Assembly (NCBI GenBank): GCA_964654995.1
Contig: CAZZKF010000005.1
Location: 1,616-65,615, forward strand
Direction of reading: 5' to 3'
Source: an uncultured Alphaproteobacteria bacterium
GTDB lineage: Bacteria > Pseudomonadota > Alphaproteobacteria > CAZZKF01
Length of the DNA stretch: 64,000 nt
In this document: one piece after another, positions 1 through 64,000 of the stretch
Layout of the letters: each line of letters starts with the position of its first letter
Numbering within the stretch: position 1 is the first letter of the stretch
The notes under the pieces: model-generated
What the model was told of the DNA's origin: nothing
Databases searched by the model: none
The model's input: the letters and a program-made list of their open reading frames with translations, nothing else
Program-made: the position numbers and the translations under genes

Positions 1-772
1 CCGCGCGAATGGCGCGGCGCCGCAGGCGCTTGGGAAAATGCGGCTCAACGACCCGCAGGATCTTGTCGAGCCGCAGCAGCAGAGCGCCCCAGACGGTGCC
101 GGTAAGGTTCTTCTGAAACTCCCTGATCTCGGCCGGCGGGGTCGCGAACAGCTCCTGAATGTCGACGCCGCGCGGATTGCGGGCCACCGGCTTGAGCGCC
201 GCCAGCACGAGGAGCGGCGCGATCACCGTGCGCGACCAGTAGGAAATCTTGCTCACATGGAAGGGAAACCAGCGCGGCAGCAGCATCACCTCGACCGGCA
301 TCACCGGCACGGCCCGCCACGGAAGCTGGCCGAACAGGGCCAGCGCGTAGCGGGTAAAGACATTGGCCTGCTCGGCGCCGCCATGGGCGAGAATGGCGGC
401 GCGGGCACGGCGCATGTGCGGTGCATCCGGATCGTCGCCGACCAGCTTGAGGGCAAAGTAGGCCTTGACGCTGGCGCTGATATCGAAATCGCCGTCGTAA
501 AACAGCGGCCAGCCGCCGTGAGTCCCCTGCTCGGCCCGGATGTAGGCGGCGAGCTTGGCCTCCACCGCCTCGTCGATATCGTCGAGGAAATGCTCGAGCA
601 GGATGTATTCGGCCGGGATGGTGACATCCGCCTCGAGCTCGAACAGCCACTCGCCGTCGTCGCGCTGCAAGGCGATGAGCGCCTCGCCGGCGTCCTGCAC
701 GCAGGCGGCGACGCGCTCGAGAAGCCCGGCGTCTGCCCTCGGTTCAACAGGTTGCGAACCCGCGCGAGTCAT
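1..772 (-). CDS. shc: squalene-hopene cyclase, N-terminal 257 codons; 5'-partial gene continuing beyond the window start
   Basis: I translated the minus strand by hand from the ATG at 772 (rc of 770-772 'cat') and found no stop through position 2. The product begins MTRAGSQPVEPRADAGLLERVAACVQDAGEALIALQRDDGEWLFELEADVTIPAEYILLEHFL. This carries the QxxDGxW repeat and the EAEY(I/V)LL.H.L N-terminal signature of SHC. The ORF track missed it because it runs off the window edge. It sits directly downstream of hpnE. Confidence 0.8.
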   Translation of the reverse strand, partial: MTRAGSQPVEPRADAGLLERVAACVQDAGEALIALQRDDGEWLFELEADVTIPAEYILLEHFLDDIDEAVEAKLAAYIRAEQGTHGGWPLFYDGDFDISASVKAYFALKLVGDDPDAPHMRRARAAILAHGGAEQANVFTRYALALFGQLPWRAVPVMPVEVMLLPRWFPFHVSKISYWSRTVIAPLLVLAALKPVARNPRGVDIQELFATPPAEIREFQKNLTGTVWGALLLRLDKILRVVEPHFPKRLRRRAIRA

Positions 773-840
773 CGATCACACCCAAATTTGTAATATGTCA
801 GAGCGTTCGGACAAAAGCGGCCTATCATGCCAGTTCTTCC

Positions 841-2100
841 CTAAAGCGCAAGCAGTGCGCGTGCCGCCCGCTGGCCCGAGCGCACCGCCCCTTCGATGGT
901 TGCCGGCAGGCCGGTGGCCGTCCAGTCGCCGGCCACAAACAGATTGGCGAGATGGGGGCCGGGGCCGGGGCGGTGCGCCAGCGCCGCCGGCACCTGGGCG
1001 AAGGTGGCGCGGCGTTCCTTGATGACCCGCCAGGGCGGCATCCTGTCGGGATCCTGATCGAGGGCACGGGCGGCATCCGCCCAGGTGCGCCGGGCAATCT
1101 CTTCGGCCCGCGCATCGACCAGCGCACGCGCCGCGCTGATGGTGATGGACGCCACGTCGCCGCGCACGAACAGCCAGTGGGCGAGGCCACCGATCAGGCC
1201 CATGAACATGACCGGGCGGGCGGCCTCGGGCGGCGCCTCGAGCCGGAAATGGGCGCCGACGATCGGCTGGCTGCCGTCGGGCACCGGGATCTCCGGGCAC
1301 AGCCTGGCGAGCGCCCGGGGCGGAATCGCCAGCACCACCCGGTCGTCGGGCGCAAGTGTCACCTCATCGTCGTTGAAAATCAGGGCAGCGATGCGCCCGT
1401 CTTGTACCTCGAGGCGCTTGAGGGCGCGTCCGAAGGCCGGGGAAATGCCACGCGCCGCCAGATAGGAAAGCGCCGGATCGATCAGGCTGGCCGACAGGCC
1501 GTCGCGGGCGATCAGCGGCCGGCAGGCGGCACCACCGCGCCCGAAGGTCTCGACGAGCACCGGCCACAGCAGCCGAGCAGCGCCCTCGTCGATCGGCGCG
1601 TTGAGGACGGCAACGGTGAGCGGCTCCCAGAAGCGGCTGCGCGCGGCATCCGAAACGTGCAGGCGATCGGCCACCGTGTCATCGGCACCGGCGCGCGCCA
1701 GCCGCAGGCCGGCGAGATAATCGCGCGCTCCGGTGCCCGGCGCCCGGCGTGAGGCACAGGCCAGCCACCAGGGCAGGCGCCCGCGGTTGGGCCGCACGGC
1801 CCAGCGCGCACCTGTCGCCAGATCGATGAACGGAAAAACCGCGTCCGGCGCCTCGATGAAGCTTGCGCGGGCGCCGATCCGCATCAGATAGGCCATTGCC
1901 GAGCGATTGCCGCTGAGCAGCAGGTGATTGCCGTTATCGACCACACGCTCGAGCAGCGGATCGTAATAGGAGCGGCAGCGCCCGCCGGCATGGCCGGCGC
2001 GTTCATGAATGGCGACGTCGCGGCCCTTGGCCGCCAGATCCACCGCACAAGAGAGACCGGCCAGCCCGGCGCCGACGATGTGAACGGTTCCCGTTGCCAT
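841..2100 (-). CDS. hpnE: hydroxysqualene dehydroxylase HpnE (FAD-dependent amine-oxidase family)
   Basis: 419-aa ORF. The N-terminal Rossmann motif VHIVGAGLAGLSCA and overall length match the HpnE/phytoene-desaturase-like family. It lies between the squalene-synthase-family gene and shc. Confidence 0.8.
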   Translation of the reverse strand: MATGTVHIVGAGLAGLSCAVDLAAKGRDVAIHERAGHAGGRCRSYYDPLLERVVDNGNHLLLSGNRSAMAYLMRIGARASFIEAPDAVFPFIDLATGARWAVRPNRGRLPWWLACASRRAPGTGARDYLAGLRLARAGADDTVADRLHVSDAARSRFWEPLTVAVLNAPIDEGAARLLWPVLVETFGRGGAACRPLIARDGLSASLIDPALSYLAARGISPAFGRALKRLEVQDGRIAALIFNDDEVTLAPDDRVVLAIPPRALARLCPEIPVPDGSQPIVGAHFRLEAPPEAARPVMFMGLIGGLAHWLFVRGDVASITISAARALVDARAEEIARRTWADAARALDQDPDRMPPWRVIKERRATFAQVPAALAHRPGPGPHLANLFVAGDWTATGLPATIEGAVRSGQRAARALLAL

Positions 2101-2106
2101 CGCCGA

Positions 2107-2985
2107 TCACAGCAGCCCGTAGCGCAGCGCGATCGCCAGCTTTTCCAGCCGCGAGAGGTGAACCGGCTCGGCCAAGCGCTGCCAGCCGCGGGCCTCCAGA
2201 CGCTCGAGGATGCGAGCATAGACCTTCATCATGACGATCGCCGGCCGCATCGCCCGGCGTGAGCAGCGGGAAAGCGCCGCTTCCGCCTCGGCAAAGCGCG
2301 TGCGCGCGCGGGCCGCCACCTGCGCACAGGCTTCGGGCAGGCGCGGGTCCGAGAGCACGCAGGCCGGCTCGAGCGTGGTGATGCCGGCGGCCTCGAGCGC
2401 CTCGCGCGGCAGGTAGAGCCGGCCACGCCCGGCATCCTCATGAAGGTCGCGGAGAATGTTGGTGAGCTGCAGGGCCTCGCCGAGCTTGAGCGCCACCTCG
2501 CGGCCCGCCGGCCCGGATTCGCCGAAGACGCGGACCGACAGCACCCCGACGGCGCCGGCGACCCGGGCGCAATAGAGCTCGAGCTCGTCCCAGCTCGGCG
2601 CCCGCATGCGCTCGGCGGCATCCATTTCCATACCGTCGATGATCGCCAGAAAGGCCTCGCGTTCGAGCTTGAACGCGGAAACCGGACCGGCCAGCGCCCG
2701 GGCCGTGCGTGAGCGCGCCTCGCCGGCATAGAGCCGGTCGATCTCGGCCCGCCAGTCGGCCAGTGCGGTTTCCTTGGCCGGGCGCTCGTCGTCGCCGTCG
2801 GCGATATCGTCGACCTCGCGGCAGAAGGCGTAGATCGCGAACATGGCGTCGCGCCGGTGCTCGGGCAACAGACGCATCGCCCACATGAACGAGGTGCCGG
2901 ACTGGCGCACCACGTCGCGGGCATGATCGCGGGCCGCGGCCATATCGGTCTCGGGTTCACAGGCGGGGGTGGCGGCTTCGATCAT
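2107..2985 (-). CDS. hpnD: squalene/phytoene synthase family protein (HpnD/HpnC-like presqualene diphosphate synthase)
   Basis: The ORF runs 2107..3018, but the codon at 3018 is GTG. I chose the ATG at 2985, which has an AGAGAG purine tract upstream. Squalene/phytoene synthase features are present (SGTSFMWAMRLLP, Asp-rich DDIADGD). There is a 6-nt gap to hpnE. The start is uncertain and could be 3018 or 2943. Confidence 0.75.
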   Translation of the reverse strand: MIEAATPACEPETDMAAARDHARDVVRQSGTSFMWAMRLLPEHRRDAMFAIYAFCREVDDIADGDDERPAKETALADWRAEIDRLYAGEARSRTARALAGPVSAFKLEREAFLAIIDGMEMDAAERMRAPSWDELELYCARVAGAVGVLSVRVFGESGPAGREVALKLGEALQLTNILRDLHEDAGRGRLYLPREALEAAGITTLEPACVLSDPRLPEACAQVAARARTRFAEAEAALSRCSRRAMRPAIVMMKVYARILERLEARGWQRLAEPVHLSRLEKLAIALRYGLL

Positions 2986-3096
2986 GACGCTCTCTGGCCC
3001 ACGGTTTTCTCGCGCCACAACAATTTGGCCGGGAATCGCCCGTCCGATCCCGCGACATCCGACTGGCGGTGCGGGACAGCAGGCAATGAGGGCCGC

Positions 3097-5013
3097 TCAG
3101 GCGGTGGCCGGGGTGGCGATCCGTTCGCGGCCGAGAGCGGCAAGCGCGGTGGAGACGATGTTCGCCGCCTTCAGTCCGGCATCCGTGTACTGGGCATCCG
3201 GGGTGTCATGGGCAATGAACCGGTCGGGCAGCATCATCGGGCGCACCTTGAGGCCGCGGTCGAGCATCCCCTCATGGGCCAGATAGTTGAGCACATGCAC
3301 ACCGAAGCCGCCGATGGCCCCTTCCTCGATGGTGATGAACACCTCGTGCTCGCGGGCCAGCCGGCGGATGAGATCGGTGTCCAGGGGCTTGGCGAAACGC
3401 GCGTCCGCAACCGTCGTCGACAGGCCCAGCGCGGCGAGCTCGTCGGCCGCACGCAGGCATTCCTGCAGCCGGCCACCGAGCGACAGCAGCGCCACCTTGC
3501 TGCCTTCGCGCAAGACTCGGCCCTTGCCGATTTCCAGCGGCCGGCCACGTTCCGGCAGCTCGACGCCGACGCCTTCGCCGCGCGGGTAGCGGACCGCCGA
3601 GGGACGGTCGTCAATCGCCGCCGCGGTTGCCACCATGTGCTTGAGCTCGGCCTCGTCGGCCGCCGCCATGATGACGAAACCCGGCAGGCAGGAAAGATAG
3701 GTGATGTCGTAGCTGCCGGCATGCGTCGGCCCATCGGCGCCGACCACCCCGGCACGGTCGATGGCGAAGCGCACCGGCAGGCTCTGAAGCGCAACGTCAT
3801 GCACCACCTGGTCATAGGCGCGCTGCAGAAAGGTCGAGTAGATGGCGGCAAAGGGTTTGAGCCCCTGGGTCGCCAGGCCGGCGGCAAAGGTCACCGCATG
3901 CTGCTCGGCGATGCCGACATCGTAGGTCCGGTCAGGGAACGATTTTTCGAAAATATTGATCCCCGTGCCCGACGGCATGGCGGCGGTGATCGCCACGATC
4001 TTTTCGTCGTCTTCCGCCTCCTGCACCAAGGACTCGCCGAACACCCGGGTGTAGGTGGGCGCGTTGGATTTCGACTTGATCTGGGTGCCGGTGACCACGT
4101 CGAACTTGGGCACCGCATGGTATTTCTCGGCCGAGGGCTGCGGGAACGGGTGCCCGCGGCCCTTTTCGGTGACCACATGAAGAAGTACGGGCCCGAGATC
4201 ATGGGCGTCGCGGACATTTGAGAGCACGGGCAGCAAATGGTCGATGTTGTGGCCGTCGACCGGGCCGACGTAATAGAAGCCGAGCTCTTCGAACAGAGTG
4301 CCGCCGGTGAACAGCCCGCGGGCATATTCCTCCGCCCGGCGGGCCATTTCGCCGAGTCGGCGCGGGAACTTCTTGGCCATGCCGCGGCCGATGTCGCGCA
4401 ACGACAGAAACGGCTTCGAGGACAGCACGCGGGACAGATAGGCGCTCATGGCGCCGACTGCGGGTGCGATCGACATGCCGTTGTCGTTGAGGATGACGAT
4501 CAGCCGGCTGTTCATGGCGCCGGCATTGTTCATCGCCTCATAGGCCATGCCGGCGCTCATCGCACCGTCGCCGATGACGCAGATGACGTTGTAATCGTCG
4601 CCGTTGCGGTCGCGGGCCACCGCCATGCCGAGCCCGGCCGAGATCGAGGTCGAGCTGTGCGCCGCCCCGAACGGGTCGTATTCGCTTTCCGAGCGCTTGG
4701 TGAAACCATAGAGGCCGCCGCCCTGGCGCAGGGTACGGATGCGGTCGCGCCGCCCGGTCAGAATCTTGTGGGGATAGCACTGATGGCCGACATCCCAGAT
4801 CAGCTTGTCGTCGGGCGTATTGAAGACATAGTGCAGCGCCACGGTGAGCTCGACAACGCCGAGGCCGGCGCCGAGATGGCCGCCGATGCCGGAGACTGCA
4901 TCGATGGTTTCGGCCCGCAGCTCGTCAGCCAGTTGCTGAAGCTCGGACGCATCCAGTTCCCGCAGGTCGGCGGGCACGCGAACCTTGTCCAAAAGCGGAG
5001 TTTCAACGGCCAT
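3097..5013 (-). CDS. dxs: 1-deoxy-D-xylulose-5-phosphate synthase
   Basis: 638 aa. Typical DXS N-terminus ([14 protein letters not shown]) and the TPP-binding GDG(A)[14 protein letters not shown] motif. ATG at 5013 with a GGAGG Shine-Dalgarno 9-13 nt upstream. Confidence 0.95.
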
Positions 5014-5265
5014 GGGTCCTGCCTCCCCTAGCGACCGCCGGCCCGGTCGGGGCCGTGCGACTATAATTACCGACGCGCCCGGTCAGGGAACGCCCTTTTG
5101 TCAAGACATTAACGCAAAGCTGGTCCATTTCAATCAAGACTTTATCACGCGTTTGTGAGTAATCGTCGTCAAGGCCAATGTATAAGGCCCTGATGTGTCA
5201 AGATTATGGCCGCTCTCGCCGCGGTCTTGTCGGATCCCGCGATCTCGTATCCGCTCTCGTGCCGC

Positions 5266-6444
5266 CTAGTCCGTCTGCGGCCCATAATGACGGCCTTTCC
5301 ATACCGCCCCCCGGCCCTGCCAGTAACGGCGCGCCGAATCCAGCGTCGCCAGCATGTAAATCATGGCAATCAGGGGCAGAAGCGGCGTCATATACCACGG
5401 CTGGCGATAATACGCCAGTGTCGGCCGATAGGACATCGACATCAACCCCCAGACGACCAGGCCGAGACTCGGCGCCGCGCCCCAGCTCACCAGAGCGCCG
5501 GCGCCGACCGCCAGCGGCGGCACCACATAGGTCACCACCATGCCAAACACGGTGCCGATCAGCAGCCACGGCGAGAACCGAAGCTGGCTGTAGGCGCCGC
5601 GGATGATCAATGCCCAGATACCTTTGAAACCGCCATAGGGGCGCAGGCTGCGGCTGTCTTCGCCAAGCCCGAGCCACAGCCGGCCGCCGGCGCGTTTGAC
5701 CGCCGCGGCCAGCGCACAGTCATCGATCAGATCGCCGCGAAAACGGGCGAGCCCGCCAGCCCGTGCAAGCGCCGCGCGGCGCACCAGCAGACAGCCGCCG
5801 GCCGCCCCGGCAATTCGGCTGTTCGGATCGGCGGTGGCGGCAAACGGATAAAGCATCTGGAAAAAGAACACGAAGGCCGGGATCAGCAGCCGCTCCCAAA
5901 GGCCCTGGCAGTGGAGGCGCACCATCAGCGAGACGAGATCACGGCGTTCGCGCTCGGCCTTGGCAACCAGGCGGCGCAGGGTATCGGGGCCGTGGAACAC
6001 GTCGGCGTCCGTCAACCACAGGAAATCGGCCTCGGGCGCCCAGGTCTCAGCCCGGCGCAGGCCCTGTTCAAGCGCCCACAGCTTGCCGGTCCAGCCCGGT
6101 TCCGGGCCGGCGCCGGAGACCACCTCGAAGGCAATGTCGCTGTGCGCCCGGGCAGCGGCGGCAGCGCGGGCGGCTTCGGCAGTGCCGTCGGCGCTGGCGT
6201 CATCGACCAGAATGACGGACAGGCGCCCCGGATAATCCTGGGCGAACAGGCCGGCGAGGCTGTCGCCGACGACATCCGCCTCGTTGCGGGCTGGGACAAT
6301 CGCCACCACCTCGGGCCAGGCGGGCGGCGCCGGTAGGTTGCGCGCAAGCCGCACATCGGCGCGCCAGAAACCCGCGCGGCCGAAAATCAGATAGAGCCAG
6401 ATCGCCAGCGCCGCGGCGGTTGCCCAGAGCCAGGGATCGCCCAT
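5266..6444 (-). CDS. family 2 glycosyltransferase, hopanoid-associated HpnB-like
   Basis: The ORF extends to 6657, but its first 71 codons are low-complexity and overlap the upstream gene. The internal ATG at 6444 (MGDPWLW...) lies 17 nt after the PhyH stop and has a GAGAGCGGGG upstream. The protein has an N-terminal TM helix, a GT2 catalytic core (VIVPARNEADVV, DxD-like LTDAD) and C-terminal TM helices. Its position beside shc/hpnE suggests an HpnB-type gene. Confidence 0.65.
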   Translation of the reverse strand: MGDPWLWATAAALAIWLYLIFGRAGFWRADVRLARNLPAPPAWPEVVAIVPARNEADVVGDSLAGLFAQDYPGRLSVILVDDASADGTAEAARAAAAARAHSDIAFEVVSGAGPEPGWTGKLWALEQGLRRAETWAPEADFLWLTDADVFHGPDTLRRLVAKAERERRDLVSLMVRLHCQGLWERLLIPAFVFFFQMLYPFAATADPNSRIAGAAGGCLLVRRAALARAGGLARFRGDLIDDCALAAAVKRAGGRLWLGLGEDSRSLRPYGGFKGIWALIIRGAYSQLRFSPWLLIGTVFGMVVTYVVPPLAVGAGALVSWGAAPSLGLVVWGLMSMSYRPTLAYYRQPWYMTPLLPLIAMIYMLATLDSARRYWQGRGAVWKGRHYGPQTD

Positions 6445-6460
6445 GGGATCAGCCCCGCTC

Positions 6461-7219
6461 TCAGACCCTGAAGGTGTATTGCTTGCCGGGCTCACGCTCG
6501 CAATCGGGAGGAAAGCCCTTGCGCTTGTCGGCGTAATAGCGCTCGCGGTGATCCCCGGCCGAGGTGCGGTTGTAGGTGATATAGAGAATGCGGCGCGACC
6601 GTTCGGTGCGGTTGGGCCCGGAGCCGTGCGGCGCATAGGAGTCGAAAAACGCCACATCCCCGGGTTTCGTGGGAAACGGCACGAAGTCCATGCCGGCGGT
6701 CTCGGCCTCGCTCAGGGGCTTCCATTCCTCGCCGATCAGGCCGCGGTCGTGAAAGCCGGCGGCGAGCTCCAGACAGCCGTTCTCCACCGTCGATTCATCG
6801 ATGCTGACCATCGCCGTGATGAAATAGTCGGCATACGCGTTCCAGCCCGCCTGCTGATCCTGATGCAGCTCGAAGCCGCCGCCGCCCGGCAGCTTGAAAT
6901 TGATCTTGTCCTTGTAGAGAACCGCCGGCTCGCCGAGCAGTTCCGCCACCGCGCCCTTGAGCCGGGGCTCGTCGAACAGGGCCTGGAAGCCGGCATGATA
7001 GGGATAGATGTTTTCGGCCCGCTGCAGCACCCGCACGCCGGGCTCAACGCGGCTGTCCTCGTAATACATCATGTGGCGGCCCGGCACTTCCGGCCAGGCG
7101 ACGATTTCATCGCACCAGGCGGCGATCCCGGCGATCTCGTCAGGCGCGAACAGGCCGCGCAGGATGACAAAACCATTGCGCTTGAAGTCAGCAATCTGCT
7201 GGGCGGTGAGGATGGCCAT
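6461..7219 (-). CDS. phytanoyl-CoA dioxygenase (PhyH) family Fe(II)/2-oxoglutarate-dependent oxygenase
   Basis: This is the C-terminal 252 codons of the artefactual 864-aa ORF 6461..9055. The real start is the ATG at 7219 (MAILTAQQIADFKRNGFVILRGLF...), a typical PhyH N-terminus. An HxD...H facial triad is present (FELHQDQ ... YAPHGSGPN). Confidence 0.8.
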   Translation of the reverse strand: MAILTAQQIADFKRNGFVILRGLFAPDEIAGIAAWCDEIVAWPEVPGRHMMYYEDSRVEPGVRVLQRAENIYPYHAGFQALFDEPRLKGAVAELLGEPAVLYKDKINFKLPGGGGFELHQDQQAGWNAYADYFITAMVSIDESTVENGCLELAAGFHDRGLIGEEWKPLSEAETAGMDFVPFPTKPGDVAFFDSYAPHGSGPNRTERSRRILYITYNRTSAGDHRERYYADKRKGFPPDCEREPGKQYTFRV

Positions 7220-7435
7220 GGCTATTTCCCCATACAACACGACGCCCCGAGCGGGGCCCGAACCCGCCCCGATTCTTAGCCCCGGCCCCGGTTCAACACC
7301 AAACAATTTTGCGTGTCGGCGGCGGGCTGCGCAGCGAGCGACGTTGAGGGCCCCCGCCCAATCCTCTATCCTGTCCAGACAAGACGGCACATCGTCGTTT
7401 CGCCGCCCGCACAACCGAACAGGGGGCACGGCTAG

Positions 7436-9109
7436 ATGACCGGCAAACATCGCCTGGAGCCCAAATCTGCAAGCCCGTGGAGCGACGCGGCGCCGACGAA
7501 GGCGGCGCGCTTTCGGGCCGAGCTCGAGTCGGCCGAGCTGTCGTTCCTGATGGAGGCCCACGACGGCCTGTCGGCCAAGGTCGTCGAGGAGGCCGGCTTT
7601 TGCGGCATCTGGGCCTCGGGCCTGGCGATCTCGGCGGCCATGGGCCTGCGCGACAACAACGAGGCCTCGTGGTCGCAGGTGCTCGAGGTGCTGGAATACA
7701 TGTCGGATGCCACGCGCATTCCGATCCTGCTCGACGGCGATACCGGCTACGGCAATTTCAACAATTTCCGGCATCTGGTGAAAAAGCTCGGCCAGCGCGA
7801 CATCGCCGCGGTGTGCATCGAGGACAAGCTGTTCCCCAAGACCAACTCGTTCATCGGCGAGCAGCAGCCGCTGGCCGACATCGACGAGTTCTGCGGCAAG
7901 ATCAAGGCCGGCAAGGACAGCCAGCTCGACGACGACTTCTCGATCATCGCCCGCGTCGAAGCCCTGATCGCCGGCTGGGGGCTGGATGAGGCCCTGCGGC
8001 GTGCCGAGGCCTATGCAGAGGCCGGGGCCGACGGCATCCTCATCCATTCCAAGCGCACCAGCGCCCGCGAGGTGCTGACCTTTGCCGCCGAATGGGCCGG
8101 GCGCAAGCCGCTGGTGATCGTGCCGACCATGTATTACGCGACGCCGACCGAGCGCTTCCGCGAGGCGGATATTTCCATGGTCATCTGGGCCAACCACAAT
8201 CTGCGCGCGGCCTTGAAGGCGATGCGCGAGGTCAGCCGGCGCATCTTCGAGGAGCAGAGCCTGGTCGGCATTGAAGGCCAGATCGCCAGCGTCCGCGACA
8301 TCTTCGAGATCACCGGCAACGACGAGCTGGCCGAGGCTGAGCGCCGCTATCTGGCCAAGGCCGAGCCGAGCGCGCGGGCCATCATTCTCGCCGCCTCGCG
8401 CGGCAGCGCGCTCGCCAAACTGACCGAGGATCGCCCCAAGTGCATGCTCGAGGTCGGCGGCCAGCCGATCCTGCGGCGCCTGGTCAGCACCTTGAATGAC
8501 GCCGGCATCCGCGACATCACCGTGGTCCGCGGCTATCGCAAGGAGGCGGTGGATCTGCCGGCGATTCGGACGGTCGATAACGATTCTTACGCCGAGACCG
8601 GCGAGGTCGCCTCGCTGGCCTGCGCTGCCGCGGCGCTCGAAGGCGATTGCATCGTCTCGTTCGGCGACATTCTGGTGCAGCGCTACATCGTCGGCGAACT
8701 GTTCGAGGCGCAAGGCGATATCGTCGTCGTCGTCGATGCCCTGTGGCGCCAGCGCAGCGATGTTGCCAGCCACGACAAGCGCGATCTGGCGCGCTGCAGC
8801 CGGCCGCGGCCGACCGACTGGCTGGATGACGAGCCGGTCTATCTGGAGGCGCTGGACACCGCCATCGACCCGGCCTGGACCCATGGCCGCTGGATCGGGC
8901 TGGTGAAACTGAGCGCCGCCGGCTGCCGGCTGGTGCGCGACGAGATCAAGGCGATGGGCGAGGACGGCGTGCTCGAGACCGCGTCGATGGCCGATCTGTT
9001 CAACCGGCTGATCGCCAAGGGCGTGCGCCCGGTGGTCCATTATGTCGCCGGCCACTGGCTCGACGTGAACGACGCCTTCGACCTTGCCCAGGCCCGCGAC
9101 TTCGTGTGA
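7436..9109 (+). CDS. pepM: phosphoenolpyruvate phosphomutase fused to a C-terminal nucleotidyltransferase domain (PepM::NTase)
   Basis: 557 aa. The N-terminal ~295 aa form an ICL/PEP-mutase fold ([25 protein letters not shown] motif characteristic of PepM). The C-terminal ~250 aa are sugar-nucleotidyltransferase-like ([30 protein letters not shown]). Confidence 0.85.
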
Positions 9110-10258
9110 GTGCCGGCGATGATCGCCGCTGCCGATTTTCTCACGCCGGCCCGGGCCCGCGGCTTCGATTTTTTCACCGGCGTGCCGTGCTCCTTCCTCA
9201 CGCCTTTGATCGATGCGGTGATCAGTGACGCGCAGACCCGCTACGTCGGCGCCACCAGCGAAGGCGAAGCGGTGGCAATCGCCGCCGGCGCCTGGCTCAC
9301 TGGCCGGCGCACGGTGATGATGTGCCAGAACTCAGGCCTGGGCAATGCCGTCAATCCCTTGACCTCGCTCAACCACCCGTTTCGCATCCCCACCCTGCTG
9401 ATCGTCACCTGGCGCGGCCAGCCGGGCCTGGGTGATGAGCCCCAGCATGAGGTGATGGGGGGAATCACCGGCGATCTGCTGAGCGTCATCGGCATCGCCC
9501 ACCGGCCGTTCCCGAAAGATGCCGGCGCCGTCGAGCCGGCCCTCGATGCGGCCCTCGCCGCGATGGACGCCACCTCGCTTCCCTTCGCCTTCATCATGGA
9601 GAAGGGCACGGTGCGTTCGGCCTCGCTCGACCAGGCGCCGGTTGAGCGGCCGGCGCCCGGCCGGCGCGTCGACATGTGTTGCCGGCGGGCGCGGGTGCGG
9701 CGCGCCGCCGTGCTCGAGCGGTTTCTGGCGGAGATTCCTGAGACGGCGGCGGTGATTGCCACCACGGGAAAATGCGGGCGCGAGCTGTTTGCGCTCGCCG
9801 ATCGGCCCCAGCACCTCTATCAGGTCGGCTCGATGGGCGGCGCCAGCGCCATGGGCCTCGGCGTCGCCATGAACGTGACGCGGCCGGTGATCGTCCTCGA
9901 CGGCGACGGGGCGGCGCTGATGAAGCTCGGCAATATGGCGACCATCGGGGCCAACGCGCCGGAAAACTATGTCCATATCCTGCTCGATAACGGCGTGCAC
10001 GATTCGACCGGCGGCCAGGCGACGGTCTCACCCGTCATCGACTTTGCCGCCATCGCGCTCGCCTGCGGCTACCGCCAGGCTTTCCTGTGCGACGATATCG
10101 CCGGCTTCGCCAAGGCCCTGGCCGGGGCGCTGGCTGAACCCGGCCCGGCTCTCGTTCACATGGCCATCGCGCCGGGCTCGCTCAAGAATCTGCCGCGCCC
10201 CAACATCCCGCCCGACCAGGTTGCACGGCGCTTTCGCCATTTCCTGACAACCGTCTAG
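9110..10258 (+). CDS. ppd: phosphonopyruvate decarboxylase (TPP-dependent)
   Basis: 382 aa immediately after pepM. A GTG at 9110 abuts the pepM stop, and there is an alternative ATG at 9119. TPP-binding motif GDGAALMKLGNMATIGANAPENYVHILLDNGVHDSTGGQ. Its size and position are typical of Ppd/AepY. Confidence 0.85.
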   Translation: MPAMIAAADFLTPARARGFDFFTGVPCSFLTPLIDAVISDAQTRYVGATSEGEAVAIAAGAWLTGRRTVMMCQNSGLGNAVNPLTSLNHPFRIPTLLIVTWRGQPGLGDEPQHEVMGGITGDLLSVIGIAHRPFPKDAGAVEPALDAALAAMDATSLPFAFIMEKGTVRSASLDQAPVERPAPGRRVDMCCRRARVRRAAVLERFLAEIPETAAVIATTGKCGRELFALADRPQHLYQVGSMGGASAMGLGVAMNVTRPVIVLDGDGAALMKLGNMATIGANAPENYVHILLDNGVHDSTGGQATVSPVIDFAAIALACGYRQAFLCDDIAGFAKALAGALAEPGPALVHMAIAPGSLKNLPRPNIPPDQVARRFRHFLTTV

Positions 10259-10530
10259 AGCCGATCACCCGGTGTTGGCGCGGCCGCGTTCGCTTTGCCC
10301 TGCCTGTCGATGCATTCCATTCCTGGTCACCTTGAGGGCGAATGTCGAGATCACTATTGCAAATGCGTCGCAGTTGCAATACAGTCACACACACATAGAT
10401 AGGTAAAACAAGACAGCAAAAGGCACGACGCCCGATCGTCTCGAAAGGCCACGCGAACGTTCGAAAGACTCCGCCGACACCGGCAGCCACTGAAAAAAAG
10501 ATCGGTACGGTTCCGCGACAGAGGTGCGAC

Positions 10531-10998
10531 ATGACATTGCCGTTTTCATCCCCCTCGGCCGCCGAATCGACGGCTCGCAATGTCGCCGATCTGGGCCGTG
10601 ACGAGCGCCTGGTGCTGCGCGGCTTTCGTGGCTGGGTCCTGGGGTTGCGGGCCAATGCGGGCGCACCGTGCACCATTGCCTGGACCATGTTTGCCTCAGA
10701 CTTTGGTGCCGAAGCCGGCCGTGCGATCATGGTCGCGTTGGTCGCCGTGATTGCCGCCCTGGCGGCCGGTCCGCGCCGCCCCCTGCGCCTTCATCCACCC
10801 TGCTGCCCGCGGCTGGGCCACGACGAGCTGGCGCTTCTGGGTCTTCTCGACGCCTGCCGGCAAGGCCACTGGGCGCTGGCCCGGGCCCGGGCCGAATGGC
10901 TGGTTGAGGCCAATGGGGTCGGCGATCTTCTGGCCGCCATGAGCCGGCTGGCCCGGACATTGAGTGACTCGGCAAAGACAACGCAACCCGGGCCCTGA
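10531..10998 (+). CDS. hypothetical protein (Ala-rich, no recognised domain)
   Basis: 155-aa ORF with coding-like composition. It follows a relatively AT-rich leader at 10320-10530. I could not infer a function. Confidence 0.45.
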   Translation: MTLPFSSPSAAESTARNVADLGRDERLVLRGFRGWVLGLRANAGAPCTIAWTMFASDFGAEAGRAIMVALVAVIAALAAGPRRPLRLHPPCCPRLGHDELALLGLLDACRQGHWALARARAEWLVEANGVGDLLAAMSRLARTLSDSAKTTQPGP

Positions 10999-11064
10999 CA
11001 TCGCCGCCGAGGCTGTCACGGCACGGACAATTCACCCGCCACCGGAATCGCGTTAGAGTGACGC

Positions 11065-11502
11065 ATGATCCGGTCTTCGGCCTTGTCGTTTCGCAAATCG
11101 ATGGTCCGGCGGCGCCGGTTCGGGGTTCTGCTGGCCCTGGCCATGACGATCGCTGGCCCTGGCCTGCAAGCCCAGCCAAGCGCGACCAGCAGCTTCATCC
11201 CCGGCCTCGAGGATGTGCCCTTGATGGCCGGCCTGGCGCTCGACGAGACCCGCGGCTTCGTCTTCGACAAGCCCGACGGCCGTCTGGTCGAGGCGGTGGC
11301 GACGGGGCGCATCCCGGCGGCCGAGATCGCCCGCTTCTACGCCGATGTCCTGAGCCAGTTGGGCTGGCGACGGCGGGCTGGCGCTCCGGATGCCGCCGAA
11401 CAGGTGTTCCGGCGCAACGACGAGGTGCTGACGATCACCACCCGCGCCACCCGTCAGGGCCTGGTCGTGCGGTTCTCGCTGGCGCCACGCGCCGGTCATT
11501 GA
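11065..11502 (+). CDS. hypothetical secreted protein (signal peptide)
   Basis: 145 aa. Signal-peptide-like N-terminus (RRRRFGVLLALAMTIAGPGLQAQP). An alternative start lies at 11101. The overlapping frames (11058..11708 + and 11053..12804 -) look like artefacts. Confidence 0.45.
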   Translation: MIRSSALSFRKSMVRRRRFGVLLALAMTIAGPGLQAQPSATSSFIPGLEDVPLMAGLALDETRGFVFDKPDGRLVEAVATGRIPAAEIARFYADVLSQLGWRRRAGAPDAAEQVFRRNDEVLTITTRATRQGLVVRFSLAPRAGH

Positions 11503-11568
11503 CAGGCACGCCGCTTTCGGGTCCCATCGCGGCGCGATTCCCCAAGGCCAGGCAGGACCCGGAAAACG

Positions 11569-12345
11569 ATGACCTACGAAAACATTCTGGTGGACACCGA
11601 GGGCCCGGTGGGCGTGATCACGCTCAACCGACCGCAGGCTCACAACGCACTGAATACGGCCTTGATGCGCGAACTCAAGGCGGCGCTCAAGGCCTTCGAA
11701 GCGGATGATGCCATCGGCTGCATGGTGATCACCGGCTCGGACGCCGCCTTTGCCGCCGGCGCCGACATCAAGGAGATGCAGGCCCGCGACTACATGGACG
11801 TGTTCGCCGCCGACTTCATCACCGCCGAGTGGGAGCAGGCGGCGGCCTGCCGCAAGCCGCTGATCGCGGCGGTCGCCGGCTATGCGCTGGGCGGCGGCTG
11901 CGAGCTGGCGATGATGTGCGACATCGTCATCGCCGCCGATACGGCCAAATTCGGCCAGCCGGAAATTCGCCTCGGCATCATGCCCGGGGCCGGCGGCACC
12001 CAGCGCCTGGTCCGTGCCATCGGCAAGGCCAAGGCGATGGAGATGTGTCTCACCGGCCGCATGATCGGGGCCGAAGAGGCGGAACGCGCCGGCCTCGTCG
12101 CCCGCGTCGTGCCGGCCGAGAAGCTGATGGAGGAAACACTCGGCGTCGCCGCCGCCATCGCCGGCTTCTCGCGGCCCAGCGTCCTGATGATCAAGGAGGC
12201 GATCAACCGCGCCTTCGAGATGCCGCTGGCCGAGGGCATAAGGTTCGAGCGCCGCCTGTTCCACTCCCTGTTCGCCACCGAGGATCAGAAGGAAGGCATG
12301 CAGGCCTTCCTGGACAAGCGCGAGCCGGTTTTCCGCAACCGCTAG
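11569..12345 (+). CDS. enoyl-CoA hydratase (crotonase family)
   Basis: 258 aa. Crotonase signature [18 protein letters not shown] and the oxyanion-hole region [16 protein letters not shown]. Confidence 0.9.
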
Positions 12346-12456
12346 ACCCGGGTCCCGGCCGCTCCGACGGCCGCGCGGTTCGGCGTTGACGCCGGCGGAG
12401 GCCGGGGATATAAACGCATCTCCGAATTTCGAGCCCTTGTGCAGAGACGGTAAGAC

Positions 12457-12723
12457 ATGGCCAATACCCCCGGCGCCAGAAAACGCATTCGCCGCAACGA
12501 GCGGCGCGCCGCGATCAATCGCAACCGCATCAGCCGCATCCGCACCTTCATCAAGAAGGTCGAGACGGCGATCGCCGAAGGCGACAAGGACAGAGCGGCC
12601 GAGGCTCTGCGCGCGGCCCAGCCGGAAATCATGCGCGGGGTGACCAAGGGCGTGCTGCACAAGAACACGGCGGCCCGCAAGATCTCGCGGCTGTCGCGCC
12701 ACGTCGCCCGCATGGGCAACTGA
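12457..12723 (+). CDS. rpsT: 30S ribosomal protein S20
   Basis: 88 aa. [34 protein letters not shown] is classic S20. Confidence 0.95.
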
Positions 12724-12889
12724 ACCGGCGCCCGAGTCGCACGCGAATTCCATCCATCTAGCGGCAAGGCCGGCCGCCCGTCGGGCGGTGCCGCGGAGTC
12801 GCACCCGGACAATCCGTCCGCCTGGCCGGCCGGCACCGGCGACCAGGACAAGATTTTGTGGGCATGCGGTTCATGACACCCAAGCGGAC

Positions 12890-13197
12890 CCATTTTTTTT
12901 GGTGTTCACCATGTGATCCGGTTGCCAGCGCCGCCGACCGCAGCTACGTTACGTAGTCTTTGCGATTTCTGTTGTTGTTTTTTAGGTTCAAGTAAAAACA
13001 AAGAAAATACCGGAAATATGATTTTGTTATTGGTCAAAATTTCTCCACATTAGGGATGTTCAAATTCCTGCGCGCGGCCTCGTCAGGTTGTGGCGCCGGA
13101 ATCAGGGGTTTCGTTTGATTGGTACTTGATTTTTTACTGCAATCTGGGACGACCGGGCATCGTGGACGCATCCGGGAAAGGGGGGCTTTTCCGATAA
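12890..13197. promoter_or_regulatory. AT-rich rpsT-dnaA intergenic region: dnaA promoter and candidate DnaA-box/DUE region (possible oriC element)
   Basis: This is the most AT-rich stretch in the window. It contains a T8 run at 12893-12900, long A/T tracts at 12961-13060, and a DnaA-box-like TTCTCCACA at 13050-13058 (one mismatch to TTATCCACA). It lies immediately upstream of rhodanese-dnaA-dnaN-recF-gyrB. Confidence 0.4.
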
Positions 13198-13617
13198 ATG
13201 TCGGGACTGGCTGGCGAAATCGAGGCGCGCGACGCCTGGAAAATACTTGAGCAGGACGATGGCGCGGTTCTGATCGACGTGCGCACCGATGCCGAATGGA
13301 CCTATGTCGGCGTGCCCGATCTGAGCCCCCTGGGCAAGACGCCGGTGCGCCTCTCCTGGCAGCTGTTTCCGGAGATGGCGGTCGATCCCGGGTTTTGCGA
13401 CAAGCTGGAAAGCCTGGGGCTGCCGCGCGATGCGCCATTGCTGTTCATCTGCCGCTCCGGCGCCCGTTCGCGGGCCGCCGCCGAGGCGATGGCGGCCCGC
13501 GGGTATACCCGGTGCTACAACGTCGTCGACGGCTTCGAGGGGGATCCGGACGCGCACAATCATCGGGGCACGATCAATGGCTGGAAGGTCGCCGGCCTGC
13601 CCTGGGTGCAAGAGTAG
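13198..13617 (+). CDS. rhodanese-domain sulfurtransferase (single domain)
   Basis: 139 aa. Rhodanese fold with the active-site Cys loop FICRSGARS. Confidence 0.8.
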   Translation: MSGLAGEIEARDAWKILEQDDGAVLIDVRTDAEWTYVGVPDLSPLGKTPVRLSWQLFPEMAVDPGFCDKLESLGLPRDAPLLFICRSGARSRAAAEAMAARGYTRCYNVVDGFEGDPDAHNHRGTINGWKVAGLPWVQE

Positions 13618-13661
13618 ATATCGGCCAGAAACGACGGACAGGACAGGGAAACGGGGACGCA

Positions 13662-15062
13662 ATGACGGGGCGAGACGTTGATATGGACAGGGACTGGACA
13701 CAGGTTCGTGCGCGGCTCAAATCGGAATTCGGCGACGCCACCTACAACAGCTGGATCAAGCCGCTGAGCCTGGTCGACGTGCGCGACGGCCGCGCCCTGA
13801 TCGCCGCCCCGACCCGGTTCATGCGCGACTGGGTGCTGTCCCACTACGGCGACCGCATTCGCGATCTTCTGGCTCTGGAAAACACCGACATTGCCGATAT
13901 CGAGATCGAGGTCCGCGCCCGCCTCGGCGGGCGTGATTCGTCACCCGGCGAAGCCGCCAAAACCGGCACCGACACCGGCTCCGGCAAGCGCTTGGCGCCT
14001 CAGCGCGCGGTCCCGGAACGCCGCCGCGACGATGAGATCGGCGCACCGCTCAATCCGCGCTTCACCTTTGCCAGCTTCGTCGTCGGCAAGTCCAACGAGC
14101 TGGCCCATGCCGCCGCCCGCCGGGTCGCCGAAAATCCCCATGTCCAGTTCAATCCGCTGTTTCTCTATGGCGGCGTCGGGCTTGGCAAGACCCATCTGAT
14201 GCACGCCGTCGCCTGGCACATCCGGGCCCGCGATCCGGCCCGCAAGGTGATGTATCTGTCAGCCGAAAAGTTCATGTATCAGTTCATCCGGGCGCTGCGC
14301 TTCAAGGACACCATGACCTTCAAGCAGCAGTTCCGCTCGGCCGACGTGCTGATGATCGACGATGTCCAGTTCATCGCCCACAAGGAATCGACCCAGGAAG
14401 AGTTTTTTCATACCTTCAACGCGCTGATCGACAACCACCGCCAGGTGATCATTTCCGCCGACCGCTCGCCGTCCGACCTCGAAGGCATCGACGAGCGCAT
14501 CCGCTCGCGCCTGGGGTGGGGGCTGGTCGCCGACATTCATCCCACCGATTTCGAGCTGCGCCTCGGCATCCTGCAGTCCAAGGCCGAGCAGGTCGGCGAT
14601 GTCGACGTGCCGGAAGAGGTGCTGGAGTTCCTGGCCCGGCGGATCACCTCAAATGTGCGCGAGCTCGAAGGCGGGCTCAACCGGGTGGTCGCCTACGCCA
14701 GCCTGGTCGGCCGGCCGGTGACCCTGGAGATGGCCCAGGAGGTGCTCCAGGACCTGCTGCGCGCCAACGACCGCCGGGTCAGCGTCGAGGACATTCAGCG
14801 CAAGGTCGCCGATTATTTCAATCTCCGCCTGTCCGATCTGCTGTCGGTACGGCGCGCCCGCTCGGTGGCCCGGCCGCGGCAGGTGGCGATGTATCTGGCC
14901 AAGCAGATCACCTCGCGCTCGCTGCCCGAGATCGGCCGCAAGTTCGGCGGGCGCGACCACACCACGGTGATGCACGCGGTGCGCCGCATCGAGGAGCTGC
15001 GCGAGCTTGATGCCGAGCTCGACGAGGCGATTTCCCACATCCGCCGCACCCTCGAATCCTGA
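13662..15062 (+). CDS. dnaA: chromosomal replication initiator protein DnaA
   Basis: The ORF runs from 13296 but overlaps the rhodanese gene. I chose the ATG at 13662 ([12 protein letters not shown]...), preceded by AGGGAA. An alternative ATG is at 13683. Walker [14 protein letters not shown]+ sensor motifs and the C-terminal DNA-binding helix ([32 protein letters not shown]) are present. Confidence 0.95.
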
Positions 15063-15289
15063 TCGATCGGGGGCGATTTTCGGCGCCCCCGAGCCGGCCG
15101 CCGCCAGGCTTGGCAGGACCCCGTAAACAGGCTAGAAAAACGTGCGGATTCAAGCGGTTTCTGTTATGGTCGGCGTGACCTTCCGGGGGGCCGGGCGCAA
15201 CCCTTGAATGGGGGCTGGTTTTTCTTCATGGCCCGGGTCCCGTCGTGGGGTACGGTTGCGGTATCTTTTTGTCGAGAAGCAGTCAGGCG

Positions 15290-16404
15290 ATGAAACTCAC
15301 CATTGAACGCGGAACCCTGTTGAAGGCGCTGGGTCATGTGCAAAGCATCGTCGAGCGGCGCAACACGATCCCGATTCTCTCCAACGTCCAGATCGAGGCC
15401 GAAGACGGGCGGCTGAGCCTCACCGCTACCGATCTCGACCTGGCGATCGTTGAATCGGTGCCAGCCGACATTCAGGAGCCGGGAACGCTGACGACGCCGG
15501 CGCACACGCTTTACGACATCGTCCGCAAGCTCCCCGACGGGGCCGAGATCGAGCTGCGCTATGACGGCACGGAGGGCCGGCTGGCGCTCAACTGCGGGCG
15601 CTCGCACTTCAAGCTCGCCTGCCTGCCGCGCGAGGATTTCCCGGTGATGGATGCCGGCGATCTGCCGCATCGCTTCGCCATTTCGGCGGCCGACCTCAAG
15701 CGGTTGATCGACAAGACCCGGTTTGCCATCTCCACCGAAGAGACCCGCTATTACCTGAACGGTATCTATTTTCATGTGACTGATGCGGACGGCATCGCCA
15801 GCCTGCGGGCCGTCGCCACCGACGGCCACCGCCTCGCCCGGGTCGAGATGCCGGCCCCCGAAGGCGCCGCCGGCATGCCCGGGGTGATCGTCCCGCGCAA
15901 GGCCGTCGCCGAGCTGCGCAAGCTGATCGACGAATTCGAAGGCGACATCAAGGTGTCGCTGTCGGATACCAAGATCCGCTTCGATTTCGACGACGCGGTG
16001 CTGACCTCGAAGCTGATCGACGGCACCTTTCCCGATTACGCCCGGGTCATTCCGACGACCAACGACAAGGCGCTCGAGGTCGATGCCAAGCAGCTGGAAA
16101 CCGTTGTCGACCGGGTGTCCACCATCGCCACCGAAAAATCGCGGGCGATCAAGCTCAATCTCGATCAGGACCAGCTGGTGCTCTCCGCCACCAGCTCGGA
16201 AACCGGGACCGGAACCGAGGAGCTGGCGGTCTCCTATGCGCAGGACCCCCTGGAGATCGGCTTCAATTCCCGCTATCTCCTCGACATACTTGCCCATGTC
16301 GACGGCGAGCATGCGAAGATTCTGCTGGCCGACCCGACATCGCCGACCCTGGTGCGCGACGAGGCGGATGACGGCGCGCTTTACGTCCTGATGCCGATGC
16401 GGGT

Positions 16405-16408
<4 letters not shown>
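15290..16408 (+). CDS. dnaN: DNA polymerase III beta sliding clamp
   Basis: 372 aa starting at MKLTIERGTLLKAL, a typical beta-clamp N-terminus. The ORF-track start at 15245 adds an implausible 15-aa extension. Confidence 0.95.
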
Positions 16409-20066
<3,658 letters not shown>

Positions 20067-20102
20067 GCGCCGCGGCGCCCGGACTCGCGACAGGCGGCGG
20101 CG

Positions 20103-22013
20103 ATGACCGCGAACAGCGCCGGTAAAGGCGGCTCCGGAAAGTCCCGGCGCCGGGCGCGGCGCATGCCGAAGCGGCTGCGCCGGACTGCACGGTGGGCGGC
20201 GCTCACCGCGCTGTGGGGCACCATTGCCATCGTCGCCATCCTCGGCGTCTTCGCCCTCGATCTGCCCGACATCGGCGATCTCAACGACACGGCACGCCGC
20301 CCCGGGATTACGCTGCTGGCGGCGGATGAGACCCGCATTGCCAGTTTCGGCGACCTGTACGGCGAATGGCTGACGGTGGACGAACTGCCGCCGGTCCTGA
20401 TCGACGCGGTGCTGGCCACCGAGGACCGGCGTTTCTACGACCACTTCGGCATCGATCTGCATGGCCTGGCCCGCGCCCTGTGGGCCAACATCCGGGCCGG
20501 ACATGTGGTCCAGGGCGGCAGCACGATCACCCAGCAACTGGCCAAGAACCTGTTCCTGACGCCTGAGCGCACGATAAAGCGCAAGATTCAGGAGGTGCTC
20601 CTCGCCCTGTGGATGGAGCAGCTGTTCACCAAGGATCAGATCCTCACCCTCTATCTCAACCGCGTCTATCTGGGCGCCGGCAATTACGGAGTGGACGCTG
20701 CGGCACGCCATTATTTCGGCCATTCGGCGCGCAGCCTGAGCGTGGCCGAAGCGGCGATGCTCGCCGGCCTGCTCAAGGCGCCGTCGCGCTATGCCCCGAC
20801 CAACGATGTCGAGCGGGCGCGGGCGCGCGCCGCCCAGGTCATTCGCAATCTGGTCGATGCCGGCCGCCTCGATCAGGCGGGCGCCGATGCCGCGCTGGCC
20901 GCCATGCCCCGGCTCAAGCCCCCGAAGGCACCGTCGAGCGCCCGCTATTTTGCCGACTGGGTGGCGACGCAGCTCCCCGGCCTGATCGGCAACACCGGCC
21001 GCGATCTGGTGATTCGTACCACCCTGGCACCGCGTCTCCAGCGCCTCGCCGAACGCGCGGTGGCTGCCAATCTGGCCCGCGACGGCGACCGCCTCAATGC
21101 CCATCAGGCGGCGCTGGTGGCCCTGGCACCCGGCGGTGCGGTGCGCGCCATGGTCGGCGGCCGGTCCTATGCGACAAGCCAGTTCAACCGCGCCACCCAG
21201 GCGCTGCGCCAGCCGGGCTCGGCGTTCAAGCTGTTCGTCTATCTCGCCGCCATGGAGGCCGGGCTGACACCGGAAAGCCGGATGCGGGACTCACCGGTGA
21301 TCCTCGAGGGCTGGCGGCCGCAGAACTATTCGAAGCGCTATCGCGGCGAGGTCACCCTGCGCCAGGCACTCATTCATTCGATCAACACGGTGGCGGTCAA
21401 ATTGTCCGAGCGGGTCAACCGCCGGCGCGTCATCGCCGCCGCCCGGCGGCTTGGTATCACCAGCAAGATGACGGCGCGCCCGAGCCTGGCGCTCGGCACC
21501 TCGGAGGTGCGCCTGATCGAGCTGACCGCCGCCTACGGCACGCTGGCGCACAACGGGCGCCCGGTCCGGCCCTATGGCATCGTCGAGATCCGCGATGGCG
21601 CCGGCACCGTGCTTTACCGCCGGCCCGAGCGCCGTGATGAGCCGGTGATCGATCCGCTGGTTCTGGGCGAGCTCAACGACATGCTGATCGACGTGTTGAA
21701 GACCGGCACCGGCAAGGCCGCCTATCTCGACCGGCCGGCGGCCGGCAAGACCGGCACCAGCCAGGATTTCCGCGACGCCCTTTTCATCGGCTATACGGCC
21801 GATCTGGTGGCCGGCGTATGGGTCGGCAACGACGACGGCACGCCGATGCGCAAGGTGACCGGCGGCGGTCTGCCGGCGCGCATCTGGCGCGATTTCATGG
21901 CGCCCGCAGTCGCCGACATGCCGGTGCGCGACCTGCCCCGCTATCAGCCGGTGCCGGAACAGAAGAAAAAGAAAAAACGCGGCTTTTTCTCGCGCCTGTT
22001 TTCACGCAAGTGA
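20103..22013 (+). CDS. class A penicillin-binding protein (transglycosylase + transpeptidase)
   Basis: 636 aa. Basic N-terminus plus a TM helix. GT51 motifs (EDRRFYDHFGID, GGSTITQQLAKN) and transpeptidase motifs (SAFK, KTGT). Confidence 0.85.
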   Translation: MTANSAGKGGSGKSRRRARRMPKRLRRTARWAALTALWGTIAIVAILGVFALDLPDIGDLNDTARRPGITLLAADETRIASFGDLYGEWLTVDELPPVLIDAVLATEDRRFYDHFGIDLHGLARALWANIRAGHVVQGGSTITQQLAKNLFLTPERTIKRKIQEVLLALWMEQLFTKDQILTLYLNRVYLGAGNYGVDAAARHYFGHSARSLSVAEAAMLAGLLKAPSRYAPTNDVERARARAAQVIRNLVDAGRLDQAGADAALAAMPRLKPPKAPSSARYFADWVATQLPGLIGNTGRDLVIRTTLAPRLQRLAERAVAANLARDGDRLNAHQAALVALAPGGAVRAMVGGRSYATSQFNRATQALRQPGSAFKLFVYLAAMEAGLTPESRMRDSPVILEGWRPQNYSKRYRGEVTLRQALIHSINTVAVKLSERVNRRRVIAAARRLGITSKMTARPSLALGTSEVRLIELTAAYGTLAHNGRPVRPYGIVEIRDGAGTVLYRRPERRDEPVIDPLVLGELNDMLIDVLKTGTGKAAYLDRPAAGKTGTSQDFRDALFIGYTADLVAGVWVGNDDGTPMRKVTGGGLPARIWRDFMAPAVADMPVRDLPRYQPVPEQKKKKKRGFFSRLFSRK

Positions 22014-22034
22014 CGGCCTGGGGCGGCGACCGGC

Positions 22035-22481
22035 TTACGCCGGATCCTCGGGCCAGGTGACGATATGGCTTTCGACGTCCGAGGCCTCGCGCTCGCTGAT
22101 CACGCGGCCGCGCACCGAGACGCCGGCGGCATGGACGGTTCCCGAATCGCCCGAGACCAGCGGGTGCCACCAGGCCAGCCCCCGGCCCTCGGAGATGCGG
22201 CGGTAGGCGCAGCTCGGCGGCAGCCAGGCCAGATCGTCGAGCTTCTCAGGCCTCAGGACGACGCAATCGGGGACCAGGCGGGCGCGGGCGCTGTAGCGAG
22301 TGCAGCGGCAGCTTTTCAGGTTGAGCAGGCGGCAGGCGATCCGGGTGAACACCACCGGCCCGTCATCCTCGTCCTGAACCTTGTGGAGACAGCAGCGCCC
22401 GCAGCCGTCGCACAGGGATTCCCATTCCCGGGCGGTCATTTCGTCAAGGCGCTTGACCTCCCAGAACGGCTTGTCCGTCAT
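22035..22481 (-). CDS. YcgN/UPF0260 family Cys-rich protein
   Basis: 148 aa. Cys cluster CDGCGRCC...C and overall similarity to the YcgN family. It overlaps the senC start by 4 nt, consistent with an operon. Confidence 0.75.
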
Positions 22482-23110
22482 CCCCCCGACCGATCGATGA
22501 AGCCGGCGATCTTTGCCGCCATCGCCTCGGGCGCGACCTCGCGCCCGAAATGCGTCAGATAGCGCCCGTCGCGGCCCATCAGAAAGACGATGGAGCTGTG
22601 ATCCATCAGATAGTCGTCTTCGTCGCCGGCGCGGGCGTAATAGACGTGATAGGCGCGGGTGATCGCGCGAATCTGCTCCGGCGTTCCGGTCAGCCCGCGA
22701 AAACGGGGATGGAAGTGGCTCAGGTATTCGGCCAGCACCGGCGCCGTATCGCGCGCCGGGTCGACGGTGATGAACAACGGCTGGACGGCCTCGGCCTTGG
22801 CGCCCAGTTCGTCGAGAGCGGCACTCATCACCTGCAGTTCCATCGGGCAGACGTCGGGACAGGAGGTGTAGCCGAAATAGATCAGCATAAACCGGCCGCG
22901 AAAATCATTGTCGCTCACCGTCCGGCCATCCTGATCGATCAGCGTGAACGGTCCGCCGATCTGAACTGCGCGGTGGACCATCTCCGGCTGCGGCTCGGAG
23001 CGGTGACGCAACACCCAGGAGGCGGCGACAACGGCCAGAACCGTGGCCAGCACAAACCATGAAATGCGGGCGATCAGACGGCTGCGGGGAAGCGGATTCT
23101 TGTCGGTCAC
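22478..23110 (-). CDS. senC: SCO1/SenC copper chaperone (thioredoxin fold)
   Basis: 210 aa. N-terminal TM anchor. CxxxC copper motif [12 protein letters not shown], plus a downstream conserved His. Confidence 0.9.
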
Positions 23111-23282
23111 GGGCGCGGTCCTCGAACGTCTGCCCGGGAGATCCCGACCGGGCGACTTGAAAGCCGGGTCCAGCTATTGCATAAAACGGTCGCGGGAGTA
23201 AATACGAGACCCCCGATCCGCCCCGTCGCCCGCTCGGGCCGCGGGGGAGGAACGGGGCGATACCGCAATCAGGAGAAATGAA

Positions 23283-23849
23283 ATGCCGGGCCGGATCGTA
23301 CTGCTTTTCGGCGTCCTGTGTGGCCTCATCCTGGCCTCTTCGGGCCCTGCAAGTGCGCAACTGTCGCCGGACGCCAAGCTGGTCAAGGCCATTCGCGACG
23401 GTGACTTGCGCGAAATTCAGGTCCGGGTGCTCAACGGCGCCAATGTCAACGCCCGCGACGCCGATGGCACGCCGGCTTTGGTGATTGCCGCCGACAAGGG
23501 CGAGGCTTCGGTCGTTCAGTATCTGCTGCGCAACGGTGCGCGCGCGGACTCGGCGGCGCGCAAGACCGGCCTGACGGCGCTGATGGCGGCGTCCGAGCGT
23601 GGCGACACCGCGGTTGTCCGGCTGCTGCTGTCCAAGGGCGCCGACCCCGACGCCACGGACCGGCGCGGCGAGACGGCGCTGATCAAGGCGGCACGGCGTG
23701 GCCGGCGCGGACCGGTCGAGGCGCTGCTCAAGGCCGGCGCCGATTACGACATCGAGGATTATACCGGGCGCACGGCCCTGCAATACGCCCGGGATTCACG
23801 AAAGCGCAGTATTGTCGACATGCTGGAGCGCGCTGGTGCCACCTATTAG
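23283..23849 (+). CDS. ankyrin-repeat protein with signal peptide
   Basis: 188 aa. Signal peptide (LLFGVLCGLILASSGPASA). Four or more ANK repeats (DGTPALVIAADKGEASVVQYLLRNGA, TGLTALMAASERGDTAVVRLLLSKGA, ...). Confidence 0.85.
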   Translation: MPGRIVLLFGVLCGLILASSGPASAQLSPDAKLVKAIRDGDLREIQVRVLNGANVNARDADGTPALVIAADKGEASVVQYLLRNGARADSAARKTGLTALMAASERGDTAVVRLLLSKGADPDATDRRGETALIKAARRGRRGPVEALLKAGADYDIEDYTGRTALQYARDSRKRSIVDMLERAGATY

Positions 23850-23922
23850 AGCCCGCTGACATTTGCCTTGCCGGCGGCCAAGGCGCCGGTCCCGGGCAGA
23901 CCGTCGCCGGCCAAGGCGGAAC

Positions 23923-25320
23923 ATGATGACCACGGACCAGGACTCCCCCACCGCATCTTCGGGGTCGACCGCGTCGGCCACGACCGAACCGTTGCGGGTG
24001 CGCGAACACGTGCGGCTGCGCACCCTGATCTTCATTCGCTGGATCGCGGTGCTCGGCCAGGCGACGACATTGCTGTTCGTTCATTTCGTTGCCGGCTTCC
24101 ATGTGCCGTTGATGCCGGCGGCGGTGGCGATTGCCGCCTCGGTGGTGCTCAATCTGATTCTCACCGCCGCCTATCCGCCGACCCGGCGCCTGACCGACCG
24201 GCAGGCAACCCTGCATCTCGGATATGATCTGCTGCAGCTCAGCGTGCTCCTGTACCTGACCGGCGGGCTGGCCAATCCGTTCGCCGTGCTGATGCTGGTG
24301 CCGGTCACCATTTCGGCCACGATCCTGAGCGGCCGCAGCACCCTGGAACTGGGCGGGCTGGCGCTGATCTGCGTCACCGGCCTGGCGTTCTTCTACCAGC
24401 CGCTCCCCTGGTCGGACGGAGGTCTGGAGCTGCCACCCATCTATATCTGGGGTGTGTGGTCGGCGCTGGTGCTGGGTACCGCCTTCATGGCCACCTACGC
24501 CTGGCGCGTGGCCTGCGAGGCGCGCCGCCTGTCGGAAGCGCTGGTCGCCAGCCGTCTGGCCCTCGCCAACGAGCAGAAGCTTTCCGCCCTGGGCGGGCTG
24601 GCGGCCGCCGCCGCCCATGAGCTGGGAACCCCGTTGGGCACCATCGCCCTGGTCGCCAAGGAGCTGAGCCGGGCCGTCCCCGACGACAGTCCGCTGAAAC
24701 CCGACATCGCCCTGCTGCGTGCGGAAGCCGGCCGCTGCCGCGATATCCTGGCGCGGCTGCTGCACCGGCCGACCCAGACCGATCCGTTTCCGTTCGATGT
24801 GATGCCGCTCTCCGCGGTCGTCGAAGAGGCAGCCGAACCGCATCGCCATTATGGCATCGACATTGCGTTCATCGCCCACGGCGCGCCGGAGTCCGAGCCG
24901 CGGCTGCGACCGGTTCCCGAATTGGTCCATGGTCTCGGCAATATCATTGAAAACGCCGTCGGCTTTGCCCGAAACCGGGTGGAAATCGACATGACCTGGG
25001 ATGACCGCAGCGTCTCCATCACCGTCGCCGATGATGGCCCCGGGTTCGAGCCGCGCCTGCTCGGCTGGCTTGGTGAGCCTTATCTGAGTTCGCGCAGTGA
25101 CGCGAACTCCGGGGAGACGCGCGACGAGGCCGGCGGCATGGGGCTCGGCATCTTCATCGCCAAGACCCTGTTGGGGCGCACCGGCGCCGGTCTGAGCTTC
25201 GCCAACCGCCCCGGCACAGGCGCCGCGGTGACGGTGAACTGGCCGCGGGTCAGCCTTGCAGAACCGCCGGCAGCGACCGAAAACACGACGGCTTTGGCAC
25301 TGGACGCAATTAAAGGGTAG
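23923..25320 (+). CDS. regB: redox-responsive sensor histidine kinase RegB/PrrB/ActS
   Basis: Six TM helices, the RegB-specific redox-box region and the hallmark GGLANPF loop. H-box AAAAHELGTPLGTI. The ATPase G-boxes are present. I chose the start at the ATG pair at 23923; the ORF track begins at 23863. Confidence 0.9.
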   Translation: MMTTDQDSPTASSGSTASATTEPLRVREHVRLRTLIFIRWIAVLGQATTLLFVHFVAGFHVPLMPAAVAIAASVVLNLILTAAYPPTRRLTDRQATLHLGYDLLQLSVLLYLTGGLANPFAVLMLVPVTISATILSGRSTLELGGLALICVTGLAFFYQPLPWSDGGLELPPIYIWGVWSALVLGTAFMATYAWRVACEARRLSEALVASRLALANEQKLSALGGLAAAAAHELGTPLGTIALVAKELSRAVPDDSPLKPDIALLRAEAGRCRDILARLLHRPTQTDPFPFDVMPLSAVVEEAAEPHRHYGIDIAFIAHGAPESEPRLRPVPELVHGLGNIIENAVGFARNRVEIDMTWDDRSVSITVADDGPGFEPRLLGWLGEPYLSSRSDANSGETRDEAGGMGLGIFIAKTLLGRTGAGLSFANRPGTGAAVTVNWPRVSLAEPPAATENTTALALDAIKG

Positions 25321-25321
25321 A

Positions 25322-25921
25322 ATGACTCTAAGACTCGGCCCTCGGGATATGGCGGAAACAGATGAGAGCAAGATGCGCGCGGATAGCAGCGAGAGCAGGG
25401 TGCGACGGCTGCTGATCGTCGATGACGACGCGGCGTTCCGGAACCGGCTGGCACGGGCGATGGAACAGCGCGGCTACCGGGTCGGCGCGGCCGCCTCGAT
25501 CGACGAGGCCATTGCCCAGGCACGCGCCGAGCCTCCCGATTTTGCGGTCATCGATCTGCGCCTCGAGGACGGCAGCGGCCTTGACATTGTCGCCACCTTG
25601 CGCGACCTGCAGCCCGGCGTGCGCATCGTCATCCTCACCGGCTACGGCAACATCGCGACCGCGGTGGCGGCGGTCAAGGCCGGGGCCGTCGATTATCTCG
25701 CCAAGCCGGCCGATGCCGACGATATCGAGGCGGCGCTGCTGGCCGAGGAAGGCGCCAAGCCGCCGCCGCCGGAAAATCCGATGTCGGCCGACCGGGTGCG
25801 CTGGGAACACATCCAGCGGGTCTACGAGCTGTGCGGCCGCAATGTCTCGGAAACCGCACGCCGGCTGCGCATGCACCGCCGCACCCTGCAACGGATTCTC
25901 GCCAAGCGCTCGCCGCGCTGA
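25322..25921 (+). CDS. regA: response regulator RegA/PrrA/ActR (REC + Fis-type HTH)
   Basis: Receiver domain (LLIVDDDAAFRN...DLRLEDGSGL) and the nearly invariant RegA C-terminal HTH (NVSETARRLRMHRRTLQRILAKR). The start could be 25322 or 25349. The ORF-track start at 25256 overlaps regB. Confidence 0.9.
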   Translation: MTLRLGPRDMAETDESKMRADSSESRVRRLLIVDDDAAFRNRLARAMEQRGYRVGAAASIDEAIAQARAEPPDFAVIDLRLEDGSGLDIVATLRDLQPGVRIVILTGYGNIATAVAAVKAGAVDYLAKPADADDIEAALLAEEGAKPPPPENPMSADRVRWEHIQRVYELCGRNVSETARRLRMHRRTLQRILAKRSPR

Positions 25922-25940
25922 ACCCCGAAAGACGGAATCG

Positions 25941-26702
25941 TCAGCCGCCGCGTGGCGGCCGGACCGGGCGGCGCAACCGCGGCGTCGACGCCGACGCCGG
26001 CAGGCGGTGAAGCCACCAGGCGTTCTCGTTGATCGAATAGATCGGCCGGTAGTGGCGAATGGTGGCGGCATCGACCACCCGCGAGATCTGATTGTCCAGA
26101 ATCAGTGTGCGACCGTTCAGGTAGACCGCCAGCACGGCGTGCGGGACGTTAAGATTGAGGTCCTGGAGAACGACGATGCGGAGCTGGTCGGCATCGAAGC
26201 CCAGGGCGCGGAGCGCCATGTATTTGGCGATCGCGTAATCCTCGCAGTCGCCATCCTTGCGCAGGAATTCGACAGGTGTCGCCCAGTAATCCCGGACCCC
26301 CCAGTTGCGCGGGTCGGTGATATAGGGGCTCAGGTTCATGCGCGCGTGCACGGCTTCGACCTGGGAGCGGGGGTCGCGATTTTTCAGATCGGCAATGAAA
26401 CGGTCCCAGTCGCGCAGGAAACAGCGGGAAAAACGGGTCGGCTGGCAGCTCGAAGCGCGGGCGCGTTCGGCCTCGAAGCGGGCCAGCATGCCGGTCCATT
26501 TACCGAACGCCGCGAGCCGGGTGCTGCGGATCTCGATGCTGCCGAACAGGCCGCTTGCCGCCTTGCCCGCCGCCGGCGTGGCGGCGACGGCGCCGCCGGC
26601 AGATGCCAGCGTGATGAGAAGGCCGAAGGCCGCCAGCCATCGCCACCATGACAGGCGTCGATATCGGTCGGCAGGTCTGTGGCTGCGGCCGGCGAGTCCC
26701 AT
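25941..26702 (-). CDS. periplasmic transglutaminase-like cysteine proteinase (BTLCP/LapG-like, peptidase C93)
   Basis: 253 aa. Signal peptide present. The conserved order Cys (DGDCEDYAIAKY), His (NVPHAVLAV) and Asp (LILDNQ) matches the BTLCP catalytic-triad arrangement. Confidence 0.75.
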   Translation of the reverse strand: MGLAGRSHRPADRYRRLSWWRWLAAFGLLITLASAGGAVAATPAAGKAASGLFGSIEIRSTRLAAFGKWTGMLARFEAERARASSCQPTRFSRCFLRDWDRFIADLKNRDPRSQVEAVHARMNLSPYITDPRNWGVRDYWATPVEFLRKDGDCEDYAIAKYMALRALGFDADQLRIVVLQDLNLNVPHAVLAVYLNGRTLILDNQISRVVDAATIRHYRPIYSINENAWWLHRLPASASTPRLRRPVRPPRGG

Positions 26703-26910
26703 GCGCTGTCCCGTCTGTGGCCGGCCGATTCGAAGGGCCGGAGCGGAAATTGTCGGCCGGTGCCGTTAACAAGCTGTTAAGCGTAAAGTCGTTAGCTCTG
26801 GAAGGACGGGCCGCCCCCGGGTTACAAGAGGAGTGCCGGGACGCGAAATCGGCTGCGCGGAGCGGCCATGCCCGGATGGAGACGGGAACCGCGGTTCCCG
26901 AAGGAAGGAG

Positions 26911-29025
26911 ATGGGCCCAGTGCCGGAACCGGTCAGCCGCGTGTCAAACGCCCGGATCGGCCGCACAGGCCTCGCGATCGGGCTGGGGCTTGCCCTGGCG
27001 GTGATTGTCGGCGTTGTTCTGGTGCTCCGCTTCACCGCCGCCGAGCGCCAGCGTGATCTGCGCGCCTGGCAGATCCGCCTCGGCATCGTCGCCGATTCGC
27101 GCGCGGCGGCCGTCAATGACTGGCTGGCCGACCAGATGGGCGCGATTCGCGAAATCGCCGACAACCCCTCGGTGGCGCTCTATCTGACTGAGCTGGCGCT
27201 GGCCGCCGGCGACCCGGACCAGGTGGCGGAGGCAACGGCCCAGGAAGAGTATCTGCGCACCCTGCTGATCACCGTCGCCAGCCGCGCGCGCTTCGAAGGA
27301 CCGCTGCTCGGCCCCGATGTCGCCGCCAATATCGAGCGCCAGGGCATCGCCGGCCTGATGCTCGTGGACGCCGGCGGCCGGCCGCTGGTGGCGACCCCCC
27401 AAGCGCCGCGTCTCGACGCGCGGCTCGACGCGATGCTGGCGGCAGTGCAGGGGCGCAGTCATGCGATCGCCGGTCCCTGGCTGGGCCCGGGCGACGAGCC
27501 GGTTCTGGCTTTCGTCATGCCCATCGCCCCGGTCCAGGGCACCGAGGGCGAGGATGCCCCGGTCGGCTTCGTGATCGGCGTCAAGCGGCTGGCCGAGGGG
27601 CTTTACGAGGCACTGCGCCAGCCCGGCGAGACCGAGGAGAGTGCCCGCACCTATCTGGTCCGGGCCCGCGGCGCGGTGATCGAGTATCTGTCGCCGCTCG
27701 ATGATGCGGCACCGCTGAAATTTACCATGGCCCGCGATACACGCGATCTGGCGGCCGCCTATGCCCTTGACTCGCCCGGCGGATTCGCGCGGCGGATCGA
27801 TGCTTGGAACCGCCCGGTTCTGGTCACCAGCCGAGCCCTCGACGAGGTGCCCTGGGTGCTGGTCCGCACGGTTTCGCTCAAGGAGGCGCTGGCCGAAAGC
27901 AATGCCCGGCGCAGCGCCTTCCTGGTGGTCGTGCTGCTGGCGATCTTCGGCGCCGCCGCCGGCATTCTTCTGGTCTGGCGCCACGGCACCTCGCTGCGGG
28001 CGGCCGCGGCGGCCGAGCGCTACCGCGAGATGGCCGAGCGCCATGCCCGCCTCGGCCGGTTCCTGCGCATTGTCGCCGATGCCCAGCCGACGGCGATCGC
28101 CACCGTCGACGGTGACGGCGTCTACAGCTTCGCCAACGCCCGCGCCGCCGATGACGCCGGCATCGCCGCCGATGATTTCCCCGGCAAGACCATGGCCAGC
28201 GTCCTCGGCCCGGCGAGGGCGGCGCTGTTCCAGCCGCTCAACAAGGCGGCGCTGGAGACCGGCCAGCCGGTGTTCCGGACCCAGACCGTCGACGAGACCC
28301 GCGGCCAGAAGATCATCCGTTCGGCGCATGTGCCGCTGCCCGACGAAGCCTCCGAGCGCCGCGAGGTCCTGATGGTCATGGAGGATGTCACCGAGCTGGT
28401 GCGCGAGCGCGAGCGCCGCGAAGCCAATCTGCGCCAGCTGGTGACCACGCTGACCGGCATCATCGACCGGCGCGACCCGTTTGCGGCGCGCCATTCGGCC
28501 CGGGTTGCCGAGGTGGCGGAGGCGATCGCCGTCGAGATGGGCCTCTCGGATGTCGAGGTGGAAACCGCCGAGATCGCCGGGGCGCTGATGAACCTCGGCA
28601 AGATCCTGGTGCCGGAAGAGGTGCTGACCGCCGCCCGGACCTTGACGCCGGATCAGCTTCAAAGCGTGCGCGAGGCGATCGCCGCCAGTGCCGATCTGCT
28701 GGAAGGGGTGGAGTTCGACGGCCCGGTGGTTGCCACCATTCGCCAGGTTCAGGCGCGCTGGGACGGCGCCGGCGTGCCCGAGGGGCTCAAGGGCGAAGAC
28801 ATTCTGGTCACCGCCCGGGTAGTCGCCGTGGCCAATGCCTTCGTCGGCATGGTCAGTGCGCGGGCCTACCGTCCGGGGCTCGATATGGACGATGCCATCA
28901 ACCAGTTGCTGGCGGATGTCGGCAAGGCCTTCGACCGAGGCCCGGTTGCGGCGCTGGTCAACATTCTGGATAATCGCGACGGCCGCGCGCGCTGGGCCGA
29001 CTTCGGAACACCGCCCGAAGCCTGA
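26911..29025 (+). CDS. membrane-bound sensor protein: TM, periplasmic sensor domain, TM, PAS, then a degenerate HD-GYP domain
   Basis: I chose the ATG at 26911 because AAGGA lies 5 nt upstream. The ORF-track start is 26833. Two hydrophobic helices (about aa 15-40 and 315-340 of this model) flank a ~270-aa periplasmic region. The cytoplasmic part has a PAS-like segment and an HD-GYP fold that aligns motif-for-motif with RpfG-type domains, but the catalytic residues are replaced (see findings). Confidence 0.8.
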   Translation: MGPVPEPVSRVSNARIGRTGLAIGLGLALAVIVGVVLVLRFTAAERQRDLRAWQIRLGIVADSRAAAVNDWLADQMGAIREIADNPSVALYLTELALAAGDPDQVAEATAQEEYLRTLLITVASRARFEGPLLGPDVAANIERQGIAGLMLVDAGGRPLVATPQAPRLDARLDAMLAAVQGRSHAIAGPWLGPGDEPVLAFVMPIAPVQGTEGEDAPVGFVIGVKRLAEGLYEALRQPGETEESARTYLVRARGAVIEYLSPLDDAAPLKFTMARDTRDLAAAYALDSPGGFARRIDAWNRPVLVTSRALDEVPWVLVRTVSLKEALAESNARRSAFLVVVLLAIFGAAAGILLVWRHGTSLRAAAAAERYREMAERHARLGRFLRIVADAQPTAIATVDGDGVYSFANARAADDAGIAADDFPGKTMASVLGPARAALFQPLNKAALETGQPVFRTQTVDETRGQKIIRSAHVPLPDEASERREVLMVMEDVTELVRERERREANLRQLVTTLTGIIDRRDPFAARHSARVAEVAEAIAVEMGLSDVEVETAEIAGALMNLGKILVPEEVLTAARTLTPDQLQSVREAIAASADLLEGVEFDGPVVATIRQVQARWDGAGVPEGLKGEDILVTARVVAVANAFVGMVSARAYRPGLDMDDAINQLLADVGKAFDRGPVAALVNILDNRDGRARWADFGTPPEA

Positions 29026-29081
29026 GCCCGGTATGAGCCGTCCGTATCGGGCGGCGGCGGTTCAGGCAGGATGGGCGAACC

Positions 29082-29906
29082 ATGCAGGTCATCGACAGGT
29101 TGAAGGCGCTGTTGCCCGGGCGATCGCAGCCCGAGCCGGCGCCCCCGCGTGGCCCGGAGGGTACCCGCATCTATGCGGTCGGCGACATTCACGGGCGCGT
29201 CGATCTTCTGGGCGAGCTGCGCGCGCGAATTGCCGAGGACGCGGCGGCGCATTCGCAGGCCCGCCGCGTGATCGTCTATCTCGGCGACTATGTCGATCGC
29301 GGACCGGCCAGCCGCGAGGTCATCGAAACGCTGGCCGGTGAGCCGTTGCCGGGCTTTCAGGAGGTTCACCTGCTGGGCAATCACGAAGACATGTTCATGC
29401 GGTTTCTCGGCGACGTGCGCATCGGCCCGGTGTGGTTTCTGAACGGCGCCCGGGCGACGCTGGCCAGCTATGGCGTCGATGTTCCGGACGCGGCCGATGA
29501 CGAGACCGCGTTCGCCGACATTCAGGCGCGCATCAATGATCAGTTGCCGGCGCACCACCGCGCCTTCCTGCGCGGGCTTCGACCCTGGCACCTGGAAGGC
29601 GACTATCTGTTCGTGCATGCCGGCCTGCGCCCGGGCCGCCGGATCGAGCGTCAGGACATCGAGGACCTGATCTGGATTCGCGACGACTTTCTGAATTCGG
29701 ACGCCGACTTTGGCGCCGTCGTCGTGCATGGCCATTCGATTCGCGAGGCCCCCGAATTTTGCGCCAACCGCATCGGCATCGACACCGGGGCGTATCGAAC
29801 CGGGGTGCTGACGGCGCTGGCGCTCGAGGGCGAGGCCCGCACCATCCTTCAAACCGGGCAGACCGGGCCGCAGGCCGGCGCGACAGATGAACCGGAGACG
29901 CGATAA
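29082..29906 (+). CDS. PPP-family serine/threonine protein phosphatase (metallophosphoesterase, PrpA/ApaH-like)
   Basis: 274 aa. Metallophosphatase motifs GDIHGR, GDYVDRG, GNHE and a GH motif. Confidence 0.85.
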   Translation: MQVIDRLKALLPGRSQPEPAPPRGPEGTRIYAVGDIHGRVDLLGELRARIAEDAAAHSQARRVIVYLGDYVDRGPASREVIETLAGEPLPGFQEVHLLGNHEDMFMRFLGDVRIGPVWFLNGARATLASYGVDVPDAADDETAFADIQARINDQLPAHHRAFLRGLRPWHLEGDYLFVHAGLRPGRRIERQDIEDLIWIRDDFLNSDADFGAVVVHGHSIREAPEFCANRIGIDTGAYRTGVLTALALEGEARTILQTGQTGPQAGATDEPETR

Positions 29907-30001
29907 ATCGCCGCTGGTCGGCCTTTGTTCCCGTGGCGCAACCGCTCCGGATCTGCTATAATTCATCTTAACGTGGCCGCAACCAAACGGTGACGTATCA
30001 G

Positions 30002-30024
30002 CCCCCGTAATACACTTACGGGGA
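30002..30024. other. perfect 8-bp stem-loop (CCCCGTAA-tacac-TTACGGGG) in the phosphatase-yaaA intergenic region
   Basis: The inverted repeat is seen directly. No U-tract follows it. It may be a transcript-end or regulatory hairpin. Confidence 0.3.
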
Positions 30025-30151
30025 CTTTGGAGACGCCATGCTGCAGGTGGTGATTCTCCGGAGCGAGACACGAAATGGCCGCCGGGGTTTTAATCGATCC
30101 CGGCGGTTGCGTTTGCGGCCCCCGCGCGCTGAGACCTGAGGAAACCGCCCG

Positions 30152-30940
30152 ATGCTTGTGCTGATCTCGCCGGCCAAAAAACTCGATACCCTGGCCCCCG
30201 CACCCGTGCCCGACCATACGGTCCCGGAGCTGATCGCGGAGGCCGGTCAGTTGATCGATATCCTCAAGCGATTGGGACCGGCGGAGTTGCAGCGGCTGAT
30301 GAAGCTGAGCCCGAAGCTCGCCGAAGTGGCGCTGGCCCGTCATCGTCAGTTGACAACACGGCTGGGCCCGGACAACGCCAAGCCGGCGGTCTTCGCGTTC
30401 AAGGGCGACACTTACGTAGGCCTCGATGCCGCCAGCCTGACGCCCGCCGACCTGGGCGTGGCGCAAGGTGGCTTGCGCATTCTCTCAGGCCTTTACGGGC
30501 TCTTGCGCCCGCTCGACCTGATCCAGGCCTACCGTCTGGAGATGGGCGCGCGCCTCGCCAATCCGCGGGGGCCGACGCTTTACGATTTCTGGCGCGAGCC
30601 GGTGACGCAAGCCGTCAATGCGGCGCTTGAGCGGGCCGGCGGCGGGCCGGTGGTCAACCTTGCCTCGGTGGAATATTTTTCGGTGCTGCAACAGGAGGCG
30701 CTGGCCGCGCCGGTGATCACCCCGGTGTTCAAGGAAGGGCGCGACGGCAGCTACCGGGTGCTCGGCCTGTTCGCCAAGCGGGCGCGCGGTATGATGGCCC
30801 GGTTCATCATCCGGAACCGCATTGACCGGGCCGACGATCTGCTGGAATTCGCGGATGCCGGCTACCGGTACAACCCTGCCGCCTCCGAACCCGGGCGGCC
30901 GGTGTTCCTGCGCCAGCAGCCGCGCAAGAGCGCGGCATAG
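30152..30940 (+). CDS. yaaA: peroxide stress protein YaaA (UPF0246/DUF328)
   Basis: 262 aa. N-terminus MLVLISPAKKLD and overall conservation typical of YaaA. Confidence 0.9.
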   Translation: MLVLISPAKKLDTLAPAPVPDHTVPELIAEAGQLIDILKRLGPAELQRLMKLSPKLAEVALARHRQLTTRLGPDNAKPAVFAFKGDTYVGLDAASLTPADLGVAQGGLRILSGLYGLLRPLDLIQAYRLEMGARLANPRGPTLYDFWREPVTQAVNAALERAGGGPVVNLASVEYFSVLQQEALAAPVITPVFKEGRDGSYRVLGLFAKRARGMMARFIIRNRIDRADDLLEFADAGYRYNPAASEPGRPVFLRQQPRKSAA

Positions 30941-30947
30941 GGAAAAG

Positions 30948-31100
30948 TCAGGCCCCGCCGGAGGGCTCGCCCTGCGCAGCCTCGGCCTGATGCTGCATCT
31001 GATCGCGCCGGTTGATCCAGCTGCGGAAAACGAAAACCAGCCCGACCATCAGCGCCAGAAGAAAGCCCATGATGGCGAGCGGAAGTCCGAGTTCAGCCAT
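30948..31100 (-). CDS. small single-TM protein (50 aa), unannotated
   Basis: I translated the minus strand by hand from the ATG at 31100. The product is MAELGLPLAIMGFLLALMVGLVFVFRSWINRRDQMQHQAEAAQGEPSGGA, ending at a TGA at 30948-30950. It has one strongly hydrophobic helix followed by a charged tail. It is absent from the ORF track. It is convergent with yaaA. Confidence 0.4.
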   Translation of the reverse strand: MAELGLPLAIMGFLLALMVGLVFVFRSWINRRDQMQHQAEAAQGEPSGGA

Positions 31101-31449
31101 GTCCCTTGCCCCTTGCTTGTCAATATCTGCCGCAGGTTCCGGTTATCTATAGAGCAAATTCGGGCGACATGGAATCGATTCTGTAGCGGTTCCAGGGTAC
31201 CTGCCGGCCAGGCCCTGACCGGGATACGACCGCGCTCCATGGCCCGGCAGCGCATATCACACTGAAGACACTGTAGTTTCTCCACGATCCCCCTTTTTTC
31301 CTGCGGATTTGCCGATATACTTGGCTGCCCCGCGCGGGATCCCGGTGATGGAGGACCGGGACAGGCAAACCGGCGGGCATATAACAAACGCAACAAGAAA
31401 ACCTGCAACGCCGATTCCAAGGATGGCTGCCCACGTGCCGACACCCGTG

Positions 31450-32352
31450 ATGGATTTCACCCTGTACTGGTTCATGTTTCCGGTCTCGATCGTGGTCGCG
31501 ACCGCGGCAATGCTCTCGGGCATCGGCGGCGCGGCGATGTTCACGCCGATTTTCCTGATTCTGTTTCCGCTGCTCGGCCCCGAATACACGCTGGCCAGCC
31601 CGGTGGCAGCGATCGGCGTGGCGCTGCTGATCGAGACCTTCGGCTTCTCATCCGGTTTCGTCGGCTATTTCCGCAAGCGGCTGATCGATTTTCGCAGCGC
31701 GTTCAAATTCATCGCCGTGGCGGTACCGGTGGCGATCATCGGGGCGCTGACCAGCCATCTCGCCAACCCCGACCTGCTCAAGGGGTCGTATGCGGCGCTG
31801 ATGCTGGTGCTGGCCTATGTCATGTACCGCCATCAGCACGGGATCGAGGAAACCATGGTGGTGACCGAAGAGGCCTCGGCCGGGGCCGCCGATGCCCGGC
31901 CGCACCGCGTGATCACGGCGCGCGACGGCCAGGTCTATCGCTTTCATGTCCCGCATCACGGCCGCGGCGCCTATGTCACCGCCCTGGGCGCGTTCCTGAC
32001 CGGCATGGTGTCGGTGGGCATCGGCGAAGTGATCATGCCCCAGCTTTCCAAGCGCAACCGGGTGCCCGTGCCGGTCGCCGCCGCCACCTCCGTCTTCATC
32101 GTCATCGTCACCGTGGCGTCCGCCTCGTTCACCCAGATCTCGACGCTGATCGCCGAGGGCGGGCTTCACGCGGTGCCCTGGCATCTCGTCGCCTATGCGG
32201 TGCCCGGGGTGATTCTCGGCGGCCAGATCGGCCCGCGCCTGCAGGGCAGGATCGCCCACCGGACGATGGAGCGCGGCATCGGCATTCTTTTCGCCTTCAT
32301 CAGCCTGGCGATGTTCTGGCTGGTATTCACCCGCGCCGGCGCCGCCCATTGA
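31450..32352 (+). CDS. TauE/SafE (TSUP) family sulfite/anion exporter
   Basis: A membrane protein of about 8 TM helices with the two TSUP glycine-rich repeats (MLSGIGGAAMFTP and VSVGIGEVIMP). I chose the start at ATG 31450 (MDFTLYWF...). The ORF track begins at 31309 and the start is uncertain. Confidence 0.75.
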   Translation: MDFTLYWFMFPVSIVVATAAMLSGIGGAAMFTPIFLILFPLLGPEYTLASPVAAIGVALLIETFGFSSGFVGYFRKRLIDFRSAFKFIAVAVPVAIIGALTSHLANPDLLKGSYAALMLVLAYVMYRHQHGIEETMVVTEEASAGAADARPHRVITARDGQVYRFHVPHHGRGAYVTALGAFLTGMVSVGIGEVIMPQLSKRNRVPVPVAAATSVFIVIVTVASASFTQISTLIAEGGLHAVPWHLVAYAVPGVILGGQIGPRLQGRIAHRTMERGIGILFAFISLAMFWLVFTRAGAAH

Positions 32353-32379
32353 TTGCCGCTGCAGCCGTGTCCCGCGCCG

Positions 32380-33435
32380 TCATCCGAGATCGCGCAGCCG
32401 GGCGATGCGCAGGGATATCGCCGGATGGGTGGCGAACAGGGCGGCCGCGCGCTCGCCGAAATTGCGAAACGGATTGACGAAGAACAGATGCTGGATGGCC
32501 CGGTTGGCGCTTGGGTCGCGCACCTCCGATCCGGCGATCTTCTCGAGCGCGCCGATCAGGCCCAGCGGATTGCGGGTGAAGCGCACGGCGGTGGCATCGG
32601 CCATGTATTCGCGCTGGCGCGAGATCGCCATCTGGACCAGCCGCGCGGCCAGCGGCGCGACGATGGCGAGGACGAGAAAGATCACCAGCGCCACGGCGCC
32701 GCCGGCACCGCGGCTCGAGCGGCGGCGCCCATAGCTGCCGTAGATCACCGAGCGCCGCGCGATATCGGCAATCAGCACGATCAGCCCGACGAGCACGCCG
32801 ACGGCGGTGGCATAAAGAATGTCGTTGTTGGCGATATGGCCCATCTCGTGGCCGACGACGCCCTGCAGCTCGCTGCGACTGAGCCGCTCGAGGAGGCCGC
32901 GGGTCACCCCGATGGTGGCGCGCTCAGGTCTGCGGCCGGCGGCAAAGGCGTTGAGCGCCGGTGTCTCGATCACCACGACGCGCGGCTTCGGCAGGCCGGC
33001 GGCGATTGCCATTTCCTCGACGACATTGTGCAGCCGCGGCTCCTCTTCCGGTGTCACCTCGCGGGCGCCGGCGAGACGCACGACAATGCGATCGCCGAAG
33101 ATCAGCGCCACCGCCGTCCAGGCCAGGCTGACCGCCAGCAGGATCGCCGCACCGTAGGCCCCGGCGCGCCCGGCCGCCCCGCCCCACAGGGCTGGCAGAC
33201 CGGCGCGCCCGTAGCCCGGCTCGACGCCAGAGATGGCGACCATGCCCCAGCCGATCAGATAGCCAAGCCCGGCCCCGAAGCCGAGCAGGAGAAGGCACAG
33301 CATCACCGTGTTGCGCCGGTTGGCCCGGATGGCGGCAAAAAAATCGGTGCGGTGCAGGGTTGGCGACGGCCGTTGCCGCCTGGGCGTCCGCCTGGGCTTT
33401 GTCTTGGGGCGGGACCAGGGGCTCGGTCGGGGCAT
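32380..33435 (-). CDS. htpX: zinc metalloprotease HtpX (peptidase M48)
   Basis: HExxH motif VVGHEMGHIANND. The TM N-terminus (ANRRNTVMLCLLLLGFGAGLGYLIG) aligns with HtpX N-termini. The ATG at 33435 gives a ~30-aa basic, Pro-rich extension. The internal ATG at 33303 would cut off conserved residues, so the start remains uncertain. It lies 9 nt after lemA. Confidence 0.85.
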   Translation of the reverse strand: MPRPSPWSRPKTKPRRTPRRQRPSPTLHRTDFFAAIRANRRNTVMLCLLLLGFGAGLGYLIGWGMVAISGVEPGYGRAGLPALWGGAAGRAGAYGAAILLAVSLAWTAVALIFGDRIVVRLAGAREVTPEEEPRLHNVVEEMAIAAGLPKPRVVVIETPALNAFAAGRRPERATIGVTRGLLERLSRSELQGVVGHEMGHIANNDILYATAVGVLVGLIVLIADIARRSVIYGSYGRRRSSRGAGGAVALVIFLVLAIVAPLAARLVQMAISRQREYMADATAVRFTRNPLGLIGALEKIAGSEVRDPSANRAIQHLFFVNPFRNFGERAAALFATHPAISLRIARLRDLG

Positions 33436-33444
33436 CGCCGGCGA

Positions 33445-34008
33445 TCAGCGCAAATCCACCGCCACCGGCTCGCGCGCCTCGTCCGGCACCTCGAAATAGC
33501 GCTCGCGATCAAAGCCAAAGGTGCCGGCGATCAGATTGGCAGGAAAGGTTTCGACCTGATTGTTCAGCGTCATGACCGAATCGTTGTAGTTCTGGCGGGC
33601 AAAGGCAATGCGGTTCTCGGTGGTCGTCAACTGCTCGGTCAAGTCGGCGACCGCCTGGTTGGCCTTGAGGTCGGGGTAGTTCTCGAACAGCGCGAACAGC
33701 CGCCCGAGAGTGGCGCCGAGCTGGGCCTCCGCCTCGATCGCGTCGGCCCGCGGCCCGCCTTGTGCGGCGACCGCCTTCTGGCGGGCCTCGACCACCTGCC
33801 GGAGCGTGTCCTGCTCATAGGACATGTAGTCCTTGACCACCTCGACGAGATTGGGAATGAGGTCGTGGCGCCGGCGCAGTTGCACGTCGATCTGGCGCCA
33901 GGCGTTCTCCACCTGATTGCGCTTGCGCACCAGGCTGTTGTAAATGGCGATCATGGCCAACGCGATCACCGCGATCACGCCCAGGATCACCAGCGTCGTT
34001 GCGTCCAT
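33445..34008 (-). CDS. lemA: LemA family protein
   Basis: 187 aa. N-terminal TM helix and the conserved LemA core (VENAWRQIDVQLRRRHDLIPNLVEVVK). Confidence 0.9.
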   Translation of the reverse strand: MDATTLVILGVIAVIALAMIAIYNSLVRKRNQVENAWRQIDVQLRRRHDLIPNLVEVVKDYMSYEQDTLRQVVEARQKAVAAQGGPRADAIEAEAQLGATLGRLFALFENYPDLKANQAVADLTEQLTTTENRIAFARQNYNDSVMTLNNQVETFPANLIAGTFGFDRERYFEVPDEAREPVAVDLR

Positions 34009-34141
34009 GTCCCCGTCCTCCCGATTGTGGCGCCGACCGCATCCCGCCGGTAGAATCCCGGCCGATCAGTTGCGATTGTGTGGGCGGTTCGGCAATCCTG
34101 CAACCGCAAATCGTCGCATCACATCGGCCGGGGAGAAAGAC

Positions 34142-34378
34142 ATGGGGCTTGAAACCACGGTGGCCATTCTGATTGCCGCCATCCTGGTCACCCTGTTCGC
34201 CAACCACAAGCACCGGCAGCCGCCGAAGCTGGGAGAGGCGCCGCTCATTCCCTACCTCGGCCTGCAATTCGTCGGCATTCTGGTGATTTTCCTGATGATC
34301 GCCCATCTCATCACCTTGCTGACCGGGCGCCCTTTTGCCGGGCGCCTGTCGGCGCTGTTTGCCGCCGCCCTGGCCTGA
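34142..34378 (+). CDS. small two-TM membrane protein (78 aa)
   Basis: The ATG at 34142 is preceded by a strong Shine-Dalgarno GGGGAGAAAG. It encodes two hydrophobic helices. The upstream part of ORF-track entry 33944..34378 overlaps lemA and I discarded it. Confidence 0.55.
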   Translation: MGLETTVAILIAAILVTLFANHKHRQPPKLGEAPLIPYLGLQFVGILVIFLMIAHLITLLTGRPFAGRLSALFAAALA

Positions 34379-34567
34379 GCCGGGACAATCTGTCCCGAAC
34401 TGAAACGAAGCGCCGCAAAATCGCCTCCCGAACTGTCGGAAATCCTTACACCACTCCCGCCAGGCGCGGCCGCTTCCCGCGAAGCGTCTGAAATCCCGCG
34501 TCTTTTCGATCTGGCCCGCATTTTGCGTCAGACGTTATCGGCATCCGCCGCATTCGGGAGATGGGCC

Positions 34568-34735
34568 ATGACCGAGAGGTTGGAAGAGAACGCCGACTAT
34601 CAGCGCCGACTGGCCGAACGCCTGTTCGAGGCGGAAGGCTTCGAGGAAGCGGTGATCTTTGCCCGCGAGCGCGAATGGGACGGGGTGCTCGACTGGCTGT
34701 TCGTGCTTCAGAAGGAGCGTGGCTTAAGGGTCTGA
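34568..34735 (+). CDS. small acidic hypothetical protein (55 aa)
   Basis: The ATG at 34568 has GGGAG 7 nt upstream. The track entry 34523..34735 contains it. The sequence MTERLEENADYQRRLAERLFEAEGFEE... has no recognised domain. Confidence 0.4.
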   Translation: MTERLEENADYQRRLAERLFEAEGFEEAVIFAREREWDGVLDWLFVLQKERGLRV

Positions 34736-34754
34736 ATGGCCTCGTGCCCGGCGC

Positions 34755-35333
34755 TCACGAGCGGGACCGAAATTCGTCGGCGTGAAACAGGGCGTTCAGC
34801 CTCAAACCTTCGCCGGCCAGTGCCTCGGCGGCGCCTTCGCCGCGATCGACCAGGGTCAGTACCGTCCTGACCCGGCCGCCGGCCTCGCGCACCAGGCGCA
34901 CGGCCTCGAGCGCCGAGCCGCCGGTGGTGGTGACATCCTCGACAATGACCACATCCTTGCCCTCGAGGGAGGCGCCGGGCGCCAGGCCTTCGATGCGCCG
35001 CCGCGTCCCGTGTTCCTTGGTCTTCTTGCGTACGAAAAAGGCCGGGATCGGGCGCGTGGATGCAAAGCTCGCCGGCGCCACCACAGAGACGATCGGGACC
35101 GCCCCCATCTCCAGCCCGCCGATGTAATCGACCGGTTGGTCTTTCAGCGCGTCAAGAATCAGTCGGGCGATCAGGACAGCACCTTCCGGGTCCATCATGG
35201 TCGGCTTCATGTTGAAGTAGAACGTGCTGCTGCGCCCCGAGGCGAGGCGGATCTCGCCGCCTTCGCTGAATGACTTTTCGGCGATGATCTGATGGAGGCG
35301 CGCGCGTGCCGCCGCCACATCGCCGGCAGGCAT
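34755..35333 (-). CDS. pyrE: orotate phosphoribosyltransferase
   Basis: PRPP-binding motif [18 protein letters not shown] chose the ATG at 35333 (192 aa). The longer GTG start at 35414 is possible. Confidence 0.9.
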
Positions 35334-35430
35334 GGACAGGTCGGTTGACGGGTTTTGCACGGCGTCACTCACAGCCCGGACTTTGTACACGGGGCGGCGG
35401 TGCGACTCAAGCACAGGCGAGGCGCCGCCA

Positions 35431-36267
35431 CTACCGCTGGCGCTGCGGACAATAGAAGGTCGAGCGCCCGCTTTGGCGGATCATCCGGATGGCGCCTTTG
35501 CAGTCGCAGCCCGGGCAGGGCGCGCCGGCCCGGCCATAGACCGAAAAGCTGTGCTGGAAATAGCCGAGCGCGCCGTCCGCCGCAGCATAGTCGCGCAGGC
35601 TCGAGCCGCCGGCGGCGATCGCTTCCTGGAGAACCGTGCGAATCGCGGCTGCCAGTCGCTCGGCGCGCACGCCAGGGATGGTGCGGGCCTGGCGGCGCGG
35701 CGAGATGCGGGCCCGGAACAGGGCCTCGCAGGCATAGATGTTGCCGAGCCCGGCGACCACCCGCTGATCGAGCAGCACGCCCTTGATCGGCGCCCTGCGC
35801 CCGCGGCACGCCTCGGCCAGCACCTCGGCGTTGAAGGCATTGCCGAGGGGCTCCGGGCCCAGCTCGCGGAGCAAGGGGTGCGCATCCAGCTCGCCTTCAC
35901 GGGCAAGTGTCATCAACCCGAAGCGCCGGGGATCGGTGAACACGACGCGGGCCCCGTCTTCCATCGCAAAGGTCACATGATCGTGGGGGCCAGGGGCGCC
36001 CGCAGGTGCGCCCGTCGGGATCACCGTGAAGCGGCCCGACATGCCGAGGTGGGCGATCACCACCGCGTCGCCCTCGAGGCGCCAGAGCAGGTATTTGGCC
36101 CGGCGGTCGAGGCGGATGACGCGCCGCCCTTCGATGCGCGCGGCAAAATCGCCCGGCAGCGGTGTGCGCAAATCCCCGCGGCGGACCTCGACATGGCCGA
36201 TGCGCCGGCCTTCGAGGGCCTGCGCCAGACCGCGCCGCACGGTTTCGACTTCTGGCAGTTCCGGCAT
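35431..36267 (-). CDS. mutM: formamidopyrimidine-DNA glycosylase
   Basis: 278 aa. N-terminal MPELPEVE (catalytic Pro2/Glu3) and the C-terminal zinc finger [27 protein letters not shown]. Confidence 0.95.
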
Positions 36268-36358
36268 CCGTTACAAGCCCTTGTCACTCCCTCGGGAATT
36301 GGCGCCAACCGCGCAGCCAGCGCTGGCGCCGGCCCTGTGGCTGCGCTATGTTCGCGGC

Positions 36359-37171
36359 ATGACCGCACGATACCGGGAAACCGACGAACCGCGCACCCAT
36401 TTCGGCAACAAGACCGTGCCCGAATCGCAAAAGCCGGCGCTGGTGCGCGACGTTTTTGCGCGCGTCGCCCCGCGTTATGATCTGATGAACGATCTGATGA
36501 GCGGCGGCATCCACCGGCTGTGGAAGTCGGCGCTGATCGACTGGCTCAATCCGCGCCCCGGCCAGCAGCTTCTCGACATTGCCGGCGGCACCGGCGATAT
36601 CGCCATGCGGGCGCTCGACCGGGTTGACGCCGTCGCCGCCCGTCGCCGCCAGACCGAGGATGTATCGCCCCCGGCCGCCACCGACGTTACGGTCTGCGAC
36701 GCCTCGCCGGAAATGCTGCGCGAGGGGCGCCGCCGGGCGCAGCGTCGCGGGCTGGAGACGCGCATTCGCTGGCTGTGCGGCGATGCCGAATCATTGCCGC
36801 TCGCGGATGCCAGCGTCGATGCCATTACCATTGCCTTTGGCATCCGCAATATCACCCATATCGACCGGGCACTTGAGGAGGCCTGCCGGGTGCTGCGCCA
36901 TGGCGGGCATTTTCTTTGCCTCGAGTTCTCCCACGTCGCCGTCCTTGGCTTCGACAAGCTCTATGACGCCTATTCGTTCCACGTCATCCCGGCGATCGGC
37001 GGACTGGTGACCGGAAACCGCGAGGCTTACGTCTATCTGGTCGAAAGCATCCGCCGCTTTCCCGACCAGGACCTGTTCGCGGCGATGATCGAAGAGGCCG
37101 GTTTCGGCAATGTCAGCTACCGCAACCTGTCGGCCGGCATCGCCGCCATTCATTCCGGCTGGAAGCTCTAG
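36359..37171 (+). CDS. ubiE: ubiquinone/menaquinone C-methyltransferase UbiE
   Basis: The start is at the ATG at 36359 (MTARYRETDEPRTHFGNKTVPESQKPALVRDVFARVAPRYDLMND, the UbiE N-terminal signature). SAM motif LLDIAGGTGD. The ORF-track start at 36026 is antisense to mutM. Confidence 0.92.
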   Translation: MTARYRETDEPRTHFGNKTVPESQKPALVRDVFARVAPRYDLMNDLMSGGIHRLWKSALIDWLNPRPGQQLLDIAGGTGDIAMRALDRVDAVAARRRQTEDVSPPAATDVTVCDASPEMLREGRRRAQRRGLETRIRWLCGDAESLPLADASVDAITIAFGIRNITHIDRALEEACRVLRHGGHFLCLEFSHVAVLGFDKLYDAYSFHVIPAIGGLVTGNREAYVYLVESIRRFPDQDLFAAMIEEAGFGNVSYRNLSAGIAAIHSGWKL

Positions 37172-37180
37172 GGTCGGTCG

Positions 37181-38749
37181 ATGCTCAACGCCCTGCGCCA
37201 CAGCTTCAGACTGATCCATGCGGCCCGGGTGCTGGCCCGCCACGATGCGCTGTTTCCCTTCGATGTGATGCGCGAACTGCCGCCGGCGCTGAAAGCCGCC
37301 CGGGTCATCGCCGGCCTGCGCCTGCCCGGCGAGCGGGAATCGGCCGAAGCGCAGGAGCCGCGGCCCGGCATCCGCCTCGCCCGCGCCCTCGAGTCGCTGG
37401 GACCCAGCTTCATCAAGCTGGGCCAGGCGCTGGCCACCCGGCCGGACGCGGTGGGAGTCGAGGTCGCCGAGGACCTGACCGAGCTGCAGGACCGGCTGGC
37501 GCCGTTTCCGGGTGATCAGGCCCGGGCCACCATCGAGGAACAGTTCGGCCAGCCGGTCGACGCCCTGTTCACGGAATTCGAGGACACGCCGGTCGCCGCC
37601 GCCTCCATCGCCCAGGTCCATTTCGCGGTGACCACCGAGGGCCGCGAGGTCGCGGTAAAAATCCTGCGGCCCGATATCGAAGCCGCCTTCGAGCGCAATT
37701 TGGAGACCTTCTACTGGCTCGCCCAGATGATCGAACGCGCACAACCGGCGGCCCGGCGCCTGCGTCCCGTCGATGTCGTGCGCACCTTGTCGCAGACCGT
37801 CCATCGGGAAATGGATTTGCGGCTCGAGGCGGCCGCCGCCAGCGAACTGAAGGAAAACATGGCCGGTGATTCCGGCATCATCATCCCCACCGTCGACTGG
37901 AGCCGCACCAGCCGCCGGGTGCTGACCACGCAGCGCGTCTCCGGCATTCCGATCAGCGACCGGGCGGCGATCATCGCCGCCGGCCACGATGTCGGTGCCA
38001 TCGCCACCAAGGCGGTTCAGGTGTTCCTGGTCCAGGCCCTGCGCGACGGCTTTTTCCACGCCGACATGCACCAGGGCAATTTGTTCGTCGATGAGGCCGG
38101 CAATCTGGTGGCCGTCGATTTCGGCATCATGGGCCGGCTCGACCGCGCCACCCGGCGTTATCTCGGCGAGATCCTGCTGGGCTTCCTGGAGGCCGATTAT
38201 GTCAAGGTCGCGCGCATCCATTTCGAGGCCGGCTATGTGCCGCGGACCCATTCGGTGGCCGCCTTTGCCCAGGCGCTGCGCTCGATCGGCGAGCCGATCC
38301 TCGGCCGGCCGGTGCATGAAATCTCGCTCGGGCGGCTGCTTGCGCAACTGTTCCGGGTGACCGAGGATTTCGACATGAAGACCCAGCCGCAGCTCCTGCT
38401 GCTGCAAAAGACCATGGTCATGGTCGAAGGCCTCGCCAATCATCTCGACCCCAACGCCAACATGTGGGAAATCTCGCGCCCCGTCATCGAGGCCTGGGTG
38501 CGCGAAAGTCTCGGGCCCGAGGCGCGGATTCAGGCGGCGGCCGAGCGGGCGATCTCGCTGGCCGCCAAGCTGCCGGAGCTGATCGAGCGCCTCGATGAGG
38601 CCAGCCGCGTCCTGGCCGAGGACGGGCTGAAGTTGCATCCCGACAGCCTGGAGAGACTGGCGCGGCGCCAGGCCGAGCGGCGCCGGCCGTTGACTGCGGC
38701 TTTGTGGGCGCTGGTTGCGGTGCTGGTGATTCTGCTGCTTTCCGGGTAA
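37181..38749 (+). CDS. ubiB: ubiquinone biosynthesis regulatory kinase UbiB (ABC1/ADCK family)
   Basis: 522 aa. ABC1 kinase motifs (AAASIAQVHFA, VAVKILRPDIE, HADMHQGNLFV, DFGIMG) and a C-terminal TM helix. Confidence 0.92.
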   Translation: MLNALRHSFRLIHAARVLARHDALFPFDVMRELPPALKAARVIAGLRLPGERESAEAQEPRPGIRLARALESLGPSFIKLGQALATRPDAVGVEVAEDLTELQDRLAPFPGDQARATIEEQFGQPVDALFTEFEDTPVAAASIAQVHFAVTTEGREVAVKILRPDIEAAFERNLETFYWLAQMIERAQPAARRLRPVDVVRTLSQTVHREMDLRLEAAAASELKENMAGDSGIIIPTVDWSRTSRRVLTTQRVSGIPISDRAAIIAAGHDVGAIATKAVQVFLVQALRDGFFHADMHQGNLFVDEAGNLVAVDFGIMGRLDRATRRYLGEILLGFLEADYVKVARIHFEAGYVPRTHSVAAFAQALRSIGEPILGRPVHEISLGRLLAQLFRVTEDFDMKTQPQLLLLQKTMVMVEGLANHLDPNANMWEISRPVIEAWVRESLGPEARIQAAAERAISLAAKLPELIERLDEASRVLAEDGLKLHPDSLERLARRQAERRRPLTAALWALVAVLVILLLSG

Positions 38750-38849
38750 GGGCGAGGGCCATCGTTCCAGCCCCCGTCTGTTCGCTTGCCAAACGTCGGA
38801 CCAACAGCTTATGTTATCTGTTATCTACATTGTTTATTCGTAAATAAAA

Positions 38850-38885
38850 GGATTGCCCGATCACCTCGTGGGAATGGGGCAATCC
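38850..38885. other. 9-bp perfect inverted repeat (GGATTGCCC-18 nt-GGGCAATCC) beside an A/T-rich tract carrying TTATCT direct repeats, in the ubiB-coaBC intergenic region
   Basis: Seen directly. The AT-rich block at 38800-38848 (atgttatctgttatctacattgtttattcgtaaataaaag) includes a DnaA-box-like TTATCTACA. The stem-loop follows it and the coaBC start lies 26 nt downstream. Confidence 0.35.
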
Positions 38886-38910
38886 ATCAACCGGATCATG
38901 GGTCGGAAAG

Positions 38911-40185
38911 GTGGGTGCGCGCGCGGTGCTGAACGGAAAAAGCGTGCTGCTGATCATCGGCGGCGGCATCGCCGCCTATAAGTGCCTGGACCTGATCCGC
39001 CGCCTGCGCGAGCGCGGTGCGGCTGTCCGCGTGGTGCTCACGCAGGCCGGGGCCCAGTTCGTGACACCGCTGTCGCTGGCCGCGCTTTCCGGCGAGCCGG
39101 TCTATCAGGACCTGTTTTCGCTCACCGACGAGGTCGAGATGGGCCACATCCGGCTGGTCCGCGAGGCCGACATCGTGGTCGTCGCCCCGGCGACCGCCGA
39201 TCTGATCGCCAAGATGGCCGCCGGGCTGGCCCCCGATCTCGCCACCGCCGCGCTCTTGGCCTGCGACAAGCCGATCCTGATTGCCCCGGCGATGAATGTG
39301 CAGATGTGGCAGCATCCGGCGACCCGGCGCAATGTCGCCCAGCTTGAGGCCGACGGGATCGGCCGCATCGGGCCCGCCAGTGGCGACCTGGCGTGTGGCG
39401 AGGAAGGCGAGGGCCGGATGGCCGAGGTCGATGACATCATCGCCGCCATCGCCGAGACCCTCGCCCAGGCAGACCCGCGCGTCGAGCCGCTGCCCGGCGC
39501 GGCGCGGCCGCTGGCCGGCAAGCGCGCCCTGGTCACCGCCGGACCGACCATCGAGGCGATCGACCCGGTGCGCTATATCGCCAACCGCTCGTCCGGCAAG
39601 CAGGGTTATGCGATTGCCGCGGCGCTTCATGCGCTGGGGGCCGAGACGATCCTGGTCTCGGGGCCGGTGGCGCTCGCCCCGCCCGAAGGCGTGCGGCTGG
39701 TGGCGGTCGAGTCGGCGGCCGAGATGGCCGCCGCCTGCGAGGCTGCCCTGCCGGTGGATATCGCCGTCTGTGCAGCCGCGGTTGCCGACTGGCGCCCCGA
39801 TCCCGCGCCCGACAAGATCAAGAAGTCCCGAAGCGGGAGTGGCGCCCGGACCATGCACCTCGAGCTGGTCGAGAACCCGGACATTCTCGCCGGGCTTGCC
39901 GGCCGCAAGAAGGGGCGTCCGGCGCTGGTCGTCGGCTTTGCCGCCGAGACCCGCGATGTGCTGGACAATGCCCGCGAAAAGCGCCGCGCCAAGGGCTGCG
40001 ACTGGATCGTCGCCAACGACGTTTCGGCCAAGACCGGCGTGCTTGGCGGCGACGACAACACCGTGCATCTGATCACCGAGGACGGGATCGACTCCTGGCC
40101 GCCGGCGAGCAAGCGCGAAGTCGCCGAGCGGCTGGCCCGGCGCATTGCCGATCATTTCCGCGGCAGCGCGCGGGGCGTCGCATGA
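38911..40185 (+). CDS. coaBC: bifunctional phosphopantothenoylcysteine decarboxylase / phosphopantothenate-cysteine ligase
   Basis: 424 aa. N-terminal flavoprotein domain ([12 protein letters not shown]) and a C-terminal CoaB domain. GTG start with GGAAAGG upstream. Confidence 0.92.
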
Positions 40186-40700
40186 CCACCTCATCGGCGG
40201 CCCCCGATCTGTGCTCCGTCCCGGCGTCGGACGACGGCGTTTGCGTGGCGATCGTGCGACTTCCTCACGGGCAGGGCCTGCCGCTGCCGGCTTACGCCAG
40301 TGCCGGATCCGCCGGTGCTGATCTGTGCGCGGCGATCAGTGCCGATAGGCCCGCTTGCCTTGACCCCGGCGCGCGCCATCTGGTGCCGACCGGCCTTGCC
40401 ATCGCGCTGCCCGAAGGCTTCGAGGCCCAGGTGCGGCCGCGCTCCGGCCTCGCCGTGCGCCACGGGATCACCGTGCTCAACAGCCCCGGCACCATCGATT
40501 CCGACTATCGCGGCGAGATCAAGGTGGTGCTGATCAATCTCGGCGATGAGCCGTTCACGCTGCGGCGTGGCCAGCGCATCGCGCAACTGGTGATCGCCCC
40601 GGTGGCCCGCGCCGAATGGCGGCTGGCTGATCGGCTTCCGGACAGCGCGCGGGGCGCTGGCGGCTTCGGTTCGACCGGTCTGGATCCGTCCGGTGAGTGA
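40182..40700 (+). CDS. dut: dUTP diphosphatase
   Basis: 172 aa. dUTPase motifs [20 protein letters not shown] and RIAQLV. The ATG overlaps the coaBC stop as ATGA. Confidence 0.92.
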
Positions 40701-40704
40701 TGTC

Positions 40705-41160
40705 ATGCTGCGGATGTCGCGGAAAATGCGGTTTGCGCTCGAGGCGGTGGTCGATATCGCTTATAACGCGCGGGCCGAGCCGGTACAGTCGAAAGAGATC
40801 ACGCGCCGTCAGGGCATTCCCCAGCGCTATCTGGAACAGGTCATGCAACATCTGGTGAAAGCCGGAATTCTGAAAGGCGTGCGGGGGCCGCGCGGCGGTT
40901 ATCACCTGGCCCGGGAGCGCCGCCGGATTACTGTCGGCGAGGTGGTGCGTATCGTCGCCCGGCTGGAAAGCAACGGTGAAGGCGACGGGTTCGAGACCCG
41001 CTCGCCGCTGGGCGCCAAGGTCGTCCAGCCGATGCTGGACGAGCTGCAGGAGGAAGTCATGAGCCGGCTCGACGCGATCACCATCGAGGATTTGTGCCGC
41101 CGCGCCCGTGCGGCCGGCATCGCCCGGGAAACCGGAGCCCGGCTGGACTTCACCATCTGA
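40705..41160 (+). CDS. Rrf2 family transcriptional regulator (no Cys cluster)
   Basis: N-terminal wHTH ([20 protein letters not shown]...[26 protein letters not shown]). The ATG at 40705 lies 4 nt after the dut stop. The ORF-track start at 40693 is GTG and overlaps dut. Confidence 0.8.
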
Positions 41161-41213
41161 CGAACAATCCTTTGTTTGGACGGCGACTCACCACAGGGAA
41201 GGAAAGAACAGTC

Positions 41214-42179
41214 ATGACGATCACCGAAACCGGCACGCAGGGCCGGGGCCGCATCTTCGAAGACATTACCGAGACCATCGGCGATACACCGCTGGTGCGC
41301 CTCGCCCGCATCGCCAGGAAATACGGGGTGGAGGCCGACATTCTCGGCAAGCTCGAGTTCTTCAATCCCATCGGCTCGGTCAAGGACCGGATCGGGGTGT
41401 CGATGATCTCGGCCATGGAAAAGGACGGACGCCTGAAGGCGGATTCGGTGATCGTCGAGCCGACGTCGGGGAATACCGGCATTGCGCTCGCCTTCGTCGC
41501 CGCGGCGCGCGGCTATCGGCTGATTCTGGTGATGCCGGAGAGCATGTCGCTGGAGCGGCGCAAGATGCTGCTGCTGCTGGGCGCCGAGATCGAGCTGACA
41601 CCGGCAACCGAGGGCATGCGCGGGGCGATCACCCGCGCCGAGCAACTGGTCAGCGAAATTCCCGGGGCGGTGATGCCGCAGCAGTTCGACAACCCCGCCA
41701 ATCCCTACATTCACCGCATCACCACGGCAGAGGAAATCTGGAACGATACCCAGGGCGCGGTCGACATGGTGGTCTCCGGGATCGGCACCGGCGGTACGCT
41801 GACCGGGGTGGGTGCCGTGCTCAAGGAACGCAAGCCCGAGGTCCGGATGATCGCCGTCGAGCCCGAGGACAGCGCGATCCTGAGCGGCGGCGAGCCCGGA
41901 CCCCATAAGATCCAGGGCATCGGCGCCGGCTTCATTCCCAGCATCCTGCAGACCGAGCTGATCGACGAAGTGGTCACCGTGGGCAATGAAACCGCCTTCG
42001 CCGTCGCCCGCGAACTGGCGCAGATCGAGGGCATTCCGGTGGGCATTTCCTCCGGTGCCGCGGTCGCCGCCGCCCTCGAGGTCGCAGCGCGCCCCGAATC
42101 GAAGGGCAAGATGATTATCGCGGTCCTCCCGTCGTTCGCCGAACGCTATCTGTCGACACCGCTGTTCGAGGGCCTTTAA
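41214..42179 (+). CDS. cysK: cysteine synthase A (O-acetylserine sulfhydrylase)
   Basis: The start is at the ATG at 41214 (MTITETG...), preceded by AGGGAAGGAAAG. PLP lysine motif [11 protein letters not shown] and [10 protein letters not shown]. 321 aa. Confidence 0.93.
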
Positions 42180-42199
42180 GGGATTCGCGACACGTCGCC

Positions 42200-42994
42200 A
42201 TGGAGTTTACCGACGACCAGATCGAGCGTTATGCCCGTCACATCGTGCTCAAGGAAATCGGTGGCGCCGGACAGAAGCGGCTGCTCGCCTCCCGGGTGCT
42301 GGTGGTCGGGGCCGGCGGGCTGGGCTCGCCTCTGGCGTTGTATCTGGCGGCGGCCGGGGTGGGGACCATCGGCATCATCGACGATGACCGGGTGAGCCTG
42401 TCCAATCTTCAGCGCCAGGTGCTGCACACCACCGCCGACATCGGGCGCGCGAAGACGGCACGCGCCAGGGAAGCGATCACCGCGCTCAACCCCGACGTTC
42501 GGGTGCGCGTCCATGATGAGCGCCTGACCCCGGAGAATGCGCTCGAGATCATTCGCACCTATGACATCGTTGCCGACGGCTCCGACAATTTCCCGACCCG
42601 TTTCCTGATCAACGACGCCTGCTATCTTTCCGGCCGGACGCTGGTTTCGGCCGCCATCGGCCAGTTCGAGGGTCAGTTGTCCACCTACAAGGCGCATGCC
42701 GGTGCCGAGTTCCCCTGCTATCGCTGCATCTTTCCCGAGCCGCCGCCGCCGGGCACCGTGCCGAGCTGTTCGGAGGGCGGGATCATCGGTTCGCTGGCCG
42801 GCGTCATGGGTTCGCTTCAGGCCACCGAAGTGATCAAGGAAATCACCGGCATCGGTGAGACCATGGCCGGGCGGCTGCTGATCTATGACGCTTTGGCGAC
42901 GCGCTTCCGGACCGTGCGGCTGCGCGCCGATCCGGCCTGTGCGCTGTGCGGGGCCCAGGCCAGCATCCGCGATCTCTCGGCGCACGCGGCCTGA
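42200..42994 (+). CDS. moeB: ThiF/MoeB family E1-like adenylyltransferase with C-terminal Cys pairs
   Basis: 264 aa. Nucleotide-binding VLVVGAGGLGSPLALYLAAAGVG and the MoeB core. A CxxC motif (CYRC) plus C-terminal CALC. Assigning it to Moco rather than another sulfur-carrier pathway is an inference. Confidence 0.8.
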   Translation: MEFTDDQIERYARHIVLKEIGGAGQKRLLASRVLVVGAGGLGSPLALYLAAAGVGTIGIIDDDRVSLSNLQRQVLHTTADIGRAKTARAREAITALNPDVRVRVHDERLTPENALEIIRTYDIVADGSDNFPTRFLINDACYLSGRTLVSAAIGQFEGQLSTYKAHAGAEFPCYRCIFPEPPPPGTVPSCSEGGIIGSLAGVMGSLQATEVIKEITGIGETMAGRLLIYDALATRFRTVRLRADPACALCGAQASIRDLSAHAA

Positions 42995-43009
42995 ACGAAG
43001 GTGGGGGCC

Positions 43010-43453
43010 ATGACCCGATCACCGGAGCCGCCCGAGAAGCTGTCGATCGTCGTCTTTTCCGGCGATTTCGCCCGCGTCCATTATGCCCTGCTGCTGGCCA
43101 GCGGCGCGGCGGCCATCGGCCGTGCCGCCACCCTGTTCTTCACCATGGAGGCGGTGCGCGCACTCACCAGCCCCGACGACGCCGGCACCCCGGGCTGGGC
43201 GCGGCTGACGGCAGAGGGCGGCGAGACGCCGCTGGAATGCGAGCAGCGCTATCGGGCAGGCGGCGTCGCCGGCATCGAGGACCTGTTCGAGGCCTGCCGC
43301 GAGTTGCGGGTGCGCTTTCTGGTCTGCGAGGCCGGCCTCAAGGCCACCGGCATCGACGAGCGCGATCTGCGCCGCGACCTGCCCGTCGAGGTGGCCGGGG
43401 CGGTCACCTTCCTCAACGACGCCTCGGCACGCGGCGCCACAATGTTTATTTGA
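43010..43453 (+). CDS. DsrE/DsrF/TusD-like family protein
   Basis: ATG at 43010 with an AAGGTGG Shine-Dalgarno. 147 aa. DsrE-like pattern of alternating hydrophobic beta-strands and a conserved Cys (RFLVCEAGL). Confidence 0.6.
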   Translation: MTRSPEPPEKLSIVVFSGDFARVHYALLLASGAAAIGRAATLFFTMEAVRALTSPDDAGTPGWARLTAEGGETPLECEQRYRAGGVAGIEDLFEACRELRVRFLVCEAGLKATGIDERDLRRDLPVEVAGAVTFLNDASARGATMFI

Positions 43454-43471
43454 AGGGCGAGGCCCGAGGCT

Positions 43472-44458
43472 CTAAATCAGACCTTCGAGCACCCGGTCCG
43501 GCGGCGTGTGGCCGTCGACGAAGGTCTTGATGTTGATGATCACCTTTTCGCCCATGTCGATGCGGCCCTCGAGCGTCGCCGAGCTCATGTGGGGGAGCAG
43601 CACGACATTGTCGAGCTCGAGAAGCTTGGGATTGACCGCCGGCTCGTGCTCGAACACGTCGAGGCCGGCGCCGGCCAGATCGCCGTTGAGCAGCATCCGG
43701 GTGAGCGCGTTCTCGTCGACCACCTCGCCGCGCGAGGTGTTGACGATATAGCTGGTGTTCTTCATCAGTTTCAGCCGCCGCGCCGACATCAGGTGATAGG
43801 TCGCCGGCGTGTGCGGGCAGTTGATCGACAGGATGTCGACCCGGGCGACCATCTGGTCGAGGCTTTCCCAGTAGGTGGCCTCGAGCTCGGCCTCGATTTC
43901 CTTCGGCACCGGGTTGCGGTTGTGGTAGTGGATCGACAGCCCGAAGGCCCGCGCCCGGCGCGCCACCGCCTGGCCGATGCGCCCCATCCCCAGGATGCCC
44001 AGGCGCTTGCCCCAGATGCGGTGGCCGAGCATCCAGGTCGGCGACCAGCCCTTCCATTCGCCGCGGCGCATGATGCGCTCGCCTTCGGCCAGGCGCCGCG
44101 GCACGGCGAGGATCAGCGCCATGGTCATGTCCGCGGTATCCTCGGTCAGTACGCCGGGCGTGTTGGTCACCGTGATCCCGCGCTGGCGCGCGGTGGCGAG
44201 ATCGATGTGGTCGACGCCGGTGCCGAAATTGGCAATCAGGCGCAGCTCGGGATTGGCCTGGGTGAGCACGCCCTTGTCGATACGGTCGGTGACCGTCGGG
44301 ACCAGCACGTCGGCCTCGCGCACCGCGGCGATCAGATCGGCCTGGGTAAACGGCCGATCGTCGAGATTGAGCCGCGCATCGAACAGCTCCATCATCCGCG
44401 TCTCGATCGCGTCCGGGAGCTTGCGGGTCACAATGACAAGCGGCTTCTTCCGCGTCAT
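43472..44458 (-). CDS. D-isomer-specific 2-hydroxyacid dehydrogenase (glyoxylate/hydroxypyruvate reductase type)
   Basis: The real start is the ATG at 44458 (MTRKKPLVIVTRKLP). NAD motif GILGMGRIGQAVARRA and the catalytic R/E/H region. The overlapping 386-aa ORF at 43446..44606 in another frame is Arg-rich and looks like an artefact. Confidence 0.88.
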   Translation of the reverse strand: MTRKKPLVIVTRKLPDAIETRMMELFDARLNLDDRPFTQADLIAAVREADVLVPTVTDRIDKGVLTQANPELRLIANFGTGVDHIDLATARQRGITVTNTPGVLTEDTADMTMALILAVPRRLAEGERIMRRGEWKGWSPTWMLGHRIWGKRLGILGMGRIGQAVARRARAFGLSIHYHNRNPVPKEIEAELEATYWESLDQMVARVDILSINCPHTPATYHLMSARRLKLMKNTSYIVNTSRGEVVDENALTRMLLNGDLAGAGLDVFEHEPAVNPKLLELDNVVLLPHMSSATLEGRIDMGEKVIINIKTFVDGHTPPDRVLEGLI

Positions 44459-44690
44459 GCGGCGTCTCCTTTCGGCTCCAAAGCCGGTCTCCGGCCGGGC
44501 GATGGCCCGCACCTTCACATCCTGACACAGATCGGGCCGAGGTGCGAGCGGCCCACAGGCATTTCCAGCAACAGGCATCTCTAGCAAATGCCGGGCGCCC
44601 TTTCAAATGCCGTCATCGACTTGTCCGCCGGCGTCATCGGCTTATCCTTCGCTTGACCCGGGGCCACCGCGAGCGGCATAACTTGGCGCC

Positions 44691-45266
44691 ATGACGATCT
44701 CGGGACAGGCGACACCAGAAGCGGCTGAGCCGACGCGCCGGCGGCGACGTTGGGCGACCGTTGTCGGGCTCCTGGGCCTGTGTCTGTGGGCCCTCGCCGG
44801 CATGGTTCAGATGCCGGTCGCCGACGCCCAGACATTGCCGTCGCGCGGCGCCTCGGGTCTGCCGCTGCCGCGTTTCGTCTCGATCGCCGCCAGCCGCGCC
44901 AACCTGCGGGCCGGGCCGGGCCGGCAATATCCCATCGACTGGGTCTATGTGCGCGCCGGCACGCCGCTCAAGGTGATCGCCGAATTCGGCCAGTGGCGCC
45001 AGGTGCGCGACATCGACGGCACCACCGGCTGGATGCACAAGAGCCTGCTGTCGGGCCGGCGCACGGCGGTGGTCGTCGGCAAGCGCCAGACCGTCCATGC
45101 CGAGCCGGAGCTGTCGAGCCGCGTGGTGCTGTACGTCGATCCCCGGGTGGTGGTGGAGCTGCGCCAGTGCGGCGGCGGCTGGTGCCGGATCAAGGTCGGC
45201 GATTATTCCGGCTGGATCCCGCGGCGCTTTCTCTGGGGCGCCGCCTCGATCGAGCCCATCGGCTGA
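44691..45266 (+). CDS. secreted bacterial SH3-domain protein (two SH3b repeats)
   Basis: 191 aa. Signal or TM segment, then two SH3b-like repeats (ANLRAGPGRQYPIDWVYVRAGTPLKV... and WCRIKVGDYSGWIPRRFLWG). Confidence 0.75.
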   Translation: MTISGQATPEAAEPTRRRRRWATVVGLLGLCLWALAGMVQMPVADAQTLPSRGASGLPLPRFVSIAASRANLRAGPGRQYPIDWVYVRAGTPLKVIAEFGQWRQVRDIDGTTGWMHKSLLSGRRTAVVVGKRQTVHAEPELSSRVVLYVDPRVVVELRQCGGGWCRIKVGDYSGWIPRRFLWGAASIEPIG

Positions 45267-45293
45267 TCTTCGGCCTGGCGGCGATTCTGTGGC

Positions 45294-45902
45294 TCAGGAT
45301 GCGACCGGCGGATCGAAATCCCCGGCCAGTTCGGCCCGCACCTCGTCGGGCAGCACCGCCATATGGGCGTATCCGGGGTGGCTGATTTCCAGAATCACCG
45401 GCACTTTGCCGCTGCGAAACGCCTCGATCTGGGCCGCGGTGAAGCGGAAATGCAGAAAATGCACCGATGAAGTGCGCCCCTCCGATGTGGTGCGCTCGAC
45501 ATCGTGTTCGGGCTCGGCCGGAATCGTCTGATCGTCGATGCGAAAGGCGACCGCGCGCTCGATACCGCCGAGGCCGGCCAGCGCGCGGGCCCGGCGCTCC
45601 GGGTTGTCAATCTCGATCATCATTGTCGCCACCAGCTCGTCCCCTTTCGGAATCAAGGGGTTGTACGCCGCCAGCTCATCATCGATCTGGGCTTCGCCGC
45701 CCTTCTCGGAACGCAGCATTTCGTGAACCTGCCACCACATGGTGTCGTAGTTCTCGAAATAGAAGGTGATGTCAGGGCCGACGGGGACCCGGCGCCGCGC
45801 CTTGACGGCGATGATCTCGGCCCGGCGTGCGTCGCGAATGCGGGCGAAGTCCTCCATGGAGAGGATGTCGTCGCGGGTGATCCGGTGGGCCTCGCGGCTC
45901 AT
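45294..45902 (-). CDS. DUF3501-like hypothetical protein
   Basis: The start ATG at 45902 (MSREAHRITRDDILSMEDF) overlaps the upstream gene's stop as ATGA. The track entry to 46046 adds an Arg/Gly-rich artefact. The family assignment is tentative. Confidence 0.6.
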   Translation of the reverse strand: MSREAHRITRDDILSMEDFARIRDARRAEIIAVKARRRVPVGPDITFYFENYDTMWWQVHEMLRSEKGGEAQIDDELAAYNPLIPKGDELVATMMIEIDNPERRARALAGLGGIERAVAFRIDDQTIPAEPEHDVERTTSEGRTSSVHFLHFRFTAAQIEAFRSGKVPVILEISHPGYAHMAVLPDEVRAELAGDFDPPVAS

Positions 45903-47272
45903 GATGCGGCCTCCGACGGCGCGCCTTCGTAGCCAAGGCCGTAGGCCAGCGCCATCAACTCGATCGGGTGGCGGGCAGTGGCGGGCGCCCGGGCCGCATC
46001 CAGGCGCTCGATCCCCTGCACGATGTGCTCGGCGGCCAGCGGACATTCGGAAGCCACCAGCGGCCTGCCGGAGTCCAGCGCCCGGCGCGCCACCGGGCGG
46101 CCGACCTTGAGGGCCACCTCGAAATTGTCCTTGAGCACCCCCCAGGCGCCGCCGTGGCCGGAGCAGCGTTCGATGACATCAATGTCGGCGCCGGGAATGA
46201 GACGCAGCATCTCGGCCGCCTTGGGGCCCATGTTCTGGGCCCGGGCATGGCAGGCGAGGTGCAGTGACACGCCGCCCGGCAGCGCGCCCAACCCGTCGGC
46301 CAGGCCTTCCCCGCGGGCAATATCGACGACATATTCGCTGATATCGCGGGTGTGGCGGGCGAGGCGCTGCACCGCCTCGTCATCGGGCACAATCAGGGGC
46401 CACTCGAACTTCAGCATCAGGGCGCACGACGGCACCAGGGCGATGACCTCATAGCCCTTGTCGATCCAGCGCCCGAGCTCGCCGGCGACTTTGCGGGCGC
46501 GCGCCGCCACCGCCTCGAGATCGCCCTGCTCGAGCTTCGGCATGCCGCAGCAAACCGGATAGACGACCTCTGTCTCCACCCCGTTGTGAGCGAGCACGGC
46601 ACGTGCCGCCCGGCCGAGCCCGGGATTGTTGTAATTGACGAAACAGGTGGCATAGATCACCGCCTTGCGGCCAAACGCCGGGGCATCCCGATTGACGGCG
46701 AGCGGCGCCGGCTCGCGAACCAAGGGCCGCGATGCGAACTTCGGCAGGGCGGCATCCCGATCGATGCCGGTGAGCCATTCGATGAGGCGGCGCAGCAGCC
46801 GGTTTTCCCGCTTGCTCGCCCAGTTGACCAGCGCCGCAACGGGCACCGCCAGGCGGGCGTTGCGATCGGTCTCGGACAGCAGCCGGGAAATCCACCGAAC
46901 TTTTCGCTGGCGAAAGCGGCTGGCCCGGTAACGCAGCATCAGATGGGGAAAGTCGAGGTTGAATTCGTGCGGCGGCACATAGGGGCATTTGGTCATGAAG
47001 CACATGTCGCACAGCGTGCAGGCCTCGACCACCCGGCCGAAGGCGGAACTCGGCACCGAATCGAGCTCGCCGGTTTGCGATTCGTCGATCAGATCGAACA
47101 GCCGCGGAAAGGAATCGCACAGATTGAAGCAGCGCCGGCAACCATGGCAGATGTCGAAGACCCGGCGCAGCTCGGCATCGATCGCGTCCGAGTCATAGAA
47201 GTCTGCCTCATGCCATGCCAGAGGATGGCGTTCCGGGGCCTTGAGGCCCCCTTCTCCGGCCACCGAGGTCAT
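45899..47272 (-). CDS. (Fe-S)-binding oxidoreductase with 4Fe-4S dicluster and two CCG (cysteine-rich) domains, GlpC/HdrD-like
   Basis: 457 aa. N-terminal ferredoxin-like CxxCxxCxxxC pairs (CHGCRRCFNLC, CTLCDMCFMTKC) and C-terminal CCG motifs (VYPVCCG, CSGHGG). Confidence 0.8.
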   Translation of the reverse strand: MTSVAGEGGLKAPERHPLAWHEADFYDSDAIDAELRRVFDICHGCRRCFNLCDSFPRLFDLIDESQTGELDSVPSSAFGRVVEACTLCDMCFMTKCPYVPPHEFNLDFPHLMLRYRASRFRQRKVRWISRLLSETDRNARLAVPVAALVNWASKRENRLLRRLIEWLTGIDRDAALPKFASRPLVREPAPLAVNRDAPAFGRKAVIYATCFVNYNNPGLGRAARAVLAHNGVETEVVYPVCCGMPKLEQGDLEAVAARARKVAGELGRWIDKGYEVIALVPSCALMLKFEWPLIVPDDEAVQRLARHTRDISEYVVDIARGEGLADGLGALPGGVSLHLACHARAQNMGPKAAEMLRLIPGADIDVIERCSGHGGAWGVLKDNFEVALKVGRPVARRALDSGRPLVASECPLAAEHIVQGIERLDAARAPATARHPIELMALAYGLGYEGAPSEAAS

Positions 47273-47385
47273 GATCGCCCCTTCGCCTCCTGCAATTTCG
47301 TATGTCCACGCGCCAGACGCCCGGCCCCGGGGCGATGCCCCGGGACCGGCATGTCGGTCTTGACGATGTGTTCAGTGAAGCGGGC

Positions 47386-47805
47386 CTAGTCGAGGCTGTC
47401 CAGTGCTTTCTGGAAGCGGCCGGCGTGCGAGCGTTCGGCTTTCGCCAGGGTCTCGAACCAGTCGGCGATTTCGTCGAAGCCTTCCTCGCGCGCGGTCCGC
47501 GCCATGCCCGGATACATGTCGGTATATTCATAGGTTTCGCCGGCAATCGCCGCCTTCAGATTGTCGGCCGTCGGGCCGATCGGCTCGCCGGTTGCCGGAT
47601 CGCCGACGCTTTCCATGAACTCGAGATGGCCGTGGGCATGGCCGGTCTCGCCTTCGGCCGTCGAGCGGAACACGGCGGCGACGTCGTTATAGCCCTCGAT
47701 ATCAGCCTTCTGGGCGAAATAAAGATAGCGGCGATTGGCCTGGCTTTCGCCGGCAAAGGCGGCTTTCAGGTTCTCCAGGGTCTTGGTGTTGGCAAGCGAC
47801 GACAT
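47386..47805 (-). CDS. rubrerythrin-like diiron (ferritin-like) protein lacking a rubredoxin domain
   Basis: The ATG at 47805 is preceded by GAGGAGGAG. 139 aa with two ExxH diiron motifs (EGETGH, ERSH). Confidence 0.85.
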
Positions 47806-47940
47806 GTCTTCTCCTCCTCGTTTTCCGGTTTTTCCTGCTCGCCCCCGATGGCCACGACAGGCCGGGAGCAGGCTGGGATGAATCGCCGGCACGTCTCCCG
47901 CATAGGCGAGATCACACGCCGACCAGAGCCTGTATTATTA

Positions 47941-47958
47941 TTTAGAATAATTCCAGAA
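47941..47958. promoter_or_regulatory. ICE-like (Irr-box) motif TTTAGAA-TAA-TTCCAGA in the rubrerythrin promoter region
   Basis: 7/7 matches in the left half and 5/7 in the right half to the alphaproteobacterial iron control element TTTAGAA-N3-TTCTAAA. It sits about 135 nt upstream of the rubrerythrin start, just downstream of the Irr-like gene. An adjacent inverted repeat TCCAGA-N14-TCTGGA is at 47951-47976. Confidence 0.45.
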
Positions 47959-47979
47959 TGTTCAACAACGATCTGGAAA

Positions 47980-48435
47980 TCATTTGGAATTTTTTCGACT
48001 TAGACGCACAATGACATCCACCCGGCTGACTTTCGTGCCCACCGGTGGGGCCGGCAGATGACCGGCTCCGAAATCCTGACCCTCGATATCGGCAAGCTCG
48101 CCTTCGTCTTCGAAATAGTAGTGATTGTGCTCGCTCGTGTTGGTATCGAAATAGGTGCGGCCGGCATCGACCACGATCTGACGCAGCAGGCCGACCGCGG
48201 TGAACTGATGGAGGGTATTGTAGACGGTTGCCAGCGACACCTTGTGACCGGCGGTCAGTGCCTCGCGGTGCAGCATCTCGGCCGTGATGTGGCGGTCCTC
48301 GCCCTGCTCGAACAACAGCCGCGCCAGTGCCAGGCGCTGGCGCGTCGGGCGCAACTGGACGGCGCGCAAGCGTTCCAGGCTGCCGGCAAAGGGCCGTTTG
48401 GAGGCATCGATTCGCTGTTCATCCATGATCTGCAT
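47980..48435 (-). CDS. irr: Fur family transcriptional regulator, Irr-like (iron response regulator)
   Basis: 151 aa. Fur wHTH. A His-rich TNTSEHNHYYFED segment resembles the Irr HHH/HxH heme-regulatory motif region (DTN..HHHFY in rhizobial Irr). The Irr assignment is moderately confident. Confidence 0.7.
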   Translation of the reverse strand: MQIMDEQRIDASKRPFAGSLERLRAVQLRPTRQRLALARLLFEQGEDRHITAEMLHREALTAGHKVSLATVYNTLHQFTAVGLLRQIVVDAGRTYFDTNTSEHNHYYFEDEGELADIEGQDFGAGHLPAPPVGTKVSRVDVIVRLSRKNSK

Positions 48436-48524
48436 CCGGTTGCTGCCGCATCGCGCCCTCGGTGGTACGATCGGGTTTTACGATATTACGATTCCAAAGA
48501 TCGACCAAAATACCCCCATTTCAA

Positions 48525-48539
48525 GGGCTTAAAAAGCCC
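48525..48539 (-). terminator. short GC stem-loop (GGGCTT-aaa-AAGCCC) downstream of the NMO-like gene
   Basis: 6-bp perfect stem 40 nt after the minus-strand gene ending at 48579. The U-tract is weak, so this is at best a weak intrinsic terminator. Confidence 0.3.
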
Positions 48540-48578
48540 ACGGGGCGATTTGACGCACCCGGCCACCGGCCCGGCGGT

Positions 48579-49973
48579 TCAGTCGCCAGTGAGAATCCGG
48601 TCGATCAGCTGCTTGACCGTCGGCACAAAACCGTTGGAATAGAAGGGATCGCTGGCAAACCGGTAGACACTGTGGCCGGCGAACATCAGGTTGTTTTCGA
48701 CATCGCCCGTATGGGCAATATCCATCAGCGTTTTCTGAATGCAGAAGCTGCGGGGGTCCGCCTTGCGCCCGGTGCTGCCGCCATCCTGCTTCCAGTTGGA
48801 GAACTTGCAGGCGCTCAGGCACCCCATGCACTCGATCTGATCGCGCCGGATCTGGTCGCGTTTTTCCCGGGTGACGAAAATCAGCGTGAGATCGGGGGTG
48901 CGCATCGGCTCATCGAAGCCCTGGCGGCACCATTCCTCGGCCCGGCGCTTGTCCCCCGGGGTGACATAGACCGGCCGTTTGCGCACACCGATCGACAGCT
49001 CCGCCTGATGGTCGCCGACCGGTTCGTTGCTATACGGAATCTGGCGCTGGCTGCGCTCTTCGAGCTCGTTCAGAAACCGGTTGCGCACGGCCGACGAATA
49101 GAAGTTCGTCGGGCTGTAGCGGTGCAGAACCACATCGCCCTCGCGCAAGGTCAGCAGGCGCTGCTTCCAGCTTTCGGGGATCGGGCTTTCGCGGGTCAGC
49201 AAGGGCCGGGTGCCGTACTGGAAGACGATCGGCCCGAGGTCGGGATTGTCGATCCAGTCTTCCCAGTCGCGCAGGTACCACACCCCGCCGGCCATGATGA
49301 TCGGGGTGTCGCCGAGCCCCATCTCGCGCATCCGCCGGCGCAGCTCCAGCACCCGCGGGAACGGCGCCTCGGGCTTTTCCGGGTCTTCGCTGTTGGACAG
49401 GCCGTTGTGGCCGCCGGCCCGCCAGGGATCTTCGTAGACGACGCCGCCCAGCCATTCCGAAACCTTGTGGTAGGCGCGTTTCCACAGCGCCCGGAAGGCC
49501 CGCGCCGACGAGATGATCGGGTAATAGTAGCATTCGTACTTGGCGGCGATCTCGCCGAGGCGATAGGGCATGCCGGCACCGCAGGTGATGCCGTTGATCA
49601 GGTCCTTGGCGCCTTCCAGAACCCCCTTGAGGACGCGCTCGGCACCGCCCATTTCCCACAGCACGTTGATGTGAATGCGACCCTCGCCGCCGGCCATCTC
49701 ATAGGCCCGGCGGACCTGGGTAAGGCCACCGGAAATGGCGTAATTGATCAGTTCCTCATGGCGCTCGCGCCGGGTCCGGCCGTGATAGACCTGGGGAATG
49801 AGGTTGCCGTGTTCATCGAAGGAATCGGCGTTCACACAAGACACCGTGCCGATGCCACCGGCCGCCGCCCAGGCACCCGAGCTTTGCCAGTTGGTGATCG
49901 AAATGCCCTTGCCGCCTTCAATCAGGGGCAGCACTTCACGCCCCGACAGCATGATCGGATTAAGTGGTTTCAT
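48579..49973 (-). CDS. nitronate monooxygenase / NAD(P)H-dependent flavin oxidoreductase family protein with C-terminal extension
   Basis: 464 aa. FMN-binding TIM-barrel NMO motifs (PIISSA, GGVWY region). About 100 aa longer than typical NMOs and ends in a Cys-containing tail (ECMGCLSACKF). Confidence 0.7.
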   Translation of the reverse strand: MKPLNPIMLSGREVLPLIEGGKGISITNWQSSGAWAAAGGIGTVSCVNADSFDEHGNLIPQVYHGRTRRERHEELINYAISGGLTQVRRAYEMAGGEGRIHINVLWEMGGAERVLKGVLEGAKDLINGITCGAGMPYRLGEIAAKYECYYYPIISSARAFRALWKRAYHKVSEWLGGVVYEDPWRAGGHNGLSNSEDPEKPEAPFPRVLELRRRMREMGLGDTPIIMAGGVWYLRDWEDWIDNPDLGPIVFQYGTRPLLTRESPIPESWKQRLLTLREGDVVLHRYSPTNFYSSAVRNRFLNELEERSQRQIPYSNEPVGDHQAELSIGVRKRPVYVTPGDKRRAEEWCRQGFDEPMRTPDLTLIFVTREKRDQIRRDQIECMGCLSACKFSNWKQDGGSTGRKADPRSFCIQKTLMDIAHTGDVENNLMFAGHSVYRFASDPFYSNGFVPTVKQLIDRILTGD

Positions 49974-50129
49974 CGCCTATCATTCCCCCCGACGGCCACC
50001 CCCGCACCGCCCATTGCCGGGGGCCGGCCGCAACAGCGGCAGGTGCCCCGCCGGGTCCAGTTCTCCGTTGTCATTATGTAGTGCATCGACGGGTGCCGCC
50101 AAGTCCGAGCCTTCTCGTGGCCGGAGTCG

Positions 50130-52277
<2,148 letters not shown>

Positions 52278-52405
52278 TCCTGTCTGTCCTGTTCCCTTGC
52301 CCGGGCCGCCCTATTGCCGCCCGGCCTGCAAAATCACGGGGCCCGTCCTTTGGGGATGCATGCGCCTGCGATCCGCGTGAGTGATGGTCGAGACATGCGT
52401 CGACC

Positions 52406-52675
52406 TTATTTGCGCAGGCCCAGACGGTTGATCAGCGCCAGATAGCGGTCTTGATCCTTGCGTTTAAGGTAATCGAGAAGCCGCCGGCGGTGATTGACCA
52501 TCTTGATAAGGCCGCGCCGCGAGTGATTGTCCTTCTTGTGAGTCTTGAAGTGCTCGGTGAGATTGACAATCCGTTCGGTGAGTATTGCCACCTGGACTTC
52601 GGGCGACCCGGTATCGCCGGGTTTCGGCGCGAAGTCCTTGATCAGTTCGGTTTTTCTTTCAGCCGTAATCGACAT
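52406..52675 (-). CDS. rpsO: 30S ribosomal protein S15
   Basis: The ATG at 52675 ([15 protein letters not shown]...) is preceded by AGGAG. 89 aa. The ORF-track start at 52732 is spurious. Confidence 0.95.
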
Positions 52676-52694
52676 CGACAACTCCTGTTCTAGT

Positions 52695-53594
52695 CTAGAG
52701 ACGGAAGACCCGAAACGGGCGAAGCTCGCCATCGCTCAACTCGGCCAGCGCGACAAGCAGGCCGTTTGCGGTGACATAAACCGTACCGTGTTTGCTGCTG
52801 GGGACGCGTATGCGCTGTCCCGATCGCAGCCGGTCCGCTTCGCCGCCGGTTACGGCCAGCGCCGGGATGTCGTCCAGCGCGGTCTCAACCGGCAGTAGGA
52901 AGCCGCTAGGCGGCGGACTATGAACCAAATCTTCCAGTTTATCCAGGGAAATCGCATGGGCTTCGGTAAAGCCGCCGACCGCTGTGCGGCGCAACCAGCA
53001 GACATGCCCAAAACAGCCCAGGGCCCGACCCATATCGCGGGCCAGGGCCCGCACGTAGGTGCCCTTGCCGCAGACGATCTCGAAGGTCGAGACCGCCCTG
53101 TCGTCGCTGGTCTCCACCAACTCCAACGTCTCGATGACCACCTCGCGCGCGGCGAGCTCCGCCGGCGTGCCCTCGCGGGCCAGCGCATAGGCCCGCTGGC
53201 CATCGACCTTGACCGCCGAATAGGCCGGTGGCACCTGCGCAATGCGCCCCGTGAACTGCGGCAGCAGGGCGCGAATGTCGTCATCGGCGGGCCGCGCATC
53301 CGAGTGTTGAACGATCGCGCCCTGGGCATCGTCGGTATCGCGTTCCTCGCCCCAGCGGATCGAGAAGCGATAACGCTTTTCCGCCCCCATCACGAAGGGA
53401 ACGGCCTTGGTCGCCTCGCCCAGCGCCACCGGCAGCACCCCGGTCGCCAGCGGGTCCAGGGTGCCGCCATGGCCGGCCTTGGCGGCGTCCAGAAGCCGAC
53501 GCACCCGGCTGACTGCCTGGGTCGAGGTCCAGCCCTGCGGCTTGTCCAGCACCAGCCAGCCGTGAACGGGGCGGCCCTTTCGCCTGCGTGCCAT
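52695..53594 (-). CDS. truB: tRNA pseudouridine(55) synthase
   Basis: The ATG at 53594 ([24 protein letters not shown]) carries the TruB catalytic motif [11 protein letters not shown]. The upstream 41 codons in the track are a low-complexity artefact. Confidence 0.93.
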
Positions 53595-53599
53595 GGCTC

Positions 53600-53989
53600 T
53601 CAGCGCTCCCGCACGCGGTGCAAAAGCCGCTCGATCCGCTGCGCCCGATCGAACGACAGATCGGCGGCGAACATCAGCTGCGGCAGATATTTCAGCGACA
53701 CCTCGCCGGCCAGACATCTGCGCAAGTAGGGCGCGCAGCGGTTGAGCCCGGCCACCACGGGCGCCGGATCGACGCCGCCCAGCGGCGTGATGAAGGCGCG
53801 GGCCAGGCGCAGATCGGGGCTCATCTCGACCGCGGTCACCGTCACCGAGACATCGGCCAGATCGGGATCTCGCAGGTCTTCGCGCATGAAAATCCCGGCC
53901 AGCGCGTGGCGAATCAGCTCGCCCACGCGGCGCTGGCGCTGACTTGGCTGTTTCGGCCCACGCCTGGTCATCTCAATTGCTCGAATCAT
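53600..53989 (-). CDS. rbfA: ribosome-binding factor A
   Basis: 129 aa, RbfA KH-like fold (SQRQRRVGELIRHALAGI). An alternative start ATG lies at 53971. Confidence 0.88.
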   Translation of the reverse strand: MIRAIEMTRRGPKQPSQRQRRVGELIRHALAGIFMREDLRDPDLADVSVTVTAVEMSPDLRLARAFITPLGGVDPAPVVAGLNRCAPYLRRCLAGEVSLKYLPQLMFAADLSFDRAQRIERLLHRVRER

Positions 53990-54028
53990 GTCGTGTCGGG
54001 TCGCCCGCTCCCGTGCCGGAGCTGCGCG

Positions 54029-56614
54029 TCAGAGCGAACGCTCGACCTCCTCGACTTCGTAGACCTCGACCGTATCGCCGACCTTGATGTCCTGGAAGTT
54101 CTCGAAGGCCAGGCCGCATTCGGTGCCCGAGGCGACTTCCTTGACCTCGTCCTTGAAGCGGCGCAGGCTGGTCAGCCGGCCATCGTAGACGACCGTGCCG
54201 TCGCGCACCAGGCGGGCCTTGGCGCCGGCCCGCACAACCCCTTCGGTGACCACGCAGCCGGCCGCCTTGCCGGCCTTGGAGACCACAAACACCTGTTCGA
54301 CCCGCGCGGTGCCGAGAATGGTTTCCTTGATCGCCGGCGCCAGCATGCCCGAAAGCGCCTTCTTGACGTCGTCCACCAGATCGTAGATCACCGAATAGTA
54401 GCGAATCTCGACCCCCGACCTGTGGGCCAGATCGCGGGCCTGCTTGGTGGCACGGACATTGAAGCCGATGATCACCGCGCCCGAGGATTCGGCCAGGGTG
54501 ACATCGGATTCGGTGATCGCCCCCACCGCGCCATGCAGGACGCGGACTGCCACCTCGTCGGTGCCGAGCTGGGTGAGCGAGCCTTCGATCGCCTCGACCG
54601 AGCCCTGCATGTCGGCCTTGATCACCACCGGCAGCTCGCGGGTCTGATCCTCGCCGATGCGGCTGAACAGCGTCTCGGCCGATGCCGGGGTGCGCGCCGC
54701 CACCGCCTTGAGTTTCTTCTGGCGGCGCCGGAATTCGCTGATCTCGCGGGCCCGGCCCTCGTTTTCGACCACCGCAAAGCTGTCGCCGGCCACCGGCGCC
54801 CCGCCGAGGCCGAGAACCTCGACCGGCCGGGACGGTTCGGCCGCGTCGAGCCGGTTGCCGCGGTCATCAATGAGCGCCCGCATGCGCCCCCATTCGGTGC
54901 CGGCCACCACCACGTCGCCAACCCGGATGGTGCCGCGTTGCACCAGCACCGTGGCGACCACGCCTCGGCCCTTGTCGAGCTTGGCCTCGATCACCACGCC
55001 TTCGCCGGGGCGATCGGGGTTGGCCTTCAATTCCATCAGCTCGGCCTGCAGGAGAATCGCCTCGACCAGCTTGTCGAGATTGATCTTCTGGGTCGCCGAG
55101 ACCTCGACATCGAGAATGTCGCCGCCGAGCTTTTCGACCACCAGGTCCTGTTGCAGCAGGTCCTGGCGCACCCGGTCGGGATCGGCGCCCGCCTTGTCGA
55201 TCTTGTTGATGGCGACGATGATCGGCACCCCGGCCGCCTTGGCGTGATTGATCGCCTCGATCGTCTGCGGCATGATGCCGTCGTCGGCCGCGACCACCAG
55301 CACGACGATATCGGTGACCTTGGCGCCGCGCGCCCGCATGGCGGTAAAGGCGGCATGGCCGGGCGTGTCGATAAAGGTGACCCGGCGGCCATCGCCGACA
55401 TCTACCTGATAGGCGCCGATATGCTGGGTGATGCCGCCGGCCTCGCCAGCCGCCACGTCGGTTTCGCGCAAGGCGTCGAGCAGCGACGTCTTGCCGTGAT
55501 CGACATGGCCCATCACCGTGACCACCGGCGGGCGCGGGCGCAAGTCCTCGGGCCGGTCCTCGTCACCGACGACACCGATCTCGACATCTGCTTCGCTGAC
55601 CCGCTTGGCGCGGTGACCGAACTCCTCGACCACCAGTTCGGCGGTATCGGCGTCCAGCGTCTGGTTGATGGTCGCCATGACCCCCATGTTCATCAGCGCC
55701 TTGATCACGTCCGGGGCGCGCTCGGCCATGCGCACGGCCAGGTCCTGAACGGTGATGGCGTCGGGAATGACGACCTCGCGCACCACCTTCTTGGGCGGCT
55801 CGGCGATTCCCATGGCGGCACGCTTTTCGCGCGCTCGGGCACGGCGCATGGCAGCCAGGCTGCGCTGGCGCTCCTCGTCGCCGGCCAGTGCCTTGGCGAG
55901 CGTCAGCTTGCCCGAGCGCCGGCGTTCCTGACCGCGGCGTCCGGCAAACCGGGGGGCCGCCGCGCCACGGCGCTTGCCGGGCGGCTTCGGGGCCTCGAAT
56001 TCGCGGCCCGATTCGGGGCGCTTGGCCGGACTGCCGGCAGCAGCGCCTTCGGCCGCCGGCGACTCATCGGTGAGGCGACGGGCGGCTTCGGCCTCGGCCT
56101 TCTGCCGCGCTTCTTCCTCGGCCCGCTTGCGGGCTTCCTCTTCGGCCCGGCGCCGTTCGGCCGCGGCACGCTCGGCGGCCAGACGCTCTTCCTCTTCGGC
56201 CCGCTTGCGCGCCTCCTCTTCGGCCCGCTTGCGGGCCAGCATGGCAGCTTCGGTGGCGCCCTTGAGCGCCTTCGCCCGAACCGCCTTTTCCTCTTCGGTG
56301 AGCGTCTTGAGCACCACCCGGGGCCGGCCCGGCCGGCCCGCCTCTTCGGTATCCGACAGATCGGGCTCGGGGGCGGTGAAAACCCGCGGCTTCGGCGTCG
56401 CCGCCTTGGCTTCCGCCTCCACCGCCGACTCTTCGCTCAGATCCTTGGGCCGCACCCGCTTGCGCCGGCGCTCGACCAGCACCGTCTTGGTGCGCCCACG
56501 CGAAAACGACTGGCGCACCTGTCCGGTGTCCACGGCCTTGCGGAGCTGGAGCGTTCGACGGGGCGCACCCGACAACGACAGTTTCCCGCCTTCCTTTTCT
56601 TCGTCCTTAGTCAT
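54029..56614 (-). CDS. infB: translation initiation factor IF-2
   Basis: ATG at 56614 ([10 protein letters not shown]...). A Lys/Arg/Glu/Ala-rich N-terminal region, then G-domain motifs [17 protein letters not shown] and NKID. 861 aa. Confidence 0.96.
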
Positions 56615-56670
56615 TGAAATCTGCGTCAATCCTAATTCCAGCGTCCGTCCATATCCATGCGCAAGGGTCA

Positions 56671-57339
56671 TCACCGAGCTTCCACGCCGGCCCGAAACCC
56701 CTTCAGGCGCGCAAGCTCGGCCCGCAACTTGTCAGCCCTGTGCCCACCGGCCACAGCAGCATGTACCACATTTTGCCGTCCCAATGCCAAGCCCAATTCC
56801 TCGACGGTCAAAAGCTCGGCGACGGCAATCGCCGCGGCTCGGCGTCTCAGCTCGCGGCGCTGGCGCTCGGAGCCGTCGGCCGCCTGGATGAGCAGCGCCG
56901 CGCGGCCTGCGTCCAGCCACGCCTTGACCGATTCGAAGCCGATCGCCAGATCACCCGCCTTGCGCGCCAGCCCGAGAAGGCCAAGACAACGGCGGACCAG
57001 CAGCGCTTCGGCCGCATCCGCCAGATCGGTATCGCCGCGGGCCAGCGGCCGGCCCCCCAGGGCACGCCGGATCAGCCCCTTTTCCTGGGCCCGCACCAGC
57101 GCCTCGCGGGTGGCGCTGACCCAGCAGCCGCGCCCCGGCAACTTGGCTGCCAGATCGATGACCGGAACGCCGTCGGGATCGAGCACGATCCGGATCATCT
57201 CGGCCGGCGGCCGGCGCGCACCCGTGACCAGACAGCGGCGCAGCGACAGGCGCGCCGGGCGGGCCGGGGCGATCGCTTCAGGCTTCGGTGCCAGCTTCGA
57301 TGCCCGCCTGCTCGCCGGTATCCGCCGCCTGCCCGTCAT
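56671..57339 (-). CDS. YlxR/DUF448 RNA-binding protein fused to a ribosomal L7Ae-like domain
   Basis: 222 aa. DUF448 core (RRCLVTG...IRIV) followed by an L7Ae-like domain ([20 protein letters not shown]). The ORF overlaps the nusA 3' end by about 60 nt, so the true start may be internal. Confidence 0.75.
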
Positions 57340-58897
57340 TCGTCGTGGCGCTCGCCGGCGCCCCCTCTTCGCCGTCGTCCGCGTCCTCGAACCAATGGGC
57401 GCGTGCCGCCATGATCAGCGCGTTGGCCTCGTCCTCGCCGAGGTCAAAGTCGCGCAGCACGCCGTCTTCGCGATCAATCAGCTCGTCGCTGGCGAGATCG
57501 GCGAAATCATCGAGCGTCTTGATCCCGGCCTCGCCGAGCGTGACCAGCATCGCCGGGGTCAGCCCGTCGAGCGCCGCCAGCTCGTCCTCGACGCCGAGCT
57601 CGCGCCGGCGTTCATCATACTGGCGGTCGCGCTCTTCCAGCGCCGCCTGGGCGCGGCGCTGCAGTTCGGCCGCCAGGTCCTCGTCAAACCCTTCGATCAG
57701 GGCCAACTCGCCGACGTCTTCAAAGGCGATCTCCTCGAGCGAGCCGAAGCCTTCGGTGACCAGAAGCTGGGCGATGGTTTCCTCGACGTCGAGGGCCTCG
57801 ACAAACATCTCGGTGCGCTGGCGGAATTCCTCCTGGCGGCGCTGCGATTCCTCGGCCTCGGTGAGAATGTCGATGGTCCAGTCGGTCAGTTGCGAGGCCA
57901 GGCGCACGTTCTGGCCGCGCCGGCCGATCGCCAGGCTCAGCTGATCGTCGGGGACCACCACCTCGATCCTGCGGGTATCCTCGTCGAGCACCACCTTGAC
58001 CACTTCCGCCGGCGCCAGCGCATTGACGATAAAGGTGGCCGGGTCGGGCGACCACTGGATGATGTCGATCTTCTCGCCCTGCAGCTCGCCGACCACCGCC
58101 TGCACCCGGCTGCCGCGCATGCCGACGCAGGCGCCGACGGGATCGACGCTGGCGTCATGGGAGACGACGGCGATCTTGGCGCGGCTGCCCGGATCGCGGG
58201 CCACCGCCTTGATCTCGATGATGCCGTCATAGATCTCCGGCACCTCCTGGGCGAACAGCTTGACCATGAACTGCGGATGGGTGCGCGACAGGAAAATCTG
58301 CGGCCCCCGGGTTTCGCTGCGCACGTCGTAGATATATGCGCGCAGGCGATCACCCTGACGGAAGGTTTCGCGCGGCAGGGTCTCGTCGCGCCGCACGATC
58401 GCTTCGGCATGGCCCAAATCGACGATCACATTGCCGTATTCGACCCGCTTGACGATGCCGTTGACGATCTCGCCGACCCGGTCCTTGTATTCCTCGTACT
58501 GGCGCTGGCGCTCGGCGTCGCGGACCTTCTGCATGATCACCTGCTTGGCGGTCTGGGCGGCAATGCGGCCGAAATCCATCGGCGGCAGTTCCTCCGACAG
58601 GAAATCGCCGACCTGGGCGTCGGGATTGCGCTGCTGGGCCTCGACGAGCGGGATCTCGCGGGCCTCGTTCTCCACCGTCTCCACGACCTCGAGCAGCCGG
58701 TGGAGGTGAATCTCGCCGGTCTCGCGATCGATCTCGGCACGGATTTCGTTTTCCGAGCCGTAGCGCGAGCGCGCCGCCTTCTGAATCGCCTCTTCCATCG
58801 CCTCGAGGACGATTTCCTTGTCGATCAGCTTCTCCCGCGCAACCGCGTCCGCCACCTGCAGCAGTTCCAGTCGATTCGCACTTACCGCCGTCACCAT
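57278..58897 (-). CDS. nusA: transcription termination/antitermination factor NusA
   Basis: 539 aa. N-terminal domain, S1, KH1/KH2 and an acidic C-terminal repeat region. Confidence 0.96.
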   Translation of the reverse strand: MVTAVSANRLELLQVADAVAREKLIDKEIVLEAMEEAIQKAARSRYGSENEIRAEIDRETGEIHLHRLLEVVETVENEAREIPLVEAQQRNPDAQVGDFLSEELPPMDFGRIAAQTAKQVIMQKVRDAERQRQYEEYKDRVGEIVNGIVKRVEYGNVIVDLGHAEAIVRRDETLPRETFRQGDRLRAYIYDVRSETRGPQIFLSRTHPQFMVKLFAQEVPEIYDGIIEIKAVARDPGSRAKIAVVSHDASVDPVGACVGMRGSRVQAVVGELQGEKIDIIQWSPDPATFIVNALAPAEVVKVVLDEDTRRIEVVVPDDQLSLAIGRRGQNVRLASQLTDWTIDILTEAEESQRRQEEFRQRTEMFVEALDVEETIAQLLVTEGFGSLEEIAFEDVGELALIEGFDEDLAAELQRRAQAALEERDRQYDERRRELGVEDELAALDGLTPAMLVTLGEAGIKTLDDFADLASDELIDREDGVLRDFDLGEDEANALIMAARAHWFEDADDGEEGAPASATTNDGQAADTGEQAGIEAGTEA

Positions 58898-58930
58898 CTT
58901 TCACTCCATTCCATACGTCGGCCGCGCCGG

Positions 58931-59416
58931 TCACCCCACCGGGCGGGGCGGCGCCGCAATCAAATCCTCGGTCAGCACCAGTTTCGCCCTGGCGATATCG
59001 GCCAGCGGCAGGGCCAGCGATTCGCCATCGACGATCAGTTTGACCGCATCGCCGGCCAGTCCTTCGAGCCGGCCGCGAAAGCGGCTGCGCCCGTCGATCG
59101 GGCGGACCAGCTCGATGCGCGTCTCGAAGCCGGCGAAGCGCTGAAAATCCGCCGGCTTGACCAACGGCCGGTCGATCCCCGGCGAGCTCACCTCCAGCAC
59201 ATATTCGCCCGGCACCGGATCCTCGACGTCGAGCAGCGCCGAGATTGCCCGGCTGAGCTCGGCGCAGTCGTCGGCCGTCATCGTCCCGTCGGGGCGCTCG
59301 GCCATGATCTGCAGCACCGGCACGCGGCCACCCATCCAGCGAATGCGGACCAGCTCGAAGCCGAGATCGGCCAGCGATGGCGCGATGATGCGCTCGATGT
59401 CTTCCACCGGGATCAT
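58931..59416 (-). CDS. rimP: ribosome maturation factor RimP
   Basis: I chose the ATG at 59416 (MIPVEDIERIIAPSLADLGFELV). The longer GTG start at 59482 would run into an intrinsic terminator hairpin. Confidence 0.85.
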   Translation of the reverse strand: MIPVEDIERIIAPSLADLGFELVRIRWMGGRVPVLQIMAERPDGTMTADDCAELSRAISALLDVEDPVPGEYVLEVSSPGIDRPLVKPADFQRFAGFETRIELVRPIDGRSRFRGRLEGLAGDAVKLIVDGESLALPLADIARAKLVLTEDLIAAPPRPVG

Positions 59417-59450
59417 GCCGGCAAGTTCCGTCCTTTTCGCAAAAAGCTGG

Positions 59451-59477
59451 AACAAAAAAGTGGGCGTCCGCCCACCT
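59451..59477 (-). terminator. rho-independent terminator downstream of trmB
   Basis: On the minus strand the sequence reads GGTGGGCGGACGCCCAC followed by TTTTTTGTT. This is a GC stem of 6-7 bp plus a T6 run, lying 70 nt after the trmB stop and before rimP. Confidence 0.65.
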
Positions 59478-59547
59478 CGCACCGCGCCTGCCTGTCGAAC
59501 CGGCCAGGCGCCCCCGTAACCCCCCTATAATAGCCAAGGTGGGAGCG

Positions 59548-60285
59548 TCAGCAAGCCTTTTCAAGCACATCCCCGTTACCGCGGCGGCGAAACCGCAGAT
59601 AGACGCAGGGCCGCGCCGCCGCCCGCGCCTTGGCCTCATAGCGGGTTGCCACCCAGTCGGCGGGCGGGCGGCGCCAGTCGGCGGCGCACCTCGCCTGCCA
59701 TTCAAACGCCGGCGACGCGATCAGATGGGCGAGCGCCCAGCGGCAATAGCCCATATCGTCGGTGGCCAGGCGCAGCTCGCCCCCGGGTCTGAGCACCCGG
59801 GCAAGCGCCTCCACGGTCGGGCCGGAGATGAACCGGCGCCTGGCGTGGCGGCGTTTCGGCCAGGGATCGGGAAACAGCACGAAGACACGGCCCAGGCTGG
59901 CCGGCACCAAAACGTCGAGCAGGGCGCGTGCGTCATCGCGATAGATGCGGATGTTGTTCAATCCCGCGGCCTCGATGCGGGCGAGCAGGGCGGCGACACC
60001 GTTGATGAACGGCTCGCAGCCGACAAAGCCGATCTGCGGGCGGGCCGCCGCCTGGGCGGCCAGATGCTCGCCGGCCCCGAAGCCGACCTCCAGCCAGATG
60101 TCGTCGACCGGGTGGGCAAACAGCGCCGCCGGGTCCAGGGGTTCCGATCCCGGCTCGGGCAGCGCGATCTCGAGGTCGGGCAGCAGAGTGTCCATGAGCC
60201 GGCGGCGACCGGGGCGCAGCGGACGGCCCCGGCGACGGCCATAGATCCGGCGCCGTTCTGCGCCCTGCTCGGCCATCAGGCTCAC
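59548..60285 (-). CDS. trmB: tRNA (guanine46-N7)-methyltransferase
   Basis: 245 aa. SAM-binding EVGFGAGEHL and the TrmB motif VLFPDPWPKRRHARRR. Confidence 0.92.
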   Translation of the reverse strand: MSLMAEQGAERRRIYGRRRGRPLRPGRRRLMDTLLPDLEIALPEPGSEPLDPAALFAHPVDDIWLEVGFGAGEHLAAQAAARPQIGFVGCEPFINGVAALLARIEAAGLNNIRIYRDDARALLDVLVPASLGRVFVLFPDPWPKRRHARRRFISGPTVEALARVLRPGGELRLATDDMGYCRWALAHLIASPAFEWQARCAADWRRPPADWVATRYEAKARAAARPCVYLRFRRRGNGDVLEKAC

Positions 60286-60303
60286 CGCCCGCGGGCCGGG
60301 CCG

Positions 60304-61470
60304 TCAGCCGCAGGCCGAGCGCAGCGCCTCGACCAGGTCGGTGCGCTCCCAGGAAAAGCCGCCGTCAAGCTCCGGCACCCGGCCGAAATGGCCATAGGCG
60401 GCGGTCCGCGCATAGATCGGCCGGTTGAGGTTGAGGTGCTCGCGAATGCCGCGCGGGCTCAGATCCATGATTTCCAAAAGCACATCTTCGAGCTTTGCCA
60501 CATCGACCTCGGCGTCCCGAAGATCGACGTAGAGCGAGAGCGGCTTGGAGACGCCGATGGCATAGGACAACTGCAGGGTGCAGGCGCTCGCCAGACCGGC
60601 GGCCACCACGTTCTTGGCGAGATAGCGCGCCGCATAGGCGGCCGAGCGATCGACCTTGGTCGGATCCTTGCCGGAAAAGGCGCCGCCGCCGTGCGGCGCC
60701 GCGCCGCCATAGGTATCGACGATGATCTTGCGCCCGGTCAGCCCGGTATCGCCGTCAGGTCCGCCGATCACGAACTTGCCGGTCGGATTGACGAAGAAGT
60801 TGTCCTCCTCGCACATCCAGCCGTCGGGCAGGACATTGATGACATGGGGCCGGACGATTTCGCGCACCTCGTCCTGATCGAGGCCTTCGGCATGCTGGGT
60901 GGAGACCACCACCGAGGTGGCACGCCGCGGCACGCCGTCGACATATTCCAGCGTCACCTGGCTCTTGGCGTCGGGCCCGAGATCCGGCTCGGCGCCGGAG
61001 TGACGGGCCTCGGCCAGCGAACGCAGGATCATATGGGCGTAATAGATCGGCGCCGGCATCAGCGCCTCGGTTTCGCGGCAGGCATAGCCGAACATGATGC
61101 CCTGGTCGCCGGCGCCTTCGTCCTTGTTGCCGGCGGCATCGACGCCGATGGCGATATCCGCCGACTGGCCGTGGACGTAAATCTCGACCTCGGCGTCCTG
61201 CCAGTGGAACCCGGGCTGATCGTAGCCGATATCCTTGACCGCGGCGCGGGCGACATGTTCGAGATGCTCCGGCGTGATCGAGTCGGGACCGCGGACTTCG
61301 CCGGCCAGAACGATGCGATTGGTGGTCACCAGCGTCTCCACCGCCACCCGCGCCTGCGAATCGGCGGTCAGATAGGTATCGACAATGGCGTCCGAGATGC
61401 GGTCGCAGATCTTGTCGGGGTGTCCCTCCGACACCGATTCACTGGTGAAAAGATAGCTCCCCTTCGGCAC
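60304..61470 (-). CDS. metK: S-adenosylmethionine synthetase
   Basis: 388 aa. MetK signatures [17 protein letters not shown] and the GGGAFSGKD loop. GTG start with AGGAGGGG 6 nt upstream. Confidence 0.96.
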
Positions 61471-61619
61471 AGCGGCCCCTCCTATGCTGATGGCACCGGG
61501 TCTGCGGGCCAGAATGCGGCCGGCGACCGGTGCTGTATATCAGGCGCGCGAAACCGGAGACAAGGGCCTTGATGGCACGGACCGGGGAGCCGCCGGGGCC
61601 AGCACCCGGCAACGGGAGG

Positions 61620-62054
61620 TCAGGCCCTGGCCTTGCGGGCGCGGCGCTTGCGCGGGCTGGGACCGCCGATCGACTTGACCAGCTCAAAGATGCGCTTGCG
61701 TACCGCCGCATCGGGGATGCGGTAATAGGCACGGACCAGTTCCAGGGTTTCGCGCCGCGCCAGTTGATCGACATCATAGGGACGCGCCGGCGCTTCGCTC
61801 AGACCGACCGCCTTGCCGGTCAACGCCGGGTCGATGTCCTCGAAGAAATAGGCGACCGGGACACCCAGCACCTGGCTCAGCTGATAAAGACGGCTGGATC
61901 CGATACGATTGGCGCCGCGTTCATATTTCTGGATCTGCTGAAACGTCAGGTTCACGGCCTTGCCGAGTTTTTCCTGACTCATGCCCAGCAAAGTGCGGCG
62001 CATGCGGACTCTTTGGCCGACATGCACGTCGATGGGGTTCGGTTTAGCGGTCAC
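61620..62054 (-). CDS. XRE-family helix-turn-helix transcriptional regulator
   Basis: 144 aa. The HTH_XRE core RTLLGMSQEKLGKAVNLTFQQIQKYERG is followed by a C-terminal basic tail. Confidence 0.8.
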   Translation of the reverse strand: MTAKPNPIDVHVGQRVRMRRTLLGMSQEKLGKAVNLTFQQIQKYERGANRIGSSRLYQLSQVLGVPVAYFFEDIDPALTGKAVGLSEAPARPYDVDQLARRETLELVRAYYRIPDAAVRKRIFELVKSIGGPSPRKRRARKARA

Positions 62055-62198
62055 ACTTTATCCTTCCTGTTCCAAACAGTCGGAACGATTTTTGACTACA
62101 GTTCCGGCCACAGGCCCCGACCCCCAACTGGCCAGCCCGGCGCCACCGGCGCGCGAGCCTCCGGCCCGCCAACACATTTATGGAAATTAGAGATCAAA

Positions 62199-63788
62199 TC
62201 AAGTGGGATCGCTGGCGGAGCGCCGATTTCCCCACCCGAACATCCATAAAAAACCAATCGACAGGCCATAAATCGCCAATAACAGACCGTCCCCCCAGCG
62301 GGCGTAGGGCGTCGGCGACGCCAGCGCCTTGGGAAGATCGCGATCGAGAAGGCCGCGCCGGCCCAGCCCCAGCCGGCCGGTGATCCGGCCCAGAGGGTCG
62401 ATGACGCCGGAAATACCGGTGCCGGCGGCGCGAACCAGTGCCACGCCTTGCTCGACGGCGCGCAGCCGCGCCATCTGAAAATGCTGATAGGGCCCGGCGG
62501 TCAGTCCGTACCAGGCATCGTTGGTGATATTGAGCAGCCAGCCGGGGCGCCCGCCCGGCGGCACCACATCACCGGGAAAGATCGCCTCGTAGCAGATCAG
62601 CGGCACGAACGGCGGCAAGCCCGGGACCGTGATCACCTTCAGCCCCGGACCCGGTGTGAAATCAACGTCGCCGGCCGCCAGCTTGTCGATGCCGAAGGCG
62701 GACAGCAGATCGCGCCAGGGAAGATACTCGCCGAACGGCACCAGATGGCTCTTGTCATAGGTGGCGAGAATCCGGCCGGTCGAATCGATCACGTGAAAGC
62801 TGTTCCACAAGGTGATGTCGTCCTCGCTGACACCACGGCGCAGCCGCGGGGCGCCGGTCAGCAGCAACCGCCCGGACCCGATCACCCGCCCGATCAACAC
62901 CCGGCGCGAGGGCTCGGAGGCGAGAAAATAGGGCACCGCGGTTTCCGGCCAGATGACATGGGTGATCGAATCAAGGCCGCTGGCCTCGGTCATCTTCAGA
63001 TAGCGCACGAAGTTGCCCGGCATCTTGTCGGGCAGCCATTTCTCCTTCTGATCGATATTGGCCTGCACGATTCGCAGCCGCACGCCCGGCACATATTCGG
63101 TCGGATGGGCGTTCATCCGCACCGTGCCGCCACCCCACATCGCCAGCATCACGCCGGCCGCGGCCATGACCGACGCCCAGCCGCGAAGGCGGCGCAGGCT
63201 GCCGTCGGCCAGGGTTGCCGGCGCCGCCGCCACCGCCACGGTCACCAGGCTCAATCCGTAGACGCCGAACAGCGCCGCACTTTGCATCACCGGCCCCGAG
63301 ACCGTCCACACATAGCCGAGCAAATTCCAGGGAAAGCCGGTGAGCACATGGCCACGCAGCCACTCGGCGCCGGTCCAGGCCAGCGCCAGGACGACGATGC
63401 GGGCGGCGCCGGGCCGCCAGAACCAGCGCGCCACGGCGGTCGCGGCGCCGGTGAACAGGGCAAGGATCGCCGGCAAGACAAGGGTGGCAAAGGGTATCAT
63501 CCAGGCGAAGCGTTCGGCCTCGACGAGAAAGGCGTTGGCCAGCCAGTAGAGCCCGAAGGCGAAATAGCCGAAGCCGAACCACCAGCCGACGCCGAACGCC
63601 GGCTTGACGCCGGCCGCGCCATCGATCAGCCAGACGAGGATCGGAAAGGACAGCAGCAGAACCGGCAGCACATAGGCCGGCGGCAAGGCGGCGGTGGCCA
63701 GGGCGCCGGCGAGAAAGGCCAGTCCCGCCCGGCGCCAGCCGGCAAGGCCGGCAATCCATGCCGGCCAGTGCCGAAGTTCGGTGCCCAT
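62199..63788 (-). CDS. lnt: apolipoprotein N-acyltransferase
   Basis: I chose the ATG at 63788 (MGTELRHWPAW...), giving 529 aa. The protein has multiple N-terminal TM helices and a C-terminal CN-hydrolase domain (E...K...C triad region ICYEAIFP). The upstream 67 codons in the track are a Trp/Arg-rich artefact. Confidence 0.88.
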   Translation of the reverse strand: MGTELRHWPAWIAGLAGWRRAGLAFLAGALATAALPPAYVLPVLLLSFPILVWLIDGAAGVKPAFGVGWWFGFGYFAFGLYWLANAFLVEAERFAWMIPFATLVLPAILALFTGAATAVARWFWRPGAARIVVLALAWTGAEWLRGHVLTGFPWNLLGYVWTVSGPVMQSAALFGVYGLSLVTVAVAAAPATLADGSLRRLRGWASVMAAAGVMLAMWGGGTVRMNAHPTEYVPGVRLRIVQANIDQKEKWLPDKMPGNFVRYLKMTEASGLDSITHVIWPETAVPYFLASEPSRRVLIGRVIGSGRLLLTGAPRLRRGVSEDDITLWNSFHVIDSTGRILATYDKSHLVPFGEYLPWRDLLSAFGIDKLAAGDVDFTPGPGLKVITVPGLPPFVPLICYEAIFPGDVVPPGGRPGWLLNITNDAWYGLTAGPYQHFQMARLRAVEQGVALVRAAGTGISGVIDPLGRITGRLGLGRRGLLDRDLPKALASPTPYARWGDGLLLAIYGLSIGFLWMFGWGNRRSASDPT

Positions 63789-63813
63789 CAAGCCGCCCAC
63801 GAGCCGATGACGA

Positions 63814-64000
63814 TCAATCCGCCACACGCCGGATGCGCAGGCGCTTGATGCGGCGGGGATCGGCGTCGACAACTTCGAATTCGATGCCGGCCGGATGGGT
63901 GACGACCTCGCCGCGATCAGGGACCCGGCCGGCCAGCGCCACCACCAGCCCGCCCAATGTGTCGATGTCCTCGTCGCGCTCCTCATCAAGCAGATCGAGC
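63814..64000 (-). CDS. CorC/HlyC (YbeX) family transporter-associated protein, C-terminal end only (gene continues beyond the window)
   Basis: Hand translation of the minus strand gives ...LDLLDEERDEDIDTLGGLVVALAGRVPDRGEVVTHPAGIEFEVVDADPRRIKRLRIRRVAD*. This is the canonical CorC_HlyC C-terminal domain, with a TGA at 63814-63816. It lies directly upstream of lnt, as in ybeX-lnt operons. Confidence 0.75.
   Translation of the reverse strand, partial: LDLLDEERDEDIDTLGGLVVALAGRVPDRGEVVTHPAGIEFEVVDADPRRIKRLRIRRVAD

What the first reader, a model, noticed from the sequence alone, without database searches (positions are those of the whole stretch)
5266..10258. Phosphonate biosynthesis pair (PepM::nucleotidyltransferase fusion + Ppd) divergent from the hopanoid / GT2 / PhyH genes
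pepM carries the [11 protein letters not shown] motif and a C-terminal LicC/GlmU-like nucleotidyltransferase domain. This is the architecture expected to make an NMP-activated phosphonate head group (CMP-2-AEP type). ppd follows immediately. This pair is the only obvious specialised-metabolism island in the window. It sits back-to-back (216-bp divergent intergenic region at 7220-7435) with a PhyH dioxygenase - HpnB-like GT2 operon and next to shc/hpnE/hpnD. That juxtaposition suggests a phosphonate-decorated glycolipid or hopanoid-associated membrane glycoconjugate. No dedicated 2-AEP transaminase or phosphonoacetaldehyde reductase is present in the window. The final phosphonate therefore cannot be named from this sequence alone.
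Basis: partly seen in the sequence, partly recalled or inferred. Interest (0 to 1): 0.65.

Follow-up and report, generated by a model that had tools for sequence, protein, structure and literature searches.

The report
Phosphonate genes wired into hopanoid cluster
Two genes that make carbon-phosphorus bonds sit at the edge of a hopanoid (bacterial sterol-like lipid) gene cluster, and the same pairing recurs in about half of the related species examined, which points to an uncharacterised phosphonate membrane lipid made and handled together with hopanoids.

Summary
Window 7436-9109 encodes a true PEP mutase (TIGR02320, 386 bits, above its cut-off; [10 protein letters not shown] motif) fused to a LicC/PntC-like nucleotidyltransferase. 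9110-10258 encodes phosphonopyruvate decarboxylase.

The juxtaposition is not accidental: 41 of the 80 closest species-level PepM::NTase loci have hpn genes within 10 kb, in several different gene orders. It also occurs in cultured Roseomonas marmotae and Mycetohabitans rhizoxinica. The PhyH is probably a phosphonate enzyme rather than a glycolipid enzyme. Its best curated match is the PhnY* phosphonate hydroxylase, and 15 of the 80 loci keep the same divergent PhyH/PepM pairing.

The fuller related clusters match the known but chemically uncharacterised "Group 1 phosphonolipid" core: AEP transaminase, a second NTase, CDP-alcohol phosphotransferases and HpnL. None of these four is in the window. 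A hydroxy-AEP membrane lipid is therefore more likely than a glycoconjugate.

Whether the acceptor is diacylglycerol or a hopanoid is open. The hopanoid link has only been noted in passing in the literature.

The parts
7436..8323 (+). PEP mutase domain of the fusion protein (residues 1-296). Predicted reaction: PEP to phosphonopyruvate.
   Evidence: TIGR02320 scores 386 bits, above its cut-off of 319.55, over residues 27-296. It gives 388 bits to PEP mutase 1M1B with an identical [10 protein letters not shown] motif.
8378..9109 (+). C-terminal MobA/LicC-like nucleotidyltransferase domain (residues 315-557). Predicted to form CMP-(hydroxy)AEP. Its signature loop is AASRGSA instead of the canonical GxG[ST]R.
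   Evidence: Pfam NTP_transf_3 scores 51 bits. The best solved relatives are LicC 1JYK and Tde-PntC 6PD1. Among 87 fused homologues the PK, GD and WxD motifs are invariant or nearly so, and the AA[ST]RG loop is conserved.
9110..10258 (+). Phosphonopyruvate decarboxylase (Ppd), with no gap after pepM::NTase. The start may be ATG 9119.
   Evidence: TIGR03297 scores 424.7 bits against a cut-off of 312.5. TPP_enzyme_N and TPP_enzyme_C are both found. A GDG...N thiamine-diphosphate motif can be read in the translation.
7220..7435 (.). 216-bp divergent intergenic region between PhyH and pepM::NTase. It presumably holds both promoters.
   Evidence: The scans find no sigma-70 consensus, terminator or Rfam match here. 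Fifteen related loci have the same divergent PhyH/PepM arrangement, with gaps of 120-416 bp.
6461..7219 (-). PhyH-family Fe(II)/2-oxoglutarate dioxygenase, PhnY*-like. Predicted to hydroxylate the alpha-carbon of AEP to give 1-hydroxy-2-AEP.
   Evidence: NF052437 (PhnY* methylphosphonate hydroxylase) scores 202 bits over the full length. That is far above any other model but below its equivalog cut-off of 500. All 22 clade members tested, from all genomic contexts, hit this model best. The H119-x-D121...H198 triad and R209/R210 are invariant. The AF2 model has pLDDT 93.5.
5266..6444 (-). HpnB, the hopanoid-associated GT2 glycosyltransferase. It starts 16 nt downstream of PhyH, so the two are probably co-transcribed. 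Its function is unknown.
   Evidence: TIGR03469 scores 528 bits against a cut-off of 379. The order PhyH>hpnB>dxs>hpnD>hpnE>shc is also seen in L094, L099 and L119.
3097..5013 (-). dxs (DXP synthase), which supplies isoprenoid precursor inside the hpn cluster.
   Evidence: TIGR00204 scores 792.6 bits. dxs also lies next to the phosphonate module in Roseomonas marmotae and Mycetohabitans rhizoxinica.
2107..3018 (-). hpnD (presqualene diphosphate synthase).
   Evidence: TIGR03465 scores 347.9 bits against a cut-off of 278.6.
841..2100 (-). hpnE (hydroxysqualene dehydroxylase).
   Evidence: TIGR03467 scores 391.4 bits against a cut-off of 283.
2..775 (-). The 5' part of shc (squalene-hopene cyclase), cut by the start of the window.
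   Evidence: Pfam SQHop_cyclase_N scores 330 bits.

Best explanation
The window holds the carbon-phosphorus-bond-forming front end of a "Group 1"-type (hydroxy)aminoethylphosphonate membrane-lipid pathway. This front end is physically and probably functionally integrated into the hopanoid (hpn) gene cluster.

Proposed steps:
1. The PepM domain isomerises PEP to phosphonopyruvate. Family membership is shown; activity is inferred.
2. Ppd decarboxylates phosphonopyruvate to phosphonoacetaldehyde, which pulls the unfavourable equilibrium. Family membership is shown.
3. A PhnW/AepZ-type transaminase makes 2-AEP. This gene is not in the window, so the step is inferred from 23 of 80 related loci where it lies within 10 kb of pepM, in most of them directly after ppd.
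4. The divergently transcribed PhnY*-like PhyH dioxygenase hydroxylates C1 to give 1-hydroxy-2-AEP. This is inferred.
5. The fused NTase domain, or a canonical free paralogue encoded elsewhere, activates the phosphonate with CTP to a CMP-phosphonate. This is inferred from PntC precedent.
6. A CDP-alcohol-phosphotransferase-family enzyme moves the head group onto a membrane-lipid alcohol. The flippase-like HpnL, the RND pump HpnN and the MlaC-like HpnM then handle it alongside hopanoids. None of these genes is in the window. The step is inferred from related loci.

HpnB belongs to the hopanoid side. It is co-transcribed with PhyH, and its role is unknown.
For: Enzyme identity: TIGR02320 and TIGR03297 both score above their equivalog cut-offs. 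The PepM domain gives 388 bits to a solved PEP mutase.

Conserved linkage from the PepM side. Of the 80 closest species-representative PepM::NTase loci (59-69% identity), 41 have hpn genes within 10 kb, and 31 have strict markers (shc, hpnH, hpnN, hpnC/D/E or hpnG). Among loci with full flanks the figure is 22 of 41. At least four different gene orders are represented. By my estimate, about 1-2% would be expected for a random gene.

PhyH belongs with the phosphonate genes. Fifteen of the 80 loci have the same divergent PhyH/PepM::NTase pair. All 22 PhyH clade members tested hit the PhnY* model best.

Related superclusters carry the missing steps: AEPT, a free canonical NTase, up to three CDP-OH_P_transf paralogues, HpnL, HpnN, HpnM and HpnA.

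Cultured examples. In Roseomonas marmotae p1318-3, the free NTase, aepX, aepY, hpnL, AEPT and a CDP-alcohol transferase sit inside the hpn cluster. In Mycetohabitans rhizoxinica pBRH01, the seven-gene core is followed by dxs, hpnN, hpnM-like, ispH, hpnH, hpnA and hpnB.

Match to the described core. The seven-gene core corresponds to the "Burkholderiales_CDP-OH / Group 1 phosphonolipid" core of PMC8942020 and to Fig. 7 of PMC5987646. Both papers predict a 1-hydroxy-AEP lipid.

HpnL. The core's flippase-like gene scores 260-372 bits on TIGR03476 "HpnL".

No PhnZ-type HD gene lies next to the PhyH, which argues against a catabolic role.
Against: - The window lacks AEPT, the CDP-alcohol transferase, the free NTase, hpnL, hpnN and hpnM, so the pathway cannot be completed from this sequence.
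- The PhyH scores 202 bits on the PhnY* model, well below its equivalog cut-off of 500.
- Close PhyH orthologues also occur inside hpn clusters with no pepM within 10 kb (L003, L094, L119). One lies in an unrelated context (L118).
- In B. cenocepacia and Cupriavidus the seven-gene core has no hpn genes within 15 kb.
- About half of the PepM::NTase loci have no hpn neighbours.
- The fused NTase lacks the canonical GxG[ST]R arginine.
- No product of this cluster type has ever been isolated (PMC8942020).
Confidence: 0.6

Rival explanations
1. Covalent phosphono-hopanoids. CMP-(hydroxy)AEP is transferred by one of the hpn-cluster CDP-alcohol phosphotransferases onto a hydroxyl of a bacteriohopanepolyol, or onto an HpnB-made hopanoid glycoside. 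This would be a new class of composite hopanoid, exported by HpnL, HpnN and HpnM.
For: - The phosphonate module is embedded within hpn clusters, not just beside them. It lies between hpnA and hpnN/hpnL/hpnM in L021, L044, L046, L051, L056, L062, L073 and L075.
- hpnM lies immediately upstream of pepM::NTase, in the same direction, in at least 12 loci.
- There are up to three CDP-OH_P_transf paralogues per supercluster. One clade is also present in an hpn cluster that has no nearby pepM.
- PhyH is co-transcribed with hpnB, and in other loci with hpnC.
- The linkage is seen in Alpha- and Betaproteobacteria here. The literature reports it in Nitrosococcus (PMC8942020; PMC7285500) and Roseomonas (PMC8776678).
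- hpnA, hpnB, hpnL and hpnM still have no assigned function (PMC12583986; bioRxiv 10.1101/2025.07.29.667474).
Against: - No phosphorus-containing bacteriohopanepolyol was reported in the broad LC-HRMS survey of Alphaproteobacteria. The term "phosphon" does not occur in that paper at all.
- The seven-gene core stands apart from hpn genes in B. cenocepacia and Cupriavidus.
- Sequence cannot identify the acceptor of a CDP-alcohol phosphotransferase.
Confidence: 0.2
2. One reading: a phosphonate-decorated glycoconjugate. HpnB, or another glycosyltransferase, builds a glycolipid or glycan that is then decorated with AEP from CMP-AEP, as in phosphonoglycans.
For: - HpnB is a GT2 related to HpnI and CruG.
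- In the closest PepM::NTase relative (L007/L008, 69-71% identity) an HpnB-like GT2 is directly divergent from pepM::NTase. No other hpn gene lies within the 10 kb upstream; the contig ends inside ppd, so the downstream side is unseen.
- Some PepM::NTase loci sit next to O-antigen-type genes (L049).
- Rice et al. link PntC mainly to cell-surface glycans (PMC6697681).
Against: - No LicD-type phosphotransferase, and no glycan polymerase, flippase or export genes, accompany the pair in the window.
- The genes that co-vary with the module elsewhere are phospholipid-type: CDP-OH_P_transf and LPG_synthase_TM.
- hpnB is a common member of hpn clusters in general (PMC12583986).
Confidence: 0.1
3. Functionally unrelated neighbours. 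PepM::NTase and Ppd make a phosphonate for a purpose unrelated to hopanoids. The PhyH acts on an isoprenoid or hopanoid substrate, as its family name would suggest. The adjacency reflects only co-inheritance of envelope genes.
For: - PhyH orthologues sit inside hpn operons with no pepM within 10 kb.
- About half of the PepM::NTase loci have no hpn neighbours.
- The window lacks all downstream phosphonate-tailoring genes.
Against: - The adjacency persists through several independent rearrangements and in two proteobacterial classes.
- PhyHs from every context form one interleaved family whose best curated match is a phosphonate hydroxylase.
- On the one contig long enough to show both ends, a "type A" PhyH-hpnB cluster is continuous with the pepM module about 17 kb away (L002 and L006).
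- The Burkholderiales core carries a non-homologous 2OG oxygenase (HalD-like) in the equivalent position. This implies that oxygenation is part of the phosphonate pathway.
Confidence: 0.1

Closest known systems
"Group 1 phosphonolipid" / "Burkholderiales_CDP-OH" seven-gene cluster (Yu et al. 2013, as cited by Li & Horsman 2022, PMC8942020; drawn for Nostoc and Burkholderia in PMC5987646)
   Same: It has Ppm fused to a PF12804 NTase, followed directly by Ppd, and a 2OG/Fe(II) oxygenase sits in the module. The related alphaproteobacterial superclusters add AEPT, a second NTase, CDP-OH_P_transf and HpnL, exactly as in the described core.
   Different: The window carries only three of the seven functions. 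Its oxygenase is a PhyH/PhnY*-type enzyme, whereas the Mycetohabitans core has a HalD-like 2OG oxygenase. The module is fused to the edge of the hpn cluster, at the position where related clusters have hpnC.
PntC/LicC phosphonyl-tailoring cytidylyltransferases (Rice et al. 2019, PMC6697681)
   Same: The domain belongs to the same Pfam family, PF12804, and is fused to Ppm as in 33% of Ppm proteins. Its best structural relatives are LicC 1JYK and Tde-PntC 6PD1.
   Different: The signature loop reads AASRGSA instead of (A/G)GLG(S/T)R. The canonical arginine is absent and an arginine sits two positions earlier. This variant is conserved across the fused subfamily, while the free paralogue keeps LAAGxGxRL. 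Activity and substrate have not been tested.
PhnY*/PhnZ oxidative phosphonate catabolism (PhnY* AEP or methylphosphonate hydroxylase)
   Same: It is a PhyH-fold Fe/2OG enzyme. The best curated model hit is NF052437, over the full length, and the facial triad is intact.
   Different: The score is well below the equivalog cut-off (202 against 500). There is no PhnZ HD-domain partner. The context is biosynthetic (pepM, ppd) and hopanoid-related, not catabolic.
Canonical hpn hopanoid biosynthesis cluster (hpnA-N, shc)
   Same: hpnB, hpnD, hpnE, shc and dxs are present in the usual order. The order PhyH>hpnB>dxs>hpnD>hpnE>shc is shared with several marine and sediment contigs.
   Different: hpnC is missing from its usual place upstream of PhyH, and from the whole 64 kb. 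The divergent pepM::NTase-ppd pair occupies that side instead.
Bacteroides fragilis aepXYZ and the Bacteriovorax stolpii HAEP sphingophosphonolipid pathway
   Same: They share the PepM-Ppd (and AEPT) route to AEP. B. stolpii attaches 1-hydroxy-AEP to a lipid (PMC8942020).
   Different: They belong to different gene-cluster families, have no hopanoid genes, and use different acceptors (a glycan and a sphingolipid respectively).

Membership tests
PEP mutase (PepM/Ppm/AepX) | Scores above the TIGR02320 equivalog cut-off, and better than on sister families of the isocitrate-lyase superfamily | tested here: met
   386.1 bits against a cut-off of 319.55. PnPy hydrolase scores 244 (cut-off 374), PrpB 141 and CPEP mutase 95.
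PEP mutase (PepM/Ppm/AepX) | EDKxxxxxNS catalytic motif | tested here: met
   [10 protein letters not shown] is in the translation and is identical to the motif in the Mytilus enzyme 1M1B.
Phosphonopyruvate decarboxylase (Ppd/AepY) | Scores above the TIGR03297 equivalog cut-off, with N- and C-terminal TPP-binding domains | tested here: met
   424.7 bits against a cut-off of 312.5. TPP_enzyme_N and TPP_enzyme_C are both found.
PntC/LicC-type cytidylyltransferase | PF12804 fold, with LicC and PntC as nearest solved relatives | tested here: met
   NTP_transf_3 scores 51 bits. 1JYK gives 46 bits and 6PD1 gives 37 bits.
PntC/LicC-type cytidylyltransferase | Canonical N-terminal GxG(S/T)R nucleotide-binding signature | tested here: not met
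   The window reads AASRGSAL, against AAGLGTRL in LicC and AGGLGSRL in Tde-PntC. The variant is conserved in the fused subfamily; PK, GD and WxD are retained.
PntC/LicC-type cytidylyltransferase | CTP-dependent activation of AEP in preference to phosphocholine | not testable with these tools
   This needs an enzyme assay.
PhnY*-type phosphonate alpha-hydroxylase | Fe(II)/2OG facial triad HxD...H and a 2OG-binding Arg in a PhyH fold | tested here: met
   H119, D121, H198, R209 and R210 are invariant in 22 sequences. The AF2 model has pLDDT 93.5.
PhnY*-type phosphonate alpha-hydroxylase | Scores above the NF052437 equivalog cut-off | tested here: not met
   202 bits against a cut-off of 500. It is the best hit by a wide margin, with ectoine hydroxylase next at 39 bits. 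All 22 clade members tested behave the same way.
PhnY*-type phosphonate alpha-hydroxylase | Adjacent PhnZ HD-domain C-P-cleaving partner (catabolic system) | tested here: not met
   No PhnZ-like gene lies near the PhyH. The only HD protein seen in the window is a 730-aa PAS/HD_5 protein at 26833-29025.
HpnB (hopene-associated GT2) | Scores above the TIGR03469 cut-off and lies in an hpn cluster | tested here: met
   528 bits against a cut-off of 379. It is flanked by dxs, hpnD, hpnE and shc.
Group 1 phosphonolipid seven-gene core | Ppm::PntC fusion, Ppd and a 2OG/Fe(II) oxygenase together | tested here: met
   All three are present. The oxygenase is of a different Pfam family (PhyH) from the one in the Mycetohabitans core (HalD-like).
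Group 1 phosphonolipid seven-gene core | AEP transaminase, second PntC, CDP-alcohol phosphatidyltransferase and HpnL-like membrane protein in the same locus | tested here: not met
   None is found in the 64-kb window by tblastn or by Pfam on the ORFs scanned. They are present in related loci. The rest of this genome could not be searched.

The most novel reading that the evidence does not exclude
The pepM::NTase-ppd-PhyH module is the head-group branch of a pathway that esterifies (hydroxy)aminoethylphosphonate onto bacteriohopanepolyols. The product would be an undescribed class of phosphono-hopanoid lipids. The orphan genes hpnL, hpnM, and possibly hpnA and hpnB, would be its flippase, shuttle and tailoring enzymes. 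If so, the gene name hpnL is itself a by-product of this phosphonate-hopanoid linkage.
Probability: 0.2. Interest if true: 0.85.

Novelty: new variant of a known kind. Interest (0 to 1): 0.6.

Why it matters
Two research fields each hold half of this picture.

Phosphonate biochemists describe the most abundant bacterial pepM cluster family, the "Group 1 phosphonolipid" cluster. Its product has never been isolated.

Hopanoid biologists list hpnA, hpnB, hpnL and hpnM as orphan genes. Their recent microsynteny and lipidomic surveys do not mention phosphonates at all.

The window, taken with the comparative data, shows that the two gene sets are repeatedly interleaved. The flippase-like gene of the phosphonate core is a bona fide TIGR03476 "HpnL".

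This makes concrete experiments possible in cultured carriers (Roseomonas marmotae, Mycetohabitans, Burkholderia). They could identify the phosphonate lipid, test whether hopanoids are its acceptor or only its co-travellers, and assign functions to the orphan hpn genes.

It would also bear on environmental phosphonate budgets, because many of the carriers come from marine and soil metagenomes. It could matter for the interpretation of hopanoid biomarkers as well.

Tried and rejected
- Recovering the rest of the source contig (77,198 bp at NCBI) to look for AEPT, CDP-OH, hpnL/N/M and hpnC. Exact-protein look-ups for HpnE and for the PepM fusion were not on record. Only the 30-kb JGI copy, which ends in hpnE, was available.
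- Naming the organism. The cluster look-up gave no names. The nearest PepM::NTase is 69-71% identical and comes from a Sphingomonadales MAG.
- A solved PhnY* structure. There is none in the PDB copy; the best hit is 6EC3 at 51 bits. The afdb50 fold library was unavailable, so the PhyH model could not be compared with annotated AlphaFold entries.
- Regulatory signals. There is no sigma-70-like promoter, no convincing terminator and no Rfam family in 5000-13400.
- orf155 (10531-10998) and orf145 (11065-11502), downstream of ppd. They have no Pfam family and are not conserved in any related locus. I rejected them as cluster members.
- The idea that HpnL-family proteins occur only in phosphonate cores. 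In PLSDB, close homologues (60% identity or more) are confined to replicons that carry PepM::NTase. A distant \"HpnL family protein\" in Paraburkholderia largidicola stands alone, and the LPG_synthase_TM gene of an hpn cluster without nearby pepM scores below the TIGR03476 cut-off.
- A catabolic reading (PhnY*/PhnZ). Rejected, because there is no PhnZ partner and the context is biosynthetic.
- Horizontal acquisition of the pair. GC and GC3 (0.85-0.89) match the neighbouring genes, so there is no evidence for it.
- Genome-level co-occurrence of PhyH and pepM.

Full report
**1. What is in the sequence**

The region 1-16 kb of this high-GC window (about 67% GC) reads as follows. The map is based on ORF lists, third-position GC, Pfam, NCBIfam and the gene calls on an identical JGI contig.

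| Coordinates | Strand | Gene | Key evidence |
|---|---|---|---|
| 2-775 | - | shc, 5' fragment | SQHop_cyclase_N |
| 841-2100 | - | hpnE | TIGR03467, 391 bits |
| 2107-3018 | - | hpnD | TIGR03465, 348 bits |
| 3097-5013 | - | dxs | TIGR00204, 793 bits |
| 5266-6444 | - | hpnB | TIGR03469, 528 bits (cut-off 379) |
| 6461-7219 | - | PhyH dioxygenase | Pfam PhyH, 103 bits |
| 7220-7435 | . | 216-bp divergent gap | |
| 7436-9109 | + | pepM::NTase | see below |
| 9110-10258 | + | ppd | see below |

Downstream of ppd come two unconserved small ORFs, then an enoyl-CoA hydratase, rpsT, dnaA, dnaN, recF and gyrB.

**2. The phosphonate pair is genuine**

The 557-aa product of 7436-9109 scores 386 bits on TIGR02320, the PEP mutase equivalog (cut-off 319.55). 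It scores only 244, 141 and 95 bits on phosphonopyruvate hydrolase, methylisocitrate lyase and carboxy-PEP mutase, all far below their cut-offs. Residues 22-305 give 388 bits to the solved Mytilus PEP mutase 1M1B, with the [10 protein letters not shown] motif identical.

Residues 315-434 match PF12804. The nearest solved proteins are LicC (1JYK) and the AEP-specific Treponema PntC (6PD1). A fusion of Ppm to PF12804 is common: Rice et al. found it in 33% of Ppm proteins (PMC6697681).

Ppd scores 425 bits on TIGR03297 (cut-off 312.5).

**3. A caveat on the NTase domain**

Where LicC and PntC read AAGLGTRL and AGGLGSRL, the window reads AASRGSAL. The first glycine and the signature arginine are missing, and an arginine sits two positions earlier.

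Across about 87 fused homologues this AA[ST]RG loop is conserved (R in 80 of 86). The PK lysine (87/87), the GD aspartate (87/87) and a C-terminal WxD (83/87) are invariant or nearly so. By contrast, the free NTase paralogue found in 35 of 80 related loci has the canonical LAAGxGxRL.

The fused domain is therefore under selection and probably active. It is a distinct subtype whose substrate has not been shown. The window contains no canonical free paralogue.

**4. The PhyH is closest to phosphonate hydroxylases**

Its best curated family by a wide margin is NF052437, the PhnY* methylphosphonate hydroxylase. It scores 202 bits over the full length, against 39 bits for the next model, ectoine hydroxylase. 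This is still below the equivalog cut-off of 500.

The HxD...H triad and the 2OG-binding arginines are invariant, and the AF2 model is confident (pLDDT 93.5). Twenty-two members of this PhyH clade, taken from every genomic context found, all hit the PhnY* model best. There is no PhnZ partner, so a catabolic role is unlikely.

The literature describes PhnY*/FzmG-type enzymes as alpha-carbon hydroxylases of phosphonates (PMC8942020).

**5. The juxtaposition with hopanoid genes is conserved**

*From the PepM side.* A scan of one genome per species with the PepM::NTase protein returned 80 loci at 59-69% identity. Nearly all are uncultured Alphaproteobacteria. I used tblastn with a reference set of hpn and phosphonate proteins. 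The results:

| Feature within 10 kb of pepM::NTase | Loci |
|---|---|
| Any hpn gene | 41 of 80 |
| Strict markers (shc, hpnH, hpnN, hpnC/D/E, hpnG) | 31 of 80 |
| Any hpn gene, loci with full 10-kb flanks only | 22 of 41 |
| Same divergent PhyH/PepM::NTase pair as the window (gap 120-416 bp) | 15 of 80 |
| hpnM immediately upstream of pepM::NTase, same direction | at least 12 of 80 |

By my estimate a random gene would lie that close to a 25-kb cluster in about 1-2% of cases.

Several distinct architectures recur. The fullest one is:
hpnC hpnB hpnD hpnE shc hpnG | hpnH ispH | hpnA NTase | PhyH | PepM::NTase Ppd | AEPT | CDP-OH x2 | hpnN (CDP-OH) hpnL | hpnM.
It is seen in L021, L044, L046, L051, L056, L062, L073 and L075.

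*From the PhyH side.* A metagenome scan with the PhyH returned 26 loci:
- nine have hpnC>PhyH>hpnB, and the longer contigs continue dxs>hpnD>hpnE>shc — the window's order, with hpnC where the window has the divergent pepM pair;
- ten have hpnL..hpnG>PhyH>hpnN>CDP-OH>hpnA;
- four have pepM, ppd or AEPT alongside.

On the one contig long enough to show both ends (33.8 kb, L002 plus L006), a PhyH-hpnB hpn cluster is continuous with hpnA, CDP-OH, NTase, hpnL, hpnN, hpnM, PepM::NTase, Ppd and AEPT.

A neighbour-joining tree interleaves PepM-adjacent and hpn-embedded PhyHs.

**6. Cultured examples and the link to a known cluster family**

In Roseomonas marmotae 1318 plasmid p1318-3, the free NTase, aepX (the PepM fusion), aepY, an HpnL-type gene, AEPT and a CDP-alcohol transferase sit between hpnN/dxs and ispH-hpnH-hpnG-shc-hpnE-hpnD-hpnC-hpnB-hpnA.

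In Mycetohabitans rhizoxinica HKI 454 pBRH01 the order is: CDP-alcohol transferase, a 2OG oxygenase, HpnL, NTase, aepX, aepY, AEPT, then dxs, hpnN, an hpnM-like gene, ispH, hpnH, hpnA and hpnB. B. cenocepacia and Cupriavidus carry the same seven genes with no hpn genes within 15 kb.

This seven-gene set is the "Burkholderiales_CDP-OH / Group 1 phosphonolipid" core of Li & Horsman (PMC8942020). It is also the cluster drawn for lichen Nostoc and Burkholderia in PMC5987646. Both papers predict a 1-hydroxy-AEP lipid, which has never been isolated.

The Mycetohabitans oxygenase is HalD-like rather than PhyH. This looks like a non-homologous replacement at the same pathway position.

The core's flippase-like gene scores 260-372 bits on TIGR03476 "HpnL" (cut-off 196). 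The LPG_synthase_TM gene of an hpn cluster without nearby pepM scores only 129. In PLSDB, close HpnL homologues occur only on replicons that also carry PepM::NTase. A distant family member does stand alone.

**7. Most likely mechanism**

The proposed pathway is:
1. PEP to phosphonopyruvate (PepM).
2. Phosphonopyruvate to phosphonoacetaldehyde (Ppd).
3. Phosphonoacetaldehyde to 2-AEP (AEPT, encoded outside the window).
4. 2-AEP to 1-hydroxy-AEP (PhyH).
5. Activation to a CMP-phosphonate (fused or free NTase).
6. Transfer to a membrane-lipid alcohol by a CDP-alcohol phosphotransferase.
7. Flipping and export by HpnL, HpnN and HpnM.

Steps 1 and 2 rest on family membership shown here. Steps 3 to 7 are inferred from related loci and from the cited literature.

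The window encodes only steps 1, 2 and 4, and possibly step 5. I give this reading a confidence of 0.6.

The main open point is the acceptor. I put a covalent hopanoid conjugate at about 0.2.

**8. Against the model**

- The missing genes.
- The sub-cut-off PhnY* score.
- PhyH orthologues with no pepM within 10 kb (L003, L094, L119) or in an unrelated context (L118).
- PepM::NTase loci with no hpn neighbours. Some sit among housekeeping genes, next to an O-antigen ligase, or in a Ppd-less cluster with a DegT aminotransferase and a different PhyH.
- The absence of any phosphorus-bearing hopanoid in a broad 2025 lipidomic survey.

**9. Novelty**

The gene pair itself is a member of a known kind.

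The hopanoid link has been noted only in passing:
- antiSMASH "phosphonate-terpene" calls in Nitrosococcus (PMC7285500; PMC8942020);
- a remark on Roseomonas (PMC8776678).

Recent hopanoid-centred surveys list hpnA, hpnB, hpnL and hpnM as unexplained and never mention phosphonates (PMC12583986; bioRxiv 10.1101/2025.07.29.667474). I found no paper that characterises the Group 1 product.

The window's variant is not the described form. It has a PhyH-type oxygenase, it is fused to the hpnC side of the hpn cluster, and it lacks the lipid-transfer genes locally. I therefore rate it a new variant of a known kind, with an interest of 0.6.

Noticed in passing
window 8378-8440 (NTase N-terminus), and about 87 homologues in L008-L091: PepM-fused NTase domains carry a conserved AA[ST]RG loop instead of the canonical GxG[ST]R. 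The free paralogue in the same clusters keeps LAAGxGxRL. The PK, GD and WxD motifs stay invariant or nearly so.
   Followed up: partly
window 1-64000: hpnC is absent from the whole window. In related PhyH-hpnB-dxs-hpnD-hpnE-shc clusters it lies directly upstream of PhyH (L094, L119). In the window the divergent pepM::NTase-ppd pair occupies that side instead.
   Followed up: partly
window 12457-20066: The hpn/phosphonate cluster lies about 3 kb from the chromosomal origin region (rpsT, dnaA, dnaN, recF, gyrB). The mechanical dnaA ORF (13296-15062, 588 aa) overlaps a rhodanese ORF at 13198-13617. The JGI annotation calls that rhodanese separately and gives a 459-aa DnaA.
   Followed up: no
L089 11370-12077 (Mycetohabitans rhizoxinica pBRH01): The 2OG oxygenase of the Burkholderiales seven-gene phosphonate core is HalD-like (PF23169), not PhyH. 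This looks like a non-homologous replacement of the oxygenase step between Beta- and Alphaproteobacteria.
   Followed up: partly
L090 13140-14150, L089 12086-13087, L006 5361-6380, L088 18774-19763, L003 7235-8233: TIGR03476 'HpnL' scores highest (260-372 bits) on the flippase-like gene of phosphonate cores, including B. cenocepacia, where no hpn genes are nearby. It scores below the cut-off (129 bits) on the LPG_synthase_TM gene of an hpn cluster that has no nearby pepM.
   Followed up: partly
L062 13968-14654, 14651-15268, 18020-18688: One supercluster carries three paralogous CDP-alcohol phosphatidyltransferases, 30-34% identical to one another. One clade (the hpnN>CDP-OH>hpnL position) also occurs in an hpn cluster with no nearby pepM (L003).
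   Followed up: partly
L071 8630-14582: This is a different PepM::NTase context with no Ppd. It has a divergent DegT-type aminotransferase, followed downstream by a distantly related PhyH and a hydantoinase B. It may be a separate, undescribed phosphonate pathway.
   Followed up: no
L118 10001-10762: A PhyH that is 65% identical to the window's lies in a context with no hpn genes and no pepM (zinc alcohol dehydrogenase, MR/MLE enolase, fatty-acid desaturase). The clade is therefore not strictly tied to either gene set.
   Followed up: no
window 10259-11502: There is a relatively AT-rich 270-bp stretch after ppd, followed by two ORFs (155 and 145 aa). Neither has a Pfam family or a homologue in any related locus. 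orf145 has a signal-peptide-like N-terminus.
   Followed up: partly
L007/L008 8618-11668 (Sphingomonadales MAG, the closest PepM::NTase relative): An HpnB-like GT2 is directly divergent from pepM::NTase, with no PhyH between them. No other hpn gene lies in the 10 kb upstream (rpmB and methylmalonyl-CoA mutase are there instead). The contig ends inside ppd.
   Followed up: no

Follow-up and report, generated by a model that had tools for sequence, protein, structure and literature searches.

Two experimental accounts describe the closest known system, DvhD/DvhG of Desulfovibrio vulgaris, in which a LapG-like periplasmic protease is under the control of a c-di-GMP-binding membrane receptor with a dead HD-GYP domain (PMC10990149, PNAS 2024; PMC13090378, Nat Commun 2026). 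For DvhD, the Kd for c-di-GMP is about 0.3 uM; the ligand is bound without hydrolysis, and in a reconstituted system DvhD controls DvhG (PMC10990149, PMC13090378). Alphaproteobacterial DvhG homologues already appear in Supplementary Table 7 of the 2026 paper (PMC13090378). By sequence homology, the sensor-protease pair described here is an alphaproteobacterial member of this published system. The first-pass annotation of the locus had suggested a LapD-analogous pseudo-HD-GYP receptor and knew of no such description; homology to the experimentally shown DvhD/DvhG supports the idea, and the claimed lack of precedent is corrected by the 2024 and 2026 papers.

In the window (the whole 64-kb stretch of DNA that was analyzed), the protease and sensor genes form a divergent pair and a phosphatase gene lies 3′ of the sensor gene, all three at the positions first assigned to them. 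We denote the features as follows.

25941..26702, minus strand: BTLCP protease gene, DvhG-type homologue of LapG (253 aa; PF06035)
26094..26246, minus strand: BTLCP catalytic core, Cys153 to Asp203 (invariant columns in 27 homologues)
26418..26555, minus strand: BTLCP N-terminal extension, residues ~50-95 (family alignment; pairwise alignments with DvhG and LapG)
26580..26702, minus strand: predicted BTLCP export signal, residues 1-41 (basic n-region with RR, hydrophobic core LAAFGLLITLASAGGAVAA, AxA-like site)
26703..26910, no strand: divergent intergenic (promoter) region, BTLCP/sensor (sequence)
26766..26780, no strand: perfect CtrA-box consensus TTAACAAGCTGTTAA (TTAA-N7-TTAA; motif match)
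26911..29025, plus strand: DvhD-type receptor gene, the sensor (704 aa; TM-dCache-TM-PAS-degenerate HD-GYP)
26971..27027, plus strand: transmembrane helix 1, residues 21-39 of the 704-aa protein (hydropathy 3.0)
27028..27918, plus strand: periplasmic dCache domain, about 297 aa (AlphaFold2 model, fold search)
27919..27975, plus strand: transmembrane helix 2, residues 337-355 (hydropathy 2.99)
28078..28404, plus strand: cytoplasmic PAS domain (PAS_4, 55.8 bits; aligns with the PAS domain of DvhD, 9rc0)
28453..28938, plus strand: catalytically degenerate HD-GYP domain, presumed cyclic-dinucleotide binding module (HD_5, 112.7 bits)
29082..29906, plus strand: cytoplasmic PPP-family (RLPH-like) phosphatase gene (Metallophos, 47 bits)

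The regA gene is convergent with the BTLCP gene, its stop codon ending at 25921; in several relatives the surroundings of the pair are a conserved housekeeping set (regBA, senC, PBP1, yaaA).

The protease matches PF06035 at 59 bits (Pfam; cut-off 27), which bears out its initial reading as a BTLCP, and also matches the LapG structures 4fgo (E 1e-25) and 4u65_E (E 1.4e-20). It is 41% identical to the BTLCP domain of DvhG over 191 aa and 38% identical to P. fluorescens LapG over 137 aa, and against the HMM of its family DvhG reaches 169 bits and LapG 106 bits. As judged from these alignments and scores, it is nearer DvhG than LapG. It falls short of the NCBIfam LapG equivalog cut-off (105 bits vs 320). 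A single N-terminal hydrophobic segment (residues 23-41, score 1.93 in a hydropathy scan) lies behind the basic n-region, consistent with the signal peptide noted at first pass, and the protein reads as exported, by Sec or Tat. The expected C...H...D order is also present: Cys153 (codon 26244-26246, in GDCEDY), His188 (26139-26141) and Asp203 (26094-26096) are invariant across 27 BTLCP homologues. GDCEDY is invariant in the family, and its D152 and E154 are the acidic residues of a predicted calcium site. The N-terminal extension carries the motif LFGSxExRS..L..F.KW and two family-invariant cysteines, C86 and C94.

The sensor almost certainly starts at ATG 26911 (704 aa). The start given by the ORF lister, GTG 26833 (730 aa), is disfavored by homologue alignment, the public gene call and a Shine-Dalgarno sequence. 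Hydropathy segments and the PAS_4 and HD_5 matches agree with the TM - periplasmic - TM - PAS - HD-GYP topology proposed earlier; the periplasmic domain is present, and the size then given, ~270 aa, is revised to about 297 aa between the TM segments. The cytoplasmic half has its best PDB sequence matches in two structures of DvhD, 9rc0 (PAS/HD-GYP; E 3.8e-42, residues 393-691) and 9rbz_A (HD-GYP; E 2.3e-35). Active HD-GYP enzymes match at about 1e-17, 24 orders of magnitude worse than 9rc0.

The first-pass annotation had staked its proposal on the two genes being neighbors in other genomes, which they clearly are. BTLCP adjoins the sensor at 59/80 sensor homologues overall; of 70 informative genome loci centred on the sensor, 52 have it divergent and upstream. 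Among 57 informative metagenome loci centred on the protease, 55 contain a full-length sensor (29 divergent, 24 co-directional). This adjacency is strongly conserved from both sides, far above chance expectation, and its occurrence in two gene orders indicates that the link outlived a rearrangement. Flanking genes differ widely among relatives, the pair alone being constant. A marine subclade (~9 loci) keeps the sensor and has no BTLCP within 10 kb. The phosphatase gene, 56 nt 3′ of the sensor gene on the same strand as first reported, encodes GDxHG, GDxVDRG and GNHE motifs and no hydrophobic segment by hydropathy scan. It follows the sensor in 16/66 informative loci, all of one subclade; in 13 of these the gap is 34-182 nt. 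It is probably co-transcribed with the sensor. It is a subclade-specific accessory gene, and not the general part of the module that it was first taken to be.

We consider it likely that the window pair is a DvhD/DvhG-type module, in which a c-di-GMP-responsive receptor controls an exported protease. By homology, the 704-aa protein would be a dimeric inner-membrane receptor. Its dead HD-GYP domain would bind, but not hydrolyze, a cyclic dinucleotide, of which c-di-GMP is the likeliest. Ligand binding would alter the PAS/stalk dimer and act through the membrane helices on the periplasmic dCache domain. At high c-di-GMP this domain would restrain the calcium-dependent cysteine protease encoded by the neighboring gene, and at low c-di-GMP the freed protease would cut an envelope protein, whose gene lies elsewhere in the genome, in a segment exposed to the periplasm; by analogy this would be the retention module of a surface adhesin.

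No giant adhesin or T1SS gene is encoded in the 64-kb window (its largest ORFs are IF-2, PNPase, Lnt and PEP mutase, with no real ORF above about 900 aa), and no adhesin, retention module or T1SS gene recurs within +/-10 kb across 80 related loci. The window likewise lacks a LapD-type gene (GGDEF motif and LapD_MoxY_N both absent); both absences had been noted before. A search of the divergent intergenic region found no sigma-70 consensus. Its CtrA box precedes the BTLCP ATG by about 65 nt and the sensor ATG by about 130 nt and is the sole TTAA-N7-TTAA match in the 64-kb window (0.01 expected). The motif is found in the equivalent spacer of 11/84 divergent loci (0.43 per kb vs 0.005 per kb elsewhere) and is associated with loci carrying the PPP gene (Fisher p 2e-5). 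Its footprint is common to the window and its closest relative, L163, and the motif is conserved in the window's subclade. This predicted CtrA box in the subclade's divergent promoter suggests that expression is probably linked to the cell-cycle and motility regulon of CtrA, in which case CtrA-linked transcription and c-di-GMP might jointly confine protease activity to low-c-di-GMP (motile) cells.

The same receptor-protease logic could serve a target unlike LapA or DvhA, with envelope polysaccharide export or another envelope protein under HvyA-like control and the receptor adding c-di-GMP control, a reading that we hold possible though improbable. In Caulobacter, the periplasmic BTLCP HvyA is under CtrA control and keeps G1 cells from forming a capsule. 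Such a target would fit the absence of adhesin and T1SS genes near the pair in the window and the 80 relatives, as well as the conserved CtrA box, since CtrA is also linked to hvyA orthologues, by a site in the promoter of SMc00998 and by a CtrA ChIP hit at NGR_c12490 (PMC4241560). A polyprenyl glycosylphosphotransferase (Bac_transf) gene directly 3′ of BTLCP in 3 related loci recalls hvyA beside pssY, and catalytic spacing, compared by residue positions alone, is 34 and 15 in HvyA (C192-H226-D241) vs 35 and 15 in the window protease. However, the window has no capsule or EPS genes beside the pair, no receptor partner is known for HvyA, and both proteins have their closest characterized homologues in the Dvh pair, which controls an adhesin.

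For the DvhD/DvhG-type module, the ligand site of the receptor is central. The metal-binding motifs of HD-GYP are all lost in the window sensor, where MN replaces the HD motif at 28588-28593 and HH is replaced by VQ, at a position variable across the family. Degeneracy is family-wide (HD to MN, GYP to GVP or a deletion, catalytic Asp to Asn), so that the domain, with metal ligands and catalytic Asp gone throughout, was rightly called dead. Following the residue roles described for DvhD (PMC13090378), most of the canonical c-di-GMP contacts persist: L577, M646, R650 and Y652 are retained, Y523 is Phe and E668 is Asp; at the bridging site P567 is retained, K520 is Arg and R569 is Glu. Three of the eight canonical contacts are altered in the window (K582 to Leu; Y621, the GYP tyrosine, to Val; E668 to Asp), and the GYP tyrosine is deleted in 45/78 alphaproteobacterial relatives. 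The changes at K582, Y621, E668 and R569 mean that affinity or ligand could differ from those of DvhD.

It is conceivable, but unlikely, that the degenerate HD-GYP senses another nucleotide (3′3′-cGAMP, pGpG or another), or none and acts as a dimerization or scaffold module. The position of E668, which reads guanine and gives DvhD its specificity, is D, Q, E or G across the family; DvhD itself accommodates 3′3′-cGAMP and, more weakly, pGpG and c-di-AMP; and the phosphatase superfamily includes the nucleotide-cleaving ApaH and PrpE (weak NCBIfam matches, 1e-9 to 1e-10). Yet all three clades conserve the hydrophobic clamp and phosphate-binding residues (L577, M646, R650, Y652, Y523), unexpected for a mere scaffold, an EAL-domain protein gene adjoins the protease in 4 related loci, and the best PDB match of the phosphatase is a protein phosphatase, RLPH2 (Rhizobiales-like phosphatase 2, 5vjv, E 1.5e-10).

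The periplasmic domain was modeled with AlphaFold2 (pLDDT 92.9, pTM 0.90), and a fold search of the whole PDB ranks 9RC2, 'DvhD, periplasmic domain', first (E 1.3e-10, TM 0.77), with generic dCache domains after it at about 5e-8. The likeness is at fold level only (17% identity), and a sequence profile of the sensor periplasmic family did not find 9RC2, so a shared protease-docking surface is at most a possibility. A search among 1.84 billion returned 369 cluster representatives at E<=1e-10, and the domain type is confined to this architecture (HD_5 in 54/54 distant representatives, PAS in 52/54). Signaling could also run outside-in, the dCache domain sensing a periplasmic small molecule or being cleaved or modified by the BTLCP, and the pseudo-HD-GYP passing the signal to partners in the cytoplasm, for example the PPP phosphatase, with the protease as input. 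We regard this as doubtful. dCache domains are typically ligand sensors, the other top fold matches are ligand-binding chemoreceptor or kinase domains, the Dvh authors left a periplasmic ligand standing as a possibility, a cytoplasmic phosphatase is probably co-transcribed in the window's subclade, and some sensors have no adjacent protease. But information in the reconstituted Dvh system flows from c-di-GMP through DvhD to DvhG, and about three quarters of loci lack the phosphatase. Moreover, the strongest periplasmic conservation falls on helices alpha1 and alpha1′ (ERxRDLxAWQIRLGIVADSR ... NxSLQLY) and not in a pocket, and alpha1′ is the predicted protease-docking helix of DvhD.

That the adjacency is inherited synteny between functionally independent genes is very improbable: the housekeeping neighborhood in several relatives would allow it, but the surroundings vary while the pair stays, the link holds from both sides and in both gene orders across clades merely 31-38% identical, and the homologous Desulfovibrio pair is functionally coupled.

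Compared with the Dvh operon, the window locus has no adhesin or T1SS genes nearby; this, the RLPH-type phosphatase of the subclade and the CtrA box go beyond the published Dvh accounts, as far as their accessible parts extend. The protease also differs from DvhG in its two invariant cysteines, which DvhG does not have. Otherwise it resembles DvhG end to end, including the N-terminal LFGxIExR..KW extension that is absent from LapG, and each of the sensor's three domains is DvhD-like, PAS and HD-GYP by sequence and the periplasmic dCache domain by fold. The window pair would thus be an HD-GYP-based analogue of the LapD/LapG system.

The locus belongs to a chromosomal segment of about 67% GC from a metagenome-assembled alphaproteobacterium (JGI sample 3300023440), with dnaN-recF-gyrB about 6 kb upstream. 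The first-pass annotation had placed here a LapG-like periplasmic protease, a divergently transcribed membrane sensor and a phosphatase, and all three genes sit at the positions claimed, with small corrections to the start of the sensor and the size of its periplasmic domain.

Features of the locus (window coordinates)
25941-26702, minus strand: BTLCP protease gene (253 aa; PF06035)
26766-26780, strand not applicable: perfect match to the CtrA-box consensus TTAA-N7-TTAA, in the divergent BTLCP/sensor spacer
26911-29025, plus strand: sensor gene (704 aa)
29082-29906, plus strand (same as the sensor): PPP-family phosphatase gene, 56 nt downstream of the sensor; product cytoplasmic

A senC(SCO1)-regB-regA redox-regulator cluster occupies window positions 22478-25921, and between its senC and regB genes lies an insertion that encodes an exported ankyrin-repeat protein (23283-23849). 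The regA gene is convergent with the BTLCP gene and ends 19 nt from its stop codon. The same senC-regB-regA arrangement stands next to the BTLCP in the closest relatives among the homologous loci we fetched (denoted by L numbers; L163, L048 and L098). Elsewhere in the window, a fusion of PEP mutase with a nucleotidyltransferase domain is encoded (7436-9109) next to a PhyH-type dioxygenase gene, which suggests a phosphonate biosynthesis cluster (6461-9109); an 864-aa minus-strand ORF in that region is mostly a high-GC artefact. A regex search for GGDEF and HD-GYP motifs found no other c-di-GMP enzymes in the 64-kb window.

The first-pass annotation knew of no description of the module. Two papers (Karbelkar et al. 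2024 PNAS, PMC10990149; Font et al. 2026 Nat Commun, PMC13090378) do report such an arrangement, as DvhD and DvhG, also named BfsD and BfsG (DVU1020 and DVU1019), of Desulfovibrio (Nitratidesulfovibrio) vulgaris Hildenborough. DvhD consists of TM, periplasmic dCache, TM, PAS and HD-GYP segments and has SQ in place of HD and MN in place of HH. Its Kd for c-di-GMP is about 0.3 uM, it does not hydrolyze the nucleotide, and a reconstituted system showed that it controls the BTLCP DvhG, analogous to LapD/LapG (PMC10990149; PMC13090378). Alphaproteobacterial pairs were already catalogued as well, because DvhG homologs from Sneathiella, Kiloniella, Pelagibius, Fodinicurvata, Oceanibacterium and Denitrobaculum appear in Supplementary Table 7 of the 2026 paper; its main text discusses Desulfovibrionales only (PMC13090378). 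A search of an index of 5.8 billion proteins with the cytoplasmic fragment of DvhD returned only fragments at ≤59% identity, and the DVU1020 locus was not recovered.

The protease is a BTLCP with its key residues in the order Cys, His, Asp, as first read. It matches PF06035 at 59 bits (cut-off 27), and Cys153, His188 and Asp203 are invariant among its homologs, as is the whole GDCEDY motif that contains Cys153 and the acidic calcium-site residues. Hydropathy analysis reveals a single hydrophobic segment at the N-terminus, preceded by a basic n-region; by this measure and by eye the N-terminus is signal-like, and its RR pair is compatible with Sec or Tat. Aligned with the DvhG sequence taken from the supplement of PMC13090378, the protease shows 41% identity over 191 residues covering the whole BTLCP domain. 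This alignment begins at residue 44 and includes the N-terminal LFGxIExR..KW extension, whereas Pseudomonas fluorescens LapG aligns over a 137-residue core only, beginning at protease residue 99. The protease-family HMM scores DvhG at 169 bits versus 106 bits for LapG, and against the NCBIfam LapG equivalog NF045674 the protease reaches 105 bits, below the curated cut-off of 320. Residues 86 and 94 of the N-terminal extension are cysteines throughout the alphaproteobacterial BTLCP family. Neither DvhG nor LapG has them, and a periplasmic disulfide may join the two.

For the sensor, a start at ATG 26911 is supported by homolog alignments, by the public gene call and by a Shine-Dalgarno sequence, and the GTG at 26833 chosen by the ORF lister (730 aa) was dropped. 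Two strongly hydrophobic segments flank the periplasmic domain and are followed by PAS_4 and HD_5 (Pfam), which bears out the TM-periplasmic-TM-PAS-HD-GYP layout first proposed; the periplasmic domain is present as described, and at about 297 residues it exceeds the roughly 270 estimated then. In 25 sensor homologs (44-83% identity) the HD dyad is MN within LMNLGK, the HH pair is variable (VQ in the window), GYP is G-P or GVP, and the last metal-binding Asp is Asn, as it is in the window. The same degenerate pattern recurs in about 120 sensors from the fetched loci, and a consensus built from 54 distant cluster representatives shows it too. Judged by this family-wide pattern, the HD-GYP domain, read at the outset as catalytically dead, is predicted to be a conserved pseudoenzyme rather than the product of a decaying gene.

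The sensor is most similar to DvhD in both its halves. Its best match among PDB sequences is the DvhD PAS/HD-GYP structure (9rc0_A, E = 3.8e-42), aligned end-to-end over sensor residues 393-691, and the DvhD HD-GYP structure 9rbz matches at E = 2.3e-35; the best active HD-GYP enzyme reaches 6e-18. An AlphaFold2 model of the periplasmic domain has a dCache fold (pLDDT 92.9, pTM 0.90) whose top Foldseek match in the whole PDB is 9RC2, the DvhD periplasmic domain (E = 1.3e-10, TM 0.77), with generic dCache sensors ranked behind it (about 5e-8). The two periplasmic domains are 17% identical. Searched against PDB sequences, the family profile of this domain did not detect 9RC2 and matched only KinD, weakly (E = 0.006), so it is the fold that argues for homology here. 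On these alignments and this model, the window sensor and protease are homologs of DvhD and DvhG.

The most conserved periplasmic residues lie in a long helix alpha1 after TM1 and in a short helix alpha1' beyond a break at Asp110-Asn111. DvhD has the same alpha1/alpha1' break, and its alpha1' is the predicted DvhG-docking surface (PMC13090378). A protease-docking interface common to the sensor and DvhD is plausible on the modeled fold, and we put it no higher because of the low identity of the two domains and the missing profile link. This type of periplasmic domain has 369 matches at E ≤ 1e-10 among 1.84 billion cluster representatives. The full-length matches are nearly all 680-740 aa long, with HD_5 in 54/54 and PAS in 52/54 of the distant representatives scanned, and the domain type is found only in the TM-dCache-TM-PAS-HD-GYP architecture.

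We mapped the c-di-GMP contacts of 9RBZ (PMC13090378) onto the sensor alignment (DvhD numbering). The base clamp L577 and Y652, M646, the phosphate-binding R650 and the bridging-site P567 are kept in the alphaproteobacterial clade, in the co-directional clade described below and in the window, and Y523 is kept as Phe or Tyr in both clades (Phe in the window). Because these positions are conserved, nucleotide binding by the sensor is likely. In the window, K520 is kept as Arg and the guanine-reading E668 as Asp, the latter position being Asp, Gln or Glu among relatives. Three residues are lost there: K582 is Leu (Arg in many relatives), the GYP tyrosine Y621 is Val (many relatives have a deletion instead), and the bridging-site R569 is Glu. 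Affinity and specificity of the predicted binding could differ from those of DvhD, given the changes at K582, the GYP tyrosine, E668 and R569.

To ask how far protease and sensor occur as neighbors, we used two sets of loci. Scanning about 186,000 species genomes, one per species, gave at least 445 relatives of the sensor, and 80 loci were kept. The protease is upstream and divergent in 59 of these 80, and in 52 of the 70 loci having enough upstream sequence; the aligned ends of the two genes are ≤700 bp apart in 47 of the 52. These loci come from Rhodospirillales, Sneathiellales, Hyphomicrobiales-labelled MAGs, Magnetovibrio, Thalassospiraceae, Dongiaceae, Virgifigura and Paramagnetospirillum. 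The second set comprised the best 80 metagenomic relatives of the protease (57 informative loci), and a full-length sensor is present in 55 of the 57. The pair is divergent, like that of the window, in 29 of the protease-centred loci, and in 24 others the protease precedes the sensor on one strand, with sensors 31-38% identical to the window's. Since the link is kept through a change of gene order and strong divergence, it is functional and not residual synteny. All-against-all clustering of the ORFs from these loci found no other widely recurrent neighbor of the pair; regBA is near it in close relatives only.

In a marine Rhodospirillaceae subclade, the sensor has no adjacent BTLCP (L013; also L002, L003, L005, L008, L014, L017, L018, L021 and L031) and is flanked by an EamA-type transporter gene and argD, argF and hsp33. 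In L013 the sensor is 8 kb off (entry 19427-21005) and the BTLCP and PPP phosphatase genes remain divergent neighbors, an arrangement that would result if the sensor had once stood between the two and been relocated. Two tandem BTLCP genes adjoin regA in L082 (25-1481), and several Sneathiella species each have two DvhG homologs in the published list (PMC13090378, Supplementary Table 7). Genes inserted between BTLCP and sensor encode a PEP-CTERM-anchored protein (L063, 9100-9744), a HerA-like ATPase and a small histidine kinase (L058, 7209-9802, and L059), and a LysR regulator and a peroxiredoxin (L041, 8035-9666). We did not count these as parts of the module because none recurs.

In 16 loci of the co-directional clade, the pair has beside it the gene for a conserved protein of the outer membrane, about 433 aa long and made up of a signal peptide, TPR repeats and a beta-barrel at the C-terminus (L109, L112, L115, L116, L119, L122, L131, L133, L138, L150, L151, L153, L154, L157, L159 and L160; for example L133, 4630-5931). 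Its gene is upstream of the pair on the opposite strand in 14 of the 16. The protein has weak Slam/DUF560 and DUF2860 matches, the Slam models falling below the Pfam cut-offs and DUF2860 just above, and it may be an anchor or a substrate-handling partner in that clade. A gene for an EAL-domain protein (31 bits, at the cut-off) directly adjoins the BTLCP in L088, L090, L103 and L104 (for example L104, 4746-6098), which is consistent with a c-di-GMP connection.

The first-pass annotation saw no adhesin or T1SS substrate nearby, and wider searches agree. The window contains no large adhesin or dedicated T1SS: it has no ORF above 1009 aa, and its large ORFs are of housekeeping type (IF-2, PNPase, Lnt, PEP mutase and similar). 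The DvhA retention module has no significant tblastn match in the window or in the 160 loci, and ORF clustering found no recurrent T1SS or adhesin cluster near the alphaproteobacterial pairs in 80 loci. The best retention-module match (L034, E = 0.11) was rejected as an adhesin; it is a small HPr-kinase-like ORF with a GKS P-loop, by eye, adjoining an apparent peptide-maturation gene. We infer that the protease either has its substrate encoded at a distant site in the genome or acts on a different kind of substrate, because no adhesin, retention module or T1SS lies near the pair.

The gene 56 nt downstream of the sensor encodes a PPP-family phosphatase, as proposed: its translation carries the GDxHG, GDxVDRG and GNHE motifs and matches Metallophos at 47 bits (Pfam). 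Its best solved relative is RLPH2 (PDB 5vjv, E = 1.5e-10). To our knowledge, no bacterial RLPH has a defined substrate. The phosphatase gene follows the sensor in 16/66 informative loci, all in the subclade closest to the window, so its place downstream of the sensor stands and its inclusion as a module-wide component does not.

The 208-bp divergent spacer contains TTAACAAGCTGTTAA, a perfect CtrA-box consensus. The match is unique in the 64 kb (0.01 expected). The motif is present in the equivalent spacer of 11/84 divergent loci, at a density of 0.43 per kb in spacers versus 0.005 per kb in the other 1.06 Mb of locus sequence, which is mostly coding. It is concentrated in phosphatase-containing loci (9/20 versus 2/64; Fisher p = 2e-5). 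Half-sites of the form TTAACCAT are present in 10 loci, some of them further ones and some overlapping with these. Between the window and its closest relative L163, and also in L009 and L028, the box forms a conserved block within an otherwise diverged spacer. The box is a putative regulatory element of the pair. A sigma-70 promoter scan of the spacer found none, such a scan being uninformative at 68% GC in an alphaproteobacterium.

Within the subclade that carries the phosphatase, these features permit a more specific reading. The conserved TTAA-N7-TTAA box would put the divergent pair under CtrA, a cell-cycle and motility regulator; the protease would be turned on by CtrA and set free by low c-di-GMP in motile or G1-type cells only. 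Its target there would not be a LapA-type adhesin but might belong to the capsule or EPS machinery or be some other protein of the envelope. CtrA control is known for the alphaproteobacterial BTLCP HvyA and its Sinorhizobium orthologs (Ardissone et al. 2014, PMC4241560), and by this analogy confinement of the protease to CtrA-active, low-c-di-GMP cells gains some weight. The combined proposal is a module free of a cis adhesin/T1SS, under CtrA, coupled to an RLPH-type phosphatase and acting on a non-LapA-type target, and we consider it unlikely as a whole. If true, the module would be the missing receptor-level link from c-di-GMP oscillation to HvyA-like BTLCP control of the envelope.

Of the other explanations, a non-adhesin, HvyA-like target under the same receptor logic is doubtful but worth entertaining: it is compatible with a DvhD-type receptor, and the CtrA box in the window promoter matches the known control of HvyA. 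That the pseudo-HD-GYP domain binds another nucleotide, or none, is quite unlikely; the replaced contacts leave room for it, and the kept base clamp and R650 speak against a mere scaffold. It is very unlikely that the dCache domain signals outside-in with the protease as its input, a reversal that the domain's sensor-like fold would allow and against which the control of DvhG by DvhD in the reconstituted system speaks. Adjacency as mere synteny is effectively excluded by a link that survives two gene orders and sensors only 31-38% identical.

As homologs of the Dvh proteins, the pair shows that the recently described counterpart of LapD/LapG with an HD-GYP receptor extends beyond sulfate reducers and that DvhD-type receptors form a large family of fixed architecture, widespread in Alphaproteobacteria. 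Because the family there travels without an adhesin, the alphaproteobacterial clade is useful for asking which other targets these proteases cleave and in what way CtrA-driven cell-cycle programs are tied to control by c-di-GMP. For annotation, "DvhD-like receptor" and "DvhG-like protease" are preferable to "HD domain phosphohydrolase" and "transglutaminase-like cysteine peptidase".

Among known systems, the active HD-GYP phosphodiesterases (PmGH 4mcw/4mdz, V-cGAP3 5z7c and PA4781 4r8z) share with the sensor their fold and family (HD_5) and the WDGxGxPxG and R-x-Y segments. They differ in that the metal ligands are all replaced in the sensor and its HD, HHE and GYP motifs are not intact, and their similarity to it is far weaker than that of DvhD (about 1e-17 versus 1e-42). 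RLPH2 (5vjv) and lambda phosphatase (1g5b) have the PPP-family signature motifs in common with the third gene, of whose product only the N-terminal 80 residues align well with them.

LapD/LapG of Pseudomonas fluorescens and other Gammaproteobacteria follows the same inside-out logic, in which a degenerate-enzyme c-di-GMP receptor controls a periplasmic calcium-dependent BTLCP. LapG and the window protease have homologous cores (4fgo, E = 1e-25; 4u65_E, E = 1.4e-20); LapG lacks the N-terminal extension. LapD is unrelated in sequence and domains: the sensor has no LapD_MoxY_N, HAMP, GGDEF or EAL domain, and a regex search found no GGDEF motif in the window, in keeping with the absence of a LapD-type receptor noted at the start. 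The LapD Trp-loop/LapG pocket mechanism is reported absent from the Dvh system (PMC10990149/PMC13090378).

HvyA (CCNA_00166) of Caulobacter crescentus, compared here by its description (PMC4241560), is an exported alphaproteobacterial BTLCP with nearly the same C/H/D triad spacing, and its promoter is under CtrA/MucR control; the window BTLCP has a perfect CtrA box upstream. The hvyA gene is embedded in a capsule export locus, and a receptor partner is not described for HvyA (PMC4241560); the window pair is adjoined by no capsule (CPS) genes, and the conserved neighbor of its protease is a DvhD-type receptor. In L087, L089 and L108 (for example L089, 1250-2674), a polyprenyl glycosylphosphotransferase gene (Bac_transf and CoA_binding_3) starts 4 nt before the BTLCP stop, which recalls hvyA beside pssY in the Caulobacter capsule locus.

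The Dvh system shares with the window the receptor architecture, TM-dCache-TM-PAS-catalytically dead HD-GYP, the kind of protease, a BTLCP with the LFGxIExR..KW extension, and the adjacency of the two genes. Most canonical c-di-GMP contacts are kept as well, K582 and the GYP tyrosine being lost. The first-pass idea of a LapD-analogous pseudo-HD-GYP receptor was thus a good guess, in that both proteins are homologous to DvhD/DvhG and the same control would be expected of them. The two systems differ in gene order (dvhG->dvhD versus a divergent pair), in the HD position (SQ in DvhD, MN in the sensor, which has also lost the GYP Tyr), and in the protease, since DvhG has a long linker and a membrane anchor and the window protease a putative cleavable-type signal and two extra conserved cysteines. 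The Dvh operon also has an adhesin (dvhA) and a T1SS. Beyond the accessible parts of the two papers, the alphaproteobacterial loci contribute a pair uncoupled from the adhesin operon and, in the window's own subclade, a conserved CtrA box and an RLPH-type phosphatase.

Follow-up and report, generated by a model that had tools for sequence, protein, structure and literature searches.

A DvhD-like protein with a degenerate HD-GYP domain, encoded beside a LapG-like protease gene in an uncultured alphaproteobacterium

In the adhesin-control system DvhDG of Desulfovibrio (Nitratidesulfovibrio) vulgaris Hildenborough, the c-di-GMP receptor is DvhD, a DVU1020-type 'HD domain/sensory box protein' that places DvhG under c-di-GMP control (Karbelkar et al. 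2024, PMC10990149; Font et al. 2026, PMC13090378; PDB 9rc0, 9rbz and 9rc2). DvhD is metal-free and non-hydrolysing with any ion tested, it has a c-di-GMP affinity of ~0.1-0.3 µM with a stoichiometry of about 1.3-1.5 per protomer, and its stalk helix is a dimerisation element that splays apart on c-di-GMP binding (PMC13090378). The mode of interaction between DvhD and DvhG is still a model only (PMC13090378). DvhDG has been reconstituted in a delta-lapD delta-lapG strain of P. fluorescens. Published work covers the DvhDG system and also its occurrence in some Alphaproteobacteria (Font et al. 2026, Supplementary Data 1; PMC13090378), and the receptor locus described here opens no new kind of biology.

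The DNA under study, called the window, is a stretch of 64 kb from an uncultured alphaproteobacterium, the host of the receptor as opposed to the Desulfovibrio host of DvhD. The features discussed are as follows, with the residue numbers of the receptor given for a product of 704 aa.

25941-26702, minus strand: gene for a LapG/DvhG-like periplasmic cysteine protease (BTLCP, Peptidase_C93) of 253 aa; Pfam PF06035, E 5.6e-16.
26703-26910, no strand: divergent intergenic region of 208 bp, from sequence reading; it holds the Shine-Dalgarno of the receptor gene at 26901-26905.
26911-29025, plus strand: candidate DvhD-type receptor gene, 704 aa plus stop.
26968-27030, plus strand: transmembrane helix 1, about aa 20-40; Kyte-Doolittle windows above 1.8 at aa 16-27 (+19).
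27031-27912, plus strand: periplasmic double-Cache (dCache) domain, about aa 41-334; AF2 and Foldseek, with a weak Pfam dCache_1 match.
27913-27978, plus strand: transmembrane helix 2, about aa 335-356; hydropathy and family alignment.
28078-28404, plus strand: cytoplasmic PAS domain, aa 390-498; Pfam PAS_4, E 6.3e-15.
28405-28470, plus strand: helical stalk from PAS to HD-GYP, aa 499-520; helix H131-158 in the model.
28453-28938, plus strand: degenerate HD-GYP domain, a putative c-di-GMP-binding switch, aa 515-676; Pfam HD_5.
28588-28593, plus strand: codons of M560-N561, at the place of the HD dyad (PmGH H221/D222); alignment.
28747-28779, plus strand: degenerate HHExxDGxGYP loop, V613-Q614-A615-R-W-D-G-A-G621-V622-P623; alignment.
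28849-28872, plus strand: M647...R651-A-Y653-R654, corresponding to the mutation-validated contacts M646, R650, Y652 and R653 of DvhD; alignment.

The open reading frame at 26833-29025 on the plus strand is present, and its mechanical start is GTG 26833, giving 730 aa. The true start is likely ATG 26911; the product read from this codon is 100% identical to the 704-aa database protein P0001, and the Shine-Dalgarno AAGGA lies 5 nt ahead of it.

According to Pfam, hydropathy, AF2 and Foldseek, the receptor consists of a transmembrane helix, a periplasmic dCache domain, a second transmembrane helix, a PAS domain, a helical stalk and a degenerate HD-GYP domain, which is also the module order of DvhD. 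It crosses the inner membrane twice and, by analogy with DvhD, probably forms a dimer. No PDB chain was reached by sequence or profile searches for the periplasmic domain, and fold comparison alone did reach one. The best Foldseek match in the PDB to its AF2 model (pLDDT 91.3) is 9rc2, the periplasmic domain of DvhD, with an E-value of 3.6e-10 and a target-normalised TM score of 0.77, although the two dCache domains are just 17% identical; the matches after 9rc2 are dCache sensor domains of chemoreceptors and kinases. Directly after transmembrane helix 2, the family alignment contains the near-invariant juxtamembrane motif VWRHGTSLRA.

For the cytoplasmic part, the relation to DvhD can be read from sequence as well as from structure. 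The best PDB match by sequence is DvhD (9rc0/9rbz, phmmer E 2e-36), compared with 3.9e-20 for the next protein, and the family profile matches DvhD with an E-value of 1.9e-69, colinear across PAS plus HD-GYP; the PAS domain is colinear with that of DvhD in 9rc0. The AF2 model of this part (pLDDT 91.7) places 9rc0/9rbz at ranks 1-5 in Foldseek, with a TM score of 0.86-0.88 for 9rbz. Over the stalk and HD-GYP, the identity is 39.8% to DvhD (201 columns) and only 28.7% to PmGH. DvhD is the best solved-structure match for every module of the receptor, 9rc0/9rbz by sequence and 9rc2 by fold.

The HD-GYP domain had been reported by a sequence-only reading of this DNA, and its presence is borne out by Pfam HD_5, which matches residues 541-702 of the 730-aa frame (nt 28453-28938) with an E-value of 2e-32 and 112.7 bits, far above chance given a cut-off of 27.2 bits. 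The functional residues of PmGH were taken from Bellini et al. (PMC4159591) and mapped column by column. Only one of the eight metal ligands of PmGH is retained in the receptor, namely H189 as H528 (codon 28492-28494), in agreement with the earlier claim that the first metal-ligand His alone survives. The other seven are replaced: E185 by F524, H221/D222 by M560-N561, H250 by A589, H276/H277 by V613/Q614 and D305 by N642. In addition, D308 is replaced by V645. The whole HHE (H276/H277/E278) reads V613/Q614/A615 (28747-28755) and the GYP (G284/Y285/P286) reads G621/V622/P623 (28771-28779), exactly the VQA and GVP that had been described. On the other hand, the HD dyad had been given as NL, which is wrong by one residue, since the dyad aligns to the M-N of ALMNLGK; the nucleotides quoted for it, 28588-28602, do span MNLGK. 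The statement that every catalytic signature is replaced holds for seven of the eight metal ligands, HHE and GYP, but not for the equivalents of D183 (D522), K225 (K564) and the substrate-binding pair R314/K317 (R651/R654), which are retained. A canonical HD...HHE...GYP in another register was ruled out by three independent alignments (phmmer, MAFFT and tblastn). L002, a genuine HD-GYP enzyme of the canonical active type with 29% identity, served as positive control for the column mapping, which recovered H-HD-K...H...HE...Y...D...D in it; L002 was the sole locus from a scan of genome contigs with the single protein as query, and no context was gained from it.

Alanine substitution at H221, D222, H250, H276 or H277 essentially abolishes the activity of PmGH (PMC4159591). 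The receptor domain retains the fold but, because seven of the eight metal ligands are lost, it is predicted to form no di- or tri-metal centre and to carry out no c-di-GMP hydrolysis. Compared with active HD-GYP enzymes (PmGH 4mcw, PA4781 4r8z, V-cGAP3 5z7c and the RpfG family), it has the same HD_5 fold and conserves the loop scaffold R-W-D-G-x-G-x-P...I, the GK lysine and the R/K substrate-binding pair, but it differs from them in the seven ligands and the GYP tyrosine. Other degenerate HD-GYP proteins, Bd1817, HnoD and ECA3548, share the fold, the altered HD/HHE and a non-enzymatic regulatory role, whereas their architectures are stand-alone, REC-linked or PilZ-linked, they have no BTLCP partner and they are much more distant in sequence (Bd1817, phmmer E 0.0098).

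Degeneracy is shared by the entire family and is not a lesion of a single gene. At the HD position, none of 120 homologues has His, while the two positions of the dyad are M in 100 and N in 109 of them, and the same degenerate pattern was found in 84 independently fetched loci. The HD-GYP domain is under purifying selection by the measure of residue frequencies: the mean top-residue frequency is 0.68, equal to or higher than in the other domains of the receptor, and the stalk has the highest conservation of any segment (0.73); few other regions of the protein are as well conserved as these two. At the position of the GYP tyrosine, 57 of 120 homologues have a gap, and most of the family shows either a deletion or varying residues there. 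The suggestion of the sequence-only reading that this is a pseudo-enzyme retained to bind a ligand or a protein is thus supported, the closest structure being the non-hydrolysing, c-di-GMP-binding DvhD and the degeneracy being family-wide. The dCache and PAS modules and the adjoining LapG-like protease were invisible to that reading, and together they identify the system.

Several derived states are common to the receptor and DvhD, namely D305 to N, D308 to V or C, H276 to a hydrophobic residue and the motif 'AVANAF..MV..R.YR', which argues for one ancestral loss of catalysis. The two proteins nevertheless differ in the HD dyad (MN in the receptor, SQ in DvhD), in HH (VQ and MN, respectively) and in H250, lost in the receptor but retained in DvhD. 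All the DvhD residues whose mutation impairs c-di-GMP-dependent stabilisation or dimerisation are conserved in the receptor and the 120 homologues: R650 is R651 (R in 119), Y652/R653 are Y653/R654 (aromatic or His in 118, R in 119), P567 is P568 (111), M646 is M647 (109) and K520 is R521 (R in 119). The crystallographic contacts of DvhD number 11, with Y523, L577, K582, Y621, M646, R650, Y652 and E668 at the canonical site and K520, P567 and R569 at the bridging site. Against these, the receptor has an identical L (L578 for L577), M, R, Y and P and conservative changes of Y to F, E to D (E668 is D669; D, E or Q in 102 of 120) and K to R. The remaining three contacts are lost: Y621, the GYP tyrosine that contacts the phosphodiester, is Val; K582 is Leu (R, L or I across the family); and R569 of the bridging site is Glu (E or D in 96 of 120). 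Because these three are not conserved, the 3:2 binding mode, and possibly affinity or specificity, may differ from DvhD.

The protease gene lies 208 bp upstream of the receptor gene and is divergent from it. Its product matches LapG structures with E-values of 1e-25 (4fgo) and 1.4e-20 (4u65_E), and in the alignment with both, the Cys-His-Asp triad of LapG is intact (GDCEDYAIAKY, the His of 'HAVLAVY' and the Asp of 'ILDN'). Its D-C-E calcium triplet, part of the adjacent D-x-D-C-E motif, is intact as well and corresponds to D316/C317/E318 of DvhG, which are needed for calcium binding and activity. Read by eye, the N-terminus looks like a signal peptide, apparently cleavable, in contrast to DvhG, which has a membrane anchor and a long linker. 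An adjoining BTLCP gene is a further likeness to DvhDG, and the pairing is conserved: among 69 related loci with at least 1 kb of upstream sequence, a BTLCP gene is found upstream in 62, in 59 of them adjacent and divergent. The pair sits amid housekeeping genes, near dnaA and gyrB. A downstream Metallophos gene and an upstream PilS-like kinase with its regulator were considered as parts of the system and rejected, being absent from the orthologous contexts L003-L005.

Unlike DvhD, the receptor pair has no adhesin or type I secretion genes beside it: no adhesin, type I secretion system or TolC-like gene was found in the window by listing ORFs of at least 200 aa, running Pfam on 24 ORFs and searching by tblastn with the conserved N-terminal domain of the adhesins. 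At 53.5-61.6 kb the scan covered the plus strand; the large ORFs there gave no Pfam matches and probably arise as antisense shadows of genes on the minus strand, the sequence being high in GC. As with DvhD, putative giant RTX adhesins lie beside many orthologues; about 21 of 58 related loci longer than 9 kb have a giant RTX-type ORF, called by a composition and repeat heuristic, usually immediately downstream.

Taken together, we consider it probable that the protein is a DvhD-type, LapD-like inside-out c-di-GMP receptor controlling the adjacent protease, with its HD-GYP domain serving as a nucleotide sensor and not as an enzyme. The domain is predicted to lack a metal site, and it retains basic and aromatic residues with which DvhD holds c-di-GMP. 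When c-di-GMP is high, the nucleotide would occupy the HD-GYP pocket and alter the packing of the HD-GYP and stalk dimer, and this change would travel through PAS and the transmembrane helices to dCache, which would then restrain the LapG-like, calcium-dependent cysteine protease. At low c-di-GMP, the free protease would clip the periplasmic anchor of a type I-secreted giant adhesin and free it from the cell surface. This proposed logic is that of LapD of Pseudomonas fluorescens with LapG and LapA, in which a dead c-di-GMP-turnover domain is the cytoplasmic receptor, the signal travels inside-out to a periplasmic domain and a BTLCP protease clips the type I-secreted adhesin. The receptors are not homologous; LapD is composed of LapD_MoxY_N, HAMP and a degenerate GGDEF-EAL, none of which was detected in the receptor by Pfam and NCBIfam scans.

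Several other explanations can be weighed against this one. It is unlikely that the alphaproteobacterial clade, which counts more than 500 metagenomic loci, is a distinct DvhD-like subtype with an altered c-di-GMP stoichiometry or affinity or another dinucleotide, and a protease with a new substrate or cleavage motif. The former is conceivable because the clade lacks the tyrosine of GYP, H250 and the arginine at the bridging site, and the latter because no adhesin or type I secretion system is adjacent here and the adhesins neighbouring the loci of relatives carry a conserved FecR-like N-terminal domain; a regular-expression search for the LapG consensus [TAP]AAG found none in the first 300 aa of seven of these adhesins.

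We regard as quite unlikely an outside-in sensor or scaffold, in which dCache binds a small molecule in the periplasm and HD-GYP, being dead, signals by protein-protein contacts with no need of nucleotide, the partner being a diguanylate cyclase, a phosphodiesterase or another protein, as for the degenerate RpfG-family proteins HnoD and RpfG. dCache domains are usually ligand sensors, action of a degenerate HD-GYP through protein-protein interaction is documented (HnoD, RpfG and ECA3548; Galperin & Chou preprint), and several DvhD nucleotide contacts are lost. Yet partner binding of the RpfG type uses GYP, and no part of the loop is less conserved in this family, with the tyrosine deleted in about half; the nucleotide-contacting R651, Y653, R654, M647 and P568 are near-invariant; and the conserved partner gene encodes a protease of the periplasm, in keeping with inside-out control. 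The one mode does not preclude the other.

Because the pocket is altered, the same architecture and logic might serve another ligand, that is, 3'3'-cGAMP, pGpG, or c-di-GMP at the canonical site only, but this is very unlikely in our view. DvhD itself binds 3'3'-cGAMP with a Kd of ~0.5 µM (PMC13090378), and the substitutions at Y621, K582, the bridging R569 and E668 would be in keeping with a changed specificity, whereas the guanine-clamping L578, Y653 and M647 and the acidic specificity residue D669 are retained, and all Lap-type systems characterised so far have c-di-GMP as their ligand (PMC13090378, PMC10990149). Finally, a still-working phosphodiesterase with an unconventional active site is hardly credible: D522 and K564, which correspond to the catalytic D183 and K225 of PmGH, vary little or not at all across the family, and most members have H528, but the seven lost ligands are replaced by the non- or poorly metal-coordinating F, M, N, A, V, Q and N, a single alanine at five of these positions abolishes PmGH activity (PMC4159591), and even the less degenerate DvhD, with its H250, binds no metal and gave no hydrolysis with any of the ions tried.

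Proteins of the receptor type are labelled 'HD domain-containing phosphohydrolase' or 'PAS domain-containing protein' in public databases. Such labelling implies c-di-GMP degradation, while the evidence points to a non-catalytic receptor, and counting such proteins as phosphodiesterases would skew censuses of c-di-GMP turnover genes in Alphaproteobacteria. With the DvhD-type receptor as the preferred reading, the locus would extend the DvhDG logic, in which a dead HD-GYP replaces the dead EAL of LapD, to a large and mostly uncultured alphaproteobacterial clade. The natural variants of the DvhD pocket in this clade, with no GYP tyrosine and an acidic residue at the bridging arginine, could help to define the essential contacts.

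A scan of 25800-30200 for sigma-70-like promoters gave 0 sites, and terminator-like matches in the same range were at background level. The intergenic region contains an AT-rich imperfect palindrome, TTAACAAGCTGTTAA, at 26766-26780, which recurs as TTAACAAGGTGTTAA in L006, the closest metagenomic relative, only. Across 67 intergenic regions some k-mers were enriched; one of them, GACGCAAG, occurs in 17-19 regions.

The receptor has a weak Pfam match to dCache_1 in its N-terminal half, where two hydrophobic stretches (roughly aa 20-40 and 335-356) flank a region of about 295 aa, followed by a PAS_4 domain (Pfam, E 6.3e-15) and an HD-GYP domain. The start was taken as ATG 26911 because the database protein P0001, 100% identical to the ORF, has a length of 704 aa and an AAGGA Shine-Dalgarno sequence lies 5 nt upstream; residue numbers refer to this 704-aa form. 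The contig derives from a JGI metagenome, and the named relatives are Alphaproteobacteria (Desertibaculum, and MAGs of Hyphomicrobiales and Magnetovibrionaceae).

Receptor and neighbouring protease
26833-29025, + strand: receptor ORF, longest form, with the HD-GYP domain in its 3' quarter
28453-28938, + strand: HD_5, the HD-GYP model (Pfam, E 2e-32)
25941-26702, - strand: BTLCP, a cysteine protease of 253 aa (Peptidase_C93, E 5.6e-16), 208 bp upstream of the receptor gene

The best solved structure for the receptor is the 'HD domain/sensory box protein' 9rc0/9rbz (E 2e-36 when the receptor sequence alone is the query, ahead of V-cGAP3 at E 3.9e-20). A profile built from 66 sequences matches it at E 1.9e-69, colinearly over PAS and HD-GYP. 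The protein in 9rc0 is Desulfovibrio vulgaris DvhD (Font et al. 2026, PMC13090378), which resides in the inner membrane and combines a periplasmic dCache domain with a PAS domain and an HD-GYP domain carrying SQ in place of HD and MN in place of HH. It is metal-free, hydrolyses no c-di-GMP with any ion tested and binds c-di-GMP with an affinity of about 0.1-0.3 uM; its dimer holds three molecules, in two 'canonical' sites and one 'bridging' site, and binding makes the stalk helices splay apart (PMC13090378). Functionally it stands in for LapD, controlling the LapG-like protease DvhG (PMC13090378, PMC10990149). The predicted model of the receptor's periplasmic half (pLDDT 91.3) has the periplasmic DvhD structure 9rc2 as its top Foldseek match (E 3.6e-10, TM 0.77, 17% identity), with many dCache sensors ranked below, and the cytoplasmic model (pLDDT 91.7) retrieves 9rc0 first, then four 9rbz chains (TM 0.86-0.88), with PmGH and PA4781 lower. 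Each of the three modules thus points to DvhD. LapD shares the proposed working logic of the receptor, yet there is no homology between them, and no LapD_MoxY_N, HAMP, GGDEF or EAL domain was detected in the receptor. Since the gene-neighbourhood supplement of Font et al. (PMC13090378) lists Pelagibius, Kiloniella, Fodinicurvata, Sneathiella, Denitrobaculum and Oceanibacterium, the occurrence of DvhDG in Alphaproteobacteria is already published; no study of any alphaproteobacterial DvhD member was found in the literature searched.

BTLCP matches the LapG structures 4fgo (E 1e-25) and 4u65_E (E 1.4e-20), and its GDCEDYAIAKY segment, catalytic His and catalytic Asp all line up with LapG. The D-C-E triplet is the counterpart of DvhG D316/C317/E318, which are necessary for calcium binding and activity. 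The divergent BTLCP neighbour occurs again in three long contigs with receptor homologues (L003-L005). A metagenome scan gave at least 537 relatives among the first 600 candidate stretches listed, from which 80 loci were kept; a BTLCP gene lies upstream in 62 of 69 loci with at least 1 kb of upstream sequence, adjacent and divergent in 59 of those 62. The receptor is of the DvhD type in its architecture, its dead metal site, its homology specifically to DvhD and its BTLCP partner. In the best-supported reading, it is probably an inside-out DvhD/LapD-like c-di-GMP receptor: it would sense c-di-GMP inside the cell and control the adjacent BTLCP, and thereby the retention of a surface adhesin.

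Two observations concern the divergent region itself. In L004, the BTLCP and receptor genes are separated by an insertion (6362-9876) with a transposase of the IS66 family and a gene with a DruA domain, which splits the pair. In the window, the AT-rich imperfect palindrome TTAACAAGCTGTTAA (26766-26780) stands in high-GC surroundings and may be an operator; in L006, the closest relative, the corresponding stretch reads TTAACAAGGTGTTAA, and a loose form of the pattern was matched in 4 of 67 intergenic regions, with wider conservation absent.

The c-di-GMP contacts were compared in DvhD numbering rebuilt from the printed alignment (anchor K520-A-P-Y523), which reproduced all residue identities quoted by Font et al.

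DvhD contact residues and their receptor equivalents
Canonical, kept: L577, L578; M646, M647; R650, R651; Y652, Y653
Canonical, conservative: Y523, F524; E668, D669
Canonical, lost: K582, L583; Y621, V622
Bridging: K520, R521 (conservative); P567, P568 (kept); R569, E570 (lost)

In DvhD, R650A, Y652A/R653A, P567T and M646A+K520E impair c-di-GMP-dependent stabilisation and dimerisation (Font et al., PMC13090378). All these mutation-tested positions are retained in the receptor (K520 as R521), and they are near-invariant (R in 119, R in 119, P in 111, M in 109 and R in 119) in its best 120 homologues, which share 44-100% identity and are all about 700 aa long. From these residues, binding of c-di-GMP by the receptor is predicted to be likely. 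An outside-in or scaffolding role appears rather unlikely: conservation is lowest in the GYP motif, through which RpfG-type proteins bind partners, and highest in the residues that contact the nucleotide. Minor variations relative to DvhD are the loss of the GYP Tyr and of H250 and an acidic residue in place of the bridging Arg; the receptor's bridging site in particular may differ from DvhD's. A version of this machine set to another dinucleotide or stoichiometry is an unlikely reading.

The metal site was mapped onto PmGH by phmmer pairwise alignment and a 122-sequence MAFFT alignment. The mapping is validated by L002, a genuine HD-GYP enzyme used as control, because its canonical residues fall in identical columns. 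In PmGH, E185, H189, H221, D222, H250, H276, H277 and D305 are metal ligands, D183 and K225 are catalytic, D308 is structural, and R314 and K317 bind substrate (Bellini et al., PMC4159591).

PmGH residues and their receptor equivalents
Metal ligands: E185, F524; H189, H528 (kept); H221, M560; D222, N561; H250, A589; H276, V613; H277, Q614; D305, N642
Other positions changed: E278, A615; Y285, V622; D308, V645
Other positions retained: D183, D522; K225, K564; R314, R651; K317, R654

The sequence-only reading had the first His as the sole surviving metal ligand, HHE replaced by VQA and GYP by GVP, all of which the alignment bears out (1 of 8 ligands kept). Its placing of HD at N-L was out of register, the aligned residues being M-N of ALMNLGK. 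That every catalytic signature is replaced holds for seven of the eight metal ligands and fails for D522, K564, R651 and R654. The changes are family-wide among the 120 homologues: His is never found at the HD position (M in 100, N in 109), the D305 and D308 positions are N and V in 116 each, the H250 position is S or A in 111, and the GYP Tyr position is a gap in 57 and variable in the rest. The pattern is repeated in 84 loci independently fetched from metagenomes. Mean top-residue frequency is 0.73 for the stalk helix, 0.68 for HD-GYP, 0.64 for dCache and 0.60 for PAS. The earlier suggestion of a pseudo-enzyme kept as a module thus agrees with family-wide degeneracy and with HD-GYP and stalk conservation at or above that of dCache and PAS; judged from sequence, the domain is a maintained pseudo-enzyme, a family trait under selection and not a decaying gene. 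Residual catalysis is very improbable, with seven ligands gone and DvhD inactive though its site is less degenerate.

Periplasmic conservation in the family peaks in the motif 'ERxRDLQAWQIRLGIVADSRAAAVxxW' (27046-27123, aa 46-71), which has several invariant R and W residues and lies at the membrane-proximal start of the periplasmic helix. This surface may relay the signal or contact the protease; the predicted DvhG contact of DvhD sits on helix alpha1'.

On the adhesin side, a giant RTX-type ORF, defined heuristically as at least 1000 aa and D/T/N/G/S/V-rich or with GGxGxD repeats, is present in 21 of 58 loci longer than 9 kb, usually convergent and just downstream of the receptor. Orthologous loci carry the Pfam marks HemolysinCabind, Cadherin and Big_9, with OEP nearby (L003-L005 contigs). 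No such gene was found in the 64-kb window, and tblastn of the window with the conserved adhesin N-terminus gave no match; the distance of the receptor-protease pair from any adhesin in the window is another minor variation on the DvhD system. The giant RTX adhesins beside receptor orthologues share, at the N-terminus, a FecR-like domain that spans about 120 aa and is strongly conserved (L004 19649-20017, L005, L026, L027, L049/L050, L058, L066, L003, L070), with the consensus '...GDxVxQGD...DGAxGxxLADxTTFSMAExGxMVLDEMVYDPGTQEGS...GVFTFVSGxIAKTDPDAMTLDTPVATIGIRGTQV'. The [TAP]AAG LapG consensus site is absent from the first 300 aa of seven neighbouring adhesins, and this clade may use a retention module and a cleavage motif unlike those of LapA and DvhA.

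The genes around the pair are dnaA, recF/gyrB, class A PBP, SCO1, a PilS-like kinase and regulator, Metallophos, YaaA, TauE and pnp. From the origin neighbourhood (dnaA, recF/gyrB, PBP), the pair therefore sits amid core housekeeping genes.

Surrounding features
13296-22013: chromosomal replication-origin neighbourhood, with dnaA (13296-15062), gyrB (17628-20066, with recF) and class A PBP (20103-22013)
23863-25320, + strand: PilS-like 6-TM histidine kinase
25256-25921, + strand: response regulator with PucR-type HTH
29082-29906, + strand: calcineurin-like metallophosphoesterase (Metallophos, E 4.5e-12), 57 nt past the receptor stop codon

Because of the shared strand and the 57-nt gap, the Metallophos gene may be co-transcribed with the receptor. 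It is missing from the orthologous contexts L003-L005 and so probably does not belong to the system. The kinase and regulator genes, convergent with BTLCP and ending about 20 nt from its stop codon, are also missing there. Elsewhere in the window, a PEP phosphomutase fused to a MobA-like nucleotidyltransferase domain (7436-9109, + strand; E 1.3e-60 and 2.4e-13) adjoins, on the opposite strand, a PhyH-family dioxygenase at the C-terminal (low-coordinate) end of ORF 6461-9055 (- strand), which suggests a small phosphonate-biosynthesis cluster.
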